64,000 nt of DNA. Source: an uncultured Ardenticatenaceae bacterium (lineage in GTDB: Bacteria; Chloroflexota; Anaerolineae; Promineifilales; Promineifilaceae). The stretch is from positions 48,992-112,991 of the forward strand of contig CAYPHY010000009.1 in the NCBI GenBank assembly GCA_964410625.1, given 5' to 3'. A model generated the notes under the pieces. The model saw nothing but the letters and a program-made list of their open reading frames with translations. It did no database searches and was not told where the DNA came from. Position numbers and translations under genes: made by a program. Shown piece by piece: positions 1 through 64,000 of this stretch; position 1 is the stretch's first letter, and every line of letters begins with the position of its first letter.

Positions 1-820
1 CCATCGGCCGCGCAAACGCCGCCACCACATCTGCTGGATAGCCTCGACCAACCAACGGGTCGAGATACCAACGGTTGATGTGGCCGTCGCCCATCCATGC
101 GGCCGCGCGGTCGGCCGGGCTGTGAGAAGCGGCAGTGAAGGGCGTGTAATTCAGCACCATGCCTACTTCGGCCCCAGGGCTGTTTTGGCGAATGATTGGC
201 ACAGCCATTCCATGCGCCAGCAACAAATGGTGCGCGGTCGCCAGCATCTCGTCCACATCTTGATGGCCCGGCGCATGATCACCGGTCAGATAGCCGAGCC
301 AGGCAATGACCCAGGGTTCGTTAAATGTTACCCACTTCTGGATGCGGTCTCCCAGTGTGCGCGTCACCAGCTCGCTATATTGGACAAAGGCCTCGGCCGT
401 GGCTCGTTGCGGCCAACCGCCCTCATCTTGTAAGACCTGGGGCAAGTCCCAATGATAAAGCGTCGCCATTGGTTCGATCCCTGCCTCCAACAGTGCGTCA
501 ACCAACCGGCTGTAAAAATCAAGCCCAGGTTCATTGACACGGCCGCGACCTGCGGGCAACACCCGTGGCCAGGCAATCGAGAAGCGGTATGCTGTTAGCC
601 CCAGCGCTTTCATCAAGTCAATGTCTTCCCGCCAGCGATGGTAATGCTCACAGGCGATGCTGCCCGTGTCGCCATTGAGCACCTTGCCCGGTGTATTCGA
701 GAAACGGTCCCAGATTGATTCGCCACGGCCGTCTTCTGTGCAAGCCCCTTCAATTTGATAGGAGGCAGTGGCCGCCCCCCAGAGAAAGTCTTCAGGAAAT
801 GTAAAGGTCGTTTGCTTCAT
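1..820 (-). CDS. Glycoside hydrolase family 1 beta-glucosidase, N-terminal ~273 codons (3' end lies beyond the window start)
   Basis: Absent from the ORF track because it runs off the edge. My minus-strand translation from the ATG (cat at 818-820) reads [26 protein letters not shown]...[10 protein letters not shown]...TLYHWDLPQ...WVTFNEPW. This contains the GH1 N-terminal signature and the TFNEP acid/base motif. An AAGGAGAGG RBS lies at 822-830. Confidence 0.9.
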
Positions 821-1057
821 ACCTCTCCTTGTCTGTTGGTATAGTGGTCAATTGGTATATTGGTTTACTGGTCTCCTGGTATAATTGAATTCACTCGTAC
901 AGTGATGGACTAGTGTGGATTAATATACCATCATCCCCATATACCTAGAGCGAAGTAGGGTAGCAGATTAGCGGCCATCACTCAAGCTATTGCTGCGGGT
1001 TGGTGTGGGTTGATGTGGGTTGGTATGGACGAGTGATTGTGATAAGATGATCGCACT

Positions 1058-1483
1058 ATGGCTACAAATACCATTCCTGAATCACATCTTGACTTAATCG
1101 CCGGACCGGTTCATGCGGTACTGACAACCATTTCCCCCAGCGGCAAGCCGGAGAACACGGTTGTCTGGTGCTCGTGGGACGGAGAGTATGTGTTAGTAAA
1201 CACGGCTGACGGCCGCCGCAAACCGGAAAACGTGCGCCATAATCCCTATGTGGCGTTGACGGCCGTTGACCCTGATGATCCTTACCGTTGGGTGGACGTG
1301 CGCGGGATTGTCTATGAGATTGTGGATGATCCCGATTACGCCAACATCAACGCCCATGCCAAGCTCTATACCGGACACGAGCAATATTATGGCGGCTATG
1401 CGCCGATTGAACGCAAAGGCACGGAGAAACGGATCATCTTTAAGATTAAGCCGGAGCGGGTGTTGGTCTATCCGCATCATTAG
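1058..1483 (+). CDS. Pyridoxamine 5'-phosphate oxidase-family (PPOX-class, flavin/F420-dependent-like) protein
   Basis: 141-aa [65 protein letters not shown] is typical of the split-barrel PNPOx-like family. Confidence 0.8.
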
Positions 1484-1619
1484 TGAAGTAGGCAGTAGTG
1501 AGTTGACAGTGGGCAGTTGACGGTAAGCAGTAGTTGTTTATGCTCCGGGCCGGCTGCCGACTGTGAGCGCTGTACTCAGCGCCGACTACCAAGCATTGTT
1601 CTCAATACCGCCAACTAAG

Positions 1620-2114
1620 ATGGACTATCAACTCGATGAACTAAAAACCGAGGATTGGCCCGCTGTGCGGGCGATTTATGAGGCGGGGATTGCCACCGGG
1701 CAGGCGACCTTTGAGACGGCCGTGCCTGCATGGGAGTCCTGGGACGCCGCACACCGCGCCGATTGCCGCCTGGTCGCCCGGCATGATGGCCAGGTCATTG
1801 GTTGGGCTGCGCTTAGCCCAGTCTCCAGCCGCTGTGTCTACGGCGGAGTGGCCGAAGTCAGCGTCTACGTTGATCCGGCGTGGAAAGGAAGAGGTGTGGG
1901 TAAGCGATTGTTGCAAGCCCTGGTCGCCGCTTCGGAGGAGGCTGGGTTGTGGACGTTGCAAGCGAGCATCTTCCCTGAAAATGTTGCCAGCGTGCGTCTA
2001 CATCACAATTGCGGCTTCCGCACTGTGGGAACGCGAGAGCGATTGGGACAACAGTATGGCCGCTGGCGCGACGTCGTTTTGCTAGAACGGCGTAGCAGCG
2101 TCGTGGGTGTATGA
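1620..2114 (+). CDS. GNAT N-acetyltransferase, phosphinothricin/methionine-sulfoximine acetyltransferase-like
   Basis: WPAVRAIYEAGIATGQATFET...VYGGVAEVSVYVDPAWKGRGVGKRLL...ASIFPENVASVRLHHNCGFRTVGTRERLGQQYGRWRDVVLLERR matches the PAT-type GNAT pattern. I prefer the ATG at 1620 over the GTG at 1563 given in the track. Confidence 0.85.
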   Translation: MDYQLDELKTEDWPAVRAIYEAGIATGQATFETAVPAWESWDAAHRADCRLVARHDGQVIGWAALSPVSSRCVYGGVAEVSVYVDPAWKGRGVGKRLLQALVAASEEAGLWTLQASIFPENVASVRLHHNCGFRTVGTRERLGQQYGRWRDVVLLERRSSVVGV

Positions 2115-2117
2115 GTA

Positions 2118-3041
2118 GTGGAGGAAAAGAGAGTTGTCCAGGGACGGCCGTTCCTCAAATGGGCGGGGGGCAAGGCGCGGCTCTTGCCACAACTGGAAGC
2201 GTTGTTTCCGCCGGAGCTAAGCAACGGGGACATCCGCCGCTATGTGGAGCCGTTTGTTGGTAGTGGCGCCGTCTTTTTCCACATCGCCTCCTGCTATTCA
2301 ATTGAGGAGTTCCATCTGGCCGACGCCAATCCCGAATTGATCCTGCTCTATTGCACCATTCAGCAGGATGTAGAGGGCTTGATCGCCCAGTTGCAGCGTA
2401 TAGAACGGGATTACCGGTCGTTGACGGAGAACGGCCGCCACGATTATTACTATGCCGTTCGCCAGCAACTGAACAACCAACGAGCCACAACCGACTTCGG
2501 CAACTTCAGCCCGGCCTGGCTCGAACGGAGCGCTCAACTGCTCTTTCTCAACCGCACCGGCTACAATGGTCTTTTCCGCGTTAATGCCGCCGGCGAGTTT
2601 AATGTGCCGTTCGGCCGCTATAAAAACCCGACCATTTGCCAGCCGGAGCGACTGCGAACGGCCGCCCGCTTACTACAAAATGTGCAGATTCGACAGGCCC
2701 ATTTTGCTGAATGTGCCGACTTTGTAGACGAGCGCACATTTGTTTACTTTGATCCCCCCTACCGGCCGTTGAGCGCAACCGCCCATTTCACCGCTTATTC
2801 AACGCAGACCTTTGGCGACGACGAACAGCTTGAATTGGCAAGATTTTACTGGATGTTACACGGCCGCGGCGCCAAGTTGATGCTCAGCAATTCCGACCCA
2901 CAAAACACCGACCCCAACGACACCTTCTTTGAGCAGGCCTATGCTGGTTTTCGCCTGGAGCGCGTCCGGGCCAGCCGCCATATCAATAGCCAGCCAGACG
3001 GACGGGGGATGATCAATGAGCTGGTGATTTTGAATTGGTAA
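2118..3041 (+). CDS. Dam-family site-specific DNA (adenine-N6) methyltransferase (orphan)
   Basis: FLKWAGGKARLLPQL (SAM-binding N-terminus), NRTGYNGLFRVN and catalytic VYFDPPYRP motifs. No adjacent endonuclease gene. Confidence 0.9.
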   Translation: MEEKRVVQGRPFLKWAGGKARLLPQLEALFPPELSNGDIRRYVEPFVGSGAVFFHIASCYSIEEFHLADANPELILLYCTIQQDVEGLIAQLQRIERDYRSLTENGRHDYYYAVRQQLNNQRATTDFGNFSPAWLERSAQLLFLNRTGYNGLFRVNAAGEFNVPFGRYKNPTICQPERLRTAARLLQNVQIRQAHFAECADFVDERTFVYFDPPYRPLSATAHFTAYSTQTFGDDEQLELARFYWMLHGRGAKLMLSNSDPQNTDPNDTFFEQAYAGFRLERVRASRHINSQPDGRGMINELVILNW

Positions 3042-3050
3042 TGAGTGTGC

Positions 3051-6000
3051 ATGGCTTCCCTGATTCACAAGCTGGCTAACCAATCTTGGGCGTGGCTCTT
3101 ACTGGCTACGGCTTATGGCTTACCGCTCACTTCTCCGCTGTGGCGGTTGACGGCCGTTCCCTGTACCCACGACGGCCATCTCCATTACCATCGAGTCGCC
3201 GCCATGCGCTATGCCTGGGAGCAGGGGGTCTATTTTACGCGCTGGCTGCCCGATCTCGCCTTTGGCTACGGCTACCCCTTCTTCGTCTATCGCGAACCCG
3301 CGCCGCTGTATATGGCCTTGTGGCCGCATCTCCTCGGCGTTCCCCTTCCGGCGGCCGAAAATCTCTTTTACGCGCTGACCATCCTCGCCTGTGGCTGGTT
3401 CATGTTTCTCTGGGCCAACGATCTCTTCGGCCGTCGCGCCGCCTTGGTCGCCGCCGTCGCCTATATGTCCGCCCCCTACGTATTAATAGACGCGCTGGTT
3501 CGTGGCAACGCGCCGGAGTCGTTGGCGTTGCCGCTGTTCCCATTTTTGTTGTGGAGCGGCCGCCGCTGGCTGCTCGGCCGCCAATCGCGCTACTTGATTG
3601 CCGGCGTTCTTGGCCTGGCCTTGCTTTCGTTTGGTCACAACATCTCCACACTGATTTTTGCGCCGACGTTATTGGTTTATTTGCTGGCCGTTGGCTGGAT
3701 CAACCGCTTGCCGGTGAAGGCAATTCTCGGCCGAGTGGCATTGCTGACGGGGCTAGGGTTGGGTGTCGCTTTTTTCTATACCGGTGGGGCTTTGCTGGAG
3801 ATGGACCAGGTGACGCTGCAACAGTCCACCACCACCCGCAACAACGATTGGCGTTATAACTTCGCCAGTGTGGGCGAAATTCTCGCTCCGGTGGCGGCCG
3901 AAGACCCCAACCTGATCAATCCACCGTTGCCCTTCCGCCTGGGTTGGGTCTCGTTAGGGTTGGCTTTGCTCGGTTCAACGGGACTGTTGTGGTTGAGAGG
4001 GCAGGACTCGACTGAGCGCGAACGTCGCTTGCATATTCTGTTGATGATTCTGGCAACAATCGGCTATTTATTCATGGCGTTGCCGCTATCACGGCCGCTA
4101 TGGGAAGCGTTGCCACTGATTGATTTTGTGCAGTTCCCCTGGCGGTTTGTCGGCCGGGCGGCGTTGCCGGTTGCTTTTCTGGCGGGCGTCCCTTTTAGCG
4201 AATCATTTGTGGAGCGATTTGCCAAATCGCTCTACATAGCTGGGACGCGGACGAACGCGGACAAACGCGGCGGTGAGCACCGTTGGGTAAATGGAGCAGT
4301 ACTGCTGGCGACAGTACTGCTAGTGGCGGAAACTTTGCCCAATCTTTACCCTGCCTATTGCCAGGAAGCGCCGTACCCGACGATCACGGATGTCCATACT
4401 TATGAGCGTGTGACCGGGCTGGTTGGGGTTGACCCGGAAGGGAGCTATTTCCCGCGTACTGTTCGGCAACGGCCGCAAGGCTCAGCCTTAGAAGGAGCGT
4501 ATGAGCGTGGGAGATTGCCGCAGCGGTTTGATGGGACGGTATTGCCGGAGGGGGCGGCGATTGAAAGGGTGGAGTACCAGCCGCTGTCGGCCGTCGTCGA
4601 GCTAAACACACCAACGCCTTTCACGGCGCGTTATTTGAGCTTTGCTTTCCCTGGTTGGCAGGCGGAGGTTGATGGGCAAGGGGTGACGATTACGCCCGGC
4701 GACCCCGATGGCTTGATAACCTTTCCCGTACCCGCTGGAGCGCATACCATCGCTGTACGTTGGACAGCGACCCCCCTGCGTATAGCCCTGAGTGGTGTGA
4801 GTGGGTTGGCATTGTTGCTGACCGTTGCTGCCGCTGTCTGGTTCTCCCGGCGGCCGTTAGCCAGTGTTGCCCCTGTTCCGCTAAGCCGTTCTTCACCTTC
4901 TTTCCTGGTTATCGCTTTCCTTATAGCTTTTGGTCTACTGGCTTTGAAGCTGTTGGTCATCGACCGCATGGATAACCCCTTGCGCCGCACCGGCTCTCCC
5001 GTCGTTGACCAATCAACCGCACTACAGGCGGGAGAACTGCGGCTGGATGGCTATCACTTGAGCCGCGCGAACGTCCCCGCAGGGGAGACGTTTGATATTG
5101 AACTGGCCTGGACGGCTGTCGCCCGGCCGCAAGCTGAGTACCAATCAGCCGTCTCCCTGGTTGGGCCGGAGGGACTGACCTGGAGCGACAAAGATATTGC
5201 ACGGCCGCGCATTTACGAAGACGCCGCGCCGACGCACTTTTGGGAGCCAGGGCAATGGGCCTGGGATAGCCACGAAGTGCCGGTCTTGGCCGGTACGCCA
5301 CCAGGGGTTTATGATATTGTCGTCACCCTCTTTGATCTGGAGACGCTCCAGCCATTGACCGTCGTTGACTTGAACGGTGGGACAGTTGGCCCCACGGCCG
5401 TCGTCGGCCAACTGGAAGTAACCAACCCTGTCGAGCCGCCACACTTTACCCCACAATATCCTTTGCCCGATGGTGGGGCGGCCGTTGCCGGATTGGAGAT
5501 GCGCTTGCTTGGCTATAATCAGGACCGCACCGAGGCGATCCCTGGCGATATTGTCTTGCTAACCCTCTTTTGGGAGCGAGAGGGGGAGGCGGCCGCTTCC
5601 TTTACTCTCAGTCTGCTTGATGAGGCGGGGCAAAGCGTGCACTCGTGGGAACTGCCAATCACGCGACCCGATTTTCCGCCAGAACAATGGACGGCCGACC
5701 AACGCCTGCGCGGCCAATACCTGGTGCGTCTCCCTGCTTCGTTGGCCGACGGCCGTTACCAATTTCTACTTCAGGATACGCTGCCGCTCGGCGAGCTGTC
5801 TGTCACTGCCCCTGAGCGTTTATTCTCTCCGCCACCAATTGAGACACCGTTGACGGCCGATTTCATTGAAGCTACCGAGCCTGTTATCCAGTTATCTGGC
5901 TATACGCTCACTTCCGTTGATAATTCACAATTGACAATTGACAATTCACAATTACTAACGCTTGTCTGGCAATCTTTGGCCGAAACCGAAACCAGTTACC

Positions 6001-6251
6001 GCGTCTTTGTCCACGTGGTGGATGAGGCAGGGCAGATCGTCGCCCAATCTGACGGCGAACCGGCGAATTGGACACGGCCGACAACCAGTTGGACGGCCGG
6101 TGAATATATTGTTGATGAACACATACTAATGCTCCCCGCGGGCGTTCCTCCTGAGCAGCTATCTATCCGCGTTGGTCTCTATGATCCTGATAGCGGGCAA
6201 CGTTTGTTGACTGATGGGGGAGCGGCCGATTTCATTACGCTTGAACCATAG
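3051..6251 (+). CDS. Large polytopic membrane protein: N-terminal glycosyltransferase-like (GT-C/PMT/YfhO-like) multi-TM domain plus extracytoplasmic beta-rich repeats
   Basis: 1066-aa ORF (ATG at 3051; the track starts at the GTG at 3045). It has about 10 or more hydrophobic segments in the first ~420 aa, one further TM near aa 590-640, and a long soluble C-terminal region with repeated ...GY/LLGY...W motifs. The function is an inference. An in-frame heptamer-array insertion lies at 5916-5957. Confidence 0.7.
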   Translation: MASLIHKLANQSWAWLLLATAYGLPLTSPLWRLTAVPCTHDGHLHYHRVAAMRYAWEQGVYFTRWLPDLAFGYGYPFFVYREPAPLYMALWPHLLGVPLPAAENLFYALTILACGWFMFLWANDLFGRRAALVAAVAYMSAPYVLIDALVRGNAPESLALPLFPFLLWSGRRWLLGRQSRYLIAGVLGLALLSFGHNISTLIFAPTLLVYLLAVGWINRLPVKAILGRVALLTGLGLGVAFFYTGGALLEMDQVTLQQSTTTRNNDWRYNFASVGEILAPVAAEDPNLINPPLPFRLGWVSLGLALLGSTGLLWLRGQDSTERERRLHILLMILATIGYLFMALPLSRPLWEALPLIDFVQFPWRFVGRAALPVAFLAGVPFSESFVERFAKSLYIAGTRTNADKRGGEHRWVNGAVLLATVLLVAETLPNLYPAYCQEAPYPTITDVHTYERVTGLVGVDPEGSYFPRTVRQRPQGSALEGAYERGRLPQRFDGTVLPEGAAIERVEYQPLSAVVELNTPTPFTARYLSFAFPGWQAEVDGQGVTITPGDPDGLITFPVPAGAHTIAVRWTATPLRIALSGVSGLALLLTVAAAVWFSRRPLASVAPVPLSRSSPSFLVIAFLIAFGLLALKLLVIDRMDNPLRRTGSPVVDQSTALQAGELRLDGYHLSRANVPAGETFDIELAWTAVARPQAEYQSAVSLVGPEGLTWSDKDIARPRIYEDAAPTHFWEPGQWAWDSHEVPVLAGTPPGVYDIVVTLFDLETLQPLTVVDLNGGTVGPTAVVGQLEVTNPVEPPHFTPQYPLPDGGAAVAGLEMRLLGYNQDRTEAIPGDIVLLTLFWEREGEAAASFTLSLLDEAGQSVHSWELPITRPDFPPEQWTADQRLRGQYLVRLPASLADGRYQFLLQDTLPLGELSVTAPERLFSPPPIETPLTADFIEATEPVIQLSGYTLTSVDNSQLTIDNSQLLTLVWQSLAETETSYRVFVHVVDEAGQIVAQSDGEPANWTRPTTSWTAGEYIVDEHILMLPAGVPPEQLSIRVGLYDPDSGQRLLTDGGAADFITLEP
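5916..5957 (+). repeat. Heptamer array (ATTNACA x6) inserted in frame inside a CDS
   Basis: gttgata attcaca attgaca attgaca attcaca attacta. This is 42 nt = 14 codons and encodes VDNSQLTIDNSQLL. The same word family occurs in intergenic arrays at 31654-31688, 37644-37685 and 49984-50032. Confidence 0.8.
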
Positions 6252-6464
6252 AAATGCCTCTACGACCAGAAGATGCAGCCTGGGTTTCTTCGCTTATCCT
6301 CCCCGAATAAGTTGCTCATATATTTTTCTTACACAGCGTTTATTTCTTTCATATGTGCTTCCTTAGAATAGGGGATAGTTAGTGTTGACGTGGAACGCCC
6401 CCAATTGTGGAAGGGCTGAACAAATGAGAAAAACAAACAGTTACGTGTAAGTGGAGGTGTGAAT

Positions 6465-6914
6465 ATGAGAATGATTACCCGTTGGAACCCAACTCGTGAA
6501 GCGTTAGATCTATTTAACGAATTTGAGCGGCTGTTTGACCGCGCTTATCGCGGTAGCGTGGATACCCCGACTACCTGGGGTTTGGCGCTTGATGTGATTG
6601 AGCAAGATGAGCATTTCATCGTTAAGACTTCTGTACCTGGCATTAACCCCGACGATTTGAACATTACCCTAGAGGATAATGTTCTGACCATTCAGGGTGA
6701 GATGCAGTCTGAAGAAACCGCCAATGAGGGCAAATATCATCTGCGCGAGCGGCGTTATGGCAGCTTCGGCCGCACCTTGCGCTTCCCTGTTGCTGTCAAT
6801 GCCGACGCAGTAGAGGCCAACTATCACAATGGCGTCCTGTCGCTCACGGTTCCGAAGGCCGAGGAAGTGAAGCCAAAGCGCATCGCGATTAAGGCAAACG
6901 GTTCGCAAAGTTAA
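6465..6914 (+). CDS. Small heat-shock protein, Hsp20/alpha-crystallin family
   Basis: Alpha-crystallin domain: DVIEQDEHFIVKTSVPGINPDDLNITLEDNVLTIQGE...RERRYGSFGRTLRFP...GVLSLTVPK. GGAGG lies 7 nt upstream of the ATG at 6465. Confidence 0.92.
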   Translation: MRMITRWNPTREALDLFNEFERLFDRAYRGSVDTPTTWGLALDVIEQDEHFIVKTSVPGINPDDLNITLEDNVLTIQGEMQSEETANEGKYHLRERRYGSFGRTLRFPVAVNADAVEANYHNGVLSLTVPKAEEVKPKRIAIKANGSQS

Positions 6915-6952
6915 CCAAATCAACCAAGTAACCTACACTGATTAATTCCAAA

Positions 6953-6987
6953 GGCGTTGGATATCTATTATCCAACGCCTTTTTTTA
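6953..6987 (+). terminator. Rho-independent terminator downstream of hsp20
   Basis: GGCGTTGGAT (6953-6962) pairs with ATCCAACGCC (6970-6979), with a 7-nt loop, followed by TTTTTTT. Confidence 0.75.
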
Positions 6988-7052
6988 TCCATGTGCTGCG
7001 TGCAAACCCGATTTATAAACACCAGCCATTGGATAGGTGTATAATCGTTGGG

Positions 7053-7916
7053 ATGGATTGGTTTCAGATTGGTGGTTTACCGGAACGAGTTTGTATCGTT
7101 GGTTTAGGGTTAATGGGCGGGTCGCTGGCGATGGCATTGCGCGGCCGTGTCTCCACGATCATTGGCGTTGACGCAAACGCCGATACCCGTCAGATGGCGC
7201 TAGAACAGCAGATTGTCCACCAGGCGACGGCCGACCTCGCCGAAGGCATTCGCCACGCTGACCTGCTTATTCTCGCCACCCCGGTGCGGTCAATCTTGCA
7301 GCTCTTAGCTGAGCTTCCCCGTCTACGGCCGGATGGTTGCCTGGTCTTGGACATCGGCAGCACGAAGCAGGTGATTTGCGACGCGATGACCGCATTGCCC
7401 GATAGCTTCCAGGCGATAGGCGGCCACCCGATGTGCGGCCGCGAGACCGCCGGACTGGCTGCGGCAACGGCCGATCTCTACCAGGGTCATACCTTCATCC
7501 TCTGTCGCCATGGGCGAACAACGGCCGCCGTTGAAGCCGTGGCGCTCAATTTGATTGCGACGATTGGCAGCCGTCCCCTGTTTCTCTCGCCGCAAGACCA
7601 CGATGTAGCGGTGGCGGCCGTGAGCCACTTACCCTATCTGGTGGCGGCGGCGTTAATAGACCAGTCAGATGAGAAACATTGGCCGGTCAGCGCTTCCGGC
7701 TTCCGCGATACCACACGCCTGGCGGGGACCGATCCGCGGATGATCCTCGACGTGTTATTGACCAATCGTGAGGCAGTGTTGGTTGGGTTACAGGCTTACC
7801 AGGGGGAACTTTCTCAGGTGGCAGAATGGTTGGCCGCGGCCGACGAGACGGCGCTGCTTGAGTGGGTGCAGAACGTTAACGGCCGCTACCAAGAGTACCG
7901 TCGCCAGCGTACCTGA
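7053..7916 (+). CDS. tyrA: Prephenate dehydrogenase
   Basis: NAD-binding VCIVGLGLMGGSLAMAL, ILATPV, DIGSTK and GGHPMCG motifs. I prefer the ATG at 7053, because the track start at 6957 would overlap the hsp20 terminator. Confidence 0.85.
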   Translation: MDWFQIGGLPERVCIVGLGLMGGSLAMALRGRVSTIIGVDANADTRQMALEQQIVHQATADLAEGIRHADLLILATPVRSILQLLAELPRLRPDGCLVLDIGSTKQVICDAMTALPDSFQAIGGHPMCGRETAGLAAATADLYQGHTFILCRHGRTTAAVEAVALNLIATIGSRPLFLSPQDHDVAVAAVSHLPYLVAAALIDQSDEKHWPVSASGFRDTTRLAGTDPRMILDVLLTNREAVLVGLQAYQGELSQVAEWLAAADETALLEWVQNVNGRYQEYRRQRT

Positions 7917-7929
7917 TCCGTTCAGGTTA

Positions 7930-8619
7930 TTAGCTAACTTCCGGTGTGAGTTGCTGGTAATAATTGCAGAGGTCTTTCAGCGGACAGATGGCGCAGTGGG
8001 GATTGCGGGCGCGGCAGATTTCGCGGCCGTGGCGGATCAAGTTGAGGTGCATCGGGTAAAAGGTCTCTGGATCGCCCATGGATTCGAGGATAGCGTGCGC
8101 TTTTTCGGCGCTGACACGCGGGCCGATCAGCCCCAGACGGCCGGTGACGCGATGGACATGGGTATCCACCGGAAAGGCGGGACGGCCGAAGGCGAAGAGC
8201 AGGATGATCGCCGCCGTCTTTGGCCCAATGCCGTCAATCGCCGTCAACCACGCTTTCGCTTCTTCCAACGGCAGTTCCATCAAAAAATCGAGGCTTAGTT
8301 CGCCGCGTGTCTCGTAGATATGGCGTAGTGCAGCCTGGATTCGTGGCCCCTTCTGGTTCGCCAACCCTGCCGAGCGTATCGTTGTCACGACATCGGCCGT
8401 TGGCGCATTCATCACTGCTTCCCAGGAAGGGAAACGTTCTTTCAAGGCGAAAAAGCCCTTATCACGGTTGATGTCAGAGGTAGATTGGGAGAGGATGGTG
8501 GAGACCAGTTCGTCTATCGGGGGGAGGTGCGGCCGCCAGGTTGGTTCGCCATACGTTTCCTTGAGGATTTGATAGACGGCCGCGTACTTTTCCACCGGTT
8601 CTAGTTGCAACGATTCCAT
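7930..8619 (-). CDS. nth: Endonuclease III-like HhH-GPD base-excision DNA glycosylase with a 4Fe-4S cluster
   Basis: Helix-hairpin-helix LTAIDGIGPKTAAIILLFAFGRPAFPVDTHVHRV and C-terminal CRARNPHCAICPLKDLC cysteine ligands. Confidence 0.9.
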   Translation of the reverse strand: MESLQLEPVEKYAAVYQILKETYGEPTWRPHLPPIDELVSTILSQSTSDINRDKGFFALKERFPSWEAVMNAPTADVVTTIRSAGLANQKGPRIQAALRHIYETRGELSLDFLMELPLEEAKAWLTAIDGIGPKTAAIILLFAFGRPAFPVDTHVHRVTGRLGLIGPRVSAEKAHAILESMGDPETFYPMHLNLIRHGREICRARNPHCAICPLKDLCNYYQQLTPEVS

Positions 8620-8660
8620 ACCCTCTTATTCTAGCCCTTTCTCCCCCATCTGCCGACCAA

Positions 8661-8697
8661 TCCTCTCCCCACTCCTCACTCCCCACTCTCCACTACT
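8661..8697. repeat. Heptamer array (NCCACTC x5, complement GAGTGGN)
   Basis: tcctctc cccactc ctcactc cccactc tccacta. It lies between the nth start and the stop of the wHTH regulator gene. Same word family as 15825-15915. Confidence 0.7.
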
Positions 8698-9016
8698 CCG
8701 GCTTCCACGACAGGGAGTTGTGACGCAAGGCGTCGAGTTGCTGCCAATGTTGGTTAATGGCAGCACGGCCGTCGGCGGTCAGTGCCACTTGTGTGTTCGG
8801 CTTCTTGCCGATGAACTGCTTCTCAATCTGTACCAGCTTCCCTTCCTCCAGCTTAGAGAGATGGCTGGAAAGGTTGCCCTTAGAAAGTCCAGTCAGCCGT
8901 TGCAAATAGAGGAAATCCGCGCTTTCACAGGCGGCGAGGGCGGTCATAATCGCCAACCGTGCCGGTTCATGGATCAGCTTGTTTAGATTCGCCAATTCTT
9001 CAAATAGTTCAGCCAT
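8693..9016 (-). CDS. Winged-helix transcriptional regulator (ArsR/HTH_34-like)
   Basis: 107 aa. HEPARLAIMTALAACESADFLYLQRLTGLSKGNLSSHLSKLEEGKLVQIEKQF is a classic wHTH. It overlaps the upstream membrane gene by 8 nt. Confidence 0.75.
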   Translation of the reverse strand: MAELFEELANLNKLIHEPARLAIMTALAACESADFLYLQRLTGLSKGNLSSHLSKLEEGKLVQIEKQFIGKKPNTQVALTADGRAAINQHWQQLDALRHNSLSWKPE

Positions 9017-9638
9017 TTTGCTCCCGTGAATTAAGCTGGAATGTGCGAACCAAAAGAATATGATCGAGGATACTGGTTAAAACAATCGCTGCCCCACCGG
9101 CAATAAAGAAAACGTCGCTGGCTACAAAAACATTTTCTGAAGATAGATTGAAAAACAGGGGTAGAAAGCCAATGCCAATGAACAGCAAGCCCGCCACTAT
9201 ATAGTACCAACGATAGCGCTGGGTGCGAACTCGCGCAAGGTACATTAGATACCCTCCAAATACAATGATAGCCAGGCCAACAGGCAAGCGCAGAAGGAGG
9301 TCGCCGATAACAGCAGCGAGGAACAAGACGATGAAAATTCTCCCTTCTCGTTCTTCTCGTTGCTGATCTTCCCAAGCGCGTCTGACCTTGCCAAAGCGAT
9401 TGCTATAGTATTGGCTGATTAGCCAATATAATCCACCAACCAGTAATAATCCCCATAGCGTCCAGGTACGGCCGATAACCGTTTGCTCCAACCAGGGGAA
9501 GTATCCAGCGTTATCCAGGCCCAAGAGGATAAAGTAGATGCCTAATGGCACAAACTTCAATCCTTGCAGTTGGTTATAGTTCTGGGTGACGTACTGTACA
9601 CGGTTCAAGTTCATCATATGTGACTCCTTTATCCACAA
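9009..9638 (-). CDS. Integral membrane protein (about 6 TM), paralog of 9685-10254
   Basis: 209-aa hydrophobic ORF. The N-terminus RVQYVTQNYNQLQGLKFVP parallels RMRYVTENYLNLQGLRWV of its neighbour. Both share the motif Y..QYG.V / YYSNRFGKV after TM2. Confidence 0.65.
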   Translation of the reverse strand: MWIKESHMMNLNRVQYVTQNYNQLQGLKFVPLGIYFILLGLDNAGYFPWLEQTVIGRTWTLWGLLLVGGLYWLISQYYSNRFGKVRRAWEDQQREEREGRIFIVLFLAAVIGDLLLRLPVGLAIIVFGGYLMYLARVRTQRYRWYYIVAGLLFIGIGFLPLFFNLSSENVFVASDVFFIAGGAAIVLTSILDHILLVRTFQLNSREQNG

Positions 9639-9684
9639 TCTACTGCATCTATAAGACGCTGTAGGTAGTATGGATACACTTAAC

Positions 9685-10254
9685 TCACTCTACTGGGTGC
9701 AGATTCCGGGCTAAAAATAGGTGATCAAACAAGCCGATGATGATCAAACTGATACCGGTGGTTAACCAAACGACAAAACCCGCTCGCAGGAAGGGAGTTG
9801 CTGGCGGAACAAGCAGCACAAGAGTGAAATCTAATGCGAAGACCAGCAGCGCGGCCGCCAGATAATGCCAACGATACGGCCGTCCCAGTTTCAAAAAGAG
9901 CAGCAAGATTCCGGCAGCAACGACAAGCGGCGCGATAAAAATGGGCGGGTGAAGCGTGCGATCAATCAAGAAGGAAGTCAACGCTGCGGCAAAGAGAATG
10001 CCAAATCGCCATAGCTCCACTTGTACATTAGCTGGCTGCTGCACATGACCGTACTGTTTGGTGTAGTAAGTCCCACTCCACCAAAAGAGAGCCAATGCCA
10101 GTGGTATGCCAACGATCAGTAAGGACAGGGTGGGGATTAGAGCGGCGTCTTCGGCCGCGACCAACAAACATAGCCCTCCCCAGCATACCCAGCGCAACCC
10201 TTGTAGGTTAAGATAGTTTTCCGTTACATAGCGCATCCGTCTCAGGTCTTGCAT
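9685..10254 (-). CDS. Integral membrane protein (about 6 TM), paralog of 9009-9638
   Basis: 189-aa hydrophobic ORF in the same orientation and probably the same operon as 9009-9638 and the wHTH regulator. Confidence 0.65.
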   Translation of the reverse strand: MQDLRRMRYVTENYLNLQGLRWVCWGGLCLLVAAEDAALIPTLSLLIVGIPLALALFWWSGTYYTKQYGHVQQPANVQVELWRFGILFAAALTSFLIDRTLHPPIFIAPLVVAAGILLLFLKLGRPYRWHYLAAALLVFALDFTLVLLVPPATPFLRAGFVVWLTTGISLIIIGLFDHLFLARNLHPVE

Positions 10255-10279
10255 TTTAATCTCTCCTTTTCTGGAAACT

Positions 10280-10357
10280 GGTTTGCATTACAAACCATAT
10301 ACCGCACATTATAGAAGGAATGATAGTTTTTGTCAAGAACCGGTTTGCAGCACAAAC
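10280..10357 (-). promoter_or_regulatory. Two copies of the palindrome GGTTTGCA-N-ACAAAC(C) upstream of the membrane-protein/wHTH operon (candidate operators)
   Basis: GGTTTGCATTACAAACC at 10280-10296 and GGTTTGCAGCACAAAC at 10342-10357, 62 nt apart. They lie 26-100 nt upstream of the start at 10254. Confidence 0.35.
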
Positions 10358-10414
10358 TTATGGATAATGTAATTTATGGTGGGCAATATAAAAGTTGACT
10401 CTGAGGAAAACGTG

Positions 10415-10828
10415 CTACTTCTTACTAACCTCAAACACGTTTGCTGACCGAAAGAAACACACATCAAATTCAGCGAAAAAATTCATCTGACCCAGAATCA
10501 AAGGAACTTGCTCAGCGTTAGTCCAAGCAAATGCAAGGCGTACGGGCTTAAACGGAGCAATGGTCGCTGTTAAGATAATCCCCCGTGCTTCAAAATGCGC
10601 CAAGTTGCCAGACAATTGAAGAGAGTATTGCTGTTGTTCCCAAACTGCGCCTAATTCAAGTCCAAGACGAAATGGAAGAACGCTAACGTCGGCTCCTGAA
10701 TCTAATAAGCCGGACACTGTTCGAGATTGATTCTGATATTGAAGTGTTAAGGGGAGTTGAGGTCGAAGGACAACTTCGCTATTCGGCTTTTGAATAGGAA
10801 CGTAAGGAAATTGAAGACGGTCAGCCAT
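10415..10828 (-). CDS. Retropepsin-like (clan AA) aspartic protease domain protein
   Basis: LLDSGADVSVLP contains the D-S-G-A active-site signature. I place the start at the ATG at 10828 (MADRLQFPY...), which overlaps the upstream ORF stop by 8 nt (ATGGCTGA). The gene is low-GC and has no CGGCCG. Confidence 0.7.
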   Translation of the reverse strand: MADRLQFPYVPIQKPNSEVVLRPQLPLTLQYQNQSRTVSGLLDSGADVSVLPFRLGLELGAVWEQQQYSLQLSGNLAHFEARGIILTATIAPFKPVRLAFAWTNAEQVPLILGQMNFFAEFDVCFFRSANVFEVSKK

Positions 10829-11033
10829 CTTTTGCCTTTTCATCATTAAGCATTTGCCACAGTGTTTGGGCAGCTTCTGGCGCATCGTATGGTGACCAAA
10901 CCTCATAAGTTGTTCCAGGTGTGAAGAAAGCTTCACTATCGAGCGCAAGGTCGTTGAGCAAAACTTGCATCACTCGCAGTTTGTCAACACGACTTAGCTT
11001 GTGTAGTGTCTTAAGAAGTTCAACTGAGACCAT
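10821..11033 (-). CDS. Small helical protein, partner of the retropepsin-like protease (antitoxin-like)
   Basis: 70-aa ORF, MVSVELLKTLHKLSRVDKLRVMQVLLNDLA..., translationally coupled to 10415-10828. Confidence 0.55.
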   Translation of the reverse strand: MVSVELLKTLHKLSRVDKLRVMQVLLNDLALDSEAFFTPGTTYEVWSPYDAPEAAQTLWQMLNDEKAKDG

Positions 11034-11168
11034 AGTTCCTCGCCCTCAGGATAGGAGGCTTACTTATGAATGATGTCATTCCGCTAGCCAGATTTCTGCA
11101 ACAGCTATGTGTCTAATTATATCACTAAATCGCCGCTTCTTCTCGTTTCGTATGATAGTCGCTATGAA

Positions 11169-12974
11169 TTATAAACGCGCACGTTTGACGCGTGTGTTGA
11201 TTTGTTGCAGAAGTGCGTCACGCACGGCCGTTCGCTCTTTTTCCCCCAAGCCCAACAACTCAAAAACAAGCTCATCCATCTCCCGGCGGTCGGGTTGGGC
11301 CAGTTCATAGCTCACCTCGCGCAACGGCCGTTCTGCCAGTCGGGCGAAGCTTTCCCCTAATGCGGCCGTTTGCTCTGACGTAAGTTGGCGCGGGTCGGGC
11401 AGGTACATATCCTCCAGTTCGTAGGAAGCTAACCACAGAACCCCTTCGCCAAAGTTGACCCGCCCCTGTAACTCACATTGTAGGGCAAACCAGGCACTAT
11501 TCAGCAAGGCCGCGGCCGCCAGCAAGGGGACATCGTTAGCGAGGTAAATCCCATATAATTGCTGGTCAATCAACAGAGGGGTGTCGAGTAAGGGAACAAA
11601 GTGGCGCTGCCAGATGCCTTTGGGCAGCACGAGATCGGCCGTTGCTTGCTCCGCTAACCCATACCAGGGACGGCGACCGGCACAGGTGCGTCGTCGGTCA
11701 ACTCCCTGCTGTTCGCCCCAGGCCAGGTAATTGGCTACGGCCGTGCCATGTAATTCAGCATCGGGCGGGATGACGAGGAGTTCGTGACCGCTGTGATGGG
11801 AGTGCAGGCGCAGATGTTCCACGTGGCGCAGCGACTTGAGCGCCGGTTGCCGGAAGGCAGGTTCGATGCCCCACCGTTCAATTGTTGCTTGATCCAGATA
11901 GAAGAAGGCGTTGGCCCCGGTGGTGAAGCCACGGCTAATGGTTGCCCAGCGCTTGAGCGGAACGAGCGCGGCCGTTTCCGCGCGACGCAAATGGAGATAA
12001 ACAGCCGGGGCGCGTAGTTTCGCTCCCCAGCGTTCACCGGCCGCCAACTCATCCTGACGCTGGACGCGCACGATGGCCGCTTCCGTTTGGCGGTCGTTTG
12101 CGGGGAGCAAGCGGCTGATCAGGCGCTCGACCGCGCCCACCCGCCGTTCATCAGCGGCCGTGTCGCCGAGCAACAGTTGTAGCGGCGCGGTCAATTGCAC
12201 CAATCGCACCAGGTTGTTGTTTCGCGCGGCCAGGTTGCTGCATTTTTCGAGGACAACCAGACAGGTGTTGACCCGCGCATCATCGAACCAGCGTTCAACC
12301 TTCGATTCAATGATGGCAACCAGGCGGAAATGATCAAGCAAGAACTGTTTCAGCGGTTGTCCATAGGCAACGTCGAGCCAACCATTAGGGACGATGAACC
12401 CCAATCGGCCGTTCTCGCGCAAGAAGGCCGCGCTATGCAGAAAGAAATAGGCATGTAGCCCGGCACGGCCGCCGAGCAACGCCTGCCAGGATGCGGGAAC
12501 CAGCGGCCGTCGTTCTGCCGCTGGAGAGGCTTCATGGGTAGGGAGGGTGAGTTGTTGCGCGGTCGTGGGGTCGAGGCGGCCGATCCATTCGGCGCGGGTA
12601 TAGGGTGGGTTGCCGATGATTGCGTCAAACGGGGGTAGGGCAGCGGCTTGCAGCGTGAAGAAGTTGGCCGGGATAATCTGGGCATGTGGCAGGTGGGTTT
12701 GGGCAGTTGCTGCCACTTGCGGGTCTAACTCAACGCCCGTCAACTGTTCCGCAGCTAGACCGGTTGGCGCGGAGGAGAGCCATTGTTGCCATTGAGTAGC
12801 CCGTTGTAACAACGCTCCCATGCCACAACTGGGATCAAGCACGCGCCCGACCGCTCCACGGAGGCAAAAACCGAGCAAAAGGTCAGCGACATGGGTTGGC
12901 GTCGCATATTGGCCCCAGGTGCGTTGCTTGTTGGTCACGGGTATAATGATGACACAGTCTTGAAAAGACAACAA
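11169..12974 (-). CDS. Gamma-class N6-adenine DNA methyltransferase (Eco57I/TaqI-like) with a large C-terminal specificity-like region; orphan
   Basis: Motif I VLDPSCGMGALL and motif IV IIGNPPYTR. 601 aa with no nuclease motif recognised and no adjacent restriction gene. The start codon is uncertain. Confidence 0.85.
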   Translation of the reverse strand: MLSFQDCVIIIPVTNKQRTWGQYATPTHVADLLLGFCLRGAVGRVLDPSCGMGALLQRATQWQQWLSSAPTGLAAEQLTGVELDPQVAATAQTHLPHAQIIPANFFTLQAAALPPFDAIIGNPPYTRAEWIGRLDPTTAQQLTLPTHEASPAAERRPLVPASWQALLGGRAGLHAYFFLHSAAFLRENGRLGFIVPNGWLDVAYGQPLKQFLLDHFRLVAIIESKVERWFDDARVNTCLVVLEKCSNLAARNNNLVRLVQLTAPLQLLLGDTAADERRVGAVERLISRLLPANDRQTEAAIVRVQRQDELAAGERWGAKLRAPAVYLHLRRAETAALVPLKRWATISRGFTTGANAFFYLDQATIERWGIEPAFRQPALKSLRHVEHLRLHSHHSGHELLVIPPDAELHGTAVANYLAWGEQQGVDRRRTCAGRRPWYGLAEQATADLVLPKGIWQRHFVPLLDTPLLIDQQLYGIYLANDVPLLAAAALLNSAWFALQCELQGRVNFGEGVLWLASYELEDMYLPDPRQLTSEQTAALGESFARLAERPLREVSYELAQPDRREMDELVFELLGLGEKERTAVRDALLQQINTRVKRARL

Positions 12975-13105
12975 CGGGAAGCTACAACAGATTAGGATTT
13001 ATGCATCGAATTAACACGAATTAACGCGAATGTTCACCTTGTTTTCGTCGAAAAAATGCGCTAATCCGTTTGTTTGCTCATCCGTTGTAGTCAGCGAGAA
13101 AACAA

Positions 13106-13573
13106 ATGGCGGCCGACAAAATCTTATCCCAGAAACAGTTCTTACACACCCTGCCGGATGCAACTACTCCCCATTTGCCTCTGGAACTACAAGGGATTCA
13201 AGTGCGGCGACCGTGGCAATGGCTGATACAGCTACACTACGGCGACCCCAGCCTGCACTTTGAAGTTTCCCATGTCTCGCGGCTCAATGGCTGGGAGTTG
13301 GGTTTCCACTGCGAGTCACGCGATCACCAGCTAAATTATATCCTTCTGAAGGGATTTCAAGCGCATCTGGTGGAAATCAAAGATACGCTCGGTGATCAAA
13401 TAGAGGCGGAGATGTGGGACAAGGGCTGGACGAAGATATATGAAGTTTACCCAGGGAAAACAATGACAACGGAGTATCAGGCCAATGTCGGCCGTCGCCT
13501 GGCGGAAATCATTTGTTGCTTGCAGCCGATCTTTGCGGAGTTGAGGAGCGAGACTGAGAGACTGAGAGATTAG
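13106..13573 (+). CDS. Hypothetical protein
   Basis: 155-aa ORF with an ATG start and no recognisable motif. Its last 8 codons (SETERLRD) lie in one arm of the palindromic repeat at 13547-13612. Confidence 0.5.
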   Translation: MAADKILSQKQFLHTLPDATTPHLPLELQGIQVRRPWQWLIQLHYGDPSLHFEVSHVSRLNGWELGFHCESRDHQLNYILLKGFQAHLVEIKDTLGDQIEAEMWDKGWTKIYEVYPGKTMTTEYQANVGRRLAEIICCLQPIFAELRSETERLRD

Positions 13574-13612
13574 GAGATTATAGTCGCTCAGTCTCCCAGT
13601 CGCTCACTCTCT
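13547..13612. repeat. Octamer-word inverted repeat (GAGACTGA/GAGATTAG family) shared by two convergent gene ends
   Basis: The left arm is gagcgagactgagagactgagag. The reverse complement of the right arm is gagcgactgggagactgagcgac. A related copy sits inside leuS at 36433-36479, and a related array lies at 26808-26853. Confidence 0.8.
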
Positions 13613-15021
13613 TGCTCTTTCCACACCACATCCCCAACCAGCACTAACTCTTCACCAAATGCTTGATAATGGATGTGGTGAAGTTGGGGGAGGGGCAGCG
13701 TGTTTAGCCGCCCGTTGTTCTGGATGGCGGGAAGGCCGCCCATCAGTCGCGGGGCGATGGTTACAATCAGGCGGTCAACCAGGTGTTGGGTCAGGAAGCT
13801 GGTGATCACCGCCGAACCCCCCTCGACCATTAGATTGATGATCCCTTGTTGCGTGAGCAATTGCAGCATCGCTCGTAGGTCAACTTGCCCTTGAAGCGTA
13901 GCTGGCAGGCGAAAGACATGCGCACCCGCCGCTTCCAACTCTAGTTGGCGTTGGGGGTCGGCCGCTTCCGTGGTCATAATCCACGGCCGGTGGCTGGGGT
14001 GGTGCAGCAATCTGGTCTTCAAAGGAAAGCGGAGCTGGCTATCAACAACGACCGGCTGCGGGTTCGCGCCTTCAACCAGGCGCACCGTCAACTGCGGATC
14101 ATCTACCAACACCGTGCCAATGCCAACCAGGATTGCATCATGGGCAGCGCGAAGCTGGTGGGTCAGTCGCAACGTCTCCGGGCCGCTAATCGCCGTCTGC
14201 TGCCCTTTCCCGGCCGTGATCGAACCATCCAGGCTTTGGGCATAGCTCAGCGTGACAAAGGGGCGGTTGCTGGCCGACGCTTTTTGCTGCTCCCCCCCGG
14301 CTACTTCCGTACGCTCTGAAACGCCCAGACTGAAGCGATTAAAATTGAGTAGGTGGTGCATCCGGCGCATTTTGGCATTGAGGTAGGCGATATTTTCCGG
14401 GTTGGCGGCCGTTTGCAACGGAACACGCGCGGTGATCGTCAGTCCAGCTTGTTGCAATCCTTCGATCTTATCCGGGTTGTTGGTCAACAGGCGTAATGAG
14501 GAAATGCCGAGATCGCGCAGGATGAGCGCGGCCACCGTATAGTCGCGAGCGTCCGGCTCGTGACCGAGTATCAAATTCGCGTCAACCGTATCATAGCCCA
14601 TGTCTTGCAAGTTATAGGCCCGCAACTTGTCCAGCAGGCCGATTCCCCGCCCTTCCTGGCGCAGATAGACGATGATCCCCTGTCCTTCGGCGGCAATCAG
14701 GCGCATCGCCGCCGCTAATTGCGGGCCGCAGTCACAACGCAACGAGCCTAATACATCACCGGTGAAACACTCGGAATGGACACGCACCAGGATGTTGGCC
14801 GGTGTGGATCCATTGGGCGATGGGGATGTTCCTACTTCCGCAAGGGGCATAGCCCCCGGCATATCGCCCGGCAACCCGCCGACGATCAGCGCCAGATGTT
14901 CCTTATCATCCTGATTGTTGGTGTATAGGCAAAGCTGGAACTCACCCACGTCGGTGGGGATGCGAGCGCAAGTCATCCGTTGCACAGTGAAAGCGTCCAT
15001 AGGACGGGAAGGCTCAGCCAT
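13588..15021 (-). CDS. ribA: Fusion protein: GTP cyclohydrolase II (RibA) + RibD-C-terminal-type pyrimidine reductase domain
   Basis: The N-terminal half has [22 protein letters not shown] (zinc cysteines) and [31 protein letters not shown]. The C-terminal half has [17 protein letters not shown] and [14 protein letters not shown] place the start at the ATG at 15021, overlapping the upstream stop by 8 nt. Confidence 0.9.
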
Positions 15022-15799
15022 GGGCTTGGGCAAACTCAGATGTTTGGGTAAAGCCGCGTGCCTGCCAGGCGGCATAAAGCAAGATCGAACCAGCCACGGC
15101 CGCATTCAGTGATTCGATCCGGCCGCGCATCGGCAGATAAACCAGAAAATCGCAGCGTTCGCGCACCAACCGCCGTAACCCCTCCCCCTCGTGGCCGACG
15201 ACAATGGCCAGCGGTAGATTTAGGTCTACTTCAGGCAGCGGCCGTGCGCTCTCCTGCAGATCAAGACCAGCCACCCACACCTCTGCCTCTTGCAATTGGC
15301 GAATCGTTTGCGCCAGGTTCGTCACCTGAGCGATCAACAGATGCTCAGAGGCTCCCACTGAATATTGAACAACGGCCGGGGTGATCTCCGGCGCACGCCG
15401 GTCCTGGACGATGACTCCATGCACGCCACACGCTTCGGCCGTGCGCAGCAGCGTGCCGATGTTTTGTGGGCCATGCAGTAAATCGAGGATGAGCAGAAAA
15501 GGGGGTTCCTGGCGTTCGGCCGCCAACGCCAACATCGCTTGAATATCACTATAGGGATAGGGATCAACTTCGGCCAACACGCCCTGATGTTTTGGGTCGG
15601 CGGCGAACTTTTGCGCCAACTGGTTCAGTTGTTGTTTGTCGGCCGCGTTTACCCTTACGCCACGTGCTCGTGCCTCTTTGATAATCACTGTCTGCAGCGG
15701 GTCTTTCTTATCCTTCTGGTACCACAGTTGGTGAACCAGACGACGCCCAGCACGCAGCGCTTCGAGGACAGGATGGTGGCGTGTCAGATATTCAGCCAT
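15014..15799 (-). CDS. SpoU/TrmH-family RNA 2'-O-methyltransferase (RlmB-like)
   Basis: N-terminal substrate-binding domain plus the SPOUT C-terminus: [55 protein letters not shown]. Confidence 0.85.
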
Positions 15800-15824
15800 T
15801 ACTATGTTTTACCACAAAGCCACG

Positions 15825-15915
15825 GAGTGAATAGTGGTTAGTGGCGAGTGGATAGTGGAGAGTAATTTATTGCTAATCTCTAGCGCCTAATCACTGTCCA
15901 CTACCCTACTAATCA
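15825..15915. repeat. Heptamer-array inverted repeat (NAGTGGN family)
   Basis: Left half: gagtgaa tagtggt tagtggc gagtgga tagtgga gagtaat. Right half: taatcac tgtccac ..., the complement of GTGNNNA words. It lies between the rlmB-like start and the cysS stop. Confidence 0.7.
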
Positions 15916-15921
15916 CTCGTA

Positions 15922-17364
15922 TCAGGCTAATTTCCAGGTTGTACCGTCGGCGCGATCTTCGAGGACGATGCCGAGTTCTTTGAGCTGATCACGGATACGG
16001 TCAGAAGTCGCCCAATCTTTGTTGTTGCGGGCCTGGGCGCGTAGTTCGATGAGTAAGCGTACCAGCCCATCTTCGCGCTCGGCACTGGCCCCGCTCTCCA
16101 TCTGGTCGGGGATGATGCCCAGGACTTCCCCGCCTAGCTCGCGGTAGAGGGCGTCAATTGCCTGGAGCGTGTCCTGGGTCAGCGGCCGATCCTCATTTAG
16201 CAAGGCATTTACCCGGCGGGTGAACTCTTGCAGGACGGCCAATGCGGCCGGGGCGTTAAAATCATCATCCATCTTCTCAATGAACTCCGCCCGTGCCTCT
16301 TCAATGAGTTTCGCCACTTCTTCGTCAACGCCCCCTGCCGGTGCGCGGCGTATGCGGTCACGCACCAGGCTGACGGCACCCCAGATGCGTTGCCATCCTT
16401 TGTGCGCTGCCTCGACTGCTTCATCGGAGAAATCAATCGGATTGCTGTAGTGACTGGACAAAATGAAAGTACGAACCGCCTCCGGCTTCCAACGCTCCAA
16501 CGCCTCCATAATGGTCATCGTATTGCCCAGGCTCTTGCTCATCTTGATCCCATCCAGCGTCAGCGAACCGGTCAGCATCCAGTAGCGGGCAAAGGTGGCA
16601 TCGTGGGCGGCCTCGCTTTGGGCGATCTCACATTCATTGTGGGGGAAGATGTTGTCAATGCCGCCACCATGAATGTCAAACGTTTCGCCCAGATATTTGG
16701 CGGCCATCGCCGAGCATTCGATGTGCCAGCCAGGGAAGCCTTCGCCCCAGGGGCTGGGCCAGCGCAAAATGTGTTCCGGCTCCGCCTTTTTCCAGAGGGC
16801 AAAGTCGGCCGGGTGGTTCTTTTCTTCACGCACCGCCACCCGCGCCCCTTCTTCGAGGTCTTCGATGACACGGCCGCTCAACTTGCCATACTCCGGGAAA
16901 GAGGAAACATCAAAATAGACTGAGCCATCCACCACATAGGCGTGTTCTTCGGCAATCAGCTTTTCGATCATCGCGATCTGTTCAGGCACGTGGGCGCTGG
17001 CGCGGGGGCTGATGTCCGGCCGTTGCACCCCCAACGCATCCATATCGGTGAAATATTGGCGGGTGTAGGTCTCGACCACTTGCATCGGCTTGGCCGACAT
17101 CTGCCGCGCTTTCCTCAGGATGCGATCTTCGCCGGTGTCGAGCATGTGGCCGACATCGGTGATATTTTGGACATACAGCACATCATAGCCGCGATAGCGC
17201 AGATAGCGGACGATGACATCAAAGCTGACATAGGTTTTCGCATGACCAAGATGGCTATAGTCATAGACCGTTGGCCCGCAGACGTAGATGTTGACTTTCC
17301 CTTCCGTCAGCGGCACAAACTCTTCTTTTTGTCGTGTTAATACGTTGTAGATTTTCAATGACAT
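15922..17364 (-). CDS. cysS: Cysteine--tRNA ligase
   Basis: Class I signatures: [17 protein letters not shown] (HIGH-type) and KMSKSLGN. 480 aa, full length. Confidence 0.95.
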
Positions 17365-17380
17365 ATGAACTCCGAAGAAA

Positions 17381-17450
17381 GGATGAGGGATGAAGGCTGA
17401 AGGATGATTTATATTTCCTTCCCTCCCTCAGCCCTCATCCTTCATCCTTA
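17381..17450. repeat. Heptamer-array hairpin (GGATGAR family)
   Basis: ggatgag ggatgaa ggctgaa ggatgat, loop ttatatt, then tccttcc ctccctc agccctc atccttc atcctta. It lies between the cysS start and the PIN-TRAM stop. One-armed copies of the same words occur at 31930-31962 and 32362-32390. Confidence 0.8.
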
Positions 17451-17452
17451 TT

Positions 17453-18526
17453 TTAGAGCTTTGCAAAAATCATCCGCCCGGCCGTTGTTTGCAACACTTT
17501 GGTAACGATCACATTTTCGGTACGACTGATCATTTTGACGCCGTCCTCAACGACCACCATCGTTCCATCTTCCAGATAACCAACCCCCTGTCCATACTCC
17601 TTGCCTTCCTGGATAATCTTGACGGTGAGTTCCTCGCCGGGTAGATAGGCAACCTTCACCGCGTTGGCAAGGTCGTTGATGTTCAAAACTGTAATCCCTT
17701 GTAATTCGGCCACCCGGTTGAGGTTGTAGTCGTTGGTCATAATTGGACAACTGAGGCGACGCGCAAGGATGACCAGTTTGCTATCGGCATCGCGCTCGTG
17801 GGGAATGTCTTCATCGGAAAAGCGAATTGGCACGGCCGAATTATTCTGCAAGATACCCAACACCTCTAGTCCGCGACGGCCGCGATTACGGCGCAGACTG
17901 TCGGCACTGTCGGCGATATGCTGTAGCTCTTTGAGGATGAAGTTGGGGACGACCAGCGTGCCGCGAATGAAGCCAGTGCGGCTGATGTCGGTGATGCGGC
18001 CGTCAATAATCACACTGGTATCGAGCAAGATGAGATTTTCAGCCACGGGGGCTGGCTCTTTTACCTCTTTATCCCGTTCCCGGCTGCCGGGCCGTAATGA
18101 GCCAACAAAGTTTTGCAAATCTTTATAGCGCGTCATCAGCAGGGCGGCACTGAGGTAGCACAGCCCTAACGCCGAGGCGAGCGGCAGCACTTCCCGAAAA
18201 GGGGAGGGTAGCTGCGATAGGGGGATGGAGAAGAGCGCGGCGGCGATTAATCCCAGAAAAATACCGATGATCAGCGGCACCAGGCGGTCCGGCGGCATGA
18301 TTGAAAGTGATTGACGAATACGGCCGATCGGCCGGATGGTCAACATTGGCGTAAAGGCAAAGCCGATCAACGCGCCCAGAATGCCAAAGGCAATGATGTA
18401 ATAAATGGGATCAATGGCCCAGGTCCCAGCCAGCATGGCCGACACCTGGTTGCCGATGACTGCCAGAATACCTGCACCCAGAATGGCGCCAATAATACGT
18501 GCTAATAATTCGGTTCGACTGTTCAT
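17453..18526 (-). CDS. Membrane-anchored PIN + TRAM domain protein (YacL-like)
   Basis: Four N-terminal TM helices, a PIN domain (LILLDTSVIIDGRI...VPNFILKELQHIADS) and a C-terminal TRAM-like beta domain (GEELTVKIIQEGKEYGQGVGYLEDGTMVVV). Confidence 0.85.
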   Translation of the reverse strand: MNSRTELLARIIGAILGAGILAVIGNQVSAMLAGTWAIDPIYYIIAFGILGALIGFAFTPMLTIRPIGRIRQSLSIMPPDRLVPLIIGIFLGLIAAALFSIPLSQLPSPFREVLPLASALGLCYLSAALLMTRYKDLQNFVGSLRPGSRERDKEVKEPAPVAENLILLDTSVIIDGRITDISRTGFIRGTLVVPNFILKELQHIADSADSLRRNRGRRGLEVLGILQNNSAVPIRFSDEDIPHERDADSKLVILARRLSCPIMTNDYNLNRVAELQGITVLNINDLANAVKVAYLPGEELTVKIIQEGKEYGQGVGYLEDGTMVVVEDGVKMISRTENVIVTKVLQTTAGRMIFAKL

Positions 18527-19026
18527 ACTTCCCTATTGTGGAGAAGCCTGGAAACAAAAAAGTGAACGTACTTCCCCGCACGTTCACCACTGTGATCACC
18601 TTGATCCGCGAACATCCACCAAAACCGGCCACAGTTGTTTACTGGTCTATATCTCTACTATTTATAGAGGTTGACGGTAGGCGGCCGGGCGGGTTTTGGT
18701 TGTTAATCGCGCATATCCATGAGCGGCTTTTTCAATAAGGCTACCCCGGAGCACAAGCAAGACGGCCGTTTGCTTCTGGAATCAAGATAAGATCGAAAAT
18801 GATGAACGTACATGATAATAAATGAAATAATGATAATAAGAAATGTTAGCACAGCGAAGGAGTATCAGCAACCACAGGAAATAGGAAAATCACGCCATGA
18901 AAAAGGTTCTTAGGAATGTATCCACTGCATATTGCGAACCGTTTGAGCGCTAGTTAGAATAACCTAGGAATATTCATGTTTTTGTGCATAGCGTCCTGGC
19001 TTGAGCTTCAAACTAAGGAAAATAGA

Positions 19027-20244
19027 ATGATGCAGGAAATAGTCCAACAGGAATTTAAGCAGGTATCAATGAACGGATTTTCACAATTTCCTGGTGAAGC
19101 GGCGTTTCAACGATTGTTGGATAAGCTGCCAGCCGGGGCCTATATGTGTGACGCCGATGGGTTGATTACCTATTTCAATCGGCGTGCTGTTGACGTGTGG
19201 GGGCGGGAGCCAATATTGAACAGCCCTGAAGATCGATTCTGTGGATCGTTTAAGCTATTTGCAACGGATGGCTCACCCATCCCCCATGACCAATGCTGGA
19301 TGGCGCTGGCATTGCGCAACAGCACTGAATACAACGGGTACGAAATCATCATTGAGCGGCCGGACGGCCGCCGCCTTACCGCGCTGGCTTATGCCAGTCC
19401 ACTTTACGATGCGACCGGAAAAATGATGGGAGCGGTGAATGTGCTGGCCGACATCAGCGAACGCAAGCAAGCGGAGGAAGAGCGGGAACGGCTTCTTCTT
19501 GAATTGAACAGAGAACGGACCCAGCTTAAAGAGCTCACTGAAACGCTTGAGGAGCGTGTTTTGAAGCGTACCGCTCAAGTTCATGATTTGGTGTTGGCAC
19601 TTAATCTGGCGGAAGAGCGTGAACGCGGCCGTATGGCGGAGATCCTCCACAACGATTTGCAGCAACTACTCTACAGCCAGTTGATGCGAATGGAAGTATT
19701 GCGTCAGAGCCTCCCCGCCGAGCAAAGCGACACGCTGTCTGAGCTGCTTGCTGGGATGGTTGAACAGCTTAACCAGGCTGTTCACATGACGCGCACGCTT
19801 ACTTCCGAACTGAATCCGCCTAAGATGGAAACTAACTATCTGGTCGAAGCGCTCGAATGGCTGGGCCAGCATATGGAGCAAGCTCATGGCCTGAAGGTCG
19901 TGTTCACCACACACGGTGATCCGCTGATCATCAGCAACGAAGCACGGACGCTCCTCTTGCAAATCGTGAGCGAGTTACTGTTCAACGTTGTCAAACACGC
20001 CCGTACTGATCAGGCCCGCCTCAAACTATCCCGGGACCAAAGTCTCTTCACGATTTCCATTGAGGATAAGGGCGCAGGCTTTGATCTGTCTGCGCTTTCG
20101 GCCAATCCGTTGGAACAAAGTGGCCTGGGCATTCGCAGTGTCTCTGATCGTTTGGCGCTTATTGGCGGCCGTCTTGAGATTGATACGGCTCTCGGAGCCG
20201 GAACAAGCGTAACTATCACGGTCCCCGCTCTCCAACCCTTTTAG
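19027..20244 (+). CDS. PAS-domain sensor histidine kinase, HisKA_3 (NarL-partner type) + HATPase_c
   Basis: PAS (YMCDADGLITYFNRRAVDVWG...), a coiled coil, an H-box (ERERGRMAEILHNDLQQ), and N/G boxes (LLFNVVKHA, DKGAGF, GLGIRSVSDRLALIGG). The ATG at 19027 follows AAGGAAAA. Confidence 0.85.
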   Translation: MMQEIVQQEFKQVSMNGFSQFPGEAAFQRLLDKLPAGAYMCDADGLITYFNRRAVDVWGREPILNSPEDRFCGSFKLFATDGSPIPHDQCWMALALRNSTEYNGYEIIIERPDGRRLTALAYASPLYDATGKMMGAVNVLADISERKQAEEERERLLLELNRERTQLKELTETLEERVLKRTAQVHDLVLALNLAEERERGRMAEILHNDLQQLLYSQLMRMEVLRQSLPAEQSDTLSELLAGMVEQLNQAVHMTRTLTSELNPPKMETNYLVEALEWLGQHMEQAHGLKVVFTTHGDPLIISNEARTLLLQIVSELLFNVVKHARTDQARLKLSRDQSLFTISIEDKGAGFDLSALSANPLEQSGLGIRSVSDRLALIGGRLEIDTALGAGTSVTITVPALQPF

Positions 20245-20355
20245 GCGGACTACAAGAACACTTCCAGAAACCCGATTGCTAGATACTAAAACACATCCTG
20301 TAACTTACTTGATTGTTTATATTTGCAACTTAGTGTCAGTGAAATCAATCGCCTC

Positions 20356-20724
20356 ATGGCTTATCGTATCTTTATCGTTGAAGATCACCCTCGAATGCGC
20401 GAGACTTATAGGCTCTTTATCAGGGCCACCTCTGAGTTGGAAATCTGCGGTATCGTTGCTACCGCGGCCGAGGCCCTGACTGAGATCCCACAGCAAGACC
20501 CCGATCTAGTCATCGTAGACATCTCGCTTCCCGATATGAACGGTGTTGAGCTTACGCGACAGCTTCACCAGCAGTATCCCGCGCTGCCGATCATCATCGT
20601 TTCTGGTCATGAGGCTGGTAGCTTTGCCAGTGCTGTTGCGGAGGCAGGAGCCAGGAGTTACATCAATAAGCAGGCTGCTTATTCGGACCTGATTCCCACT
20701 ATCTATGAAATTTTGGAGAATTAG
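20356..20724 (+). CDS. Stand-alone response-regulator receiver (REC) domain protein
   Basis: RIFIVEDHP...PDLVIVDISLPDMNG...IIIVSGH...KQA. There is no output domain. The stop is followed about 40 nt downstream by a CACGAAT repeat element. Confidence 0.85.
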   Translation: MAYRIFIVEDHPRMRETYRLFIRATSELEICGIVATAAEALTEIPQQDPDLVIVDISLPDMNGVELTRQLHQQYPALPIIIVSGHEAGSFASAVAEAGARSYINKQAAYSDLIPTIYEILEN

Positions 20725-20760
20725 AGATCGAGATTCTTTACTTTTACAGGAATTACGCAA

Positions 20761-20836
20761 TTTTGACACGAATGACACGAATAACACGAATTTTGTCTTC
20801 TATTTCGTGAAATTCGTGTCATTCGTGTCGAAAAAA
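20761..20836. repeat. CACGAAT-family inverted-repeat element
   Basis: TTTTGACACGAATGACACGAATAACACGAATTTT, a short loop, then ATTTCGTGAAATTCGTGTCATTCGTGTCGAAAA. The arms are nearly perfect and built from 9-nt words. Confidence 0.85.
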
Positions 20837-20926
20837 GAGTACGAACTGCATAAACTGTATAAGTCCTGTTTTACTAGAGAGAACCGATTTCTCACTGGAA
20901 ACCCGGTTTCTAAAGCTTCTGCAGTT

Positions 20927-22069
20927 TCACCCCAGAACGCCAGGGGCTTCAGCTAATCCATAAAGAGCACGGGCGTTCGTACCGAGGATCGCTTCGGCCG
21001 CCTTCCATGCCTCTCCCTCCGCCAAAAAGCCATCGCTGATAAACGAATCCAGCACGCGCCCCAGCCCCCAGCGACCCCACCGCGCCGCCAGCCAAAAAAT
21101 CTCCGGCATGGTGAAGGCGTCGGTGGCGAAGAGGAGTTTGCTGAATGGGGCCATGCCCAATATATCACCGAGCATGGTAGGGATTCCCGTGGTGGCAAAG
21201 GGGATAGCCAGCGATAGATCGAGCCAGACATGGGGATAGATGGAAGCCAGATGCGCGGTTTCGCGATAGAAGGGCCACCCGGCGTGGAGCAGTACCAATG
21301 GCGTGTTGGTGTGCTCAATCAGGTGGCGCAGATGGAGGGGGTTGGCCGTTCGCAAGTCGGCGTCACGGTCGCCGAAGCCGGTGTGGAATTGAACCGGTAA
21401 TTGCTGCACGGCCGCTTGTTCCACTGCCAGCCAGAGCAGATAATCGAGAAGTGGTTTGCTATCCAGCCGCACACGGCCGTCCCGTCGCGCCGCTTCCTTC
21501 AGAGGAATATAGGCCGCGTCTGCCTCTGACCGCGAAAATTGCTCAATATCCAGTCCCGTCCGGTAGGCGGCAATGCTCTTTAGCGCGACATAGCCATCCG
21601 CCCGCGCACGGCCGACGGCAGCCACGTAGGAATCAATCAGCGCGGTAAATGATTCCTGTTCAACGATCAGCGATTGGGCCAATGTTTCCAGGCGCAGGAT
21701 CGGCCGTACCGGGCAGGGCAACAACGCACTCATCTCGGCCTGGCCATAGGCTGTCTCCCCCTGATAGCCGTAATCACACAGCACCATACTGATGTTTGCG
21801 TCAATAAACAAGCGTTGCCCCCACGCCTTGTAGTCCTGTTCAGCCCGCGCGGTCAATATGGCCTCTACTGTTGGCGCACAATCGAGCAGTTCCGCCAACC
21901 AGCGGAGCGCGGAGCGAAAAAAGAGGGTATGGGGAACATGCCGGGCGTGAATTTGCGGGTCGGTTGATTCGGTAAACCATTGCCGGAAAGCGGCAGCCTC
22001 GGCCGTCGCCTCCGGTGGCAACAGCGGATGGGCATGGTGATCAACAATCGCAACCGACGACAAATCCAT
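20927..22069 (-). CDS. Amidohydrolase-superfamily (amidohydrolase_2-like) metal-dependent hydrolase
   Basis: 380 aa. N-terminal metal ligands VDHHAHP, with later HTGFGD and LLHAGWP motifs. It lies immediately downstream of the GS-like gene on the same strand. Confidence 0.75.
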   Translation of the reverse strand: MDLSSVAIVDHHAHPLLPPEATAEAAAFRQWFTESTDPQIHARHVPHTLFFRSALRWLAELLDCAPTVEAILTARAEQDYKAWGQRLFIDANISMVLCDYGYQGETAYGQAEMSALLPCPVRPILRLETLAQSLIVEQESFTALIDSYVAAVGRARADGYVALKSIAAYRTGLDIEQFSRSEADAAYIPLKEAARRDGRVRLDSKPLLDYLLWLAVEQAAVQQLPVQFHTGFGDRDADLRTANPLHLRHLIEHTNTPLVLLHAGWPFYRETAHLASIYPHVWLDLSLAIPFATTGIPTMLGDILGMAPFSKLLFATDAFTMPEIFWLAARWGRWGLGRVLDSFISDGFLAEGEAWKAAEAILGTNARALYGLAEAPGVLG

Positions 22070-22078
22070 ACGTCTTTT

Positions 22079-22144
22079 GCAACGAATTAACGCGAATTTT
22101 CGCGGATTATACCTGGTTCGCGGAAATTCGCGTTAATTCGTTGC
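22079..22144. repeat. CGCGAAT/ACGAAT-family perfect inverted repeat
   Basis: GCAACGAATTAACGCGAATTTTCGCGGA, loop ttatacctgg, then TTCGCGGAAATTCGCGTTAATTCGTTGC. It lies between the GS-like and amidohydrolase genes. Confidence 0.85.
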
Positions 22145-22151
22145 TAAAAAA

Positions 22152-23504
<1,353 letters not shown>

Positions 23505-23626
23505 GGTCTATCCCTCTTGATGTGCTAACTATGGCATAGGTATATACCGCTCAGGGTTAAACGGAATAGCAATATCCATGCCGGCTGGCGCGTCATTCAT
23601 GACTTTTTCGATTGTATCATACACTT

Positions 23627-23660
23627 TAAAAACGGGGTTTCTTGGAGAAACCCCGTTTTT
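23627..23660 (-). terminator. Bidirectional rho-independent terminator after the GNAT gene
   Basis: AAAAA-CGGGGTTTCT-tgg-AGAAACCCCG-TTTTT. A 10-bp stem flanked by A and T tracts. Confidence 0.7.
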
Positions 23661-24204
23661 AACTTTGCCTGGCCTGCCACTCATAATCGAGAATGGCATA
23701 TTGCAGTATGTCCCACCAGCGCCCCTTGTAATACTCTTTCTCGCGCAAGCGTCCCTCCAGTTGCATCCCCACCTTTTCCAGCACCCTGGCCGAGCCGCTG
23801 TTGTCGGCGTTGCATTCAGCCCAGATGCGGTGCAGGCGTAGCTCTTTGAAGCCAAAGGCGATGATGGCCCGCGCGGCCTCGGTGGCATACCCCTTACCCC
23901 AATGTTGTGGCGCAAGCTCGTAGCCAATGTCGGCTTCGGTGGCTTCAACAGCCTCCATCCGAATCCCACAATTGCCGATCAGTTGGTGGTTGTGCCGAAG
24001 GGTAATGGCGAGTTGGAATTTAGTGCGCGGCCGTGCTTGCTGATAGTTCAAAAACATTTGCACAAACGCCTGTACCTCCTTCGCGCTGCGCTCCGTCCAC
24101 TCATAGTAACGCAAATAGCGCGGATCGCGCTGGTAGGCCAGGACATCCGCCCAATCATCCTCCTTAAACTCGCGGAGGATCAGTCGCTCAGTGGTTAGCT
24201 GCAT
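23659..24204 (-). CDS. GNAT-family N-acetyltransferase (RimJ/RimL-like)
   Basis: MQLTTERLILREFKEDDWADVLAYQRDPRYLRYYEW...IGYELAPQHWGKGYATEAARAIIAFGF... Confidence 0.85.
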   Translation of the reverse strand: MQLTTERLILREFKEDDWADVLAYQRDPRYLRYYEWTERSAKEVQAFVQMFLNYQQARPRTKFQLAITLRHNHQLIGNCGIRMEAVEATEADIGYELAPQHWGKGYATEAARAIIAFGFKELRLHRIWAECNADNSGSARVLEKVGMQLEGRLREKEYYKGRWWDILQYAILDYEWQARQS

Positions 24205-24210
24205 TAAACC

Positions 24211-25017
24211 TCACCTGTGGCCGTCAAGAAAGTTTAGCACATAGCCGTTGAATAGATCTGGTTGTTCCATGTTAGGTAGATGCGCTGTCCCGAACATGAC
24301 CACCTGCTGCGCTCCGGTGATATGGGATGCGAGATAGTCGGCCGTTGCCTGTATCCGTGGCGTATCAAAATCACCGACAATGACCAACGTCGGCACTTGA
24401 ATCTCATCCAGGCGATGGACGGCCGCCGGTTCCAACGGTTGCTCCTCGCCTAACCCTAAACTTTCTGTGGAGAGGGCGATCCGGTTCATATCGCGCACCA
24501 ACTCGCGCACTTGTGGGTCCACTTCGCCCGGCGAACGTTTTGGACCGTCTACCCAGATTTGCAATTCCAGTTCATTGATGCGGTCGAGATCACCCGCTTC
24601 GTCGGCCGCTTCCAACTCTTCCGCCTGGATAGGGGCCGGGCTATCAAAACTAAACCCGCTGAGTGCTGAAGCCACGAGTATAAGAGACTCGACCATCTCT
24701 GGGTGTTCGAGGGTGAAGTCTACGGCCGTTTTGCCCCCCTGTGAGCAACCCACCAGCGTGGCGCGTGGGATGTTCAAGAATTGCAGCAAGCTATACAAAT
24801 CATCATGGTGGGAATAGGCCCCTTCGACCATCGCCGTCTTGCCAAAGCCGCGCCGGTCGTAGCGGATGACCCGGTAATACCGCGCCAGCGCATAAAATTG
24901 CTCATCCCACATGCGGCCGTCGGCAATCCCGGCATGAATTAATACCACAGGCTGCCCTTCCCCGGTGATCTCATAATAAAATCTTGTGCCATTCAACTCG
25001 GCAAACGCTGCTTCCAT
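24211..25017 (-). CDS. Alpha/beta-fold hydrolase
   Basis: VVLIHAGIADGRMW, nucleophile elbow LVGCSQGG, C-terminal GTAHLPNMEQP. Confidence 0.8.
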   Translation of the reverse strand: MEAAFAELNGTRFYYEITGEGQPVVLIHAGIADGRMWDEQFYALARYYRVIRYDRRGFGKTAMVEGAYSHHDDLYSLLQFLNIPRATLVGCSQGGKTAVDFTLEHPEMVESLILVASALSGFSFDSPAPIQAEELEAADEAGDLDRINELELQIWVDGPKRSPGEVDPQVRELVRDMNRIALSTESLGLGEEQPLEPAAVHRLDEIQVPTLVIVGDFDTPRIQATADYLASHITGAQQVVMFGTAHLPNMEQPDLFNGYVLNFLDGHR

Positions 25018-25103
25018 AAGGTTCCTTTTCTTAACATGGATCGTTCATCGAAGGTTTAAATGCCAATTCTATATGAACAGGAAGCCAACAACCAGGAAAT
25101 AAT

Positions 25104-25171
25104 GTAGCGCGGGTTGCCAACCCGCAAGCTCGCAAGCTCCGGTTTAGGTTAGCAACCCCAAACCGGGCTAC
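25104..25171. other. Compact multi-stem structured element in a divergent intergenic region (strand and function unknown)
   Basis: Outer stem GTAGC (25104-25108) / GCTAC (25167-25171). It encloses the hairpins GCGGGTT-gcc-AACCCGC, AGCT-cgca-AGCT and CCGGTTTaGGTT-agc-AACCccAAACCGG. Confidence 0.35.
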
Positions 25172-25262
25172 GCTCGTTTGTATCCTCTTCGCCTTTGCCA
25201 TATAATTCATTTGTGAAACGACATTCCACATTATGAACCGCAAGTCGAAAAGATAGTTACTA

Positions 25263-25318
25263 GCAACGAATTACACGAAATTTCGCAGACCTCAGGTCAA
25301 AATTCGCGTTCATTCGCG
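25263..25318. repeat. ACGAAT/CGCGAAT-family imperfect inverted repeat
   Basis: gcaacgaattacacgaaatttcgcaga ... aaaattcgcgttcattcgcg. Confidence 0.6.
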
Positions 25319-25403
25319 TAAGCTTGTGCTGAGCGTAGCGTAGTATTCGATGCAAGAGCCTAAAGACAGAACTAACAGATTTTAGAGATAAGGAGATGTT
25401 CCC

Positions 25404-26822
25404 ATGGGTAGAAATGGCGCAACCCCACTGACCGATAAAGTATATACCCGCGCACCCTATTGGCAGGATGTGCCGGATGAGAAATGGATGGATTGGCGCT
25501 GGCAGATGAGCAACCGGCTCAATTCGGTGGAGGAACTCGGCCGCGTGATCAACCTCACCGAATCGGAGAAGAAGGCGCTCAGCGCACAAGGCTTGTTCCG
25601 CGTGGACATCACGCCTTACTTCGCCAGCCTGATTGACCCTGATGATCCCCACTGCCCTGTTCGCAAGCAGGTCATCCCCACCGACCGCGAGATGGTCCCG
25701 TTCCAGTCGATGATGGAGGATTCGCTGGCGGAGGACAAGCATTCGCCGGTCCCGGGGTTGGTGCATCGCTATCCCGACCGGGTGTTGATGCTGGTGACGA
25801 CGCAGTGTGCCAGCTATTGCCGCTATTGCACGCGCAGCCGTATTGTTGGCGACCCGACGCAGACCTTTAGCCGCGCGGAGTTTGACGCGCAGATTGATTA
25901 TATCGAGCGCACGCCCCAAATCCGTGACGTGTTGTTGTCAGGCGGTGATCCGATGGTGCTGGCTCCGAAGTTGTTGGATATGATCCTCGGCCGTCTGCGG
26001 GCTATCCCCCACATCGAAATCATCCGCATTGGTTCGCGCGTGCCGGTCTTTTTGCCGATGCGCGTGACGGATGAGTTTTGCGAGATGATTTCCAAGTACC
26101 ATCCCTTCTGGCTGAATATCCATGTCAACCACCACAAGGAGATCACGCCGGAGCTGGCGGCCGCTTGTGACCGGCTGACTCGCGCAGGCGTGCCGTTGGG
26201 CAACCAGAGCGTGTTGCTGGCGGGGGTCAATGACTCGGTGGCTTTGCAGCGCAAGCTGGTGCATGAGCTGGTGAAGATTCGCGTGCGGCCGTACTATCTC
26301 TATCAATGCGATCTGGTCGAAGGGTCCGGCCATCTGCGGACGACGGTCAGCAAGGGGATTGAGATCATCGAAGGGTTGCGCGGCCATACCTCTGGTTATG
26401 CCGTGCCGCAATATGTGGTGGATGCGCCGGGTGGCGGTGGCAAGATTCCGGTGATGCCGAACTATGTCATCTCGCAAGCGCCGGGCAAGGTTGTTTTGCG
26501 CAACTTCGAGGGCTTCATCACCACCTATAGCGAGCCGTTGGACTATGATCCGTATGAGATCAAGGAGCAAGAGGCATTGGTCGCTCCGCGGCCGGAGCCG
26601 GGGCAGGAGGGGATCCACGGCTTGTTGCAAGGGGAACGGATGTTTATTGAGCCGGAAGGCTTTTCCGACACCCATTCACGCGGTGGCGCGGAACATCGCC
26701 TGCGCAGCGGCGAACTGGCGCAGAAGTGGCAGCCGCTGGGCGTTGGCTCAATTGAAGTGAAGCAGCGGCCAGCGGAGTTGGTGGCGGGGGAAGAGAATGG
26801 GCAGGAGGAGACTGGAGATTAA
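25404..26822 (+). CDS. kamA: Lysine 2,3-aminomutase (KamA-family radical SAM / PLP enzyme)
   Basis: Radical-SAM CASYCRYCTRS, LLSGGDPM and the KamA-type N-terminus (WQDVPDEKWMDWRWQMSNR). The last codons run into the GAGATTGG octamer array. Confidence 0.9.
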   Translation: MGRNGATPLTDKVYTRAPYWQDVPDEKWMDWRWQMSNRLNSVEELGRVINLTESEKKALSAQGLFRVDITPYFASLIDPDDPHCPVRKQVIPTDREMVPFQSMMEDSLAEDKHSPVPGLVHRYPDRVLMLVTTQCASYCRYCTRSRIVGDPTQTFSRAEFDAQIDYIERTPQIRDVLLSGGDPMVLAPKLLDMILGRLRAIPHIEIIRIGSRVPVFLPMRVTDEFCEMISKYHPFWLNIHVNHHKEITPELAAACDRLTRAGVPLGNQSVLLAGVNDSVALQRKLVHELVKIRVRPYYLYQCDLVEGSGHLRTTVSKGIEIIEGLRGHTSGYAVPQYVVDAPGGGGKIPVMPNYVISQAPGKVVLRNFEGFITTYSEPLDYDPYEIKEQEALVAPRPEPGQEGIHGLLQGERMFIEPEGFSDTHSRGGAEHRLRSGELAQKWQPLGVGSIEVKQRPAELVAGEENGQEETGD

Positions 26823-26853
26823 GAGATTGGGAGATTGGGAGATTGAAAGATTG
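26808..26853 (+). repeat. Octamer tandem array (GAGATTGG family)
   Basis: gagactgg agattaag agattggg agattggg agattgaa agattg. It overlaps the kamA stop codon at 26820-26822. Confidence 0.8.
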
Positions 26854-27031
26854 TTTTTGACACGAATTGCACGAATGGACACGAAGTTGATGTGGGTTTG
26901 GGGTTTTACCACGGATTGATACGGATTAGACGGATGAACACGGATTTTATTGTATGGAATCCGTGAAAATCCGTTTCATCCGTAAAAATCCGTGGTCTAT
27001 TCGTGAAATTCGTGTCATTCGTGTCGAAAAA
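26854..27031. repeat. CACGAAT-family inverted repeat carrying a second element nested in its loop
   Basis: Outer arms: TTTTTGACACGAATTGCACGAATGGACACGAA and TTCGTGAAATTCGTGTCATTCGTGTCGAAAAA. Confidence 0.8.
26909..26995. repeat. CACGGAT-family inverted repeat nested inside the 26854-27031 element
   Basis: CCACGGATTGATACGGATTAGACGGATGAACACGGATTTT, loop attgtatgg, then AATCCGTGAAAATCCGTTTCATCCGTAAAAATCCGTGG. Confidence 0.8.
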
Positions 27032-27045
27032 TTTTTCTTGGAACC

Positions 27046-27831
27046 ATGTCGAGTAACGGGAATTTGCCTTATCCGGGGACGCAGGCGGTGCGGCGGGCGA
27101 TGGCGCTGTTGAAGGCGTTTGATGATGCTCGGCCGTCGTGGGGCCTATCTGATCTGGCACGTGAGGCGGGGCTGAACAAGACGACTGCCTTCCGCTTGCT
27201 CTCTGCGCTGGAGAGCGAGGGGATGGTGGCCCGCGGCCAGGATGGGGAGAGCTATGTCTTGGGGCCGGAGTTGATCGTGATGGGCGGCCGTGCCTTGCGG
27301 GCGAATAATCTGCGGGCGGTGGCGCGGCCGTATCTGGAAGCGCTGGCGGAGCAGACGGGGGAGACGGCTTCGCTGGAAGTACGTGCCGGGCGGGAGGTGC
27401 TGGTGGCGGATGAGGTGATGGGGGAGTACTTGATGAGTGGCGTGCAGACGATTGGCAGCCGCTGGCCGCTTCATGCCACTTCGACCGGACTGGCGATCCT
27501 GGCCTTTATGCCGCAGGAGGAGCGGGAGGGGTTGGTGGAGCAGCCGCTGGCGGCCGTGACCCCGCACACGATCACCGATCCGCTACAGCTATGCCAGGAG
27601 CTAGAGGCGATCTGTCGCCGGGGGTATGCGGTGGCGGATGAGGGGTTGGAGATTGGGCTGGTGGCCATTGGCGCACCGCTGCATAACCATGATGGCGCGG
27701 TCACGGCGGCGATCAGCATCGCCGGGCCGAAGTTGCGGTTGAATCCTACCCGCGTCGCCGAGATTGGGGGGATGGTGCGGGCGGCGGCAGAGGAGATTTC
27801 AGGACGGTTGGGGTACCGGCCGAGGGGATAG
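27046..27831 (+). CDS. IclR-family transcriptional regulator
   Basis: N-terminal wHTH (RAMALLKAFDDARPSWGLSDLAREAGLNKTTAFRLLSALESEGMV) and a C-terminal IclR effector domain (YAVADEGLEIGLVAIGAPL...AAISIAGP). Confidence 0.9.
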   Translation: MSSNGNLPYPGTQAVRRAMALLKAFDDARPSWGLSDLAREAGLNKTTAFRLLSALESEGMVARGQDGESYVLGPELIVMGGRALRANNLRAVARPYLEALAEQTGETASLEVRAGREVLVADEVMGEYLMSGVQTIGSRWPLHATSTGLAILAFMPQEEREGLVEQPLAAVTPHTITDPLQLCQELEAICRRGYAVADEGLEIGLVAIGAPLHNHDGAVTAAISIAGPKLRLNPTRVAEIGGMVRAAAEEISGRLGYRPRG

Positions 27832-27842
27832 CCGCTTGGTGC

Positions 27843-28094
27843 TCAGTGGTGCACCGGCTCCAGACTGACCGGCGTGATGGTCGCGGTACAGCGCTTGAAG
27901 CCAGGGAGCAAGAATTGTTGAATCGCCTGCCACTCATCAGCTTCGACGATGTAGAATATTTTGTGTTCGGCATTGGCCCCGTAGCGGCCGAGTAATTTGA
28001 TACCGGGTACTGTCGGATCGAACAACGAATTTGATCCACCCTCCCCAAGGGGGCATGTTTCCGGGGTGTGGACTTGCGTGATGTGGAATAACAT
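27843..28094 (-). CDS. Small hypothetical protein
   Basis: I prefer the start at MLFHITQVHTPETCP (ATG at 28094). The longer track ORF begins inside the ACGCAGAT word array. Confidence 0.45.
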   Translation of the reverse strand: MLFHITQVHTPETCPLGEGGSNSLFDPTVPGIKLLGRYGANAEHKIFYIVEADEWQAIQQFLLPGFKRCTATITPVSLEPVHH

Positions 28095-28111
28095 GTTTTG
28101 TCTCCTCAGAG

Positions 28112-28153
28112 TTACGCAGATGACGCAGATCAAACGCTGATTACGCGGATTTC
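28112..28153. repeat. ACGCAGAT/ACGCGGAT word array (one-armed)
   Basis: tacgcagat gacgcagat caaacgctgat tacgcggat. Inverse-orientation copies lie at 43964-44001 and 53346-53376. Confidence 0.65.
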
Positions 28154-28320
28154 ATTTGTAGTGACGGCCGCTGTCCATTGTGACTCCCTTGCTAGTGGAA
28201 CTGACAAAAGCGGCGCATTCACCGTGTGCGCTAGTATAGCGTGTGTTCCCGGCATATCAATGGTATGGATGTGAAGATTGTGGGAAGGGGTGAGGAAGAT
28301 TTGGGGTTGGAGTATCGTTC

Positions 28321-28533
28321 TTATTCTGCTGTTGGCCGGTCTTTCTTTATTTCGGCAATAATTTCGTCGAGGGTGAGACGGCCGAAGCGTTGCTCCCGTT
28401 CTTCGGTGTAGTTGCCGTAACCTGTGGTGTATTGGTTGAGGAAGCGTAGTGTATTGACAATGCCCATTTCACGCAGCAAAAGCCTTATGGCCTCTTGAGT
28501 TATTTCGGTCAATGGTCTTGGTTCGGCTATCAT
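28321..28533 (-). CDS. Small hypothetical protein (antitoxin-like, 70 aa)
   Basis: MIAEPRPLTEITQEAIRLLLREMGIVNTLRFLNQYTTGYGNYTEEREQRFGRLTLDEIIAEIKK. Its ATG overlaps (ATGA) the end of a start-less reading frame at 28531-28684. Confidence 0.5.
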   Translation of the reverse strand: MIAEPRPLTEITQEAIRLLLREMGIVNTLRFLNQYTTGYGNYTEEREQRFGRLTLDEIIAEIKKDRPTAE

Positions 28534-28684
28534 GGTTCTAGTTCGTCAATCCGTTCAACAGGTGTGACAACATGAATCTTTAAACTGGTGACAACTTTGC
28601 CCGATATAGCAGCATGAATGTCTAGTAATGTCCTGTTTTGTCTAGTGTTTGAAAATAGGAGCTGGAATAAGAGACCGGTTAGTG

Positions 28685-31429
28685 TTACTGCAACAAGGTA
28701 ACCATGTCGCGGGCATCGGAATGATCAGGGAAGAGTGCAATAAAATCTGTTAGATCATCTATAGCCATCTGAATCAAGTGCAGTGGAGGCTTTTCAAAAA
28801 GTCCGATTTGATATAACCTACGTGCTTCTGTCGTCTGGTTCGCAGCAAGATAGTATAAGGCGAGGTTAAATCCATTTAGCCAGTCATGAGGATTTGCTTG
28901 ATAGGCTTCTTTCGCTTTTCGTATTGCTTCTGATAGATCTACCATTGCTTTTGTCGTTTGTGCCAGGGTTAAGTAGGTTATACCACGTTGATAATAATTC
29001 CAGTCTGATCCTTCAAGTCCAACAACGAATTCAAAATCGGCAAGTGCAGCTTCGTACAGTTTCATTAATCGGTAGCTCTCTCCGCGACTAGAAATGGCAG
29101 AAATTTCGTTTGGATCAATTGCAACAACATAATTGTAATCAACTAATGCCAGTTCTAGCTCTCCTTTATCCCTATAGACATTACCTCGATTGTAGTAGGC
29201 AGCAACCATTTCTGAGTCAAGTCCAATAGCCTTGTTGAAATCGGTCAAAGCTTCATCCAGCTTTCCCAGCTTTGCGTGAATAAAGCCCCTGTTAGCGTAT
29301 GTAGCTGCCACTTCTGGGCGAAGTTTAATTGCGTGGTTGTAGTCAGCTAGGGCCTCGGCTAGTCTTCCCTGTTCAGCATAGCTAAGCCCCCGATTATTGT
29401 AGGCAGCAGCAAAGTCTGGGTCAACCTCAATTGCGCAGTTGTAGTCAGTAATGCTTCGGTCTACTTCTCCCAACTTGGCATAAGTATTGCCTCGATTGTA
29501 GTAGGCAAACGCATATTTAGGGTCAAGTGCTATAGCACGGTTGTAATCAACTAGTGCTTTGTCTAGATTCCCCTGTTTGACATGCACGTTGCCCCTGTTG
29601 TAATAAGCAGTAGCATCATTCGGATTGAGGGCAATAGCGCATTCATGATCGGCCTGGGCTAACTCCCACTTTCCTTGATCGGCATATGCGAGACCACGAT
29701 TGTTGTAAGCGATAGCAAGTTCTGGATCAAGCGTAAGCGCGCGGTTGTAATCAAGTAATGCGAGTTCTAGCATCCCCAAGTCTTTATAAACATTCCCCCG
29801 ATTGTTATAGGCGATGGCGTACTCCCCGTTAACTTCGATAGCACGAGTGTAATCAGCTAAAGCCTGATCCAATTTCCCTTGTATTTTATAGATCTTACCT
29901 CGGTTGCTATAAGCTGTAGCGTCTCCAGGTTCGAGTAAGATAGCATGATTGTAATCCATCAGAGCCAGGTCTAGTTTTCCCTGGTCTTCGTAGGCTAGAC
30001 CACGGTTGTTATAAAGTCCATGATGGAGATTAAGCATCAATGCAGTAGTATATAGGCGAATAGCTGTTTCGATCTTGCCCTGGTTACGGATAGTAAACGC
30101 CAAGTTAAATAAAGCCCACATGTGAGGAATAGCGCTTGGGTGGAGACGTTGTAATCGTAAGAACCGCCAGATGCGTCGATGATGAAGCAAAAAGGCAACA
30201 ATTTGTTCTGTGGCATGGTTAGGGGTGAGACGCCCTTCTGTGAGAACATCAGGATAGATAATTTGATCTGACCTTGAGATAATATCAAATTGGGCAAGGT
30301 AGGCTAGGTCACTGCTTAAGCGCCTATTTGCAAACCAGGGAATAAGCCAACGACGCTCATAGCTCCATAGCTTTGCGGCATATTGAAGTAATAAGGTTGT
30401 GTAACTAGGGATCCTGGCCGCGTAGAAAGTATCCAAGGCTGCAAACAGGTAACGAGTAGCAGGTCTGTGCTTTTGGATATCGTTGCGTACATTAGCCCAA
30501 GTCTGGGCTAAGCTTTCGCGAACGAAGCGTTGAGCGGTTTCTAGATCTATATAGGTCCATCCGCTAGTATCGAGTCGACGGAAATTGAGCAAGGTCAGCT
30601 CGGGTGTGCCGTCGCGGCCTTCAATGAAAGCTTGGCGAGCCGTATCATCGAGTTGGAGTTCATAGAGATCAGTGGCGTTTTCTACCAGGTATCGGGTTTG
30701 AAGCTCGTCGAGAGGGGGAAGCTCGAGGAAGAGAAAGTGTTGTCGTTCAAGCCACTTCTTTTGTGCTACGGTTAGCTGATCAAGACGAGCGGTTGCGATA
30801 ATGAATGCAGCCTTGACTTGGTCTAACACTGCAAGGGCAGCGGCGAGTTGGTCAAGATCGGAATCGGCAAAGGATTGGGGCAGGTCTTCAAGCAGAAGGA
30901 GGATCGACAAATGGGGGTGGAGAGAGCGATCCAGAGCTTGGCGAAGACTCTCAACGTTGAGGAAGCGAAATTCGGGGGCGGGTTCGTAAAGGCAATTTTC
31001 GAAGACTACTTCTTGGGCGATAGCACGGCGGATAAGTTCGGCGGCTTCACGGCTTTTGCCGATTTTCATGCGGCCGGTGATGAGGATGCGGTGGTGGCGA
31101 TAGAGGAGGTCGGGATGGGTAATTTGGCGATCAATCCAGTTGATGGCGGCGCTGCGGCCAAAGCGTTGCATGAGTTCATCGAGGGTGATGGGGCGGAGTG
31201 GGTTGGTGAGGAGGGGGTCGGGAGTACGGTCGAATAATCTATCGAGGAGTTGAAGACCATCGTTGAAAGCGGAAAGTGCAGCAAGGACAGCAGGGACGAC
31301 CACACCAAGAAGGAAAAGCGCGTTTCTCCAGGGTTGGGGGAGCAGGGATGGAACGAACCAGCTTATACTAAATAGTAAAGCGGATGGGATTATGATGATA
31401 AGGGCAAGGTGAAGCAATGGCCGGTTCAT
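28685..31429 (-). CDS. Membrane-anchored P-loop NTPase (STAND/AAA-like) with about 11 C-terminal TPR repeats
   Basis: Two N-terminal TM helices (aa ~5-25 and 37-55), Walker A ITGRMKIGKS (nt 31052-31075) and Walker B-like LSILLLLEDL. A helical region is followed by tandem 34-aa TPR units (A.A/YNNRG..Y...G....A..DYN.AI.L.P) across nt ~28880-30000. Confidence 0.8.
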   Translation of the reverse strand: MNRPLLHLALIIIIPSALLFSISWFVPSLLPQPWRNALFLLGVVVPAVLAALSAFNDGLQLLDRLFDRTPDPLLTNPLRPITLDELMQRFGRSAAINWIDRQITHPDLLYRHHRILITGRMKIGKSREAAELIRRAIAQEVVFENCLYEPAPEFRFLNVESLRQALDRSLHPHLSILLLLEDLPQSFADSDLDQLAAALAVLDQVKAAFIIATARLDQLTVAQKKWLERQHFLFLELPPLDELQTRYLVENATDLYELQLDDTARQAFIEGRDGTPELTLLNFRRLDTSGWTYIDLETAQRFVRESLAQTWANVRNDIQKHRPATRYLFAALDTFYAARIPSYTTLLLQYAAKLWSYERRWLIPWFANRRLSSDLAYLAQFDIISRSDQIIYPDVLTEGRLTPNHATEQIVAFLLHHRRIWRFLRLQRLHPSAIPHMWALFNLAFTIRNQGKIETAIRLYTTALMLNLHHGLYNNRGLAYEDQGKLDLALMDYNHAILLEPGDATAYSNRGKIYKIQGKLDQALADYTRAIEVNGEYAIAYNNRGNVYKDLGMLELALLDYNRALTLDPELAIAYNNRGLAYADQGKWELAQADHECAIALNPNDATAYYNRGNVHVKQGNLDKALVDYNRAIALDPKYAFAYYNRGNTYAKLGEVDRSITDYNCAIEVDPDFAAAYNNRGLSYAEQGRLAEALADYNHAIKLRPEVAATYANRGFIHAKLGKLDEALTDFNKAIGLDSEMVAAYYNRGNVYRDKGELELALVDYNYVVAIDPNEISAISSRGESYRLMKLYEAALADFEFVVGLEGSDWNYYQRGITYLTLAQTTKAMVDLSEAIRKAKEAYQANPHDWLNGFNLALYYLAANQTTEARRLYQIGLFEKPPLHLIQMAIDDLTDFIALFPDHSDARDMVTLLQ

Positions 31430-31493
31430 GGTGGTCTGTTTTGAGTTGTCCTCCCTGGGGGATTATGGCGGGAATGGAGGGAATTTGCAAGGG

Positions 31494-31570
31494 GTGGCAG
31501 GTGGCAAGTAGCAGGTGGCAGTAAGCGGTAATCGGTGTTTGGTGATTGGTGGTGGGTGAGGGGTGGGATA
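31494..31570 (+). repeat. Heptamer array (GTGGCAG family, 11 in-phase units)
   Basis: gtggcag gtggcaa gtagcag gtggcag taagcgg taatcgg tgtttgg tgattgg tggtggg tgagggg tgggata. It lies in the divergent spacer between the STAND gene and the terminase island. Confidence 0.8.
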
Positions 31571-31653
31571 CGCGGGTTGGCAACCTGCGCTGCGAGAGGT
31601 GCAGAGTGCGGGTGCGTCGGAGGGAGGTGGGGGAGTAGAATGGGGGAGGGAAT

Positions 31654-31688
31654 GGTTAATTGTCAATTGTGAATTGTTAATTGTGAAT
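31654..31688 (+). repeat. Heptamer array (TGTNAAT family)
   Basis: ggttaat tgtcaat tgtgaat tgttaat tgtgaat. Similar arrays precede each island ORF (31965-32000, 32390-32420). Confidence 0.75.
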
Positions 31689-31944
31689 GGAGGCGGGGAT
31701 GGTTAGGGGTGAGGAGGTGGATGTGGAGTTGGAGGTGGCAGCGGCGCGGGGGGTGTTGCGGCGGTTGGTGGAGATGATGGCGGATCAGCGGAATCCGACG
31801 CTGGTGATGGCGTTGAGCCGGGAGATTGCGCGGCAGGTGGAGGTGATTGGGGGGTTGTTGGGGAGGAAGCGAGATGGGGGAGAGGGAGAGGCGTGGTTGA
31901 TGGGGGTTGTGGAGGAGGTGTTGGGGGAGAAGGATGAGGGATGA
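31687..31944 (+). CDS. Hypothetical protein of the G-rich island
   Basis: 85-aa ORF in a stretch where random stops are expected about every 20 codons. 26 of its first 30 codons end in G and none in C. No motif recognised. Confidence 0.5.
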   Translation: MEAGMVRGEEVDVELEVAAARGVLRRLVEMMADQRNPTLVMALSREIARQVEVIGGLLGRKRDGGEGEAWLMGVVEEVLGEKDEG

Positions 31945-31998
31945 AGGATGAGGGATGAGGGGGGAGAATGGTTAATGGTGAATTGTTAATTGTGAACG

Positions 31999-32382
31999 GT
32001 GATGAGGGGGGTGCTGATGGGGGAGGAAGGGCTTTCGACGAAGCAGGTGTTGGTTTTGAATGCGTTGTTGGCGGGGAAGTTGAAGCGGGAGGCGGCGGAG
32101 ATGGCGGGGGTGACGCCAAGGACGGTTTCGCGGTGGATGCAGTTGCCGGTGTTTCGGGCGGCTTTGAACCGAGAGGCGGCGGAGTTGAGTATGGTGACAT
32201 CGTATTTGTCGGCGCGGGCGGTGGTGAAGGCGTTGGAGCAGTTGATTGCGCTGCTGGAGGGGGATAGTAAGGAGACGTTGAAGGTGAAGGCGGCGATTGG
32301 GGTGTTGCAGCATCATCCGGCGGTGTGGTTGGGGCCGATTGATGCGGAAGTGGTGAAGAGAAGGATGAGGGATGAAGGATGA
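31999..32382 (+). CDS. HTH-domain protein, small-terminase-like by position
   Basis: LSTKQVLVLNALLAGKLKREAAEMAGVTPRTVSRWMQLPVFRAAL is an HTH motif, and the gene lies directly upstream of the TerL-like gene. Start ambiguous: GTG at 31999, or ATG at 32002 or 32017. Confidence 0.55.
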   Translation: MMRGVLMGEEGLSTKQVLVLNALLAGKLKREAAEMAGVTPRTVSRWMQLPVFRAALNREAAELSMVTSYLSARAVVKALEQLIALLEGDSKETLKVKAAIGVLQHHPAVWLGPIDAEVVKRRMRDEG

Positions 32383-32428
32383 AGGGTGAGAATTGTGAAT
32401 TGTCAATTGTTAATGGTGAAGTGGGGGG

Positions 32429-34162
32429 GTGGACATGGAAGATGGGAAGGTTCGGGAAGCGTTGCGGCGGGTGTTGGGGGATGTGGGGCGGTTTTCGCGG
32501 TTTGTGTTGGGAGTGAGGTTGCGGGGATACCAGGCGGAGCCGTTGCGGGAGATCGTGGACTCGATCTTGCGGAAGGAGGGGCGGGAGTTTTTGTTGGTGT
32601 TTCCGCGGCAGGCGGGGAAGAATGAGGCGGTGGCGCAGTTGTTGGCGTATTTGTTGGTGTTGTTGCAGGGACGAGGAGGGAATGTAGTGTTTGCGGCGAT
32701 TGGAGATGGCGTAGGGCGCGGGATGCGGCGGTTGGAGGAGCATTTGGAGAATCCGCTGACGAGGGGACGGTGGGGACGACAGCGACGGCCGGAGGCAAGG
32801 GTGCTGGGGAAGGCGGCGGTGGTGTTTTTGAGTTCGCATCCGTCGGCGAAGGCACGAGGGGAGACGGCGCATCATTTGTTGATTATTGATGAGGCACAGG
32901 ACCAGTATAGCCATCATGTGGAGGCGGTGTTTACGCCGATGCGGGCGGCGAATAATGCGACGGCGGTGTATATGGGGACGGTACGGACGACGAGTGATTT
33001 TTTGTGGCGGAAGAAGCTGGAGCTGGAACGGTTGGAGGAAGGGGATGGGGTACGGCGGGTGTATCTGGTGTCGCCAGAGGAGGTGGTGGCGGAGAATGGG
33101 GATTATGGGCGGTTTTTGGCGGGGCAGATTGCGAAGTATGGGGAGAGGCATCCGATTGTACAGGCGGAATATTTTTTGCGGCCGATGGATAGGGAGGGTG
33201 GGTTGTTCCCGGAGGAACGGCGGCGGTTGATGAGGGGGGTGCATTATCGGAGAATGGGGAGATTAGAGATTGGTGATTGGGAGCGTGCAGAGGAGCAGAG
33301 GAGCAGGGGGGCGGAGGAGAGAATGGTTAATGGTGAAGGGTTAACGGTGAATGGTCAATTGGAGAGTGGACGGTTGTATGTGGCGGCGGTGGATGTGGCG
33401 GGGCAGGATGAGGGGGCGAGCGGGGAGTGGCAGGTGGCAGGTGGCAAGTGGCAGGTAGCAGGGGAAGAATTGGTGAATCCGGGGAGGGATTGGACGGTGG
33501 CGACGGTTTTTGAGGTTAGGGAGGGGGCAGGTAGCATTGGGCCGGGGTATTGGGCGGTGGATGTGTTTGTGGATCATGGGGGGCGGCATTTTCAGGAAGT
33601 GGGAGGACGGCCGAGCCTGGCGGCGCGGCTGTTAGGGTTTTTACGGCATTGGGAAGTGAGTGGGGTGATTGTGGATGCGTCGGGGGTGGGGCAAGGGTTG
33701 GCGGATTGGCTGATGGCGGAGATGGGGAAGCAGCGGGTAATCGCGTACCATTTTGCGGGGCGGGGGCAGAAGGCGATGTTGGGGAGCCGGTTCTTGAGTT
33801 TGATCGAGACGAACCGGTTTAAGTATTGGTGTGGCGATGAACATGAGGTGGGGAGTGATGGGTGGTGGTTTTGGGAGCAGGCGGCGCGTTGTTCGTACCA
33901 TCTGGCGCCGAGGGGGTTGTTTGAACGGGATTTGCAGTGGGGCGTGGGGGAAAACCAGATGGTGGAGACACCGTTGGGACGGGTGAGGGTACATGATGAC
34001 CGGTTGATGTCGGCGGCGTTGATTGCGGAGTATGATTTTTTGGCGCGACAGGGACGAGTGATGATGGGAATGGCACGGAGTGAGATGGTGCGGCCGGTTG
34101 ATCCATTGGAATTGGAGAGTAAGGGGGATGGATTGGGTAGTAGTAGTAGTAGGCGGTCATAG
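32429..34162 (+). CDS. Phage terminase large subunit-like ATPase-nuclease
   Basis: Walker A VFPRQAGKNE (about 32600-32626) and Walker B/catalytic LLIIDEAQDQ (about 32869-32905). RNase-H-like nuclease acidic motifs: YVAAVDVAGQDEG (about 33374-33415), VIVDASGVGQGLADWL and VHDDRLMSAAL. The 577-codon ORF is open despite G/A/T-rich composition. Confidence 0.8.
   Translation: MDMEDGKVREALRRVLGDVGRFSRFVLGVRLRGYQAEPLREIVDSILRKEGREFLLVFPRQAGKNEAVAQLLAYLLVLLQGRGGNVVFAAIGDGVGRGMRRLEEHLENPLTRGRWGRQRRPEARVLGKAAVVFLSSHPSAKARGETAHHLLIIDEAQDQYSHHVEAVFTPMRAANNATAVYMGTVRTTSDFLWRKKLELERLEEGDGVRRVYLVSPEEVVAENGDYGRFLAGQIAKYGERHPIVQAEYFLRPMDREGGLFPEERRRLMRGVHYRRMGRLEIGDWERAEEQRSRGAEERMVNGEGLTVNGQLESGRLYVAAVDVAGQDEGASGEWQVAGGKWQVAGEELVNPGRDWTVATVFEVREGAGSIGPGYWAVDVFVDHGGRHFQEVGGRPSLAARLLGFLRHWEVSGVIVDASGVGQGLADWLMAEMGKQRVIAYHFAGRGQKAMLGSRFLSLIETNRFKYWCGDEHEVGSDGWWFWEQAARCSYHLAPRGLFERDLQWGVGENQMVETPLGRVRVHDDRLMSAALIAEYDFLARQGRVMMGMARSEMVRPVDPLELESKGDGLGSSSSRRS
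33255..33464 (+). repeat. Word-array repeats (GAGATTG, GGTTAATGGTGAA, GTGGCAG families) inserted in frame in the TerL-like gene
   Basis: The encoded peptide is MGRLEIGDWERAEEQRSRGAEERMVNGEGLTVNGQLESG ... GEWQVAGGKWQVAGEE. It flanks the first nuclease acidic motif. The DNA words are identical to those of the intergenic arrays. Confidence 0.75.
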
Positions 34163-34239
34163 AACACCGATTGAAATCGGCGTCTGACACAGGAAACCCG
34201 TTGAAACGGGTTAGCATTGATTAGGCAATTAAAAGTTTG

Positions 34240-34500
34240 CTAGATGGGCGCCAACACAAACTCCCCCAACAACCGATCTGTCAATTGATGGGCTTCGCGC
34301 AGGCGATAATTTTCGCTGGTGATGACGACGACCAGTTCTGAGGCGGGAAAGACGAGTACCCGGTTGCCGCCTGTGCCGGTCATGGACATGCAAGGCATGT
34401 GGTAGGCGGCATGGCGTTGTTCGCCGGAGGGGAAGGATTTGAGTCACCAGAGATAGCCGTATTCGGTGGCGTCGTCTATGCGAGCGTGCGGCCGTTCCGC
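34240..34500 (-). pseudogene. C-terminal fragment of a beta-lactamase-family serine hydrolase (5'-truncated, internal TGA)
   Basis: My minus-strand translation: ANGPHARIDDATEYGYLW*LKSFPSGEQRHAAYHMPCMSMTGTGGNRVLVFPASELVVVITSENYRLREAHQLTDRLLGEFVLAPI*. The YGY.WW and G.GG..v.v.P...lvvv.tsN patterns are typical C-terminal features of the family. There is no start codon or N-terminal half. Confidence 0.55.
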
Positions 34501-34555
34501 CTATTATAACCGGGTTATGCGTTCGATGATATTTGTCGTTATAATTAACCCTACC

Positions 34556-34804
34556 ATGCACCCAAATCTGACTGACACGCACCCGGAAGTGGAAAGGGTT
34601 TTGAATGAAATGCTGCGAGAGGTTCCCGCCTGGCGCAAGCTGGAGATGATGGGACAACTGAATGCGACGGCACGACATTTGGCAATGGAGGGTCTGCGAG
34701 AACGATACCCTGAGGCAACAGAGGCGGAACTGAAACGCCGTATGGCAGATTTACTACTTGGTCATGAATTAGCCGAGAAGGCATATGGCCCCATTGCCAC
34801 CTAA
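34556..34804 (+). CDS. Small helical hypothetical protein (first gene of a two-gene nucleotidyltransferase cassette)
   Basis: 82 aa from the ATG at 34556: MHPNLTDTHPEVERVLNEMLREVPAWRKLEMMGQLNATARHLAMEGLRERYPEATEAELKRRMADLLLG. The stop lies 9 nt before the next ATG. Confidence 0.5.
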   Translation: MHPNLTDTHPEVERVLNEMLREVPAWRKLEMMGQLNATARHLAMEGLRERYPEATEAELKRRMADLLLGHELAEKAYGPIAT

Positions 34805-34813
34805 ACACCGGAA

Positions 34814-34963
34814 ATGTCGGATGAACCTTCCTTCGTCGCCCTATTGGTCATTGAGGTATTTGAAAAGCTGCAAATACCGTATCTCATCGGTGGGTCGTTT
34901 GCCAATACAACTCACGGGCATGTACGTACGACAAGTTCAGTTCGGAAAATAAACCACGGATAG
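34814..34963 (+). pseudogene. Truncated nucleotidyltransferase-fold gene, cut off by a CACGGAT repeat element
   Basis: MSDEPSFVALLVIEVFEKLQIPYLIGGSFANTTHGHVRTTSSVRKINHG*. The IPY.IGGS.A...HG..R.T pattern of minimal nucleotidyltransferases stops just before the expected D.D catalytic motif. The reading frame ends inside the repeat. Confidence 0.5.
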
Positions 34964-35040
34964 ACACGGATCAAACGGATCAATACGGATTTTTGCCAGG
35001 AAATCCGTAAAAATCTGTCAAATCTGTGTAATCCGTGGTT
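34952..35040. repeat. CACGGAT-family inverted-repeat element
   Basis: AACCACGGATAGACACGGATCAAACGGATCAATACGGATTTTT, loop gccagg, then AAATCCGTAAAAATCTGTCAAATCTGTGTAATCCGTGGTT. Confidence 0.8.
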
Positions 35041-35060
35041 AATTCCGAACGCAGGTTTCT

Positions 35061-37622
35061 TTACGGCAAGCTACTTGTTACTATGTTCACCAATCTGCCA
35101 GGGACGAAGATGATGTTCTGGATAACGCGGCCGTCCACGTGCCGCTGCACGACCGCGCTTTGCATGGCAGTTTCTCGCATCGTTTGTGGATCGCTATCGG
35201 CCGCTATGGTCATTCGATCTCGCACTTTGCCATCCACCTGCACTACAATCGTCACCTGCTCGTCAATGGTCAGCGCTTCGTCATAGGTCGGCCAGGGTTG
35301 GCGGTGGACGGAATCCGTCCCGCCCAGCACGGTTTGCCAGATCTCTTCGGTGATGACCGGCGCGATGGGGGCCAGCAGCAGCGTGAAGTCGCGAATGGTC
35401 TCTCGCCATTGCGCGGCCGATCCGACTCCCGCTTCCCGCATCACGATCAATTCATTCAGATGTTCCATCAGTGCAGCAACGGCCGTGTTGAAGCGAAACT
35501 GCTCCATCTCTCGTGTGATGCGCTGGATCAGCTTATGGCGGCCGCGTTCCAATTGCGGATCGCGGATTGGGGATTGCGGAGAGGTGGGGAAATCCGCAAT
35601 CGGCATTCCGAACTCCGCAATCTCTTGTGTTAGTCGCCAGTATCGTTCCAGAAAGCGACTGACGCCAATGATCCCGCGGCTATCCCAGACGACGCTGGCG
35701 TCGAATGGGCCGACGAACAGGATGTAGGTGCGGGCGGCGTCCACGCCCCATTCCGCTACCACCTCATCGGGCGTGACGACGTTGCCCTTTGACTTCGACA
35801 TCTTTTGCCCGTCTACGGCCGAATGCAGCATCCCCTGGTTACGCAGTTGGGTAAACGGCTCGATGAAATCCACCAGCCCGGCATCGTACATCACCTTTGT
35901 CCAAAAGCGAGCATATAGCAGGTGCATGACGGCGTGTTCCGCCCCGCCGACATAGAGGTCAACGGGCAGCCAGCGGCGAACGGCTTCGGGGTCAAACGGC
36001 CGATCCGCCTCGTGCGGGCTGGGGAAGCGCAGGAAGTACCAGGAGGAGCAGGCGAAGCCATCCATCGTATCCGTCTCGCGTTGCGCCGGGCCGCCACAGT
36101 TGGGGCAGGTGGTGTTGACCCATTCGGTTGCGTTTGCCAGCGGCGAACGGCCGTCGCCTGTCGGCCGGAAATCTATCGCTTCCGGCAGCAGCACCGGTAG
36201 TTCCTCTTCCGGCACAGCCACCGCGCCGCAATCGGGGCAATGGACAATCGGGATTGGTGCGCCCCAGTAACGCTGGCGAGAGATGAGCCAGTCGCGCATC
36301 TTGTAGGCGACTTTCGGCCGCCCCGTCCCCTGTGTTTCCAGGTCGGCGGTGATTTGCGGGATGGCCTCGGCCGATTCCATACCCGTATATGGCCCGGAGT
36401 TGATCAGGGTTCCGTAACGGGTCTCTACAATAGGAGACTGAGAGATTGGGAGAGTAGGAGATTTAGTCTCCCAGTCTCCAGTCGCTTGAATAACCGGCAC
36501 GACCGCCAGCCCATACCGTTGGGCAAAGGCGTAGTCCCGCGCGTCGTTGGCCGGGACGCCCATCACCGCGCCTGTACCGTAGCCCATCAGCACGTAGTCG
36601 GCCACCCACACCGGAACGGGTTCGCCGGTCAGCGGGTGAGTGGCATAGGCACCGGTAAAGACGCCATTTTTCTCCTGATTGGCCGCTGCGCGGTCGATCT
36701 CCGTCATCCGCTTGGCCGCTTCGACATAAGCGTCTACTGCCGCCCGCTGCTCCGGCGTTGTGATTTCGGCGACCAGCGGATGCTCTGGGGCCAGCACCAG
36801 GAACGTCACCCCATACAACGTATCTGGCCGCGTCGTAAAGACCACAATCTCCCCTGCTCCTCCGCTCCTCTGCTCCCCGGCAGCCGCGCTTTGCCTAACA
36901 ACAAACGATACCTCTGCCCCCTCCGAACGGCCGATCCAATTTCGCTGCGCCGTCTTGATCGAGTCCGGCCAGTTGATCGTTTCCAGGTCGGCCAGCAGCC
37001 GGTCGGCATAGGCGGTGATCTTGAAATACCATTGCTTCAGCTCTTTGCGCGTCACCAGCGAGTCGCAACGCCAGCAACGGCCGTTTTCCACTTGCTCATT
37101 GGCTAGAATGGTCTTGCAACTGGGACACCACCACTGGCTGCCCGTTGCCTGGTAAGCCAGGCCGCGCTCAAACAGCAGGCGGAAGAACCATTGAGTCCAG
37201 CGGTAAAAATCGGGATCGGTCGAGCTAAACTCCCGCGACCAATCATAGGAACATTCGATCAGCTTGAACTGGCGCTTATAGGTGGCGGAAAATTGGCGGC
37301 TGCTTTCGCTAGGGTGGATGCCGTGCTTTATGGCGTAATTTTCGGCCGGCAGCCCAAAGGCGTCCCAGCCCATGGGATGCAGCACATTGTAGCCACGCAT
37401 CCGCATGAACCGCGCACCGACGCAGGTAGGGATGTAGTTGCGGCAGTGACCGACGGACAGGCCATCGCCGGAGGGATAGGGGAAGAAGTCGAGGATGTAG
37501 TAGTGGGACTTGCCGGGATCATCCCCGGTCTTGTACAGGTCAATCGCTTCCCAATACGGCCGCCACTTCGCTTCCAACGTTCTAAAGTCGTAGCGCGTAT
37601 TTTCAATATGCTCTTTGATCAT
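35061..37622 (-). CDS. leuS: Leucine--tRNA ligase
   Basis: Class I HIGH-type (FPYPSGDGLSVGHCRNY) and KMSKSKGN motifs, CP1 editing domain and zinc-finger-like CxxC pairs. I prefer the ATG at 37622, 5 nt after GGAGA (the track uses TTG at 37634). It carries two in-frame repeat insertions (35551-35624 and 36433-36479). Confidence 0.95.
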   Translation of the reverse strand: MIKEHIENTRYDFRTLEAKWRPYWEAIDLYKTGDDPGKSHYYILDFFPYPSGDGLSVGHCRNYIPTCVGARFMRMRGYNVLHPMGWDAFGLPAENYAIKHGIHPSESSRQFSATYKRQFKLIECSYDWSREFSSTDPDFYRWTQWFFRLLFERGLAYQATGSQWWCPSCKTILANEQVENGRCWRCDSLVTRKELKQWYFKITAYADRLLADLETINWPDSIKTAQRNWIGRSEGAEVSFVVRQSAAAGEQRSGGAGEIVVFTTRPDTLYGVTFLVLAPEHPLVAEITTPEQRAAVDAYVEAAKRMTEIDRAAANQEKNGVFTGAYATHPLTGEPVPVWVADYVLMGYGTGAVMGVPANDARDYAFAQRYGLAVVPVIQATGDWETKSPTLPISQSPIVETRYGTLINSGPYTGMESAEAIPQITADLETQGTGRPKVAYKMRDWLISRQRYWGAPIPIVHCPDCGAVAVPEEELPVLLPEAIDFRPTGDGRSPLANATEWVNTTCPNCGGPAQRETDTMDGFACSSWYFLRFPSPHEADRPFDPEAVRRWLPVDLYVGGAEHAVMHLLYARFWTKVMYDAGLVDFIEPFTQLRNQGMLHSAVDGQKMSKSKGNVVTPDEVVAEWGVDAARTYILFVGPFDASVVWDSRGIIGVSRFLERYWRLTQEIAEFGMPIADFPTSPQSPIRDPQLERGRHKLIQRITREMEQFRFNTAVAALMEHLNELIVMREAGVGSAAQWRETIRDFTLLLAPIAPVITEEIWQTVLGGTDSVHRQPWPTYDEALTIDEQVTIVVQVDGKVRDRMTIAADSDPQTMRETAMQSAVVQRHVDGRVIQNIIFVPGRLVNIVTSSLP
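35551..35624. repeat. Heptamer-array inverted repeat (ATTGCGG / CCGCAAT) inside leuS
   Basis: attgcgg atcgcgg attgggg attgcgg agaggtg gggaaat ccgcaat cggcatt ccgaact ccgcaat. It is translated on the minus strand as ...FGMPIADFPTSPQSPIRDPQLE... Confidence 0.75.
36433..36479. repeat. GAGACTG-family hairpin inside leuS
   Basis: GGAGACTGAGAGA, loop ttgggagagtaggagattta, then GTCTCCCAGTCTCC. It is translated as ...GDWETKSPTLPISQSPIVE.... Same family as 13547-13612. Confidence 0.75.
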
Positions 37623-37643
37623 GGCTGTCTCCAAAAATTATGA

Positions 37644-37685
37644 CTTGTGAATTATGAATTGTGAATGGCTAATGGGCCATTCAAA
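37644..37685. repeat. Heptamer array (ATTNTGA family) in the leuS 5' region
   Basis: cttgtga attatga attgtga atggcta atgggcc attcaaa. Confidence 0.65.
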
Positions 37686-37772
37686 CAAAAACGGCCACAG
37701 TGTGTTTACCCTGCGGCCGTTTTGACCATGATCCATTCATAAACAAAAAAGCCACAGGGCGACCCCTGTGGC
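37685..37772 (-). promoter_or_regulatory. Two terminator-like hairpins with U-tracts in the leuS upstream leader (minus strand)
   Basis: Read on the minus strand, GCCACAGGG-gtcg-CCCTGTGGC + TTTTTTGTTT lies at 37742-37772. ACGGCCGCAG-ggtaaacaca-CTGTGGCCGT + TTTTTGTTT lies at 37685-37724. Confidence 0.45.
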
Positions 37773-38185
37773 GTTTGAGTTTCAACCTGGTTCTATTTGC
37801 TTGCTCATTCGGCCGGGCAGGGGGTTAGGACGGCAACTAAGTTGCCAAGTAACAAGCCCCGTAACGATTGCCGATCAAATGAGTAATTCATTGCTATCAA
37901 TCCTGATCGCTAAACGATAATAGCAGATTAGCACAGCTATAGGGGTGTGTCAAGCGTGATTTTCTTAAAATGTGGCTTCTCTGTGTAGGGCAGCGATTTG
38001 GGAAAATCGCCGTACAGCGTGTCAACGTTCATCTGCCAAAATGGTGGCGGCCGATTCTCCTGCAACCACGCGCTCTGCTTGCTCGCTCCCGTGTCCCCCT
38101 GATAGAATAGACGACCCAGGTAAAACGATTGAGGTAGGAAGGAATAGACCCCCATTTAGCACAAAAACCCCAAAGGAATAGAGCC

Positions 38186-38617
38186 ATGACCTTGCCCTTT
38201 ATCCAAGAGAATACAGCGTCCAGACAAAAGCTTGAAACGCTTGTCCGCGGTCTATCGGCCGAAGAGCTTGCACGCACCAACCCGCATGGGTGGACGGTCG
38301 CTGCCCTGCTGGCCCACCTTGCCTTTTGGGACCGGCGCATCCTGGTCTTGTTGCGTCGTTGGAAGGCTGATGGGGTGGACGAATCCCCCGTTGACCCACA
38401 TATGATCAATGATGCTATCCAGCCGCTGTTGCTGGCGCTCGATCCGCAAGCGGCCGTTGAATTGTGCCTCGCTTCGGCCGCGGCCGTGGATGCGGAGATC
38501 GAGACGATGACGGCCGAGTTGGTCGACGAAATTGAAGCCTCGCCAAATTTTATCCGCCTCAACCGCTCATTCCATCGCTATGACCATTTGGGTGAAATCG
38601 AGCGTCTGTTGGCGTAA
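38186..38617 (+). CDS. DinB-family (DinB_2-like) four-helix-bundle protein
   Basis: 143 aa. ...NPHGWTVAALLAHLAFWDRR... shows the histidine pattern typical of the DinB/YfiT-like fold. Confidence 0.7.
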   Translation: MTLPFIQENTASRQKLETLVRGLSAEELARTNPHGWTVAALLAHLAFWDRRILVLLRRWKADGVDESPVDPHMINDAIQPLLLALDPQAAVELCLASAAAVDAEIETMTAELVDEIEASPNFIRLNRSFHRYDHLGEIERLLA

Positions 38618-38623
38618 ACGCAA

Positions 38624-38656
38624 ACGGGGTATCAGGCTTATTTCCTGATACCCCGT
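38624..38656 (+). terminator. Hairpin terminator candidate after the DinB-family gene
   Basis: ACGGGGTATCAGG-cttattt-CCTGATACCCCGT, a 13-bp stem. The 3' T-tract is weak (TTATCT). Confidence 0.45.
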
Positions 38657-38767
38657 TATCTAATCAGGCTGATAGAGCCAATTACCCGTTCGCGCTCTCA
38701 GCTGGGTGGGCTGTCTTTTTGTTTAGCGAGAAGAGTTGTTATACTTCGTTTATCCGAAAGTTCTCCA

Positions 38768-38810
38768 AAACCTCTGAGGTCTAGTCATCCTATTAAGACC
38801 TCAGAGGTTT
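38768..38810 (+). promoter_or_regulatory. 15-bp-stem hairpin about 40 nt upstream of the pullulanase start
   Basis: AAACCTCTGAGGTCT (38768-38782) pairs with AGACCTCAGAGGTTT (38796-38810), with a 13-nt loop. Function unknown. Confidence 0.35.
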
Positions 38811-38852
38811 ATTGACCCAATGCTGGCATACGAAGTTGCTGAGAGGGACAGT

Positions 38853-41800
38853 ATGAATTCTATATGGCGAATGTGCGTTTTGCTGATCGGGTTGCTGGTG
38901 GGAACGGCCGTTTATGCCCAGGGCGACGACAGCAACCTGCCCCCACCGGAGACGGTGACGATTGCCGGGACGCTGCAACCACAACTGGGGTGCTCTGGCG
39001 AGTGGAACACCACCTGCGAAGAGAGTATGCTGGTCTATGACGCGGCTAACGATATTTATATCGCCACTTTTGAGCTGACGGCCGGTGATTATGAGTACAA
39101 GGCCGCGCTCAACGGCAGTTGGACGGACAATTATGGCCTCCATGCCGAATATTACGGCCCCAACATCCCCCTTTCTGTCCCTGAGGATGGCCCCGTGACC
39201 TTCTTCTATGACCATAAGACACGCTGGATTAGCGACAACATCAACAGCATCATTGCCACTGTTCCCGGCAGTTACCAGCCTACCGTTGGCTGTAGCGGCG
39301 AGTGGATGCCCGATTGTTTGCGCTCGCTTTTGCAAGACCCGGACGGGGACGGGATTTACACCTTTGTTACCGCGCTGATTCCGGCCGGTGAGTATGAGGC
39401 GAAGGTGGCTATCAACCAGAGTTGGGAAGAGAATTATGGCGCGGAGGGAGCGGCCGATGGCCCCAATATCCCCTTCACCGTGCCGGAAAGTGCCCAGACA
39501 ACTTTCAGCTATGATCCGGAAACCAACCTCCTGACCATTTCGACCGAGGATGCGCCGCCGGATGCGATTACGTCCCTTGATCAGATAAGCGGCCCGGACG
39601 TACCGCTGATCCCCCGCGCTATTCCTCAACCCGATCTGGTGGTCATTCCCGGCACGATCCAGAGCGTGCTTGGTTGCGACGGCGATTGGCAGCCGGAGTG
39701 TGAAGTGACGGTTTTGACCTTTGACGAAGCCAACCAAATTTGGCAAGCGACCTTTGAACTGCCCGCCGGGAGCTACTTCTACAAGGCGGCGATTGACGGC
39801 AGTTGGGATGTCAATTTCGGCCTCAATGCCCAAAGAGGCGGGGCGGACATCCCGCTGAACCTGGACAGCGGCGGCCCCGTCACCTTTTATTTTGATCCCG
39901 GCACCGGCTGGGTGACGGACAGCATCAGCAGCCCCATCGCCACAGTCATCGGGGATTTCCAGGATGAAATCGGTTGTGATGCAGAGCCGCAGCCCGATTG
40001 TTTGCGCTCCTGGTTGCAAGACCCGGATGGGGATGGGCTTTTCCTTTACCAGACGCTTGATATTCCCCCTGGAGACTATACCGTCCAGGTCGCCGTTGGC
40101 CTCTCTGATGATGAGGTCTATGGCGCAGAGGGGGCACTAGGAGGTGCACCCATTTCCTTCACAGTTCCCGAAGAAGATTCGTTGGCCCTCTTTACCTGGG
40201 ACTCCGAATCGAACCTGCTCACTGCCCAGGTTGCGCTGCCCGGCCGTCCCGCCATCCCTGGCAATCTCGGCCAAACGGCCGCCCATTGGGTGACGCCCGA
40301 TACCATTGCCTGGGACCCCGACATGGAACAGGCCACGAGCTTCCAATTGCACTATGGCGACGGCCTCTCGCTGACCCCCGCCGGTATCACCGGCGGCGAA
40401 GCGATCACGCTGACGCTGGATGAAGCTGGATTGGGCGAGGAGGTATTGGCGAAGTTCCCTCATCTAAGTCGCTATCAGGCGTTCAAACTGGATGAGGCGG
40501 ATTTGCCGCTTGTGCCGGAGATTTTGCGCGGGCAAACGGCCGTTTCGGCGGCCGACGACATTGGCCCGCTGGACGCCACTGGCTTGCAAATACCGGGGGT
40601 GCTTGATGAACTTTATACCTATGACGGGCCGCTCGGAGTGACGTTTAGCGATGGCGTGCCGACGTTGAGCGTGTGGGCGCCTACGGCGCGGAGCGTCAAC
40701 CTCCATCTCTTCGCCGACAGCGATCCGGCGACGGCCGCTACGGTTGCGCCGATGACCCTGGATGAGGCGACGGGCGTTTGGACGATTACGGGGGACGCGG
40801 GGTGGAACGGCCGTTACTATCTCTATGAAGTCGAAGTTTATGCACCGACCGCCGGAAGCATCGTCACCAATCTCGTCACCGACCCCTATTCCCATAGCCT
40901 GGCGATGAATAGCACGCGCAGCCAGATTGTGGATTTGAGCGATCCGGCATTCAAGCCGGAGGGCTGGGATGAAGTGGAAAAGCCGCCCTTAGACGCGCCG
41001 GAGGATATAGTCGTTTACGAACTCCATGTGCGCGACTTCAGCGTCAATGACCCGACCGTCCCCGAAGAACATCGCGGGACGTATCTAGCCTTTACGGACA
41101 CAGAGAGCAACGGGATGCAACATCTGGCACGGCTGGCCGAAGCGGGGTTGACCCATCTCCATCTCTTACCCACGTTCGACATCACCACCATTAATGAGAA
41201 TAAAGCGGAGTGGGTGGAGCCAGACACGGCCGAACTAGCCGCCCTGCCGCCGGACTCCGAGGAGCAGCAAGCGATCATCAGCGAGATTCGCGGCGAAGAT
41301 GGCTTCAACTGGGGGTATGACCCTTATCACTACACCGTCCCCGAAGGGAGCTATGCCACCGACCCCGATGGGCCAACGCGGATCATGGAGTATCGCCAGA
41401 TGGTGCAGTCGCTGAACAACACCGGGCTGCGCGTGGTGGCCGATGTGGTCTATAACCACACCAGTTCCAGCGGGCAGGCGGGTACGGCCGTTCTCGACCG
41501 CATTGTCCCCGGCTACTACCATCGCCTGAACCGCACCGGCAGCGTGGAAACGAGCACTTGCTGCCAGAACACGGCGACGGAACACAACATGATGCGCAAG
41601 CTGATGGTGGATTCGGTCGTCACCTGGGCGGTGCAGTACAAGGTGGACGCCTTCCGCTTTGATTTGATGGGCCACCACATGGTCGCCGATATGCAAGCGG
41701 TGCGCGACGCGCTGGACGCCTTGACGGTGGAGGAGCATGGGGTGGACGGCCGCAGCATCTATGTCTATGGCGAGGGGTGGAACTTTGGCGAAGTGGCCGA

Positions 41801-43187
41801 CGATGCGCGAGGGGTGAACGCGACGCAGCCCAACATGGCGGGGACGGGCATTGGCACCTTCAACGACCGGTTGCGGGACGCGGTGCGTGGTGGCACGCCC
41901 TTTGATGGGCAGACCGACCAGGGCTTCATCAACGGCCTCTACTATGATCCCAACGAGACAGACCAGGGGCCACAAGGGGCGCAACTCGGCCGTTTGCTGC
42001 TTTTCAGCGACCACATCCGCGTGGGGTTGGCGGGTAATCTGGCCGATTATGCCTTTGTCGCTCTCAACGGTGAATTGACGCCGGGCAGCGGAATTGATTA
42101 CAACGGCAATCCGGCCGGGTATACCAGCGATCCGCAAGAGAACATCGTCTACATCGAGAAGCACGACAACGAGACGCTCTTCGACATCATCCAATATAAA
42201 GCGCCGTCGGGTAGCAGCCTGGATGACCGCGTGCGGATGCAAAACATGGGGCAGAGTATCGTCGGCTTGAGCCAGGGGATCCCCTTCTTCCACGCGGGAA
42301 CGGATATGCTGCGCTCGAAGTCGCTCGACCGCAATAGCTATGACTCCGGCGACTGGTTCAACCGGCTGGACTTTAGCTATGAGACCAACTATTGGGGTAG
42401 CGGGCTGCCACCAGCGGCCGACAACCAGGCGCAATGGCCGCTGATGCAGCCGTTGTTGGCCGACGCCAGCCTTGCCCCCGGCCGCGAACAAATTCTGCGT
42501 AGTGTGGAGCATTTCCGCGAAATTTTGCAGATTCGCCAGAGTTCGCCCCTCTTCCGGCTGCAAACGGCCGAGCAAGTCAGCGAACGACTGCAATTCCACA
42601 ACGTTGGCCCAGAGCAAATCCCAGGCCTGATTGTGATGAGCCTTTCTGACATCGGCGGTGAGAACCTTGATCCCAACTATGGCTTCATCGTCGTCTTGTT
42701 TAACGCCAACAACCAGGAACAGCAATTCAGCGAACTGTTGCTGACGGGGTTGCCACTGGCACTCCATCCGGTGCAGGCGGCTTCGACCGATCCCATCGTG
42801 CAAACGGCCGCCTTTGACCCTGCTTCAGCGACCTTCACTGTGCCAGGGAGGACGACGGCCGTCTTTGTCCTGGCCGAAGCCGATACCCCGGCGGAACTGG
42901 TTGCCCCGGAGCCAACCCCCGAACCAACCCCGGAACCGACGGCCGAGCCAACTGTTACCCCTGAACCAGAGCCAACGGCCGAACCGTCACCGGAAGCGAC
43001 GGCCGAGGCGGAAGAAGTGGCGGAGGTGGAAGAGACGCCTGTGGCTACGGATGAACCGGCGACGGTGATTGGGGAAACGGCCGAGGACGACGCGTCCAAT
43101 GCGGTCCCCTGGGTACTAGGTGGGGCGGCCGTGCTGGGCCTGGTTGGTGGTGCAGCCTATCTATGGTTCCGTCGCAGGAGTGGTTGA
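38853..43187 (+). CDS. Cell-anchored pullulanase (GH13) with four N-terminal carbohydrate-binding-like modules, a PT/PE linker and a C-terminal TM anchor
   Basis: Signal peptide [24 protein letters not shown]. Four ~110-130-aa repeats each carry G(C)xGxW...C and a Y.YK / NxSW motif. GH13 regions: [33 protein letters not shown]. Linker [27 protein letters not shown]. Final hydrophobic helix + RRRSG. Confidence 0.9.
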
Positions 43188-43197
43188 GGAAGAAGCG

Positions 43198-43268
43198 ATC
43201 CACGAATCTGCACGAATTTTCACGAATGAGACTTATAATTCGTGTAGATTCGTGTAAATTCGTGGATC
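43198..43268. repeat. CACGAAT-family inverted-repeat element
   Basis: gatCACGAATCTGCACGAATTTTCACGAATgagacttataATTCGTGTAGATTCGTGTAAATTCGTGgatc. Confidence 0.85.
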
Positions 43269-43406
43269 CTTAGGAGGATTATTATTATCAATGCCTGAGA
43301 TTGAACTTAACGAATTTTCACGAATGAGACTTATAATTCGTGTAGATTCGTGTAAATTCGTGGATCCTTAGGAGGATTATTTTTATCAATGCCTGAGATT
43401 GAACTT
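43212..43406 (+). repeat. Near-perfect 98-nt tandem duplication (2 x 97 nt, 1 mismatch)
   Basis: Copy 1 is 43212-43308 and copy 2 is 43310-43406. Each contains part of the CACGAAT element, the AGGAGG RBS and the first 6 codons (MPEIEL) of the GNAT gene. Confidence 0.9.
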
Positions 43407-43868
43407 CGGGATGTGGTCGAGGCTGACCTGCCTGTTTTCTTTGAGCATCAGCTTGATCCACAGGCCAACTACATGGCCGCCTTCACCGCCAAAGACCCGG
43501 CCGACCGTGAGGGGTTCATGGCGCGTTGGCAGCGGATTATGAGCGACGACAGCACGACGAATAAAACGATCCTGCTTGACGGAGAGGTAATTGGTTCGAT
43601 TTCCAGCTTTGAACAAGATGGTGAGCTAGAGGTCACCTATTGGTTGGACAAGGCGTACTGGGGCAAGGGGTTGGCGACCCAGGCGCTCGCTAAATTATTG
43701 GAGATGACCGAGAGACGGCCGCTACATGCCCGCGTCGCCAAAGACAACATCGGCTCGCTGCGCGTCTTGCAAAAGTGTGGCTTCGTCATCGTCGGCGAGG
43801 ACAAGGGATTTGCCAACGCACGTGGCACAGAAGTGGAGGAGTATCTGCTCACGCTTCCCGAAGGTTGA
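43389..43868 (+). CDS. GNAT-family N-acetyltransferase
   Basis: 159 aa. ...YWLDKAYWGKGLATQALAKLLE...RVAKDNIGSLRVLQKCGFVIVGED... Confidence 0.85.
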   Translation: MPEIELRDVVEADLPVFFEHQLDPQANYMAAFTAKDPADREGFMARWQRIMSDDSTTNKTILLDGEVIGSISSFEQDGELEVTYWLDKAYWGKGLATQALAKLLEMTERRPLHARVAKDNIGSLRVLQKCGFVIVGEDKGFANARGTEVEEYLLTLPEG

Positions 43869-43872
43869 AAAT

Positions 43873-43949
43873 AGCTCACGCAAAGGCGCAAAGTACGCTA
43901 AGGGTTTTACACTTTGCGTCTTTGCGTCTTTGCGTACTTTGCGTGAGCT
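43873..43949. repeat. GCGCAAAG-family inverted-repeat element (copy 1 of 3)
   Basis: AGCTCACGCAAAGGCGCAAAGTACGCTAAG, loop, then CTTTGCGTCTTTGCGTCTTTGCGTACTTTGCGTGAGCT. Confidence 0.85.
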
Positions 43950-43963
43950 TTTTATAGACGAAA

Positions 43964-44001
43964 ATCTGCGTCATCCGCGTTTTATCAGCGTCATCCGCGT
44001 A
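43964..44001. repeat. ACGCGGAT-family word array (complement orientation)
   Basis: atctgcgtc atccgcgt tttatcagcgtc atccgcgta. Confidence 0.6.
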
Positions 44002-44022
44002 ACTATTTTAGGAGCTTGTTTT

Positions 44023-44313
44023 ATGAGTGTTGCCCGTATTGGCGAAACGCAAGCAAAAGAGGGCGCAGAAGAGGAACTGCGTGACTTCCTGCAATCGATC
44101 ATACCGGGGATCAAGGCGTCGGCCGGATGTCTCTCCTGCCAACTCTTTCAAAGCCAGGAGGAGCCAGGGAAATTTTTGATGATCGAGGTTTGGGATAGTG
44201 TGGAGTCGCATCAAGCGGCCGTACAAGAAATCTCGCCGGAAGAGATCAAGCGGATTCGTACACTCCTGGCGGGTGCGCCCAGCGGCCGTTACTACGATCT
44301 CATAGGTGAGTAG
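44023..44313 (+). CDS. Antibiotic-biosynthesis-monooxygenase (ABM/Dabb-fold) domain protein
   Basis: 96 aa from the ATG at 44023, preceded by AGGAG. ...GCLSCQLFQSQEEPGKFLMIEVWDSVESHQAA... is typical of the ABM fold. Confidence 0.7.
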   Translation: MSVARIGETQAKEGAEEELRDFLQSIIPGIKASAGCLSCQLFQSQEEPGKFLMIEVWDSVESHQAAVQEISPEEIKRIRTLLAGAPSGRYYDLIGE

Positions 44314-44324
44314 CGTCTATTACA

Positions 44325-44804
44325 TCAGCCCCGATTTAGCTTGATGACGCGCACGGCCGCTTGCTCAATCTCTTCTAAAGGGACCAACAGTCCCTCAGTG
44401 TAGTAAGTGCCGTTGGGGATGCGCCGCTGTGGATACTCCCTGGCCCAGCGCTTCAGGCGAATTTGAATATCTTTCGGCCGCAGCACATAAACGCGCTTTG
44501 TGCCAACAATGTAGTAAATGATGAAGTCGGACTGGCAGGTGAACGCCCAGCCGGGGATGCCCTCGGTATCCACGCTGGTGGTCTCAACGAAGGCGTTGCC
44601 GGTGGTGGCGGCCGTCTTGTCCGCTTTGTATTCGATCTTGAACTGTTTGCCGTCGCGCGGCCGTGTGAAAACACGGTCAATCCCCTGTCGTTGTTCCTCG
44701 CGGGTGGCGTGGCGGATGACAAACTGCTGGCGGAAAAAGGAGTCTAAATACCGTTCGCTCGCTTCCCCTTTGCGAAGTTGTCCGTATAGATCGTAGGCTT
44801 TCAT
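44325..44804 (-). CDS. Hypothetical protein with a possible PD-(D/E)XK nuclease-like motif
   Basis: Start at MKAYDLYG (ATG at 44804), 4 nt after the M28 peptidase stop. GIDRVF ... FKIEYKAD fits a D...E.K arrangement. This is a weak assignment. Confidence 0.45.
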   Translation of the reverse strand: MKAYDLYGQLRKGEASERYLDSFFRQQFVIRHATREEQRQGIDRVFTRPRDGKQFKIEYKADKTAATTGNAFVETTSVDTEGIPGWAFTCQSDFIIYYIVGTKRVYVLRPKDIQIRLKRWAREYPQRRIPNGTYYTEGLLVPLEEIEQAAVRVIKLNRG

Positions 44805-44808
44805 CGCG

Positions 44809-46023
44809 CTAACTCGGCCGTCCCCATTCCATTTCCTGCTTATCAAGTGCTTGCAAAAGCGCTTGCGCCAACTGTATCGCCTCTAGCAGTTTGCCGGGAC
44901 TGATCCAATCAATGGTATCGGCCGGGGTGTGGTAGATGTCCTTTATCCCCAGGGAGCCGAGGGCAATGCTCGGCACGCCGTTGGAATAGAAGATGTAATG
45001 GTCGCTGGCGGGCCAGGGGGCGACCTGGGCGACGCCGGGAAAAGCCGCTTTTGTCTGAGCGACTAATTGCTCAAAGGGGGTGGAAGCGGCAAAGGTGGCG
45101 ATGGTGTTGGCGGCAAGGCGCGGGCCAATGCCGTCCATGTTGATGGCGAACGCAATTTGCTTAAAGCCATCTCCCACTTCTTTTGCATATGTCATATCCC
45201 CCAAACCATACATCTCCTCACCGCTGAAGGCAACAAACTCTAAGGTATAGTTTTGGATGGGGATGGTTGTGGGCGAGTCCGACAGTAGGGCGGCTAAAGT
45301 CAGGAGCGCAGCCACTCCGGTGGCGTTGTCGTATGCGCCGACTGTGTCCACTTTCGTGTCGTAGTGGGCGCAAAGGACGATCCGCTCCGGCCGTTTGCCT
45401 GGTAGACGGCCGAGCACATTGCTCGACTGGCCCGGCGTTCGCCGGCTGGCGATTTTCATCCGTACCGTTTCCCCCGATGCCTGTACCAGCTTGAGGCCGC
45501 TGCTGGCTGTCACCGTGACGGAAGGGATGTTCAGATCGAAGTCTTCTATCAGCCGCCAACGGCCGTGCAGGGAGGGGTTGATGGTAATCAGCGCGGCCGG
45601 TTGCCGCTCCTCCAGCAGTTCGATGATCCGCCGGTCGCGCTCAGAGACGTAGATCGCCCCTTTGGCCGCCAGTTCATGCTGGGCTAACTCGCCGTAAAAG
45701 ATGGGGATGCGGGCGGTGATGTCGGCCGCTTCTAACGCTTCAACCGTGCCGATGACGATGGTCGGGGCAGAGATGTCACAAGAAGGGGAAAAGGTGTTGG
45801 CATAAGCTTCCAACGCTGCGCCGTTCAATTGCAAAGCGGTAGCCTCCTCTATCCAGTTGGGGCAGGGGAATGGTTGAAATTCGACGGATAGCCCGGCCTG
45901 CTGAAATGTGCTGGTGATGTAATCGGCCGCGGCCTTGTTCCCCGGCGTGCCTATCAGCCGGTTTCCGATTTCCTCCGCCAGTTTTCGCACGTGTTGCATC
46001 GCTTGCTCGGCAATTGGTTTCAT
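44809..46023 (-). CDS. M28-family metallo-aminopeptidase
   Basis: 404 aa. LCAHYDT, YDNATGVAALL, FSGEEMYGLGD and a late H (YHTPADT) are the zinc-ligand motifs of family M28. Confidence 0.8.
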   Translation of the reverse strand: MKPIAEQAMQHVRKLAEEIGNRLIGTPGNKAAADYITSTFQQAGLSVEFQPFPCPNWIEEATALQLNGAALEAYANTFSPSCDISAPTIVIGTVEALEAADITARIPIFYGELAQHELAAKGAIYVSERDRRIIELLEERQPAALITINPSLHGRWRLIEDFDLNIPSVTVTASSGLKLVQASGETVRMKIASRRTPGQSSNVLGRLPGKRPERIVLCAHYDTKVDTVGAYDNATGVAALLTLAALLSDSPTTIPIQNYTLEFVAFSGEEMYGLGDMTYAKEVGDGFKQIAFAINMDGIGPRLAANTIATFAASTPFEQLVAQTKAAFPGVAQVAPWPASDHYIFYSNGVPSIALGSLGIKDIYHTPADTIDWISPGKLLEAIQLAQALLQALDKQEMEWGRPS

Positions 46024-46056
46024 AGTATTGACGAATCCCTCCGCCTATGTTAGGAT

Positions 46057-46096
46057 GGTTAAACGTTTACGTAAAGGTTTACGTAAACGTTTAACC
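46057..46096. promoter_or_regulatory. 40-nt perfect palindrome with two AAACGTTT cores: candidate LacI-family operator
   Basis: GGTTAAACGTTTACGTAAA-GG-TTTACGTAAACGTTTAACC. It lies in the divergent spacer between the M28 peptidase and lacI-family genes, 44 nt upstream of the regulator ATG. Confidence 0.6.
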
Positions 46097-46139
46097 AGAT
46101 TATATCGGTAGTTTAGCCTCTTTTGGAGCAAGAACCAAG

Positions 46140-47165
46140 ATGGCCACCATTCGCGAAGTTGCCCAGGCTGCTGGTGTTTCCTATGCGACGGTATCGCATG
46201 TGCTGAACAACACGCGCTTTGTTTCGCCCGAAACTCGCGAGCGTGTGGTGGCGGCGATGAACGAGCTGGACTACCGCCCCAATGCCCTCGCCCGTTCCCT
46301 CCGCAGTGGTAAGACCAATACACTGGGTTTGATTCTGCCGGATAGTTCCAACCCCTTTTTCGCTGAAATCGGCCGCAGCATCGAAGACGCCGCTTTTGAA
46401 CTGGGCTATAACCTCTTTCTCTGCAACACCGAGGGGGATGTGGAGCGCGAACGGGTCTATGTTGACGCCCTCAGCAAAAAACAGGTGGATGGGATTATTT
46501 TCGTGGCCGCCGGGGATCAGGTGGATTCGTTAAACTCGCTCCTCAGCCAGGAGATGCCGGTGATCATGATTGACCGTGATTTACCCAACATTGAGGTGGA
46601 CGCTGTGTTGACCGATAACCAGCATGGGGGTTATCTGGCGACGCGCCACCTGATCGAACTGGGCCACCGGCGCATCGCCTGCATCCGCGGGCCATCCAGT
46701 GTTACCCCCAGCGGAGAGCGGGTGGTGGGGTATCGCCAGGCGCTTGAAGAAGCGGGCATCGCCTATGATGAATCGCTGGTCATTCGTGGCGACTACCACC
46801 CCGATTCGGCCGTACGGGCGACATACCACTTACTCGATTTGGATGAACCACCGACGGCGATATTTGCATTGAATGATTTGATGGCGGTTGGCGTGTTGCA
46901 CGCGGCCGCCAAAGCTGGCTGCCGTGTCCCGCAAGAGCTGGCGGTCATCGGTTATGACGATATTGAGTTAGCCAGCTTCACGACCCCTTCTCTCTCAACT
47001 ATCGCTCAACCCAAGAGCGCAATTGGTTATCAGACAGCCCACATACTTGCCAAACGGATTGCCGATGGCAATAACCCGCCTTGCCGCACGATTCTTTCGC
47101 CCAAATTGATTATGCGGGGCAGCACCGTAGCGGACTCAGCGGTACTGGACGGAAATAGCAGGTAA
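46140..47165 (+). CDS. LacI-family transcriptional regulator
   Basis: MATIREVAQAAGVSYATVSHVLNNTRFVSPETRERVVAAMNELDYRPNALARSLR HTH plus a periplasmic-binding-fold effector domain. Confidence 0.92.
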   Translation: MATIREVAQAAGVSYATVSHVLNNTRFVSPETRERVVAAMNELDYRPNALARSLRSGKTNTLGLILPDSSNPFFAEIGRSIEDAAFELGYNLFLCNTEGDVERERVYVDALSKKQVDGIIFVAAGDQVDSLNSLLSQEMPVIMIDRDLPNIEVDAVLTDNQHGGYLATRHLIELGHRRIACIRGPSSVTPSGERVVGYRQALEEAGIAYDESLVIRGDYHPDSAVRATYHLLDLDEPPTAIFALNDLMAVGVLHAAAKAGCRVPQELAVIGYDDIELASFTTPSLSTIAQPKSAIGYQTAHILAKRIADGNNPPCRTILSPKLIMRGSTVADSAVLDGNSR

Positions 47166-47369
47166 ACACTCTCTTTTTGGTTTCGTTACTCTTTGTCCTT
47201 CATGGGCAAGGCGCTTGTCTGTTAGGGATGGTCTGGATTTGGTTCGGCGGTCCAGGCTACGGCCGCGAGGTCAATAGCAGCCCCACCGGGAAGAACGCAA
47301 TGCTATTGGCAAGTTCTTAAATGCCGGGCGTCCACGTCCACCATTTTGTTAGTCTGAGGAGAGAAAAAA

Positions 47370-48860
47370 ATGAAACGTCGCAATCGAAAGTCAAATAAAT
47401 CAACATTTATTCAACTGCTCTGCGCGATTTTCATCATCGCCATGCTGGTCGCCTGTAGCCAGGCCGCGCCAGAGACGGAGAGTCCGGCAGCCACAGAACC
47501 GGCGGCCGAAGAGCCAGCTCCGGTTGAAGAAGAAGCTGCGCCGACTGAGGAAGAGGCTGCTCCGGCTGAAGAGGAAGAGGCTGCCCCCACTGAAGGTGAG
47601 GAAGGCGCAGCCGAAGGTGAGGAAATGGCCGAGGGGGAGAACCCCAACTATAACTTCAGCCCCGGCATTCCTGATCCCGAAGAACCGGTCGTTGTCACCT
47701 TTGCCTCCTGGGTCTATGCCGAGGGTTGGCAATCATTGGCCGACCAATTCAACGAGATCCATCCCAACATCACCATTGAGTTTGTTGATGTGCCGTTCGA
47801 GCAGATGCACGACATGTTGCTGACCCAGGTGGCGGCCAACAACACGCCGGACACCGCTTATGTGGATGGCTCGATTGTCACGGAGTTTTCTTCACGTGGC
47901 GCCTTAACGTCTCTTGACAACTATGTCGCCCAGAGCGAAGTGATCGATCTCACGGACTATGTCCCAGCTTTTCTGACAGCAGCCCAGTATGAAGGGCAAC
48001 TCTATGCGTTGCCGATTGATGGCGAGTCCACCGGGCTGTTCTATCGCACCGATTGCTTCGAGGAAGCGGGGCTTGATCCGAACCAGCCCCCCACGACCTG
48101 GGAAGAGTTTCGCCAGTATGCGGAGGTATTGACCGACCCGGAGAACAACCGCTATGGCTTCATTTCTTTCGCCCCGGAAGCGGCCTATTACTTCTACCCC
48201 TGGCTGTGGCAGGCGGGCGGTGAAACGTTGGCCGAGAATGGGACGGATGTGATTTGGGACAGCGAAGCGGGGCAGCGGGCGGCCGATTTCTATGTTGACC
48301 TGGTGCAGTTCTCGCCGCCGGACTTCTTGAACTCGAACTCCTGGGACGGCCGCGTGGCCTTCGCCAATGGTGACGTCTGCATGTATGTCGCCGGGGCGTG
48401 GTTTGCCGGTGTGCTGGCGACTGAGTTCCCCGATATTGATGGGTTGTGGGCGGCCGCGCCGTTGCCACAGGATGAGCGTTGCGCCACGACGATTGCCGGT
48501 GATCACCTGGTCATCTTTGAAGAGACGGAGCATCCCGAAGCAGCCTACAAATGGATCGAGTTTGTCTCCGCACCCCACAACATGGCGGTGTTAAATCTGG
48601 GCACGCCGGAGAACCCGGCGACGCTACTACCACCGCGCATCTCGCTTCTGGAAGACCCGGCAACCTTTGAGGGGCGGCCGTTCCTGGAGGGCTTTGCCGA
48701 AAATATGCAGTGTGCCGTTGTCAGCGACATCGTCCAGCCGCGATATTTCGAGATGGAGCAATATCTCAATGATTATCTCGGCCGCGCCTTCTATGGCGAG
48801 TTTGATGGAGCGACGGCGGTGATCGAGTCGGCCGTGGAAGCGGAAGCGGTCTTGGATTAG
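47370..48860 (+). CDS. Sugar ABC transporter substrate-binding lipoprotein (family 1) with an acidic A/E/P-rich linker
   Basis: Lipobox LVACS, then a linker of about 70 aa (AEEPAPVEEEAAPTEEEAAPAEEEE...), then the SBP_bac_1-like body. Confidence 0.88.
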   Translation: MKRRNRKSNKSTFIQLLCAIFIIAMLVACSQAAPETESPAATEPAAEEPAPVEEEAAPTEEEAAPAEEEEAAPTEGEEGAAEGEEMAEGENPNYNFSPGIPDPEEPVVVTFASWVYAEGWQSLADQFNEIHPNITIEFVDVPFEQMHDMLLTQVAANNTPDTAYVDGSIVTEFSSRGALTSLDNYVAQSEVIDLTDYVPAFLTAAQYEGQLYALPIDGESTGLFYRTDCFEEAGLDPNQPPTTWEEFRQYAEVLTDPENNRYGFISFAPEAAYYFYPWLWQAGGETLAENGTDVIWDSEAGQRAADFYVDLVQFSPPDFLNSNSWDGRVAFANGDVCMYVAGAWFAGVLATEFPDIDGLWAAAPLPQDERCATTIAGDHLVIFEETEHPEAAYKWIEFVSAPHNMAVLNLGTPENPATLLPPRISLLEDPATFEGRPFLEGFAENMQCAVVSDIVQPRYFEMEQYLNDYLGRAFYGEFDGATAVIESAVEAEAVLD

Positions 48861-48888
48861 TTGTTAGAAAGTAGGCAGTAGGCAAAAT

Positions 48889-48954
48889 CTCACGCAAAGG
48901 CGCAAAGGTCGCTAAGTTTTTTAAGCTTTGCGTCTTAGCGTGCTTTGCGTGAGC
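48889..48954. repeat. GCGCAAAG-family inverted-repeat element (copy 2 of 3)
   Basis: CTCACGCAAAGGCGCAAAGGTCGCTAAGttttttAAGCTTTGCGTCTTAGCGTGCTTTGCGTGAGC. Nearly identical to 61281-61348. It lies between the binding-protein and permease genes. Confidence 0.9.
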
Positions 48955-48973
48955 TATTTTCAAAGGAGTGACT

Positions 48974-49903
48974 ATGGCCGTAATTGAATCTCCTATCGTT
49001 AAAACCCAAAGCAGTTGGCGGCGGGGATGGCGCAGTCTGAAGAAGAATTGGACCTCTTATCTTTTTCTAGCCCCTGGCCTGCTCCATTTTGCTGTCTTTA
49101 CGCTGATCGCCGTCACCTTTGCCTTCTATATCAGCTTTCACGAGTGGAATATCCTTGAACCGGATCGGCCGTTTGTTGGGCTGGAGAATTACGCCCGTCT
49201 GTTTACCGACAAGCGATTTCATCAGGCGGTCTTTAACACCTTTCTTTTCATGCTCGGTATTCCGCTGACGATGGCACTAGGCTTAGGGCTTGCCTTATTG
49301 CTCAACGTCAAAGTTCGCGGGCAAGGACTCTACCGGACTGCGTTTTATCTACCGGTGATCACCCCCCTGGTCGTTTCCGCCATTATTTGGAAGTGGATCT
49401 ACCAGGGTGATTATGGGCTGCTCAACTATTACCTGCTGAAATTTGGCCTGATCAGCAAAAAGCTACTCTGGCTGTCTGATCCTGACCTGGCCCTGCCAGC
49501 GCTGGTGATTATGGGCGTCTGGTTAGGGGCCGGAAGCCATATGATCATCTATCTGGCTGGATTACAAGGGATACCTGAAGAGTTGTATGACTCGGCTAAG
49601 GTGGATGGGGCGAACGGCATACACCGCCTGTTCTTTATTACCATTCCCCTGCTGGCCCCCACCACATTCTTTCTCTTTATTACCTCGGTTATCGCCACCT
49701 TCCAGGTCTTTACTCAGGTATATATCATGACCAGCGGTGGGCCGCTCAACCGGACGACCACCATCGGTTATTACCTGTATGAAAAGGGCTTCCGCCATTT
49801 AGAGATGGGGTATGCAACTGCCATGGCGTTTGCCCTCTTTGCGATGATCTTCGTTTTTACCTTGATCCAAATGAAGTTCACGCGCGGCGATATTGAATAT
49901 TAA
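48974..49903 (+). CDS. Carbohydrate ABC transporter permease (MalF/UgpA-like)
   Basis: Six TM segments and an EAA-type loop (YDSAKVDGANGIHRLFFITIPLL). ATG at 48974 (the track uses GTG at 48968). Confidence 0.9.
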   Translation: MAVIESPIVKTQSSWRRGWRSLKKNWTSYLFLAPGLLHFAVFTLIAVTFAFYISFHEWNILEPDRPFVGLENYARLFTDKRFHQAVFNTFLFMLGIPLTMALGLGLALLLNVKVRGQGLYRTAFYLPVITPLVVSAIIWKWIYQGDYGLLNYYLLKFGLISKKLLWLSDPDLALPALVIMGVWLGAGSHMIIYLAGLQGIPEELYDSAKVDGANGIHRLFFITIPLLAPTTFFLFITSVIATFQVFTQVYIMTSGGPLNRTTTIGYYLYEKGFRHLEMGYATAMAFALFAMIFVFTLIQMKFTRGDIEY

Positions 49904-49927
49904 TTGGTATAGAAATGTATGGTTTGG

Positions 49928-50032
49928 TGATGGTGGGTAAGCGGCAGGTGGCAAGTATCAGGTGGCGAGTGGCAGGTATGCCATTCACAATTGACCATTA
50001 ACCATTTACCGTTCACCATTAACCATTCGACA
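49928..50032 (+). repeat. 15 in-phase heptamers: TGGCNNG half-array followed by TTNACCA half-array
   Basis: tgatggt gggtaag cggcagg tggcaag tatcagg tggcgag tggcagg tatgcca ttcacaa ttgacca ttaacca tttaccg ttcacca ttaacca ttcgaca. It lies between the two permease genes. Confidence 0.85.
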
Positions 50033-50043
50033 GGAGTTTCGCT

Positions 50044-50982
50044 ATGGCAGCGACTACCACTCGCCAGGAAAGGGTTGCCTCCAAGCCAATATTAGATCGC
50101 AGCTTGAAGATCAAGCGGTTTGAGGTTGGGATCGGCCACCTGATTGTTTACATTATTCTGACTATCGGCGCGATTATCTTTTTTGCTCCGTGGGCGTGGA
50201 TGGTCTCCGCCTCTTTCCAGCCGCTGGGCGACATGTTTAACTGGCCGCCAACCTGGATTCCAGAGACATTCACGCTCAACAATTACCGCAACTTTCTTGC
50301 TGCCCAGGGATTCTGGCGCTGGATTTTGAATAGTGCGGTTTTGGCGATCAGCGTGTTGATCATCCAACTGATTGTCAATTCAATGGCCGCCTATGCCTTT
50401 GCCAAGCGCAATTTTCCGGGACGTGATTTTATATTTTTGATGATGCTTGGCACATTGATGATCCCTGGGCAGATTTATCTGATCCCCAATTACATCATCC
50501 TCCAGCATATCCCGCTTTTTAATGGCAACGACATCATGGGGATGGGCGGACATGGGTGGCTCGACTCTTACTGGGGGTTGATCGTGCCTTATGCCTTCAG
50601 CGTGTGGAGTGTTTTCTTCATGCGCCAATATATGAAGTCCATTCCCAATGAGTTGCTTGATGCGGCACGAATTGATGGGGCGTCGGAGTTTCGCATCTAC
50701 TGGCAGATCATGCTCCCTCTCTGTGTTCCCGTTTTGGCGGCACAGGCGATCTTCACCTTTACGTTTGTGTGGAATGATTTCTTCTGGCCGTTGATCGTGG
50801 TCAGCGACCAGGACTTGCGCACACTGCAACTGGGCCTGGCGCTCTTTGTGGTCAAGAATCGCACGGCCTGGGATGTGGTGATGGCCGGTTCGGTGCTTTC
50901 AACGTTGCCGATTTTGATCGTTTTCTTGCTCTTCCAGCGTTACTTCATTCGCGGCATTACGTTGACGGGAATGAAGGGATAG
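50044..50982 (+). CDS. Carbohydrate ABC transporter permease (MalG/UgpE-like)
   Basis: Six TM segments and the EAA loop LLDAARIDGASEFRIYWQIMLPL. Confidence 0.9.
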   Translation: MAATTTRQERVASKPILDRSLKIKRFEVGIGHLIVYIILTIGAIIFFAPWAWMVSASFQPLGDMFNWPPTWIPETFTLNNYRNFLAAQGFWRWILNSAVLAISVLIIQLIVNSMAAYAFAKRNFPGRDFIFLMMLGTLMIPGQIYLIPNYIILQHIPLFNGNDIMGMGGHGWLDSYWGLIVPYAFSVWSVFFMRQYMKSIPNELLDAARIDGASEFRIYWQIMLPLCVPVLAAQAIFTFTFVWNDFFWPLIVVSDQDLRTLQLGLALFVVKNRTAWDVVMAGSVLSTLPILIVFLLFQRYFIRGITLTGMKG

Positions 50983-51042
50983 GGTGGATTCAGGTGGATC
51001 GCGGCCGAATCAGGCAGAATGAATTCTGCCGCTGATACGGGA

Positions 51043-51061
51043 AACATGTTGAAAACATGTT
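51043..51061. promoter_or_regulatory. Direct repeat of the palindrome AACATGTT upstream of the amylase gene
   Basis: AACATGTT-gaa-AACATGTT, 27 nt upstream of the ATG at 51088. Preceded by the hairpin GGCAGAAT-ga-ATTCTGCC (51013-51030). Confidence 0.35.
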
Positions 51062-51087
51062 AACGGATGGAGCAATTGTAGCTGCTT

Positions 51088-53208
51088 ATGAACAGTTATT
51101 ATGTCAATAGGCGAGATTTTATACGATTGAGTTTGATTACCTCGGTCGCGGCCGTTGCTGCCGCTTGCCGACGAGCCGAGTCGGAGGTTGTTTCGCCAAC
51201 GGAAGCACCACCAACGGCCGAACCCAAACCCCAACCCACCGCCGTCGCTGAGGAAGAAGCGGCCGAGGCAGCCCCCGCTGGCCCAAGCTGTGAAGTCCAG
51301 CTTGGCAATGCCAGCGCCGACGTTTGGGCCTGGAGCACGCAACTGACGGGACAAGTGACCGGTCTGGAAGAGTGCCTGGCGGTGATGTTGCTGGTCAATG
51401 GGATGAATGTGGCGGTGGAGCAGGATGGTGAGAATTTTTCGGCCGACGTGCCACTGGTCGAGGGGGAAAACGAGGTGGCGGCCGTTTGTCAATGTGCGGA
51501 TGGAGAAGAGGGAACACCACAGATGGTTACATTTACCGGACGGCTGGCGCAGCGGCCGAAGGCGATGATCCGCCCCAGCCTGGAAGGGGAACAGTTGGTC
51601 CTGGATGGCACGGAGAGCCAGCCGGATGAGCGCGAAGGCAGCCCGATTGTGGAGTATATCTGGTCGGTGCGGCCAGGGAATCCGGCGGCCGTGCAGGTGG
51701 ATGGCGCGGAGTTCAGCGGTGAAGTCAGTGGCGAACGGATCAGCGTTGCGTTGCCGGACACGGATGGCGAGTATTATTTTAACCTGCGTGTCGTGGACGA
51801 GAACGGCAACGAGGACCGCAGCGGGACCTATGTGGAAGTGCGGGATGGGGTGGTGCGTATTCCCAATTATGATGTGGAACACCCGGCCTGGATTGACAGC
51901 GCAGTTGTCTATGGCACGATCCCGCGTAATTTCGGCAGCCCCGCTTTCCAGGCCGTCACCGACCGGCTGGATTATCTGCAAGAGCTGGGCATCACCGCCC
52001 TCTGGCTGGCCCCGGTCAATGTCTCTCCCCCTGGCGACTATGGCTATGCGGTGGTGGATTACTTTGAATTGAATCCACGCTATGGAACGAAAGAGGATTT
52101 TAAGCGGATGGTGGATGAGGCCCATGCGCGGGGGATTCGTGTGTTGATGGATTTGGTCCCAAACCATTCGTCGGCCGAGCATCCCTACTATCGGGATGCG
52201 CTGAACAACGGCAAGCAGTCCCACTATTGGGAGTTCTATGATCGCGACGTGAATGGGATGCCAACCCATTATTTCGATTGGACGCATCTGCCCAACCTGA
52301 ACTACGAAAATCCCGAAGTGCGGCGCTGGATGCTGGAAGCCTCGGCCTATTGGGTGCGCGAGTTTGACATTGACGGCTACCGCGTGGATGTGGCCTGGGG
52401 CGTGACGGAACGACGGCCGGAGTTTTGGATGGAGTGGCGGCATGAGCTAAAGCGGATTAAGCCGGATGTGTTTTTGTTGGCCGAGGCCAGCGCCCGCGAT
52501 CCGTTCTATTTCGACAACGGCTATGATGTTGCTTATGACTGGACGCTCGATCTGGGCCATTGGGCCTGGGAATTGGTCTGGGATTCTAACCAGCACACGC
52601 TACTGACTTATAACCTGAAGACGGTCTTGCTCAACGAGCCGCGCGGCTACCATCCCGACGCGCTGATCTTCCGCTTCCTGAACAACAACGACACCGGCCC
52701 GCGTTTCATCAGCAATCACGGCGAAGGGATGACGCGGGTGTCTACGGCGTTGTTGCTGACCTTGCCGGGTGTGCCTTGTATCTATACGGCCGATGAAGTG
52801 GGCGAATTTTTCTCCCCTTACTTTGACCCCAACCCACTATCTTGGGATGAGAACTTCCCCGGCCTGCGTGATTACCACAAACAACTCATCGCCTTACGCA
52901 AGGAAGTGCCTAGCCTCCATTCGCGCCAGTGGCAGTTATTAAACGTGGAACCGCGCCAGCAACTGTTTGGCTATCTCCGTTATCTGGAAGGGAATGAGCA
53001 GCCGGTCGTGGTCTTACTCAACTTTTTTGATCAAGAACTGGAAGCAGAAGTTCCAATCCCTGAAGGGTTCCAGGAGCAGTTGGCTGGTGCAACGTGGACT
53101 GATTTGCTGAACGGCGAAACGGTCACGATTACGGATGCGGCCGCGGTGCGTGTGCCAATCGGCCGCTTCGGTGCGCGTATCCTGGCCCCGCAAGATCGGA
53201 GAGCATAG
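51088..53208 (+). CDS. Tat-exported lipoprotein alpha-amylase-family enzyme (GH13) with an N-terminal beta-sandwich region
   Basis: Twin-arginine signal NRRDFIRLSLITSVAAVAAAC. GH13 regions: MDLVPNHS, GYRVDVAW, FLLAEA, FLNNND. Confidence 0.9.
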   Translation: MNSYYVNRRDFIRLSLITSVAAVAAACRRAESEVVSPTEAPPTAEPKPQPTAVAEEEAAEAAPAGPSCEVQLGNASADVWAWSTQLTGQVTGLEECLAVMLLVNGMNVAVEQDGENFSADVPLVEGENEVAAVCQCADGEEGTPQMVTFTGRLAQRPKAMIRPSLEGEQLVLDGTESQPDEREGSPIVEYIWSVRPGNPAAVQVDGAEFSGEVSGERISVALPDTDGEYYFNLRVVDENGNEDRSGTYVEVRDGVVRIPNYDVEHPAWIDSAVVYGTIPRNFGSPAFQAVTDRLDYLQELGITALWLAPVNVSPPGDYGYAVVDYFELNPRYGTKEDFKRMVDEAHARGIRVLMDLVPNHSSAEHPYYRDALNNGKQSHYWEFYDRDVNGMPTHYFDWTHLPNLNYENPEVRRWMLEASAYWVREFDIDGYRVDVAWGVTERRPEFWMEWRHELKRIKPDVFLLAEASARDPFYFDNGYDVAYDWTLDLGHWAWELVWDSNQHTLLTYNLKTVLLNEPRGYHPDALIFRFLNNNDTGPRFISNHGEGMTRVSTALLLTLPGVPCIYTADEVGEFFSPYFDPNPLSWDENFPGLRDYHKQLIALRKEVPSLHSRQWQLLNVEPRQQLFGYLRYLEGNEQPVVVLLNFFDQELEAEVPIPEGFQEQLAGATWTDLLNGETVTITDAAAVRVPIGRFGARILAPQDRRA

Positions 53209-53224
53209 GAAGCATAAATTCAAT

Positions 53225-53290
53225 CCACGAATCTACACGAATTTTCATGAACAGAAGCCAATATTCGTGTAGATTCGTGAGAATTCGTGG
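53225..53290. repeat. CACGAAT-family inverted-repeat element
   Basis: CCACGAATCTACACGAATTTTCATGAA, loop cagaagccaat, then ATTCGTGTAGATTCGTGAGAATTCGTGG. Confidence 0.85.
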
Positions 53291-53398
53291 ATCGCTTTAG
53301 GAGTTTTCACGGGCGAATGCACACCAAAAGCGGTGAAAATTGAGTTTATCAGCGTTTGTCCGCGTTCGTCCGCGTCCTATTTTCAGGAGAGAAAAGCC

Positions 53399-54370
53399 AT
53401 GAAAATCGCAATGTTACGTGGCCCGCGCGATTTTGAACTGTTGGATCGGCCGATCCCCCAGCTTCAACCCGATGAGGTGTTGGTGCATGTGGCCGCTTGT
53501 GGGGTGTGTACCTCTGAGTTGGATATGTGGGAGGGGATCGCCGGAGATCAGGTTTTCCCCCGCTTTCCCGGTCATGAGGTTAGCGGGGTCGTGGAGGAGG
53601 TGGGCGCGGCCGTCAGCGAGTTTAAGCCGGGTGATCCCGTCGCTGTTTGGGTGACGGAGAACGGCTTTGCCGAATATGTGACGGTGAAAGCCGAATACTG
53701 TTTCCCCGCCGGAAACGTGCCGCTGGATGCGGCGTTGGCCGAGCCGTTGGCCTGTGCGGTGAACACCGTCGAACTGGCTAACATCTCGCTGGCTGATAAT
53801 GTGGTGATCATCGGCGCGGGATTTATGGGCAATCTGGTGCAAAAGCTGGTGGCGTTGCAAGGGCCGCAGCAACTGATTGTCGCCGATACGCGGCCGGAAG
53901 TGTTAGACCGCGCCTGCCAACTGGGGGCAACCAGGGTGGTCAATGTCCGCGAGGAGTCGCTGCCAGAGGTGGTGAAGGAGTTGACCAACGGCCAGGGGGC
54001 TGATGTTAGCTTTGAAATCACCGGTATCGAGGCCCCGCTGCAAATGCTGGGTGATGTGACGCGGATGAGTGGGAAGGTGGTGATTGTCGGCTACCATCAG
54101 GGCGGGATGCGCCAAATTCCCCTTGCCCATTGGAATTGGATGGCCTTTAACATCATCAACGCCCACTTCCGCGAGGTTTCCACCATTTTGCGTGGGATGC
54201 GGATTGGGATGAATCTGCTGACCAGCGGCCGTCTAGCCATTGATGATCTCGTCACCCACCGTTTTGCATTGGCCGAGATCGATCAAGCTTTCCGCACCGC
54301 CCATGACAAACCAGCCGGGTTTGTGAAGTCAACGGTGTTGATGGATGGATTGGATGGTTTGGGTGGCTGA
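53399..54370 (+). CDS. Zinc-dependent medium-chain alcohol/polyol dehydrogenase
   Basis: ACGVCTSELDMWEG, GHEVSGVVEEVG and the Rossmann motif VIIGAGFMGN. The ATG at 53399 follows AGGAGAGAAAAG. The longer track ORF runs through a repeat array. Confidence 0.88.
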   Translation: MKIAMLRGPRDFELLDRPIPQLQPDEVLVHVAACGVCTSELDMWEGIAGDQVFPRFPGHEVSGVVEEVGAAVSEFKPGDPVAVWVTENGFAEYVTVKAEYCFPAGNVPLDAALAEPLACAVNTVELANISLADNVVIIGAGFMGNLVQKLVALQGPQQLIVADTRPEVLDRACQLGATRVVNVREESLPEVVKELTNGQGADVSFEITGIEAPLQMLGDVTRMSGKVVIVGYHQGGMRQIPLAHWNWMAFNIINAHFREVSTILRGMRIGMNLLTSGRLAIDDLVTHRFALAEIDQAFRTAHDKPAGFVKSTVLMDGLDGLGG

Positions 54371-54435
54371 CACGGCCGCACGGCGTTGGCCGGTTTGAAC
54401 CGGCGTTGCCTGATAGCCCGGTGGTTTACCGCCGG

Positions 54436-57400
54436 ATGGCTTTAATAAACAGGATGACCAACATTTTAAATCAAGCAGAACCAACGACCGAAAACGGCCG
54501 CCAACAACCCCAACCCTGGCCCAAAGTGCCGCTTAGCCTCCACAATTTTCAACGGCCGCCGCGCGAATATGGCATCCTCCCCTTCTGGTTCCTCAATGGG
54601 GAATTGGAGCCGGAAGAGATGCGCTACCAGATTCGCGAATTTTACGAGAAGGGGATGAGTGGGATCATCCTGCACGGCCGCTTTGGGCTGGAACTCCCTT
54701 ACATTGGCGAGACCTACCTGGAGCGGATCAAGCTGGCGGTGGATGAGGCGCAGCGGATTGGTTTTCCCACCTGGGTCTATGACGAGATGAATTGGCCCAG
54801 CGGCACGGCCGATAAGCGCGTCCTCAAGAGCCGTCCCGACCTGGTGCAACGCTATATCGAGTGCATCAATTTCACCGTGCGCGGCCCCTGGTTCACCTAT
54901 CTGACCGGCGAAGATAGCCGCTATCTCGACTTTGAACGCTCGACGCCGCTGGCCGCCTTTGCCATCAGCCAGGAGGGGCAGGTGATTGACCTGACCCCCA
55001 ACCTCTCCTTCGGCGACGTGATCCCCTGGGAGGCCCCGGCCGGTAACTGGCGGCTGATCTACATGGTGGAAAAAACGGCCGACTACTACATTGACGCACT
55101 TAACCCGGAGTCGACGGCCGAATTTCTGCGCCTGGGGTATGAGCCTTACCGCGACATCCTCGATGGGCAGATGTCTACGCAAATGCTCGGCTTCTATACC
55201 GATGAACCGGCGATGCACTACTATCTAACGGGCGGCGACAATCCGATCATCCCCTGGACAAAGGATATGTTTCGCCGCTTCCAGGGGCGCAACGGGTATA
55301 ATTTGCGGCCGTTTCTGCCTGACCTCTTCTTCGACATCCGCCCGGAAAGCGCTCGCGTGCGCTTCGATTTCTACAACTCGCTGACTGACTTTTACAGCGA
55401 CGCCTATTACCGCCAGATTCATGAGTGGTGTCGCGAGCACAATGTGCTGTTCACCGGCCACTTGCTTTATGAGGAGTGGTTGCGGCCGCTCGTTCGCGTC
55501 GAGGGTAATCTCTTCCGCCACTATGAACACTTCGATGTGATCGGCGTAGACCATCTCTACCCGATCATCGGCAACCGCGACCGCCCGGCCGAACATGTGG
55601 CGATGAAGGTCGGCAGTTCGGCCGCCCACCAGCTGGGCAGCGAACGGCTGTTGTGCGAATCCTTCGGCGGCATCTTCATGGATGCGACGATGCAACGGAT
55701 GAAGTGGATCACCGATTGGGAGTATGTCCTCGGCGTCAACCTGCTCAACCCGCATGGCTACCACTACACGCTCGAAGGGCCACGCAAGCGTGATTGGCCC
55801 CCTTCGATGTTTTACCAATACCCCTGGTGGCGTTACTTTAACGAGTTTTCCAACTATGTCAGTCGCCTCAGCCATTTGCTCAGCGGCGGCCGTCATGTGG
55901 CAAAGGTGGCTGTCCTCTGGCCGATGCAGGCGATGTTTGCCAACTATACGCCGCAAAGCCACAACCAACCTGGCGACCGAATTGAGCAGGACTTCAACAC
56001 GCTGACCGACCTGCTTTTGCGGCTGCATTATGACTTCGACTATCTGGATGAAGATTTTTTGGCACAGGCAGAGATCAGGGACGGCCGCATCCACATTCGC
56101 GACGAGGCGTATGAGCTACTTGTCTTGCCGCCGCTGACGCACATCAAAATAAGCACATTGGAACGCCTGGAGCAGTTCGCGGGGCAGGGCGGCCGTTTGC
56201 TGGCGACCGTCTTTCTGCCCGACCGCGCCTTTGCGGCCGAGAGCGGGCCGGAGGCAACGATAGACATTTCCGAGCGCATTAAAAAGCTCTTTGGCGTCAA
56301 TCCGGCGGAGTCACAGCAGAATTTCCAGCAGCAATACGACCTGAAGGTGTTGTGGCAGGGGGACAATGCTGCCTTTGTTCGCAGCTACGCGCTGGCTCGC
56401 CAACTGCCGATGCGTTGGCAACAGCGGTTGGGGCAACCGGGCCGCACCGAGAGCTTTGCTTTTACCATCGAATCAGGCCAGGAAGGCAGCCAGGCCAGCC
56501 GCTACTTCGTCACCCTCCCTGGTAACGAACGGGAGGAGATCACTGAGGAAGTAAACCGCGAACGGCAAGCGGTCGCTGATGCGCTGCAATCAGCGTTGAA
56601 CGGCTTACTTGAGCCGGATGTCACGATTAGCCAGCCCGACATCTTTTACCTGCACCGGGTGAAGGACGGGCAGGATATTTACTTCTTCGTCAATCCCACC
56701 TTTGGCGAGCTGTCGGCCGAGGTCTCGATCAGCGGCGATGTTCAGCCGATGCTGTGGGACCCTTCGATGGGCGACGAACGGCCGCTGGTTCCCTCAAGCG
56801 TGCAGGACGGCCGCACCCGCTTCTCGCTCCACTTCCCACCAACCGGCTCGGCCTTTGTCTTGCCACAGGCGGGGAACGGCCGTCGCATCATCGAAACGAA
56901 TTTGCGCTTTGATGCTTTAGGCGATGGAGCGCTGACGGGATACGGCCGTGTTGAGGAAGGGTTTGTGGTCGTCGAGCAAGCTGGCAAACGGATGCGGGAA
57001 AGCGTTCGGGGGCAGTCGCCTGTTGAACCGCTACTGCTAGATGGTGAATGGGAATTTGAGGCGGAGAACGACAACGCGCTGGTGATTGGCAACTGGTTGG
57101 CAGCGCAGGAACGGCCGGGGACGGACTGGCAGGCGTATGCACTACCTGACGTGGACACAGCCGATTGGCTGCCGATGGTCCCCGGAGCATGGTCTTACCA
57201 GCTTCCGGCCGAACCCGATGTCCCTTATCCGATCCCCGTCTGGTATCGCATTCACCTGCCGCTAGATTATCTGCCGCCGAATATGCAGCTTATTGTGGAT
57301 GGCTTTGCCGGTTCGGAGTGGCAACTGTATGTCAACGGCGAGGCTGTTACCTCTCCCCCACAGCGTAGCACGTTTGACAGCCAGATGAAAGCGGTTGACA

Positions 57401-57909
57401 TCACACCCTATGTGCGTCAGGGTGACAATCTCATCGCGTTGCGACTGGTTGTCACCAATTCGACGGATGGACTGCTTGATCTGCTGAAGATCATGGGCGA
57501 CTTTAGCCTGATTCCCAAGGGGGACGGCACGTATCAAGTGGGGCTGCCGCGTACCACGATGCAGCCCTGCTCCTGGGCGGAGCAAGGGTATCCCTTTTAT
57601 TCCGGTTCGGCCGTCTATCGCCGACGCTTTCAACTACCCGCCTCATTCGCCGGACAGCGAGTCTTCTTACAGGCTCCGGTGCGGGATGATGTGTTGGAAG
57701 TGGTGGTCAATGGGCAGCCGGCGGCTGTGCGCCTCTGGCCGGAGTACGAAGTGGAAATCACCGACCAGCTACAACCCGGCGAAAACCTGTTGGAACTGCG
57801 GCTGACGAATACGTTAGTCAATTTGTTGGAAGGGGTGGAACGGCCGTCGGGTCTGTCGGCCGCGCCTTCACTAGTACCTTACCAACTATATATTTTCACA
57901 CCCTCGTAA
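54436..57909 (+). CDS. Large putative glycoside hydrolase (TIM-barrel-like N-terminal domain plus galactose-binding-like C-terminal domains)
   Basis: An ORF of about 1150 aa. YGILPFWFLNGELEPEEMRYQIREFYEKGMSGIILHGRFGL...WVYDEMNWPSG resembles rhamnosidase/GH-type barrels. The C-terminal domains resemble GH2-type sugar-binding jelly rolls. The family is not assignable by eye, and the start is uncertain (54406, 54436 or 54454). Confidence 0.6.
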   Translation: MALINRMTNILNQAEPTTENGRQQPQPWPKVPLSLHNFQRPPREYGILPFWFLNGELEPEEMRYQIREFYEKGMSGIILHGRFGLELPYIGETYLERIKLAVDEAQRIGFPTWVYDEMNWPSGTADKRVLKSRPDLVQRYIECINFTVRGPWFTYLTGEDSRYLDFERSTPLAAFAISQEGQVIDLTPNLSFGDVIPWEAPAGNWRLIYMVEKTADYYIDALNPESTAEFLRLGYEPYRDILDGQMSTQMLGFYTDEPAMHYYLTGGDNPIIPWTKDMFRRFQGRNGYNLRPFLPDLFFDIRPESARVRFDFYNSLTDFYSDAYYRQIHEWCREHNVLFTGHLLYEEWLRPLVRVEGNLFRHYEHFDVIGVDHLYPIIGNRDRPAEHVAMKVGSSAAHQLGSERLLCESFGGIFMDATMQRMKWITDWEYVLGVNLLNPHGYHYTLEGPRKRDWPPSMFYQYPWWRYFNEFSNYVSRLSHLLSGGRHVAKVAVLWPMQAMFANYTPQSHNQPGDRIEQDFNTLTDLLLRLHYDFDYLDEDFLAQAEIRDGRIHIRDEAYELLVLPPLTHIKISTLERLEQFAGQGGRLLATVFLPDRAFAAESGPEATIDISERIKKLFGVNPAESQQNFQQQYDLKVLWQGDNAAFVRSYALARQLPMRWQQRLGQPGRTESFAFTIESGQEGSQASRYFVTLPGNEREEITEEVNRERQAVADALQSALNGLLEPDVTISQPDIFYLHRVKDGQDIYFFVNPTFGELSAEVSISGDVQPMLWDPSMGDERPLVPSSVQDGRTRFSLHFPPTGSAFVLPQAGNGRRIIETNLRFDALGDGALTGYGRVEEGFVVVEQAGKRMRESVRGQSPVEPLLLDGEWEFEAENDNALVIGNWLAAQERPGTDWQAYALPDVDTADWLPMVPGAWSYQLPAEPDVPYPIPVWYRIHLPLDYLPPNMQLIVDGFAGSEWQLYVNGEAVTSPPQRSTFDSQMKAVDITPYVRQGDNLIALRLVVTNSTDGLLDLLKIMGDFSLIPKGDGTYQVGLPRTTMQPCSWAEQGYPFYSGSAVYRRRFQLPASFAGQRVFLQAPVRDDVLEVVVNGQPAAVRLWPEYEVEITDQLQPGENLLELRLTNTLVNLLEGVERPSGLSAAPSLVPYQLYIFTPS

Positions 57910-57927
57910 TAGAGTGCAGCATTTTTA

Positions 57928-58359
57928 TCAATCGCTGGTTTGATTTTCCAGTATCTTGAGGAACTCTCTTGGCGTTATGATTGAAATGTTTTCAAAGGGT
58001 GAGAGGACTAACAAGTCTACATCATTGCTAACGATGAAACTGGCTTTGCCACTGACCGCAGCCTCAAGAAATTTGTTGTCATCGGCATCGCGGCACACAG
58101 TGATCTGGCGCGTTGGTTCTATCCTCTCCCCACATAGACGAAGCGTGTGCAGGAACAGATGGCGATAATGCTCTGTCAGATGATATTTTTCTCGCAAATG
58201 GGGCCGGTTCAAAACGGCAACAAGTTCTTCTATTGCCTGGGTGCTATAAAGCAGCGTGAATGCACGGGCACGCATATACGACAGAATATGGCCAGCTTGG
58301 CCATAGGGTTTGGTGGCCGCGCTCACCGGTGCATTCGTATCAATAACGGCTCGAACCAC
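57928..58359 (-). CDS. PIN-domain toxin (VapC-like)
   Basis: MVRAVIDTNA (first acidic residue), ...DADDNKFLEAAVSGKASFIVSNDVDLL. Low GC and no CGGCCG. Confidence 0.8.
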   Translation of the reverse strand: MVRAVIDTNAPVSAATKPYGQAGHILSYMRARAFTLLYSTQAIEELVAVLNRPHLREKYHLTEHYRHLFLHTLRLCGERIEPTRQITVCRDADDNKFLEAAVSGKASFIVSNDVDLLVLSPFENISIITPREFLKILENQTSD

Positions 58360-58636
58360 GGCGTGTCTCAGCTATTGCCGTTGCTATGTCGGCTTCGACT
58401 TCAGTATCGGAATAAACAGCGTTTTGCTCATCTACTTGAGCAATTAGACGCTCAAACTCGGTCAACCATTCATCATCTTCTAGTTCCAACATGCGTTGGT
58501 ACACCTTATAAGGAATTAGCACTGCTTCCGGCTGGTTGTCGCGAGTTAAAACATAAGGGATAGTCTCTTGTGTGACCTCATTAAGAACAGACTTGAAGCG
58601 TTGCCGTAGTTCTTTCAGGCCAATGACTTTTTGCAT
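58340..58636 (-). CDS. Phd/YefM-type antitoxin
   Basis: MQKVIGLKELRQRFKSVLNEVTQETIPYVLTRDNQPEAVLIPYKVYQRM. The ATG at 58636 lies about 8 nt after GGGAGA. It overlaps the toxin gene by 20 nt. Confidence 0.75.
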   Translation of the reverse strand: MQKVIGLKELRQRFKSVLNEVTQETIPYVLTRDNQPEAVLIPYKVYQRMLELEDDEWLTEFERLIAQVDEQNAVYSDTEVEADIATAIAETRRGSSRY

Positions 58637-58778
58637 AAGCATCTCCCGATTCTGTTTTGATAGCACTTGTATTGTACCTCACATTGTGAAAGTGCGTATG
58701 GGTCTATGGATAGATAGCGGGCGAGTCTTTCTGGCTAGGCTACGAATTTGTCATAGATGTTTATCTGCCATCGCTGTG

Positions 58779-59675
58779 TTATATCATATATCCCCCGTTA
58801 GGTTGGTAAGCTCGGAAATAATCAATGACGAATCGTTGTGGATAGGAAAGAGTGTGCTGAATGGTATCGGCCGCCAAGGGGCGTTCGAAGATGTCTAGCA
58901 TGAACACCATTGGATAGTGAGGAGATTGCTGGATGGTCGTGATTTTGATGTTATCAACGTAGTAATCAATATGGGTAGGCGTCCATTCGGCCGCGTAAAT
59001 GTGGTACTGCGTTGCATCCATGTTCAATACCGGCTCATACCATTCATCGCGAATGGCGGGATCGCTCCAGGGGTGTACGCCGTGACCTATTTTTGAGCCG
59101 CTGGGGCCGACGTCTTTGCCAAAGATTTCACAGATGCAGATTTCGGCCGAATGCTCCGCTATCTCTTCATACCCAATCATCCACAGGGCGACATGATTGG
59201 CAATCCCTTCTGTTGCTTTGGCCCGCATTTCAAAGTAACCGTACTGCGGCGTATAGAGTTGGACGTTTGGCTGTGCTTCGCGCACCACACAGTCAGGATG
59301 AAAGCGGAGGAGACCGGCTTTGCTGCCCAACGGACCGGCAAATTCGCCCGTTTGAATAGAGGAGGCTTTGATCGCTCCATCAAATTCAGAACACCACGGT
59401 TGTTGATCGGCCGTAATTTGCAGGACCAGGTTGCCCTGCTCAAAGTAATAGTTAGCGGCCGATTGCGCCCTTGAACTCCAATGAGGTAGATAAAATGGCA
59501 GCCACTTATTCGTATCCAACAGTGGCCCATCAAATTCATCGTGGAATTCGAGCGTATACCCCGCTTTTTCCAAAGGGTTGGGTGGGCAATCACCGGTAGC
59601 AAAATCGCCGGAGAGTGGTTGAACAAGCATGACAGCCTCCATGAATTTAGGAAGTAGAGAACGCCATTTTAGCAA
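58779..59675 (-). CDS. GH16-like concanavalin-fold protein with a variant catalytic motif
   Basis: HVALWMIGYEE...SAEICICEIFGK aligns with the GH16 WPAFWMLG ... E-[ILV]-D-[IV]-x-E-xx-G pattern, but Cys replaces the central Asp. The start is uncertain. Confidence 0.6.
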   Translation of the reverse strand: MLKWRSLLPKFMEAVMLVQPLSGDFATGDCPPNPLEKAGYTLEFHDEFDGPLLDTNKWLPFYLPHWSSRAQSAANYYFEQGNLVLQITADQQPWCSEFDGAIKASSIQTGEFAGPLGSKAGLLRFHPDCVVREAQPNVQLYTPQYGYFEMRAKATEGIANHVALWMIGYEEIAEHSAEICICEIFGKDVGPSGSKIGHGVHPWSDPAIRDEWYEPVLNMDATQYHIYAAEWTPTHIDYYVDNIKITTIQQSPHYPMVFMLDIFERPLAADTIQHTLSYPQRFVIDYFRAYQPNGGYMI

Positions 59676-59693
59676 AGTTAGAGGGAAAGAAGG

Positions 59694-60188
59694 ATGAAAT
59701 TACCGATTCGCGAACTGAGCGCGGCCGCCTTTGCGCCCTATGGTCAAGTGATCGAAATGCCTGAGCGTTCCCAGGATGCTGCTGGCCCTGGCTGGAGATG
59801 GTGGGGCGAGACGGTGTTGTTGGAAGGGGATGAACGGCCGTATGGCATTGGCTATCTTGATCTACAACCGGCCGACTTGCGCTTCGATTGGGCGGAACGC
59901 CACATGCGCTCGATGGAACTGCTCATCCCCGCGGGCGGCGATTGTCTCGTCTATGTTGGCCCACCGGATCACCCGGAGCAACCAGAGCAGATGCCACCGC
60001 TGGAACGGTTTGAAGTGTTTCGAGTGCGAAAGGGACAGGGGGTATTGCTGGGCCGTGGCGTCTGGCACGGTGCGCCGTTGGCGTTGGACCGGCCGCTAAA
60101 CGTCATCGTTCTCCTCCATCAAAACACCGGCGGGGAGGATACGGCCGTTGTCCGTTTTCCTGATTCACCGGTCAGCATTCACCCTTAA
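59694..60188 (+). CDS. Ureidoglycolate-lyase-like cupin protein
   Basis: 164 aa. The N-terminus LSAAAFAPYGQVIE and the overall pattern resemble the ureidoglycolate hydrolase/lyase fold. Moderate confidence. Confidence 0.5.
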   Translation: MKLPIRELSAAAFAPYGQVIEMPERSQDAAGPGWRWWGETVLLEGDERPYGIGYLDLQPADLRFDWAERHMRSMELLIPAGGDCLVYVGPPDHPEQPEQMPPLERFEVFRVRKGQGVLLGRGVWHGAPLALDRPLNVIVLLHQNTGGEDTAVVRFPDSPVSIHP

Positions 60189-60396
60189 GTAAAATGCGGA
60201 AAGTTTCTTGAGAACAGAAACCGGGTTTCTTAGCTTTTACTAGACAGCATCGTTTGCTCGATAGAAACCCGGTTTCTAAGCGAACTTTCCGACACACACT
60301 TAGTGCATAAATGACATCTGTCAGTTGAAAGCAGGCTAATAGTCGTACCATTTTTGCCCGGAACTCGATTATACTGAAAACGTTAACTTAGGATTT

Positions 60397-60485
60397 ACAC
60401 GTTGAACACGAATTGGCGCAAATGACACGAATTTTAGATTCTATTTTCGTAAATTTGCACTCAAAAATTATGCCATTCGTGTTGA
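60397..60485. repeat. CACGAAT-family degenerate element
   Basis: acacgttgaacacgaattggcgcaaatgacacgaatttt ... ttttcgtaaatttgcactcaaaaattatgccattcgtgttg. Confidence 0.6.
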
Positions 60486-60508
60486 GTATATAGAAGGAGT
60501 AAAACGTA

Positions 60509-61258
60509 ATGGCTAACGTTGAAGGAAAAGTAGCAATTGTCACTGGCGCGAGTTCGGGCATCGGCCGTTCTTGTGCGCTGGTGTTGGCGGAGCGTGGGGC
60601 AAAAGTGGTTGTCTCTGATGTGAGTGTTTCCGGCGGTGAGGAAACTGTCAATTTAATCACTCAGGCCGGTGGTGACGCGATCTTTGTCCGCGCCGATGTC
60701 AGCTCGGCCGAGGATGTGGAAGCGTTAGTAAACCGGACGGTTGAGCAGTACGGCCGCCTGGACATCGCTGTCAACAACGCCGGGATCGGTGGCGAAGCGG
60801 CGCCGACTGGTGAGTACACCGTAGAAGGGTGGCGGCGAGTGATTGATATCAACCTGATCGGCGCCTTTCTCTGTATGCACTACCAGATTCCGCGCATGTT
60901 GGAGAGTGGCGGTGGGGCTATCGTCAATATGGCTTCTATTTTGGGTTCGGTTGGTTTCCCCGGCTCCTCCGCTTATGTTGCCGCCAAACATGGGTTGTTG
61001 GGGCTGACCAAATCGGCCGCGCTGGAGTATGCCACGTCTGGCATTCGCATCAACTCCGTCGGCCCAGCCTTCATTTACACACCGCTGATCGCTGAGATGG
61101 GGGAAGAGGGGCATAACATGCTCATCCAGGCGCATCCTATCGGCCGTTTGGGTGAACCGGAAGAGGTCGCTTATCTGGTGGCCTGGCTTTGCTCGGATGA
61201 AGCCTCTTTTGTGACCGGCAGCTATTATCTGGTGGATGGCGGTTACACGGCACAGTAG
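60509..61258 (+). CDS. Short-chain dehydrogenase/reductase (classical SDR)
   Basis: TGASSGIGRS cofactor motif, NNAG, and the catalytic S...YVAAK. Confidence 0.92.
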   Translation: MANVEGKVAIVTGASSGIGRSCALVLAERGAKVVVSDVSVSGGEETVNLITQAGGDAIFVRADVSSAEDVEALVNRTVEQYGRLDIAVNNAGIGGEAAPTGEYTVEGWRRVIDINLIGAFLCMHYQIPRMLESGGGAIVNMASILGSVGFPGSSAYVAAKHGLLGLTKSAALEYATSGIRINSVGPAFIYTPLIAEMGEEGHNMLIQAHPIGRLGEPEEVAYLVAWLCSDEASFVTGSYYLVDGGYTAQ

Positions 61259-61280
61259 TGACTGTCCTTTATGAATATAA

Positions 61281-61348
61281 AGCTCACGCAAGGGCGCAAA
61301 GGTCGCTAAGTTTTTTAAGCTTTGCGCCTTAGCGTTCTTTGCGTGAGC
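61281..61348. repeat. GCGCAAAG-family inverted-repeat element (copy 3 of 3)
   Basis: AGCTCACGCAAGGGCGCAAAGGTCGCTAAGttttttAAGCTTTGCGCCTTAGCGTTCTTTGCGTGAGC. Confidence 0.9.
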
Positions 61349-61371
61349 CAGTCTCAAAGGAGAATTTAGCT

Positions 61372-62775
61372 ATGCCTGTTGTGGATCGTCGTGAATTCGG
61401 CGGCCGTTTTGCCGTCAAGGAAAACTCGCGCCGTCTGGCAAACTATCGTTATCTGGAAATCCAACTGATGGAGATGATCGCCGGGTGGTGCCACACCACG
61501 CCGCAAATCGCCTTCAAGGCTACCTTTGGTTACCACGTCTACGATCACGCGCAGGCGGCCGATATGCTGGGTGAACGGCAAGAACAACTGCGCTCGGCAC
61601 GCGAACGCCAGGAACCGCCGACAGACGAATTTGCCAAGCTCTGCGAGCGCGTTTGGCATCTAAATTCAACGGTTGAGCGTTTAGTGGCTGTCTATCGCGT
61701 TCTCGAACCCCATCTGGTCAGTACCTATGTCTACCACGCCGACGCCACCGACCCGCTGGCCGATACGCCGACGGTGCGGATGTTGCGCCATCTGGCGGGG
61801 ATGGGCCAATCCCATCTGGCCTGGGGGCAGGCGATTTTGGAGGGGTTGACCCGCGAACCGGAAGCGCGGCGGCTGGCGCTGGATGTGCAGGCGGAGTTGG
61901 AAGCTGACCTGGTGGCCTGTGGCGGCGTAACCGGGCAGGGGATTGAGTCGCATTGGCTGGCTTTTCATAGCACACGGGCGGCCGATAAACCCAGCACACG
62001 GCCGCGACGGTGCGACTATCGCTTTGTCAAGCAATGCCCGCCGCTAGAGCATTCCATTGTCGAAGCCCCCTTCTGGTTCTCCGGCAACCCGGATGACTTT
62101 AGTAACGCCTATACCTCAGAAGATGAATGGTCACGCGAAGGCTACCGGCATAAGTTCCACCAACTGCTCTATGGCGAAGTAGAGACAACCGACCGGATGG
62201 GGAAGATGATCGCCGAATTTCCCGACCTGCCTTGGGAGATGCGGATGGAACTGGCGAACCAGATGTGGGACGAGGCGCGGCACATTGAGATCGTCGCCAA
62301 AGCGTGCGAGGAGGAGTTGGGGGCAGAGCTTGGCTATGGCCCCTGGCCGCTGGCCTGGTGGTGGATGCAGAACGAAAGCGATCCGTTGCGCCGTATCTCC
62401 GTCACCAATAGTTGGTCGGAAGCGAATTTGATGAGTACGCTGCGCCAGTGGCGCGAACATGCTGAAGAGCGCGGCTACAACCGGCTGGCCGAGCTATGCG
62501 ACTACCTCCAGGCGGACGAGTCCAATCACGTCAAGCTGGCGACGCGCTGGATACCGGCTTTGCTGAAGGATGAGCCGGAACGGATGAATGATTTGCTGGA
62601 GTGGAGCCGCGCGGCCGTTGCTCGCATCGAAGGCTTTTACGGTTCGGCCTATGGCGGCAATGGTCAGGAGAACGGCGCAGTCCAGCGCAAAGAACCGCGC
62701 TTTACCTTTGTGCGCGGCCGAGGGGAGGAGTCTCAATCTGACCGCTCCGAATTTAGCTATATCATTGGAGAATAA
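61372..62775 (+). CDS. Ferritin-like di-iron protein (DUF455-like), double length
   Basis: 467 aa from the ATG at 61372, after AAGGAG. E..H motifs WDEARHIEIV and ADESNHVKL lie in the C-terminal half. The N-terminal half is helical and looks like a degenerate duplicate. Confidence 0.6.
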   Translation: MPVVDRREFGGRFAVKENSRRLANYRYLEIQLMEMIAGWCHTTPQIAFKATFGYHVYDHAQAADMLGERQEQLRSARERQEPPTDEFAKLCERVWHLNSTVERLVAVYRVLEPHLVSTYVYHADATDPLADTPTVRMLRHLAGMGQSHLAWGQAILEGLTREPEARRLALDVQAELEADLVACGGVTGQGIESHWLAFHSTRAADKPSTRPRRCDYRFVKQCPPLEHSIVEAPFWFSGNPDDFSNAYTSEDEWSREGYRHKFHQLLYGEVETTDRMGKMIAEFPDLPWEMRMELANQMWDEARHIEIVAKACEEELGAELGYGPWPLAWWWMQNESDPLRRISVTNSWSEANLMSTLRQWREHAEERGYNRLAELCDYLQADESNHVKLATRWIPALLKDEPERMNDLLEWSRAAVARIEGFYGSAYGGNGQENGAVQRKEPRFTFVRGRGEESQSDRSEFSYIIGE

Positions 62776-62792
62776 AATTCATTTTAGTCCCT

Positions 62793-63491
62793 ATGTCTAA
62801 AGAAAGAATATTAGTACGTATAACACTTGTTGTGGCTGCGCTATTTGCTATTTCTGCAATCGTTGGTGCTGTTTTATCGTCTGGTTTCGCTTCAGCCGAA
62901 ACCTGGGCAGTGATTGCAGCTGCGTTAGCTGTAATTACTTCTACTATTTCGTCTTGGCCTGCCCAACGTGCCCTTGAGCTTCAGCAAGATCAACAGCTTC
63001 CATATCCTTATCCAACACTTGATATTAGGAGTAGGTATGGCTTAATGATGTTGCGGGTTACAAATTACGGCGAAAGTGTAGCCGTGGACATAAGGCTACG
63101 ATGGAACCGACCATTACTGAATGAAAAAGGTGAGTTAGTCCGCTTTACAGACCAAGAAGAAGCACCAGATATTCCGGCACTTCCACCAAATGAGAGTGTT
63201 GCAATTCTGATCGGAAGACCATTTATTCTCTTTGAAAAATACGAGGATATGAGCTATTCCGGTGAGGTTGAATTCAAAGACGCTTCTGGAAACAAAAGGA
63301 AGCATGCTTTTTATCTAAGTGCAGAGGCTTGGAGAAAATCACCAACTCATGACGAAGAGGAGTTAAAAACACACTACCAAATTCAAAAAATACCGGACGA
63401 GATAGGACGACTTCGGCGCGAACTAGAGTATATAAAATTCGCTCTTGGGGATTTGCAACCACAAGAACCAGACAGCGAAGAAACGGGTTAG
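62793..63491 (+). CDS. Hypothetical membrane protein (two N-terminal TM helices plus a soluble domain), low GC
   Basis: 232-aa ORF. It is markedly AT-richer than its neighbours and has no CGGCCG. No motif recognised. Confidence 0.5.
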   Translation: MSKERILVRITLVVAALFAISAIVGAVLSSGFASAETWAVIAAALAVITSTISSWPAQRALELQQDQQLPYPYPTLDIRSRYGLMMLRVTNYGESVAVDIRLRWNRPLLNEKGELVRFTDQEEAPDIPALPPNESVAILIGRPFILFEKYEDMSYSGEVEFKDASGNKRKHAFYLSAEAWRKSPTHDEEELKTHYQIQKIPDEIGRLRRELEYIKFALGDLQPQEPDSEETG

Positions 63492-63511
63492 ATTTGGCTA
63501 ATGGAGAATAA

Positions 63512-64000
63512 TTGGCAACAGACGAGATCGCACAGGCTGTAGCTGAGCTTTGCAGGCAGCGACCAGACCTCAATTGCCGTACCATTGAGTCTGTCTTGAC
63601 GCTTTCCCTGGAGATTAAACGCGAGGGCCGGGAAGGGCGCAATATCGGCACGCTGTTTGTGGTTGCCGATACGGAAGAAACGCTGAAGCGCTCGAAGAGC
63701 CTGATCCTCGACCCGCTTTGGTACCATCCCGACGAGCATAAGCATATTGATGATCCCAACTTGCGGGAAACGTTAAAAGAGCTGGCACAGATGGATGGCG
63801 CGTTTATTGTTGCTGACAGTGGGACTGTCCTTTCTGCCTGCCGTTATATCAATGTGTCGGCCGAAGGGGTGGAACTGCCTCTGGGGCTTGGCAGTCGTCA
63901 TATGGCGGCCGCGTCCATCACCCGGCAAACAAAGGCGGTGGCTTTTGTCTGCTCCGAAAGCAGAGTCGTACGCATCTTTAACCAAGGCAAAATTGTCGCC
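63512..64000 (+). CDS. DisA_N/DAC-domain protein (putative diadenylate cyclase), 3' end beyond the window
   Basis: Absent from the ORF track because it runs off the edge. My translation from the TTG at 63512: MATDEIAQAVAELCRQ...GRNIGTLFVVAD...LAQMDGAFIVADSGTVLSACRYI...LGLGSRHMAAASIT.... It carries the DGA and (G/S)RH..A signatures of DAC domains. Confidence 0.75.
   Translation, partial: MATDEIAQAVAELCRQRPDLNCRTIESVLTLSLEIKREGREGRNIGTLFVVADTEETLKRSKSLILDPLWYHPDEHKHIDDPNLRETLKELAQMDGAFIVADSGTVLSACRYINVSAEGVELPLGLGSRHMAAASITRQTKAVAFVCSESRVVRIFNQGKIVA

Follow-up and report, generated by a model that had tools for sequence, protein, structure and literature searches.

STAND ATPases that carry TPR sensors are built on an NBD-HD-WHD-arm-TPR plan, which in PH0952 places the NBD at residues 102-262, the HD at 263-316, the WHD at 317-393 and the arm at 394-496, ahead of the TPRs (PMC6468293). 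Avs and bacterial NLR-related proteins are tripartite and combine an N-terminal module, an ATPase and alpha-helical repeats (PMC13581612, PMC13601566), and Avs2 detects large terminase subunits (PMC13601566). FGE-sulfatase and TPR are both sensor types of defence-associated STANDs, TM appears as an architecture label in the Avs7/Dsr1 sensor tree, STAND clades with and without a defence role are intermingled, and the background rate for defence neighbours is 1.5% (PMC13581612).

Here we describe a gene from an uncultured Ardenticatenaceae bacterium of the phylum Chloroflexota (GenBank assembly GCA_964410625.1). The gene lies in a stretch of 64,000 nucleotides, hereafter called the window, which spans positions 48,992 to 112,991 of contig CAYPHY010000009.1; all coordinates below are those of the window. 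Its product belongs to an undescribed family of about 180 sequence clusters, and the reading that we favour, as somewhat more probable than the others together, is that it is a membrane-tethered, nucleotide-dependent switch protein. Because the family falls outside every current profile library, its members are presently annotated only as 'tetratricopeptide repeat protein', and as it stands the gene is an uncharacterised accessory gene.

Domain organisation of the protein

The open reading frame at 28685..31429 (minus strand) encodes 914 aa in an intact frame from an ATG start, a choice of start backed by homologs with similar N-termini (MNR... or MKR...). From the ORF list, the translation and the homologs, the whole gene was resolved into a membrane hairpin, an AAA+/STAND-like NTPase and a TPR array, with the domain order running from two N-terminal membrane helices through a P-loop NTPase and a helical region to ten regular 34-residue TPRs and a TPR-like cap. 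Two AlphaFold models of the protein reached a pLDDT of 89.6 (pTM 0.82) and 91.1 (pTM 0.86). The initial annotation, made from the letters of the DNA, had described the same succession of parts, and hydropathy, motifs, Pfam and AlphaFold together show this layout to be real.

Membrane helix 1 comprises aa 8-26 (31352..31408, minus strand; Kyte-Doolittle 2.43; AlphaFold helix 4-25) and membrane helix 2 comprises aa 37-55 (31265..31321, minus strand; Kyte-Doolittle 2.51; AlphaFold helix 32-66). Since the two are joined by a connector of only ten residues (aa 27-36, around the motif PQPWRN), the two ends of the protein face the same side. At least two hydrophobic N-terminal segments are predicted in 82 of the 99 family members that have a full N-terminus. 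Unrelated proteins built around a different core, one of them a NACHT + FGE-sulfatase protein, have N-termini with 51-58% identity to the hairpin, and on this similarity it appears to be a shuffled module common to proteins with other cores. When 400 sampled genomes of the phylum were searched for the hairpin, the window's own copy was the sole match. The hairpin may serve simply to anchor the protein.

The nucleotide-binding domain (aa ~96-240; 30710..31144, minus strand) was delimited by motif conservation, AlphaFold, Foldseek and hhalign, and its strands lie at aa 114-119, 147-150, 176-180, 208-215 and 233-236 of the AlphaFold model. Near its start is a WIDR motif (aa 98-101; 31127..31138, minus strand), recognised in family alignments, in which R101 is invariant; this arginine lies 18 aa upstream of the P-loop, and its position may be equivalent to the motif of STAND and Cdc6-type ATPases that has been named 'hhGRExE' (PMC6713354). 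The Walker A motif GRMKIGKS (aa 119-126; 31052-31075, minus strand) and the Walker B-like ILLLLEDLP (aa 176-184; 30878-30904, minus strand) are both present, in keeping with the GRMKIGKS and LLLLEDL of the initial annotation, and a sensor motif of the form T-x-R, T213-A-R215, maps to 30785-30802 (minus strand). The helical lid that follows (aa ~241-290; 30560..30709, minus strand) was assigned from alignments and the conservation of P276. Within it, the sequence DGTPE (aa 273-277; 30599-30613, minus strand) places a GxP motif at the site of the classical AAA+ sensor-2 arginine and aligns with 'RGTPR' of RuvB and with 'GlPL' of NB-ARC-type paralogs.

Beyond the lid, AlphaFold secondary structure and hhalign delimit a helical, winged-helix-like domain (aa ~296-392; 30254..30544, minus strand). 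The model gives this region five helices and a beta-hairpin at 384-391, with a helical arm and the TPRs after it; the region is a putative winged-helix domain. The helical linker from the ATPase core to the TPRs (aa ~403-460; 30050..30223, minus strand; AlphaFold helices 403-421, 433-449 and 453-459) is assigned as a candidate 'arm' by analogy with PH0952 (PMC6468293). Ten canonical 34-residue TPRs then occupy aa 470-809 (29003..30022, minus strand; Pfam TPR_1, 2.3e-92), all in register and with a mean pairwise identity of 44%, and a C-terminal TPR-like helical cap (aa 810-914; 28688..29002, minus strand), with Pfam TPR_19 at aa 831-881, completes the protein. The earlier count of about 11 repeats was a fair one, given ten in-register repeats and a TPR_19-like cap.

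In the mechanism that we propose, the two-helix hairpin would fix the protein in the cytoplasmic membrane and leave next to nothing exposed on the outer face, and the remainder, consisting of a STAND-arranged AAA+ core (NBD, GxP lid, winged-helix-like domain and arm), ten TPRs and the cap, would be cytoplasmic. The TPR array would bind a protein or peptide ligand, this would free the ATPase core from autoinhibition, and the core would swap ADP for ATP and multimerise at the membrane. The output could be a clustering of the membrane hairpins or the recruitment of partners, and any immune output is likewise conjectural. If the protein works in this way, the family would represent a membrane-resident, TPR-sensing branch of AAA+/STAND switch proteins.

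Relationship to AAA+ and STAND ATPases

The ATPase core belongs to the AAA+ superfamily, as it has Walker A, Walker B, sensor-1, a helical lid and the AAA+ fold. We compared the two AlphaFold models with the PDB using Foldseek and obtained 571 and 732 matches at E<=1e-3. The best 50 matches per model were clamp loaders, RFC, Cdc6/Orc1, RuvB, FtsH, Rpt/proteasome and similar classical AAA+ ATPases, the sole non-classical entry being the archaeal Walker-type ATPase paby2304; Apaf-1, NLR, MalT and Avs proteins were absent from the best 50 of either model. AAA+ ATPases were matched at E 1e-6 to 1e-7; the clamp-loader, RFC and Cdc6/Orc1 clade, which gave the best structural matches, had E-values of 2.5e-7 to 6e-6, TM up to 0.56 and sequence identities of 10-18%.

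Profile comparison only slightly preferred NB-ARC over classical AAA+. Using hhalign, the comparison with the genome's own NB-ARC-type STANDs gave Prob 96.3 and E 1.7e-9 over 237 columns (aa 110-385), in an alignment that pairs DGTPE with GlPL and continues through the winged-helix region, and the comparison with the NACHT type gave E 1.4e-7. Classical AAA+ proteins scored about 300-fold more weakly than NB-ARC (Prob 92, E 5.9e-7, 148 columns), and as a reference NB-ARC against NACHT gave E 2.6e-33. At E<=0.01, Pfam returned TPR families only, with no NACHT, NB-ARC, nSTAND or AAA_16; Pfam AAA (PF00004) gave no match to the protein. Genome-wide NACHT and NB-ARC searches identified 16 and 21 other places, this gene not among them. 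In the PDB sequence search the single sequence had no match and the profile only a marginal one, to the RuvB lid (E 0.013). PADLOC gave weak generic TPR matches to the protein, E 4e-4 at best, and the search of NACHT, NB-ARC, AAA and PADLOC models that had been suggested as a check therefore yielded no match beyond generic TPR.

In MalT and PH0952 the NBD, GxP lid, winged-helix-like domain, arm and TPRs have the same order and sizes as in the window protein (PMC6468293), and it shares with them an arginine ~18 aa before the P-loop, a two-acidic Walker B and a T-x-R after strand 4. In contrast to these proteins, its N-terminal module is a membrane hairpin rather than a DNA-binding effector, its TPRs are canonical 34-mers, it matches no STAND HMM, and STANDs are absent from its best 50 folds. 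The clamp loaders, RFC and Cdc6/Orc1 have the AAA+ base and lid in common with it, and in Cdc6/Orc1 a winged helix follows as well, but the window protein has GTPE in place of the sensor-2 arginine, a membrane anchor and a TPR fusion, and lacks a DNA-related context. FtsH, the top Foldseek match for the model of aa 1-460, similarly places two N-terminal membrane helices before a cytoplasmic AAA+ domain, but the window protein has neither a periplasmic domain between the helices nor an M41 protease domain. In KAP family P-loop NTPases, the P-loop domain itself is interrupted by membrane helices; both helices of the window protein are N-terminal to the ATPase (aa 8-55), and membership of the KAP family was rejected.

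The STAND/NLR-like reading of the initial annotation is partly upheld, by the layout, the conserved motifs and the STAND-type GxP in the lid in place of the sensor-2 arginine (DGTPE, with P276 at least 90% conserved), but no curated STAND profile matches and, among solved structures, classical AAA+ proteins rather than STANDs come closest. We therefore describe the protein as STAND-like in layout, its membership of the STAND class being unproven. In both sequence and structure, the family is intermediate, with classical AAA+ proteins on one side and recognised STANDs on the other, and it could help to trace the origin of the STAND core.

Family size, conservation and distribution

Word-indexed searches with aa 1-460, a 25-sequence alignment or aa 1-72 gave two to three matches each, and the family came to light only when aa 1-460 were run through a complete HMMER scan, which recovered 180 representatives at E<=1e-3, of which 139 scored at E<=1e-10. 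No model in Pfam, NCBIfam or PADLOC matches these 460 aa. In nearly all members, a Walker A of the form GxxxxGK[ST], typically GxMKxGK[ST], is found at the same position; R101, G119 and G124 are invariant, and K125, R127, T213, W226 and P276 are conserved in at least 90% of the family. The Walker B consensus is LLFxDDLP, with E-D in the window protein against D-D in most members. The initial annotation had named NTPase motifs that are not conserved among homologs as a finding that would speak against it, and since the roughly 180 homolog clusters do conserve them, that objection does not apply. The C-termini are almost always TPRs, in numbers from 5 to about 50. The family occurs mainly in Chloroflexota, where it is present in 3 of the 401 genomes sampled from the phylum.

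Genomic neighbourhoods of the homologs

Homolog loci were retrieved with a nine-sequence alignment. No neighbouring gene is conserved across the 18 loci, and the gene stands alone, without a conserved partner. Sixteen loci lie among housekeeping genes (for example PTS, GAPDH, efflux, NrdD, holB and ftsZ), the L001 homolog being close to ftsZ/ftsA/ftsQ and those of L008 and L012 close to holB. The other two, L016 and L021, have defence-type neighbours: within ~4.5 kb there is a methylase, accompanied by HNH, helicase or TA genes. The link of homologs to other defence genes that the initial annotation had raised was seen at these 2 of 18 loci, with housekeeping surroundings at the other 16. Among neighbours that PADLOC labelled RT, Cas1 or DRT-like, the one checked was a group II intron maturase, and matches labelled 'CARF' proved to be the usual helix-turn-helix domains of response regulators or IclR; none of these was retained as a defence gene.

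These mostly housekeeping contexts, those with division genes or holB included, would suit a membrane-associated AAA+ scaffold or assembly factor of the housekeeping type, acting on envelope, division or secretion complexes with its TPRs as a docking platform and without any immune or death function, and both the canonical TPR arrays and the structural proximity to clamp-loader, RFC and Cdc6-type AAA+ proteins point the same way. We regard this as distinctly improbable: a core function is unlikely because the family is far too sporadic, being found in only 3 of 401 genomes, and there is no conserved neighbourhood, the composition of the gene is foreign, members differ widely in TPR number (5 to about 50) and their N-terminal modules are exchanged.

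The same patchy phyletic pattern and foreign composition would be expected of an anti-phage or programmed cell death sensor of the NLR/Avs type, in which the TPRs would recognise a phage protein, the ATPase would oligomerise, and the clustered hairpins would damage the membrane and abort infection. The protein resembles Avs and bacterial NLR-related proteins in its tripartite order of N-terminal module, conserved ATPase and alpha-helical repeats, in its module shuffling and sporadic distribution, and in that transmembrane modules are among the architectures recorded for them (PMC13581612, PMC13601566). The hairpin module is shared with a NACHT + FGE-sulfatase protein, TM, FGE-sulfatase and TPR all being on record (PMC13581612), and the host is rich in STAND genes. 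Two of 18 loci with defence-type neighbours also exceeds the 1.5% background (P~0.03, a rough binomial estimate with gene calls made differently from those of PMC13581612). However, the window protein differs from those systems in having no PADLOC match beyond generic TPR, no link to a terminase and housekeeping surroundings at 16 of 18 loci; in addition, one apparent 'RT' defence match was a group II intron, the TPRs are canonical and regular where Avs sensors are irregular, and defence and non-defence STAND clades are interspersed (PMC13581612). On this evidence, such a sensor is rather unlikely, if the most credible of the alternatives. A broader proposal, which we also consider unlikely, is that the family constitutes a new Chloroflexota-centred clade of membrane NLR-like immune or cell-death receptors, whose oligomerised ATPase would assemble the hairpins into a membrane-damaging structure, with the hairpin as an exchangeable effector that is also found in NACHT + FGE-sulfatase receptors.

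The adjacent terminase-like module

Upstream of the gene, a divergent intergenic region (31430..31686) separates it from the first ORF of an adjacent island and, as seen from the sequence and from repeat matches elsewhere in the genome, is full of host repeat words; promoter-like matches within it are weak and no more numerous than in shuffled sequence. The island module, which we place outside the system, comprises an 85-aa ORF, a TerS-like gene (31999-32382, plus strand; phrog_2538, 8e-8) and a TerL-like gene (32429-34162, plus strand; phrog_2, 7.9e-10) across 31687..34162 (plus strand), all with extreme third-position values of 0.65-0.80 for G3 and 0.01-0.045 for C3. The PHROG matches show that the TerL-like neighbour reported initially is real.

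The divergent arrangement of the two genes, 257 bp apart, a third-position bias common to both sides of the boundary and the detection of large terminase subunits by Avs2 (PMC13601566) could all be taken as signs of a functional pair, for example a guard that senses the terminase. Such a pairing nevertheless appears highly improbable. Using tblastn with TerL, TerS and the small ORF, we found no match at 20 homolog loci with flanks of up to 10 kb, and when 139 neighbouring ORFs were assigned to Pfam families, the commonest of these included no terminase. Other TerL-like copies in the genome, on contigs C3 (66-72% identity) and C75 (52%), have no homolog of the gene nearby, and its only paralog in the genome is distant and located on C4, far from these copies. 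DNA similarity between the copies on the window's contig (C9) and on C3 spans only 32471-34109, inside TerL; the repeated unit ends before the intergenic region, and the idea that the 5' end of the gene forms part of it was rejected. The strand bias, moreover, also extends over the IclR gene on the other side. The co-occurrence with terminase-like genes that the initial annotation had raised was thus absent both from the homolog loci and from the C3 and C75 copies. The gene and the TerS/TerL-like module are foreign or odd segments that are adjacent by coincidence, and their adjacency is no evidence of an Avs-type link.

Composition and origin of the gene

Beyond the first 600 nt of the gene, GC content drops from 0.53-0.56 to 0.40-0.47 and third-position C from 0.47-0.52 to 0.16-0.32, and third-position G is 0.07-0.17 throughout except in the last 15 codons. 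The whole-gene GC3 is 0.454, compared with a genome mean of 0.665 (sd 0.064). CGGCCG, which occurs 4.57 times per kb genome-wide, is found once (at 31071) in the 2745-nt gene where about 12 would be expected, and the gene is free of host repeats. The gene was probably acquired by horizontal transfer. The chimeric composition first proposed for it is borne out by the shift in GC and third-position C, the low GC3 and the scarcity of CGGCCG, but the description of the TPR part as unskewed is true of total composition only, as at third positions this part has C>G on its coding strand.

Foreign composition and adjoining orphan phage-like genes might also befit a decaying or non-functional acquired gene. 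This we find scarcely credible in the face of 914 open codons, a full set of intact catalytic motifs and confident AlphaFold models. The same-family genomes that we compared for an empty site were too distant (LeuRS 50-52% identical) and had no common gene order here.

The native-looking IclR gene at 27046-27831 has the plus-strand G>C bias too (G3 0.60, C3 0.19). Because this gene shares it, the bias is regional rather than a mark of the island alone, which weakens its use to define the island as a unit. Other strongly G3-biased genes of the genome are ordinary ones, encoding a cyclase, a glycosyltransferase, a kinase and an NAD(P)HX repair enzyme.

A membrane-tethered P-loop ATPase with a C-terminal TPR array

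The open reading frame at 28685-31429 (- strand) starts at an ATG and stays open for 914 codons. The best-supported reading is that its product is a stand-alone AAA+/STAND-like switch, acquired horizontally, tethered to the membrane and equipped with a putative ligand-binding TPR array. Hydropathy, motifs, Pfam and the repeat layout all agreed with the initial annotation, which had described two transmembrane helices, a Walker A motif, a Walker B-like motif and TPRs. The membrane segments span residues 8-26 and 37-55, with no further strong segment by hydropathy, and AlphaFold modelled the corresponding helices at residues 4-25 and 32-66. Since just ten residues (27-36, around the motif PQPWRN) separate the two helices, both protein ends lie on the same side of the membrane, which would have to be the cytoplasmic one for the ATPase to have access to ATP. 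The Walker A motif (GRMKIGKS) occupies residues 119-126 and the Walker B-like motif (ILLLLEDLP) residues 176-184. The Pfam families detected were all of the TPR type (TPR_1 at 2.3e-92), with ten 34-residue repeats arranged in register over residues 470-809 (mean pairwise identity 44%) and followed by a TPR-like cap.

The ATPase belongs to a sparsely distributed family

Word-indexed searches returned only two relatives, and a full HMMER scan with residues 1-460 against 1.84 billion representatives recovered 180 at E<=1e-3, of which 139 passed E<=1e-10 and 77 passed E<=1e-30. The motif GxxxxGK[ST], typically as GxMKxGK[ST], lies equally far from the N-terminus in nearly all members that span the region. 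In alignments, R101 (within WIDR), G119 and G124 are invariant and K125, R127, T213, W226 and P276 are at least 90% conserved, while the family consensus reads LLFxDDLP at Walker B, ATAR after strand 4 and DGTPE in the lid. Among 99 representatives with a complete N-terminus, two hydrophobic segments were predicted in 73 and three or more in 9. The C-termini are almost always TPR arrays, ranging from five to about fifty repeats (the upper figure in 2258-aa proteins), and in a few members HEAT repeats or a Colicin-V-type membrane domain replace the TPRs. Three homolog loci contain giant open frames, L008:9953-16729 (2258 aa), L012:9992-16765 (2257 aa) and L013:9989-21001 (3670 aa); in the L008 frame, the one scanned of the three, this ATPase module precedes ~50 canonical TPRs, and holB (DNA polymerase III delta') and a PSP1 gene lie downstream of the L008 and L012 frames.

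No member, distant ones included, matched a Pfam NTPase model, NCBIfam and PADLOC returned nothing beyond TPR, and the proteins are named 'tetratricopeptide repeat protein' or 'hypothetical protein' in databases. Of 401 genomes sampled from the phylum, three were found to have the family, whose loci belong mainly to MAGs of Anaerolineae and other Chloroflexota, plus one Desulfarculaceae and one cyanobacterium. The genome of the window also encodes a distant ATPase-module paralog (L006, contig C4, 85106-85831; E 7e-16 to the family profile), which sits within a 1358-aa open frame whose scanned N-terminal 874 aa contain TPRs and match no Pfam NTPase model. Proteins of this kind, which combine an ATPase switch with repeats and a swappable N-terminal module, are already known. 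What is new is the family itself, an ATPase outside Pfam, NCBIfam and PADLOC profiles and apart from recognised STAND clades.

The family is STAND-like and forms a deep, separate branch

Confident AlphaFold2 models built with the family alignment were obtained for residues 1-460 (pLDDT 89.6, pTM 0.82) and 90-400 (pLDDT 91.1, pTM 0.86). They contain five core strands (114-119, 147-150, 176-180, 208-215 and 233-236); beyond these come a lid of three helices, a region of five helices that closes with a beta-hairpin (384-391), and a helical arm. Hundreds of AAA+ matches emerged from a Foldseek search of the PDB. The best 50 for either model (E 2.5e-7 to about 1e-5, TM up to 0.56) comprised clamp-loader subunits, RFC, Cdc6/Orc1, RuvB, FtsH, proteasome Rpt, MgsA, other classical AAA+ proteins and archaeal paby2304, and Apaf-1, NLR, MalT/PH0952 and Avs structures were absent among them. 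In a PDB profile search the lid aligned to that of RuvB, with DGTPE on RGTPR (E 0.013).

Recognised STAND genes account for 16 NACHT and 21 NB-ARC matches in the window's genome, and the gene studied is not among them. We used hhalign to compare the family profile with profiles built from these NACHT and NB-ARC genes, with classical AAA+ as a control. The family aligned with the NB-ARC-type profile at Probability 96.3 (E 1.7e-9; residues 110-385, DGTPE on GlPL, through the winged-helix region), with the NACHT-type profile at 94.0 (E 1.4e-7; residues 108-290) and with the control at 92.2 (E 5.9e-7; residues 112-273), while the NB-ARC-type and NACHT-type profiles matched each other at 99.9 (E 2.6e-33). 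These comparisons indicate that the family is a deep, separate branch, not demonstrably closer to recognised STANDs than to clamp-loader/Cdc6-type AAA+ proteins. The STAND-like affiliation proposed initially is supported by layout and by motif-level hallmarks, namely an upstream Arg, two acidic Walker B residues, T-x-R and a GxP lacking the sensor-2 Arg, followed after the lid by a winged-helix-like domain, arm and repeats; it is weakened by the lack of any NTPase match in Pfam, NCBIfam or PADLOC and by nearest folds that are classical AAA+. The domain sizes closely parallel those of PH0952 (PMC6468293). We accordingly describe the family as STAND-like, without assigning it to the STANDs proper.

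The membrane hairpin has a separate history

Residues 3-70 share 51-58% identity with the N-terminal ends of six representatives otherwise unrelated to the query (P0150, 995 aa; P0125, P0133, P0134, P0141 and P0146), whereas the hairpins of the query's own family members differ from it. The N-terminal 70 aa therefore have a history separate from that of the ATPase, and the protein is chimeric. One full-length representative carries the hairpin, then NACHT (2e-10), then FGE-sulfatase (1e-36), and another hairpin-bearing representative derives from a Chloroflexi MAG; a search of 400 sampled phylum genomes did not detect the module. The hairpin consensus is roughly MNRxxLLIxALLIxxPTxxLFLVSxFxQPLLPxPWNNxLILLGVVxAAVLAALS. 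Behind it, these six proteins carry a 'YLxxLxxxYxFLDFRGMG' region, which precedes NACHT and FGE-sulfatase in the single full-length case, and represent a distinct family, which has only the hairpin in common with the gene studied.

Gene neighbourhoods and possible roles

Defence-type neighbours of homologs occurred at two loci: L016, which has an HNH/MTaX1 gene, a DUF4258/DUF2283 pair and a DNA methylase, and L021, which has a methylase and an AAA_11 helicase. Elsewhere the checked neighbours were housekeeping genes (PTS, GAPDH, LacI, Fmt, M24 peptidase, AcrB/HlyD, NrdD, T2SS ATPase, holB/PSP1 and ftsZ/ftsA). Defence-type neighbours at 2 of 18 loci give a tentative P~0.03 against a background rate of 1.5% (PMC13581612), a post hoc comparison whose calls are not those of DefenseFinder. 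An immune or cell-death role, which fits the architecture, the module shuffling, the patchy distribution and a probably multicellular host with many STAND genes, is plausible, albeit rather unlikely on present evidence. A housekeeping scaffold is possible but less probable still, and fits the sporadic distribution poorly.

A PADLOC 'RT' match was rejected as a defence gene because it is a group II intron. The reverse transcriptase/maturase of this intron (L010:683-2230) belongs to an Anaerolineales MAG, where a homolog lies 2.6 kb downstream of it, and is very probably the target of the PADLOC RT, Drt9 and RT_UG17 matches among neighbouring ORFs; such matches are thus not evidence of defence.

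The gene is foreign-looking, and a tie to the terminase module is very unlikely

A link to the divergent TerL-like gene (32429-34162, + strand) had also been suggested. The window's TerL, TerS (31999-32382, + strand) and 85-aa ORF gave no tblastn match at 20 homolog loci with flanks of up to 10 kb, and the Pfam families most frequent in 139 neighbouring ORFs included no terminase. Within the genome, a split TerL-like copy on contig C3 (282476-288168; two pieces 72% and 66% identical to the window's) is accompanied by a TerS-like gene, a DNA methylase and three ORFs of 222-289 aa, two of which have P-loop-like motifs, and another copy on C75 (3-1310) is 52% identical; the genome's only other ATPase-family match, the distant one on C4, lies away from both. 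DNA similarity between the C3 copy and the one in the window is restricted to 32471-34109. A functional tie between the two neighbours is very unlikely. The C3 copy lies inside a larger G3-biased block at the contig end, adjoining low-GC genes.

The 5.56-Mb genome has a GC content of 55.8% and 25,388 copies of the CGGCCG palindrome (4.57 per kb). The gene studied (2745 nt) contains one copy, at 31071, where ~12 are expected, and has a GC3 of 0.454 against 0.665 +/- 0.064 for 2412 long ORFs. Third-position C is 0.47-0.52 over the first 600 nt and then falls to 0.16-0.32, and third-position G stays at 0.07-0.17 up to the last 15 codons. The gene is therefore foreign-looking overall, and the chimeric composition reported previously holds in that its 5' part has higher GC and stronger skew. 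The TPR part is not unskewed, however: it keeps C3>G3, and the skew vanishes solely when all codon positions are pooled. The hairpin boundary (about nt 210) does not match the compositional gradient (about nt 600-900). Genome-wide blastn revealed no second copy of the gene body and no host repeat inside it, with host repeat words dense on both flanks.

Nor is the skew shared by the 5' end and the terminase island specific to that island, since the IclR gene on the opposite side, dense in CGGCCG, has the same + strand G>C synonymous-site bias (G3 0.60, C3 0.19). Extreme G3 bias also occurs in ordinary genes (adenylate cyclase, GT2 glycosyltransferase, Ser/Thr protein kinase and an NAD(P)HX repair enzyme, epimerase/dehydratase). 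As the + strand G excess is common to genes on both strands around the gene studied, it follows the DNA strand, not transcription direction; the bias is regional and provides no link between the gene and the terminase module. Extreme strand-fixed skew (|skew| 0.35-0.52 per kb) marks several 1.5-5.5 kb stretches, within window positions 26500-34200 and on contigs C3, C7, C8, C16, C37 and C55, with up to 71% G and 3-10% C at third codon positions. Within 26158-35997, the TerS/TerL module is poor in CGGCCG, with 4 copies over 2.8 kb.

Two small ORFs follow immediately downstream of the gene, at 28320-28533 and 27843-28133 (both - strand). The product of one, about 70 aa long (MIAEPRPLTEITQEAIRLL...), is reminiscent of small antitoxin-like proteins, and that of the other is 83-96 aa long, according to which start is used. 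Positions 28091-28171 are taken up by a host repeat that is very common, with dozens of copies across the genome, and a rarer one lies at 28617-28656.

Follow-up and report, generated by a model that had tools for sequence, protein, structure and literature searches.

The leuS gene of the window, by which we mean the whole 64,000-nucleotide stretch of DNA analysed here, carries three short repeat elements that leave its reading frame unbroken: two hairpins, B and C, and an array without a hairpin, A. These segments are probably passenger repeats of the genome's own class, tolerated in permissive loops of LeuRS and translated along with the rest of the enzyme. In-frame palindromic repeats are mainly known from the Rickettsia palindromic elements (RPEs), and a reading of this stretch made from its sequence alone had likened the two hairpins to them.

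The leuS coding sequence (35061..37622, minus strand) encodes 853 amino acids from a likely ATG start at 37622, within an open reading frame listed as 35061..37634 that stays open back to a TTG at 37634. Its product is identical to a database protein (P0001), contains tRNA-synt_1, editing and anticodon-binding domains (PF00133, PF09334, PF13603, PF08264) and has 1h3n as its top solved-structure match over the full length (E 1e-252). The Pfam and 1h3n matches confirm that the host gene encodes an essential aminoacyl-tRNA synthetase, and the class I catalytic core, the CP1 editing domain and the anticodon-binding domain identify it as a bacterial-type LeuRS. Among the matches listed, its nearest named relatives are from Anaerolineae, Ardenticatenaceae and Promineifilaceae. 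Two further repeats flank the gene. A heptamer array of AATTGTG/AATTATG units (37636..37666), which holds promoter-like hexamers, lies directly upstream of the start, and an ACGGAT-type tandem-unit hairpin (I8, 34964..35029; z −4.0) lies directly 3′ of the stop codon, the usual intergenic place for tandem-unit hairpins of this class. The flanks of the latter are not alignable with the closest relative, hence there is no empty-site comparison for it. Rfam returned no family for the hairpins or the leuS leader (local search up to E 0.01, whole window at the gathering threshold).

Hairpin C (35552..35621, minus strand) consists of four ATTGCGG-type heptamers, a 12-nt loop and four CCGCAAT-type heptamers. 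Its arms (35552-35580 and 35593-35621) are 29 nt each and 79% complementary, and TRF reports a period of 7 at 35552-35580. The mRNA-sense fold has a dG of −33.8 kcal/mol (z −4.65), and 1 of 200 shuffles was equally good. The element is read as IAEFGMPIADFPTSPQSPIRDPQ (amino acids 668-690) in the linker ahead of the anticodon-binding helices. Hairpin B (36433..36479, minus strand) is made of GAGACTG/GAGATTG units and their complement and is read as TGDWETKSPTLPISQSP (amino acids 381-397) in a distal loop of the CP1 editing domain. It folds with a z of −4.5 in mRNA sense and −6.4 on the plus strand, values that none of 200 shuffles reached, and after GC correction it is the strongest gene-interior structure of the window. 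The sequence-only reading had described both hairpins as lying in frame inside an intact leuS, and this holds, with fold z values of −4.5 to −6.4; the peptides it quoted match the ORF translation. It had not mentioned array A (36851..36876, minus strand), a TRF-detected run of GGAGCAGA-type 8-nt units without an inverted partner. This array forms no hairpin (z +1.0), is read as GEQRSGGAGE (amino acids 249-258) in the first editing-domain loop and corresponds to a 10-aa gap in the alignment with T. thermophilus LeuRS. One example of a leuS peptide that bridges an insert junction is ...IADFPTSPQSPIR... We rejected an intrinsic terminator role for hairpins B and C, neither of which is followed by a T-tail. 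A G-quadruplex, a structure proposed for GGGGATT repeats (PMC4692102), was also considered; hairpin C contains only one G4 run, which makes it an unlikely candidate.

Two of the three elements have relatives elsewhere in the window. Hairpin B is 87% identical over 47 nt, loop included, to intergenic DNA at 13550-13596 (E 1e-5), within a hairpin (I12, 13550..13601, plus strand) located between the convergent 13106..13573 (plus) and a riboflavin-synthesis gene at 13588..15105 (minus). The earlier claim that both hairpins use the same words as the intergenic arrays is therefore correct for B but not for C, for which a similarity search within the window found no significant relative and whose ATTGCGG heptamer occurs 12 times against 15 expected. 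Array A matches 33287-33309 in a terminase-like gene with 96% identity over 23 nt. This copy (33287..33319, plus strand) is itself in frame, as AEEQRSRGAEE, and is the first among four in-frame arrays (33287-33462) in an ORF resembling a terminase large subunit (PHROG 2 match, E 8e-10).

The wider repeat class is built from runs of 7-10 nt units, usually followed by an inverted run so that a 45-90 nt hairpin forms, and falls into loose, dispersed unit families (GAGATTG/GAGACTG, GGAGCAGA, CACGAAT, ACGGAT, GTGGCAG and GCGGATT). In addition to the array in hairpin C, TRF detects about 20 others in the window, a density of 3.3 per 10 kb compared with 0.40 in 74 loci from other phyla among the matches listed. 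Nearly all strong hairpins lie 3′ of a gene, and most arrays and hairpins fall in the ~17% of the window that is non-coding (~83% is coding); the only genes with such repeats in their interior are leuS and the terminase-like ORF. GAGATTG occurs 21 times in the window against 8.9 expected, and its only three matches in leuS are the three repeat sites. Array A and hairpin C are stop-free in all six frames and hairpin B in two of the three coding-strand frames, whereas the intergenic hairpins have 0 to 2 open frames out of three per strand. All 12 hairpins share one polarity on the plus strand regardless of gene orientation, one hairpin is nested within the loop of another (26859-27025), and the elements at 43197-43268 and 53223-53292 are similar over their whole length, loop included. 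Unit families are common to different genera for 6 of 20 arrays (shuffle mean 1.7, P 0.0025). The units GAGATTG, GGAGCAGA, GTGGCAG, CGCAAAG and GCGGATT are common to Chloroflexota genera whose LeuRS are ~65% identical.

We compared leuS with that of its closest relative (L001). Outside the sites of A, B and C, the two genes align over 2347 nt with 90.7% identity and zero gaps, and mismatch rates are 3.8, 2.6 and 21.6% for first, second and third codon positions. Every indel sits in sites A, B and C (66, 24 and 15 nt, each a multiple of 3), where identity drops to 45, 66 and 83%. At site A, the relative has an unrelated array that is 66 nt longer. At site B, the left arm has been replaced by a different, non-complementary array. 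The fold there is of no more than moderate stability (dG −37.5, z −2.4; the window has a z of −4.9). Site C is homologous but diverged, and a stable hairpin is kept in both genomes in a different pairing register. The insert peptides are almost wholly different between two LeuRS that are otherwise ~90% identical in DNA. By this comparison, the leuS segments are lineage-specific and turn over fast. The relative carries an array of the A family at site B and GAGATTG arrays at site A. An exchange between A and B by intragenic recombination was rejected, since a recombination event involving inverted copies would flip an essential segment; we prefer to see these arrays as probable independent draws from a few stop-free families. 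Directly upstream of leuS, the array at 37636..37666 differs between the two genomes by 14 nt, exactly two units, and this non-coding change contrasts with the multiple-of-3 indels inside the gene. The next ortholog beyond L001 is only 69% identical and thus offers no high-identity empty site from which insertion boundaries or a target duplication could be read.

Across 64 orthologs, loop lengths range from 7 to 41 aa at A, 12 to 63 at B and 18 to 44 at C. Short loops are the commonest class at each site (7 aa at A in 17, 18 aa at B in 27, and 19 or 21 aa at C in 30 of the 64), and the window's loops at B and C are 27 and 30 aa against medians of 18 and 21. The segments are not conserved across distant taxa; they lengthen variable loops in a lineage-specific manner, as the alignments with the 64 orthologs and L001 indicate. 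The idea that they are insertions thus stands insofar as the loops are longer than in most orthologs, and is only partly right for hairpin C, which includes native linker. Because this hairpin spans 23 codons yet lengthens the loop by only about 9, it is an insertion in part that has also overwritten or recruited native sequence; its first unit falls on native E-I-A codons. In an AlphaFold model of LeuRS with a mean pLDDT of 85, the three segments are low-confidence coil, with pLDDT <50 at 251-254 (A), 386-396 (B) and 677-680 (C, coil at 671-688). They are thus predicted to occupy disordered surface loops, in agreement with what the sequence-only reading had expected. All three sites lie near domain borders, at the CP1 entry, in the distal CP1 loop and in the linker to the anticodon-binding domain.

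The same loops are used repeatedly. In 87 leuS genes, 17 internal arrays have a period indivisible by 3, and 14 of these fall at sites A, B and C, including arrays in Verrucomicrobia (L015) and Nitrospinota (L048). Some of the orthologs have strong structures at these positions, such as CACAGAT ×3 / ATCTGTG ×3 at site A of L004 (z −7.3) and the site B folds of L083 (dG −85, z −6.4) and L088 (z −11). Others have arrays with little or no structure: L086 has a heptamer array without a hairpin at site C (z +1.7), and L087 has two different heptamer arrays there with a weak fold (z −1.2). The hairpins and arrays at these loops in other lineages are unrelated in sequence to those of the window. Many ortholog inserts encode peptides with a 7-aa period.

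Our preferred explanation starts from the 3′ intergenic space, the usual home of the repeats. Arrays would arise, vary in copy number and replace each other by a DNA-level process, most likely replication slippage, template switching or ectopic conversion between arrays. Periodicity is a property of the DNA rather than of the protein because 7- and 8-nt units are not multiples of 3. In leuS, the repeats would persist because the three disordered loops accept any sequence, the unit families of A, B and C lack stop codons, and changes in length survive only in multiples of 3. The ribosome would then read through them, producing low-complexity peptide loops with a ~7-aa period, presumably at little cost to the enzyme. 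Simple tolerance is challenged by the concentration of three of the window's roughly four intragenic events in a single gene. The uniform plus-strand polarity and the nested hairpins would fit a directed mechanism better than plain slippage. A more speculative proposal, which we regard as possible but hold only tentatively, is an active process linked to the replication strand that would write and rewrite the GAGATTG, GGAGCAGA, GTGGCAG, CGCAAAG and GCGGATT arrays at permissive sites faster than point substitution, perhaps via an enzyme shared with, or convergent on, the maker of the STRR heptamers of cyanobacteria.

Several of the same features would also be expected of true miniature mobile elements of an RPE-, REP- or MITE-like kind, moved whole by a transposase acting in trans. 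Similarity extends through the loop both between hairpin B and 13550-13596 and between 43197-43268 and 53223-53292, a hairpin sits inside another's loop at 26859-27025, the sharing of unit families between genera exceeds the shuffle mean, and a common polarity of the 12 hairpins is what Y1 transposases, which are linked to replication through ssDNA, would produce. We nevertheless consider such mobility rather unlikely. No transposase or RAYT domain was found in the 32 window ORFs scanned with Pfam (ORFs at 38-64 kb scanned partly), neither a GTAG or CGTC tag nor a target-site duplication or flanking direct repeat is visible at hairpins B and C, and hairpin C lacks a relative in the window. In addition, the 14-nt whole-unit difference upstream of leuS and the replacement of a single arm at site B of L001 look like slippage or conversion and not like cut-and-paste. 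The hairpins could instead be kept for a function, either in the mRNA (ribosome pausing at domain boundaries that aids co-translational folding, or processing and stability) or through a lineage-specific role of the loops. The position of all three sites at or near domain borders fits this, as do the strong hairpins at the same loops in several orthologs. The retention of a stable site C hairpin in both genomes despite divergence and a changed register is a point against the passenger reading and could reflect selection on structure. Such a function is nonetheless improbable, given that site A forms no hairpin, the left arm at site B of L001 is non-complementary and its fold modest, structure is missing or weak at site C of L086 and L087, short loops prevail at each site, insert peptides differ almost entirely between closely related genomes, and B and C have no terminator-like tail.

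The variation in length of these loops across LeuRS generally, and a site C linker in T. thermophilus LeuRS that is equally long and aligns without a gap, would also suit ordinary hypervariable low-complexity linkers whose likeness to the repeats and hairpin potential are coincidental. This explanation is already disfavoured and seems very improbable in view of the 7-8 nt periods, the hairpin z values, the significant DNA matches to copies in non-coding DNA and in an unrelated gene, and the enrichment of GAGATTG with leuS matches solely at the three sites. Least probable of all is that repeats were mis-joined into leuS during assembly of the MAG. The window comes from a single assembly; the frame, however, is intact through all three sites, the leuS genes of L001 and L002, from two independent sequencing runs, are identical and have analogous inserts at the same sites, and many other assemblies have inserts at the same loops.

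The comparison with RPEs holds in some respects and fails in kind. Like RPEs, the leuS elements belong to hairpin repeats found between genes and in frame in essential genes, where they leave the ORF intact, lie at the protein surface and have no known function. RPEs, as summarised in PMC10969869 and PMC3733652 (Ogata et al. 2000), form a ~100-150 bp family with a conserved consensus and family peptide and a CGTC end. The elements here are 47-70 nt long, consist of a variable number of 7-8 nt units and have neither a conserved family peptide nor a tag, with neither CGTC nor GACG at the ends of hairpins B and C (read at 35545-35630 and 36425-36490). Moreover, Rickettsia RPEs are stable insertions, whereas the Chloroflexota elements turn over at the same sites. 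The description of in-frame colonisation as rare elsewhere was also too strong, as intragenic REPs, ERICs and Anabaena MITEs have been documented (PMC3733652, PMC10969869). On these sequence features, the elements do not appear to be members of the RPE family, and their closer analogues are the heptamer arrays of bacteria, cyanobacterial STRRs among them, and intragenic REPs.

Heptamer repeats in bacteria include GGGGA(T/C)T in Nostoc and GGGAATC in Xanthomonas (PMC4692102). As in cyanobacterial STRRs, the tandem heptamers described here form many dispersed arrays that are mostly intergenic and scarce in coding DNA, some of them inverted with stem-loop potential. STRRs also occur now and then within a functional gene where its structure tolerates them, for instance the RNase P RNA gene (Vioque 1997, as cited in PMC2858038). 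The GGGGATT/GCGGATT unit of hairpin C is essentially the Nostoc unit (PMC4692102), and an Aliinostoc locus carries GGGGATT arrays. The remaining units differ from STRR1-3, the host is a member of another phylum and not a heterocystous cyanobacterium, and most of the arrays described here form hairpins with an inverted partner. In the STRR literature examined, we found neither in-frame residence in protein loops nor recurrent reuse of loops across lineages. REPs and ERICs are small palindromes usually located 3′ of genes and sometimes within coding sequences (Di Nocera et al. 2013, PMC3733652; also Delihas 2007, as cited in PMC10969869). In Xanthomonas recB, REPs that differ between species sit at nearly the same position, much like the reuse of sites in leuS. 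REPs, however, are single, RAYT-linked palindromes of 20-40 nt with a GTAG/CGTC tag; none of the window's hairpins is of this type, as they are short-unit arrays without a visible tag, and no RAYT was found among the 32 ORFs scanned. MITEs derive from an IS and have terminal inverted repeats and a target-site duplication. The elements here are inverted repeats throughout, and no direct repeat was seen beside them, with the boundaries unfixed for want of an empty site. We found no description of these elements in Chloroflexota in the literature, although Chloroflexus aurantiacus tops the listed bacteria for satellite number (76; PMC6749651).

What distinguishes this case is a different repeat class, tandem-heptamer hairpins apparently related to STRRs, in frame in an essential aminoacyl-tRNA synthetase. 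Its dynamics are visible in three loops reused across lineages and in the replacement of one array by another between genomes otherwise 91% identical, and the sequences themselves reveal the stop-codon and frame filters. Selfish repeats may in this way add new loops to proteins, and leuS offers a tractable natural system for studying the acquisition of disordered protein loops from selfish DNA and the origin of heptamer arrays. If arrays are indeed actively written, the process would regularly supply essential enzymes with new peptide loops, and its targets would include the same three loops of LeuRS in no fewer than three named phyla (Chloroflexota, Verrucomicrobia and Nitrospinota). In practical terms, the three loops could serve as safe insertion points in LeuRS, and the arrays can mislead both the alignment of orthologs and the calling of genes in Chloroflexota MAGs.

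The GCGGATT/GGGGATT unit family of hairpin C is also present in other metagenome contigs, as found in a scan with ATTGSGGATTGSGGATTG as the query in which only ~10 bacterial-type matches were usable. Most matches were short contigs with the repeat at both ends in inverted orientation, and two of them, L145 and L155, read at an internal junction, have a GC content of 21-30%. We take these short contigs to carry eukaryotic telomere-like CCCCAAT repeats, comparable to those of rumen ciliate nanochromosomes. On an unrelated contig, a glycine dehydrogenase carries the GCGGATT family in frame, in the linker between its domains.

The repeats lie in leuS (ORF 35061..37634, minus strand; likely start at the ATG at 37622), which by Pfam and by alignment to the Thermus thermophilus enzyme (1h3n; end to end, E 1e-252) encodes a complete bacterial-type leucyl-tRNA synthetase. 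Pfam recognizes a class I catalytic core, a LeuRS editing domain and an anticodon-binding domain. Database protein P0001 matches the 853-aa product exactly, and the closest named relatives come from Anaerolineae, Ardenticatenaceae and Promineifilaceae MAGs, which places the window in a Chloroflexota genome. The sequence-only reading had placed two palindromic repeats in frame in this complete ORF; both hairpins are real, and their translated peptides agree with those it quoted. Hairpin C has two 29-nt arms (35552-35580 and 35593-35621) that are 79% complementary around a 12-nt loop; one arm comprises four heptamers (ATTGCGG ATCGCGG ATTGGGG ATTGCGG) and the other is its inverse. In mRNA its folding energy is -33.8 kcal/mol (z -4.65), equalled by 1 of 200 dinucleotide shuffles. 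Hairpin B (36433-36479), made of GAGACTG/GAGATTG units, reaches z -4.5 when folded as mRNA and z -6.4 for the plus strand; none of 200 shuffles folded equally well. In a GC-corrected scan of all 70-nt windows, B is the strongest structure within any gene and C ranks fifth among gene interiors. A third in-frame segment, array A (36851-36876), consists of GGAGCAGA-type 8-nt units read as GEQRSGGAGE; repeat finding and folding of this interval revealed neither an inverted partner nor a hairpin.

As anticipated, the segments map to probable surface loops. In an AlphaFold2 model computed from an alignment of 64 sequences (mean pLDDT 85, pTM 0.79), A, B and C are predicted to be coil flanked by confident elements; pLDDT drops under 50 for residues 251-254 in A, 386-396 in B and 677-680 in C, the last corresponding to the hairpin loop. 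Aligned to 1h3n, A and B lie in gaps within the CP1 editing domain and C lies in the linker preceding the anticodon-binding helices. Among 64 Chloroflexota LeuRS sequences these three loops are highly variable in length and the rest aligns easily: site A ranges from 7 to 41 aa (median 14.5; 19 in the window LeuRS), site B from 12 to 63 aa (18; 27) and site C from 18 to 44 aa (21; 30). Many of the longer loops contain 7-residue periodic peptides (GQVASGQVAS, SEQVSVNSEQVSV, SGQYSVSSGQYSV), a pattern characteristic of 7-nt units translated through all three frames. This identifies the segments as lineage-specific additions. The proposed insertion holds only in part for C, however: the hairpin spans 23 codons but adds only about 9, and its first heptamer coincides with E-I-A codons that are also present in orthologs, so that C partly overwrites or recruits the native linker.

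Comparison with the closest ortholog (P0002; 87% identical protein), whose gene is identical in two independent runs (loci L001 and L002), indicates rapid turnover at these sites. Elsewhere in leuS, the 2347 aligned nt are 90.7% identical with zero gaps, and mismatch rates of 3.8, 2.6 and 21.6% at first, second and third codon positions point to strong purifying selection. All indels are confined to sites A, B and C (66, 24 and 15 nt, each a multiple of 3), where identity is 45%, 66% and 83%, respectively. The relative's site A carries GAGATTG-type arrays and another repeat. At its site B a GGAGCAGA-type array, of the family present at window site A, forms the left arm, and the right arm is still recognizable; site C holds a homologous hairpin in a different pairing register, with a 15-nt gain that is itself a small palindrome. 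A non-coding heptamer array directly upstream of the leuS start (37636-37666) is two units (14 nt) longer in the window, within flanking DNA that is about 96% identical. The arrays thus change faster than the surrounding sequence. Within leuS only frame-preserving changes persist, an indirect indication of translation of the segments. The upstream array contains a promoter-like TTCACA-17-CATAAT (37637-37665, minus strand), so its length could shift promoter geometry.

Other genera carry unrelated hairpins in these loops: site A of Candidatus Leptofilum proximum contains CACAGAT x3 / ATCTGTG x3 (dG -41, z -7.3), and site B holds a GGCCGAC-type hairpin in database protein P0012 (dG -85, z -6.4) and a 42-nt unit repeated 2.6 times in P0031 (dG -95, z -11). 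In P0018 and P0034, site C is occupied by heptamer arrays. Across all loci in hand (87 leuS genes), 14 of the 17 internal arrays whose period is not divisible by 3 fall at sites A, B and C, which together make up less than 9% of LeuRS; the site-mapped arrays include leuS genes of Verrucomicrobia (L015) and Nitrospinota (L048). An exact 7-mer in common with window units occurs in 6 of 20 arrays of relatives (shuffle mean 1.7, P 0.0025) versus 0 of 22 in other phyla. The Nitrospinota gene (L048 100-2559; MAG JACQEW010000332.1) carries in-frame CGAATCC at site B, AAGACAG at site C and a third heptamer array, CAGAAGC, in a fourth loop (reference aa 727-739). Its array loops do not exceed those of orthologs in length, so an array can take the place of a loop and not only extend it. 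In a metagenome scan, hairpins of the GCGGATT/GGGGATT heptamer family, to which C belongs, were present on bacterial-type contigs (L113, dG -68; L140, dG -85), and on L120, an unrelated contig, a CAATCCG array of this family (1000-1035; peptide EPAIRIRQSAIRNSEF) lies in frame between the two halves of a glycine dehydrogenase (GcvP).

A recurrent architecture in the window is a run of 2-4 units of 7-10 nt followed, after a short loop, by the inverted run, as in CACGAAT-type (20761-20833, 43197-43268, 53223-53292) and ACGGAT-type (26908-26996, 34964-35029) hairpins; nearly all lie directly 3' of genes. The density of arrays with a period of 7-10 and three or more copies is 3.3 per 10 kb in the window, 0-5.9 in relatives and 0.40 in 74 loci of other phyla. 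The suggestion that the leuS elements use the same words as the intergenic arrays is correct for B, which matches a hairpin between convergent genes (13550-13596) at 87% over 47 nt including the loop (E 1e-5 within the window) and is a genuine member of the window family. It fails for C, which has no relative in a similarity search of the window, where ATTGCGG is not enriched (12 matches versus 15 expected). Array A shares 96% identity over 23 nt with an array (33287-33309) in frame within a terminase-large-subunit-like ORF (32429-34162, plus strand; PHROG 2, E 8e-10). This ORF contains four consecutive in-frame arrays over about 176 nt (33287-33462: GCAGAGGA, GAATGGT, a 15-mer and GTGGCAG), read as ...AEEQRSRGAEERMVNGEGLTVNGQ...GEWQVAGGKWQVAG..., and is probably a second gene with translated arrays.

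A 7-nt array passes through all three frames, and a stop triplet in its unit will therefore break the ORF by the third unit. A and C have no stop in any of the six frames, and B is free of stops in two of its three coding-strand frames; the intergenic hairpins, which are abundant, have 0 to 2 of 3 frames open per strand, mostly none or one. This filter accounts for the small number of families seen in genes, and also for the reappearance of the same families at different leuS positions in the window and its relative.

The best-supported reading is that the leuS segments are passenger copies of a hairpin-forming repeat class resembling the cyanobacterial heptamer arrays (STRR), which three permissive loops tolerate and which are translated as disordered peptide. 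Function of the hairpins in leuS mRNA is disfavoured, as site A lacks pairing, pairing at B and C is weak or lost in relatives, short loops are frequent among orthologs and no terminator tail follows B or C. Whole-unit indels, single-arm replacement and palindromic micro-insertions point to spread of these passenger copies by slippage, template switching and ectopic conversion. There is room for enzyme-driven spread linked to the replication strand: dispersed copies are similar over the whole element, one hairpin is nested in another's loop, and all 12 tandem-unit hairpins (13552-53292) share one polarity irrespective of gene direction, with the purine/G-rich, CACGAAT or ACGGAT arm first on the plus strand. 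GC skew is positive in all 8-kb sliding windows but one (-0.002 at 16-24 kb), and the uniform polarity suggests a link to the replication strand. Against an enzyme, Pfam found no transposase domain among the 32 window ORFs scanned.

Overall, the hairpin observation is confirmed and extended, and its interpretation partly supported. The proposed likeness to Rickettsia palindromic elements applies to behaviour (in frame, surface-located, hairpin-forming) but not to membership, given the differences in length, family consensus and CGTC tag (PMC3733652, PMC10969869). In make-up the window elements resemble STRR and bacterial heptamer arrays, although they occur in another phylum and are usually paired as hairpins (PMC4692102); the GCGGATT/GGGGATT unit of C is essentially the GGGGA(T/C)T heptamer known from Nostoc (PMC4692102). 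Reuse of one site by different elements, as in the LeuRS loops, has a precedent in the intragenic REPs (short tagged palindromes) of Xanthomonas recB (PMC3733652). We found no prior description of these elements or of the three-loop LeuRS pattern in the searchable literature, the coverage of which is incomplete.

The window has several further features. Tandem arrays (GGTGGCA, GAATTGT, GGATGAG, GGAGGT and others) take up almost all of the roughly 1.1 kb (31279-32420) that separates a TPR-repeat gene from the terminase-like ORF, always with the G-rich strand on plus, which accounts for the GC-skew peak of the window (0.29). CACGAAT arms (26859-26885 and 26999-27025) enclose the complete ACGGAT-type hairpin at 26908-26996 in a nested hairpin (26859-27025), ahead of which a GAGATTG array (26815-26853) provides the stop codon of a lysine-2,3-aminomutase-like gene. 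A 98-nt tandem duplication (43212-43406; 2.0 copies, 98% identical) includes a CACGAAT hairpin and the next gene's ribosome-binding site and start region. A TTGACAA heptamer array (5917-5953) lies in the C-terminal part of a putative 1068-aa coding ORF (3045-6251, plus strand) whose Pfam domain match is limited to residues 109-432. The roughly 300 nt upstream of leuS (37670-37990, minus strand), roughly 96% identical to L001, contain two terminator-like stem-loops, one of which (37751-37772) is followed by a T-run; the region has no Rfam match, T-box included, and could represent a small RNA or leader that has escaped annotation. The word GAGATTG is over-represented in the window (21 versus 8.9 expected), with only three copies in leuS, one at each array site: 35618-35624 (C boundary), 36442-36448 (inside B) and 36845-36851 (A boundary). 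Another copy (33266-33272) directly precedes the terminase-like ORF arrays, and the motif may seed array formation or provide microhomology for it.
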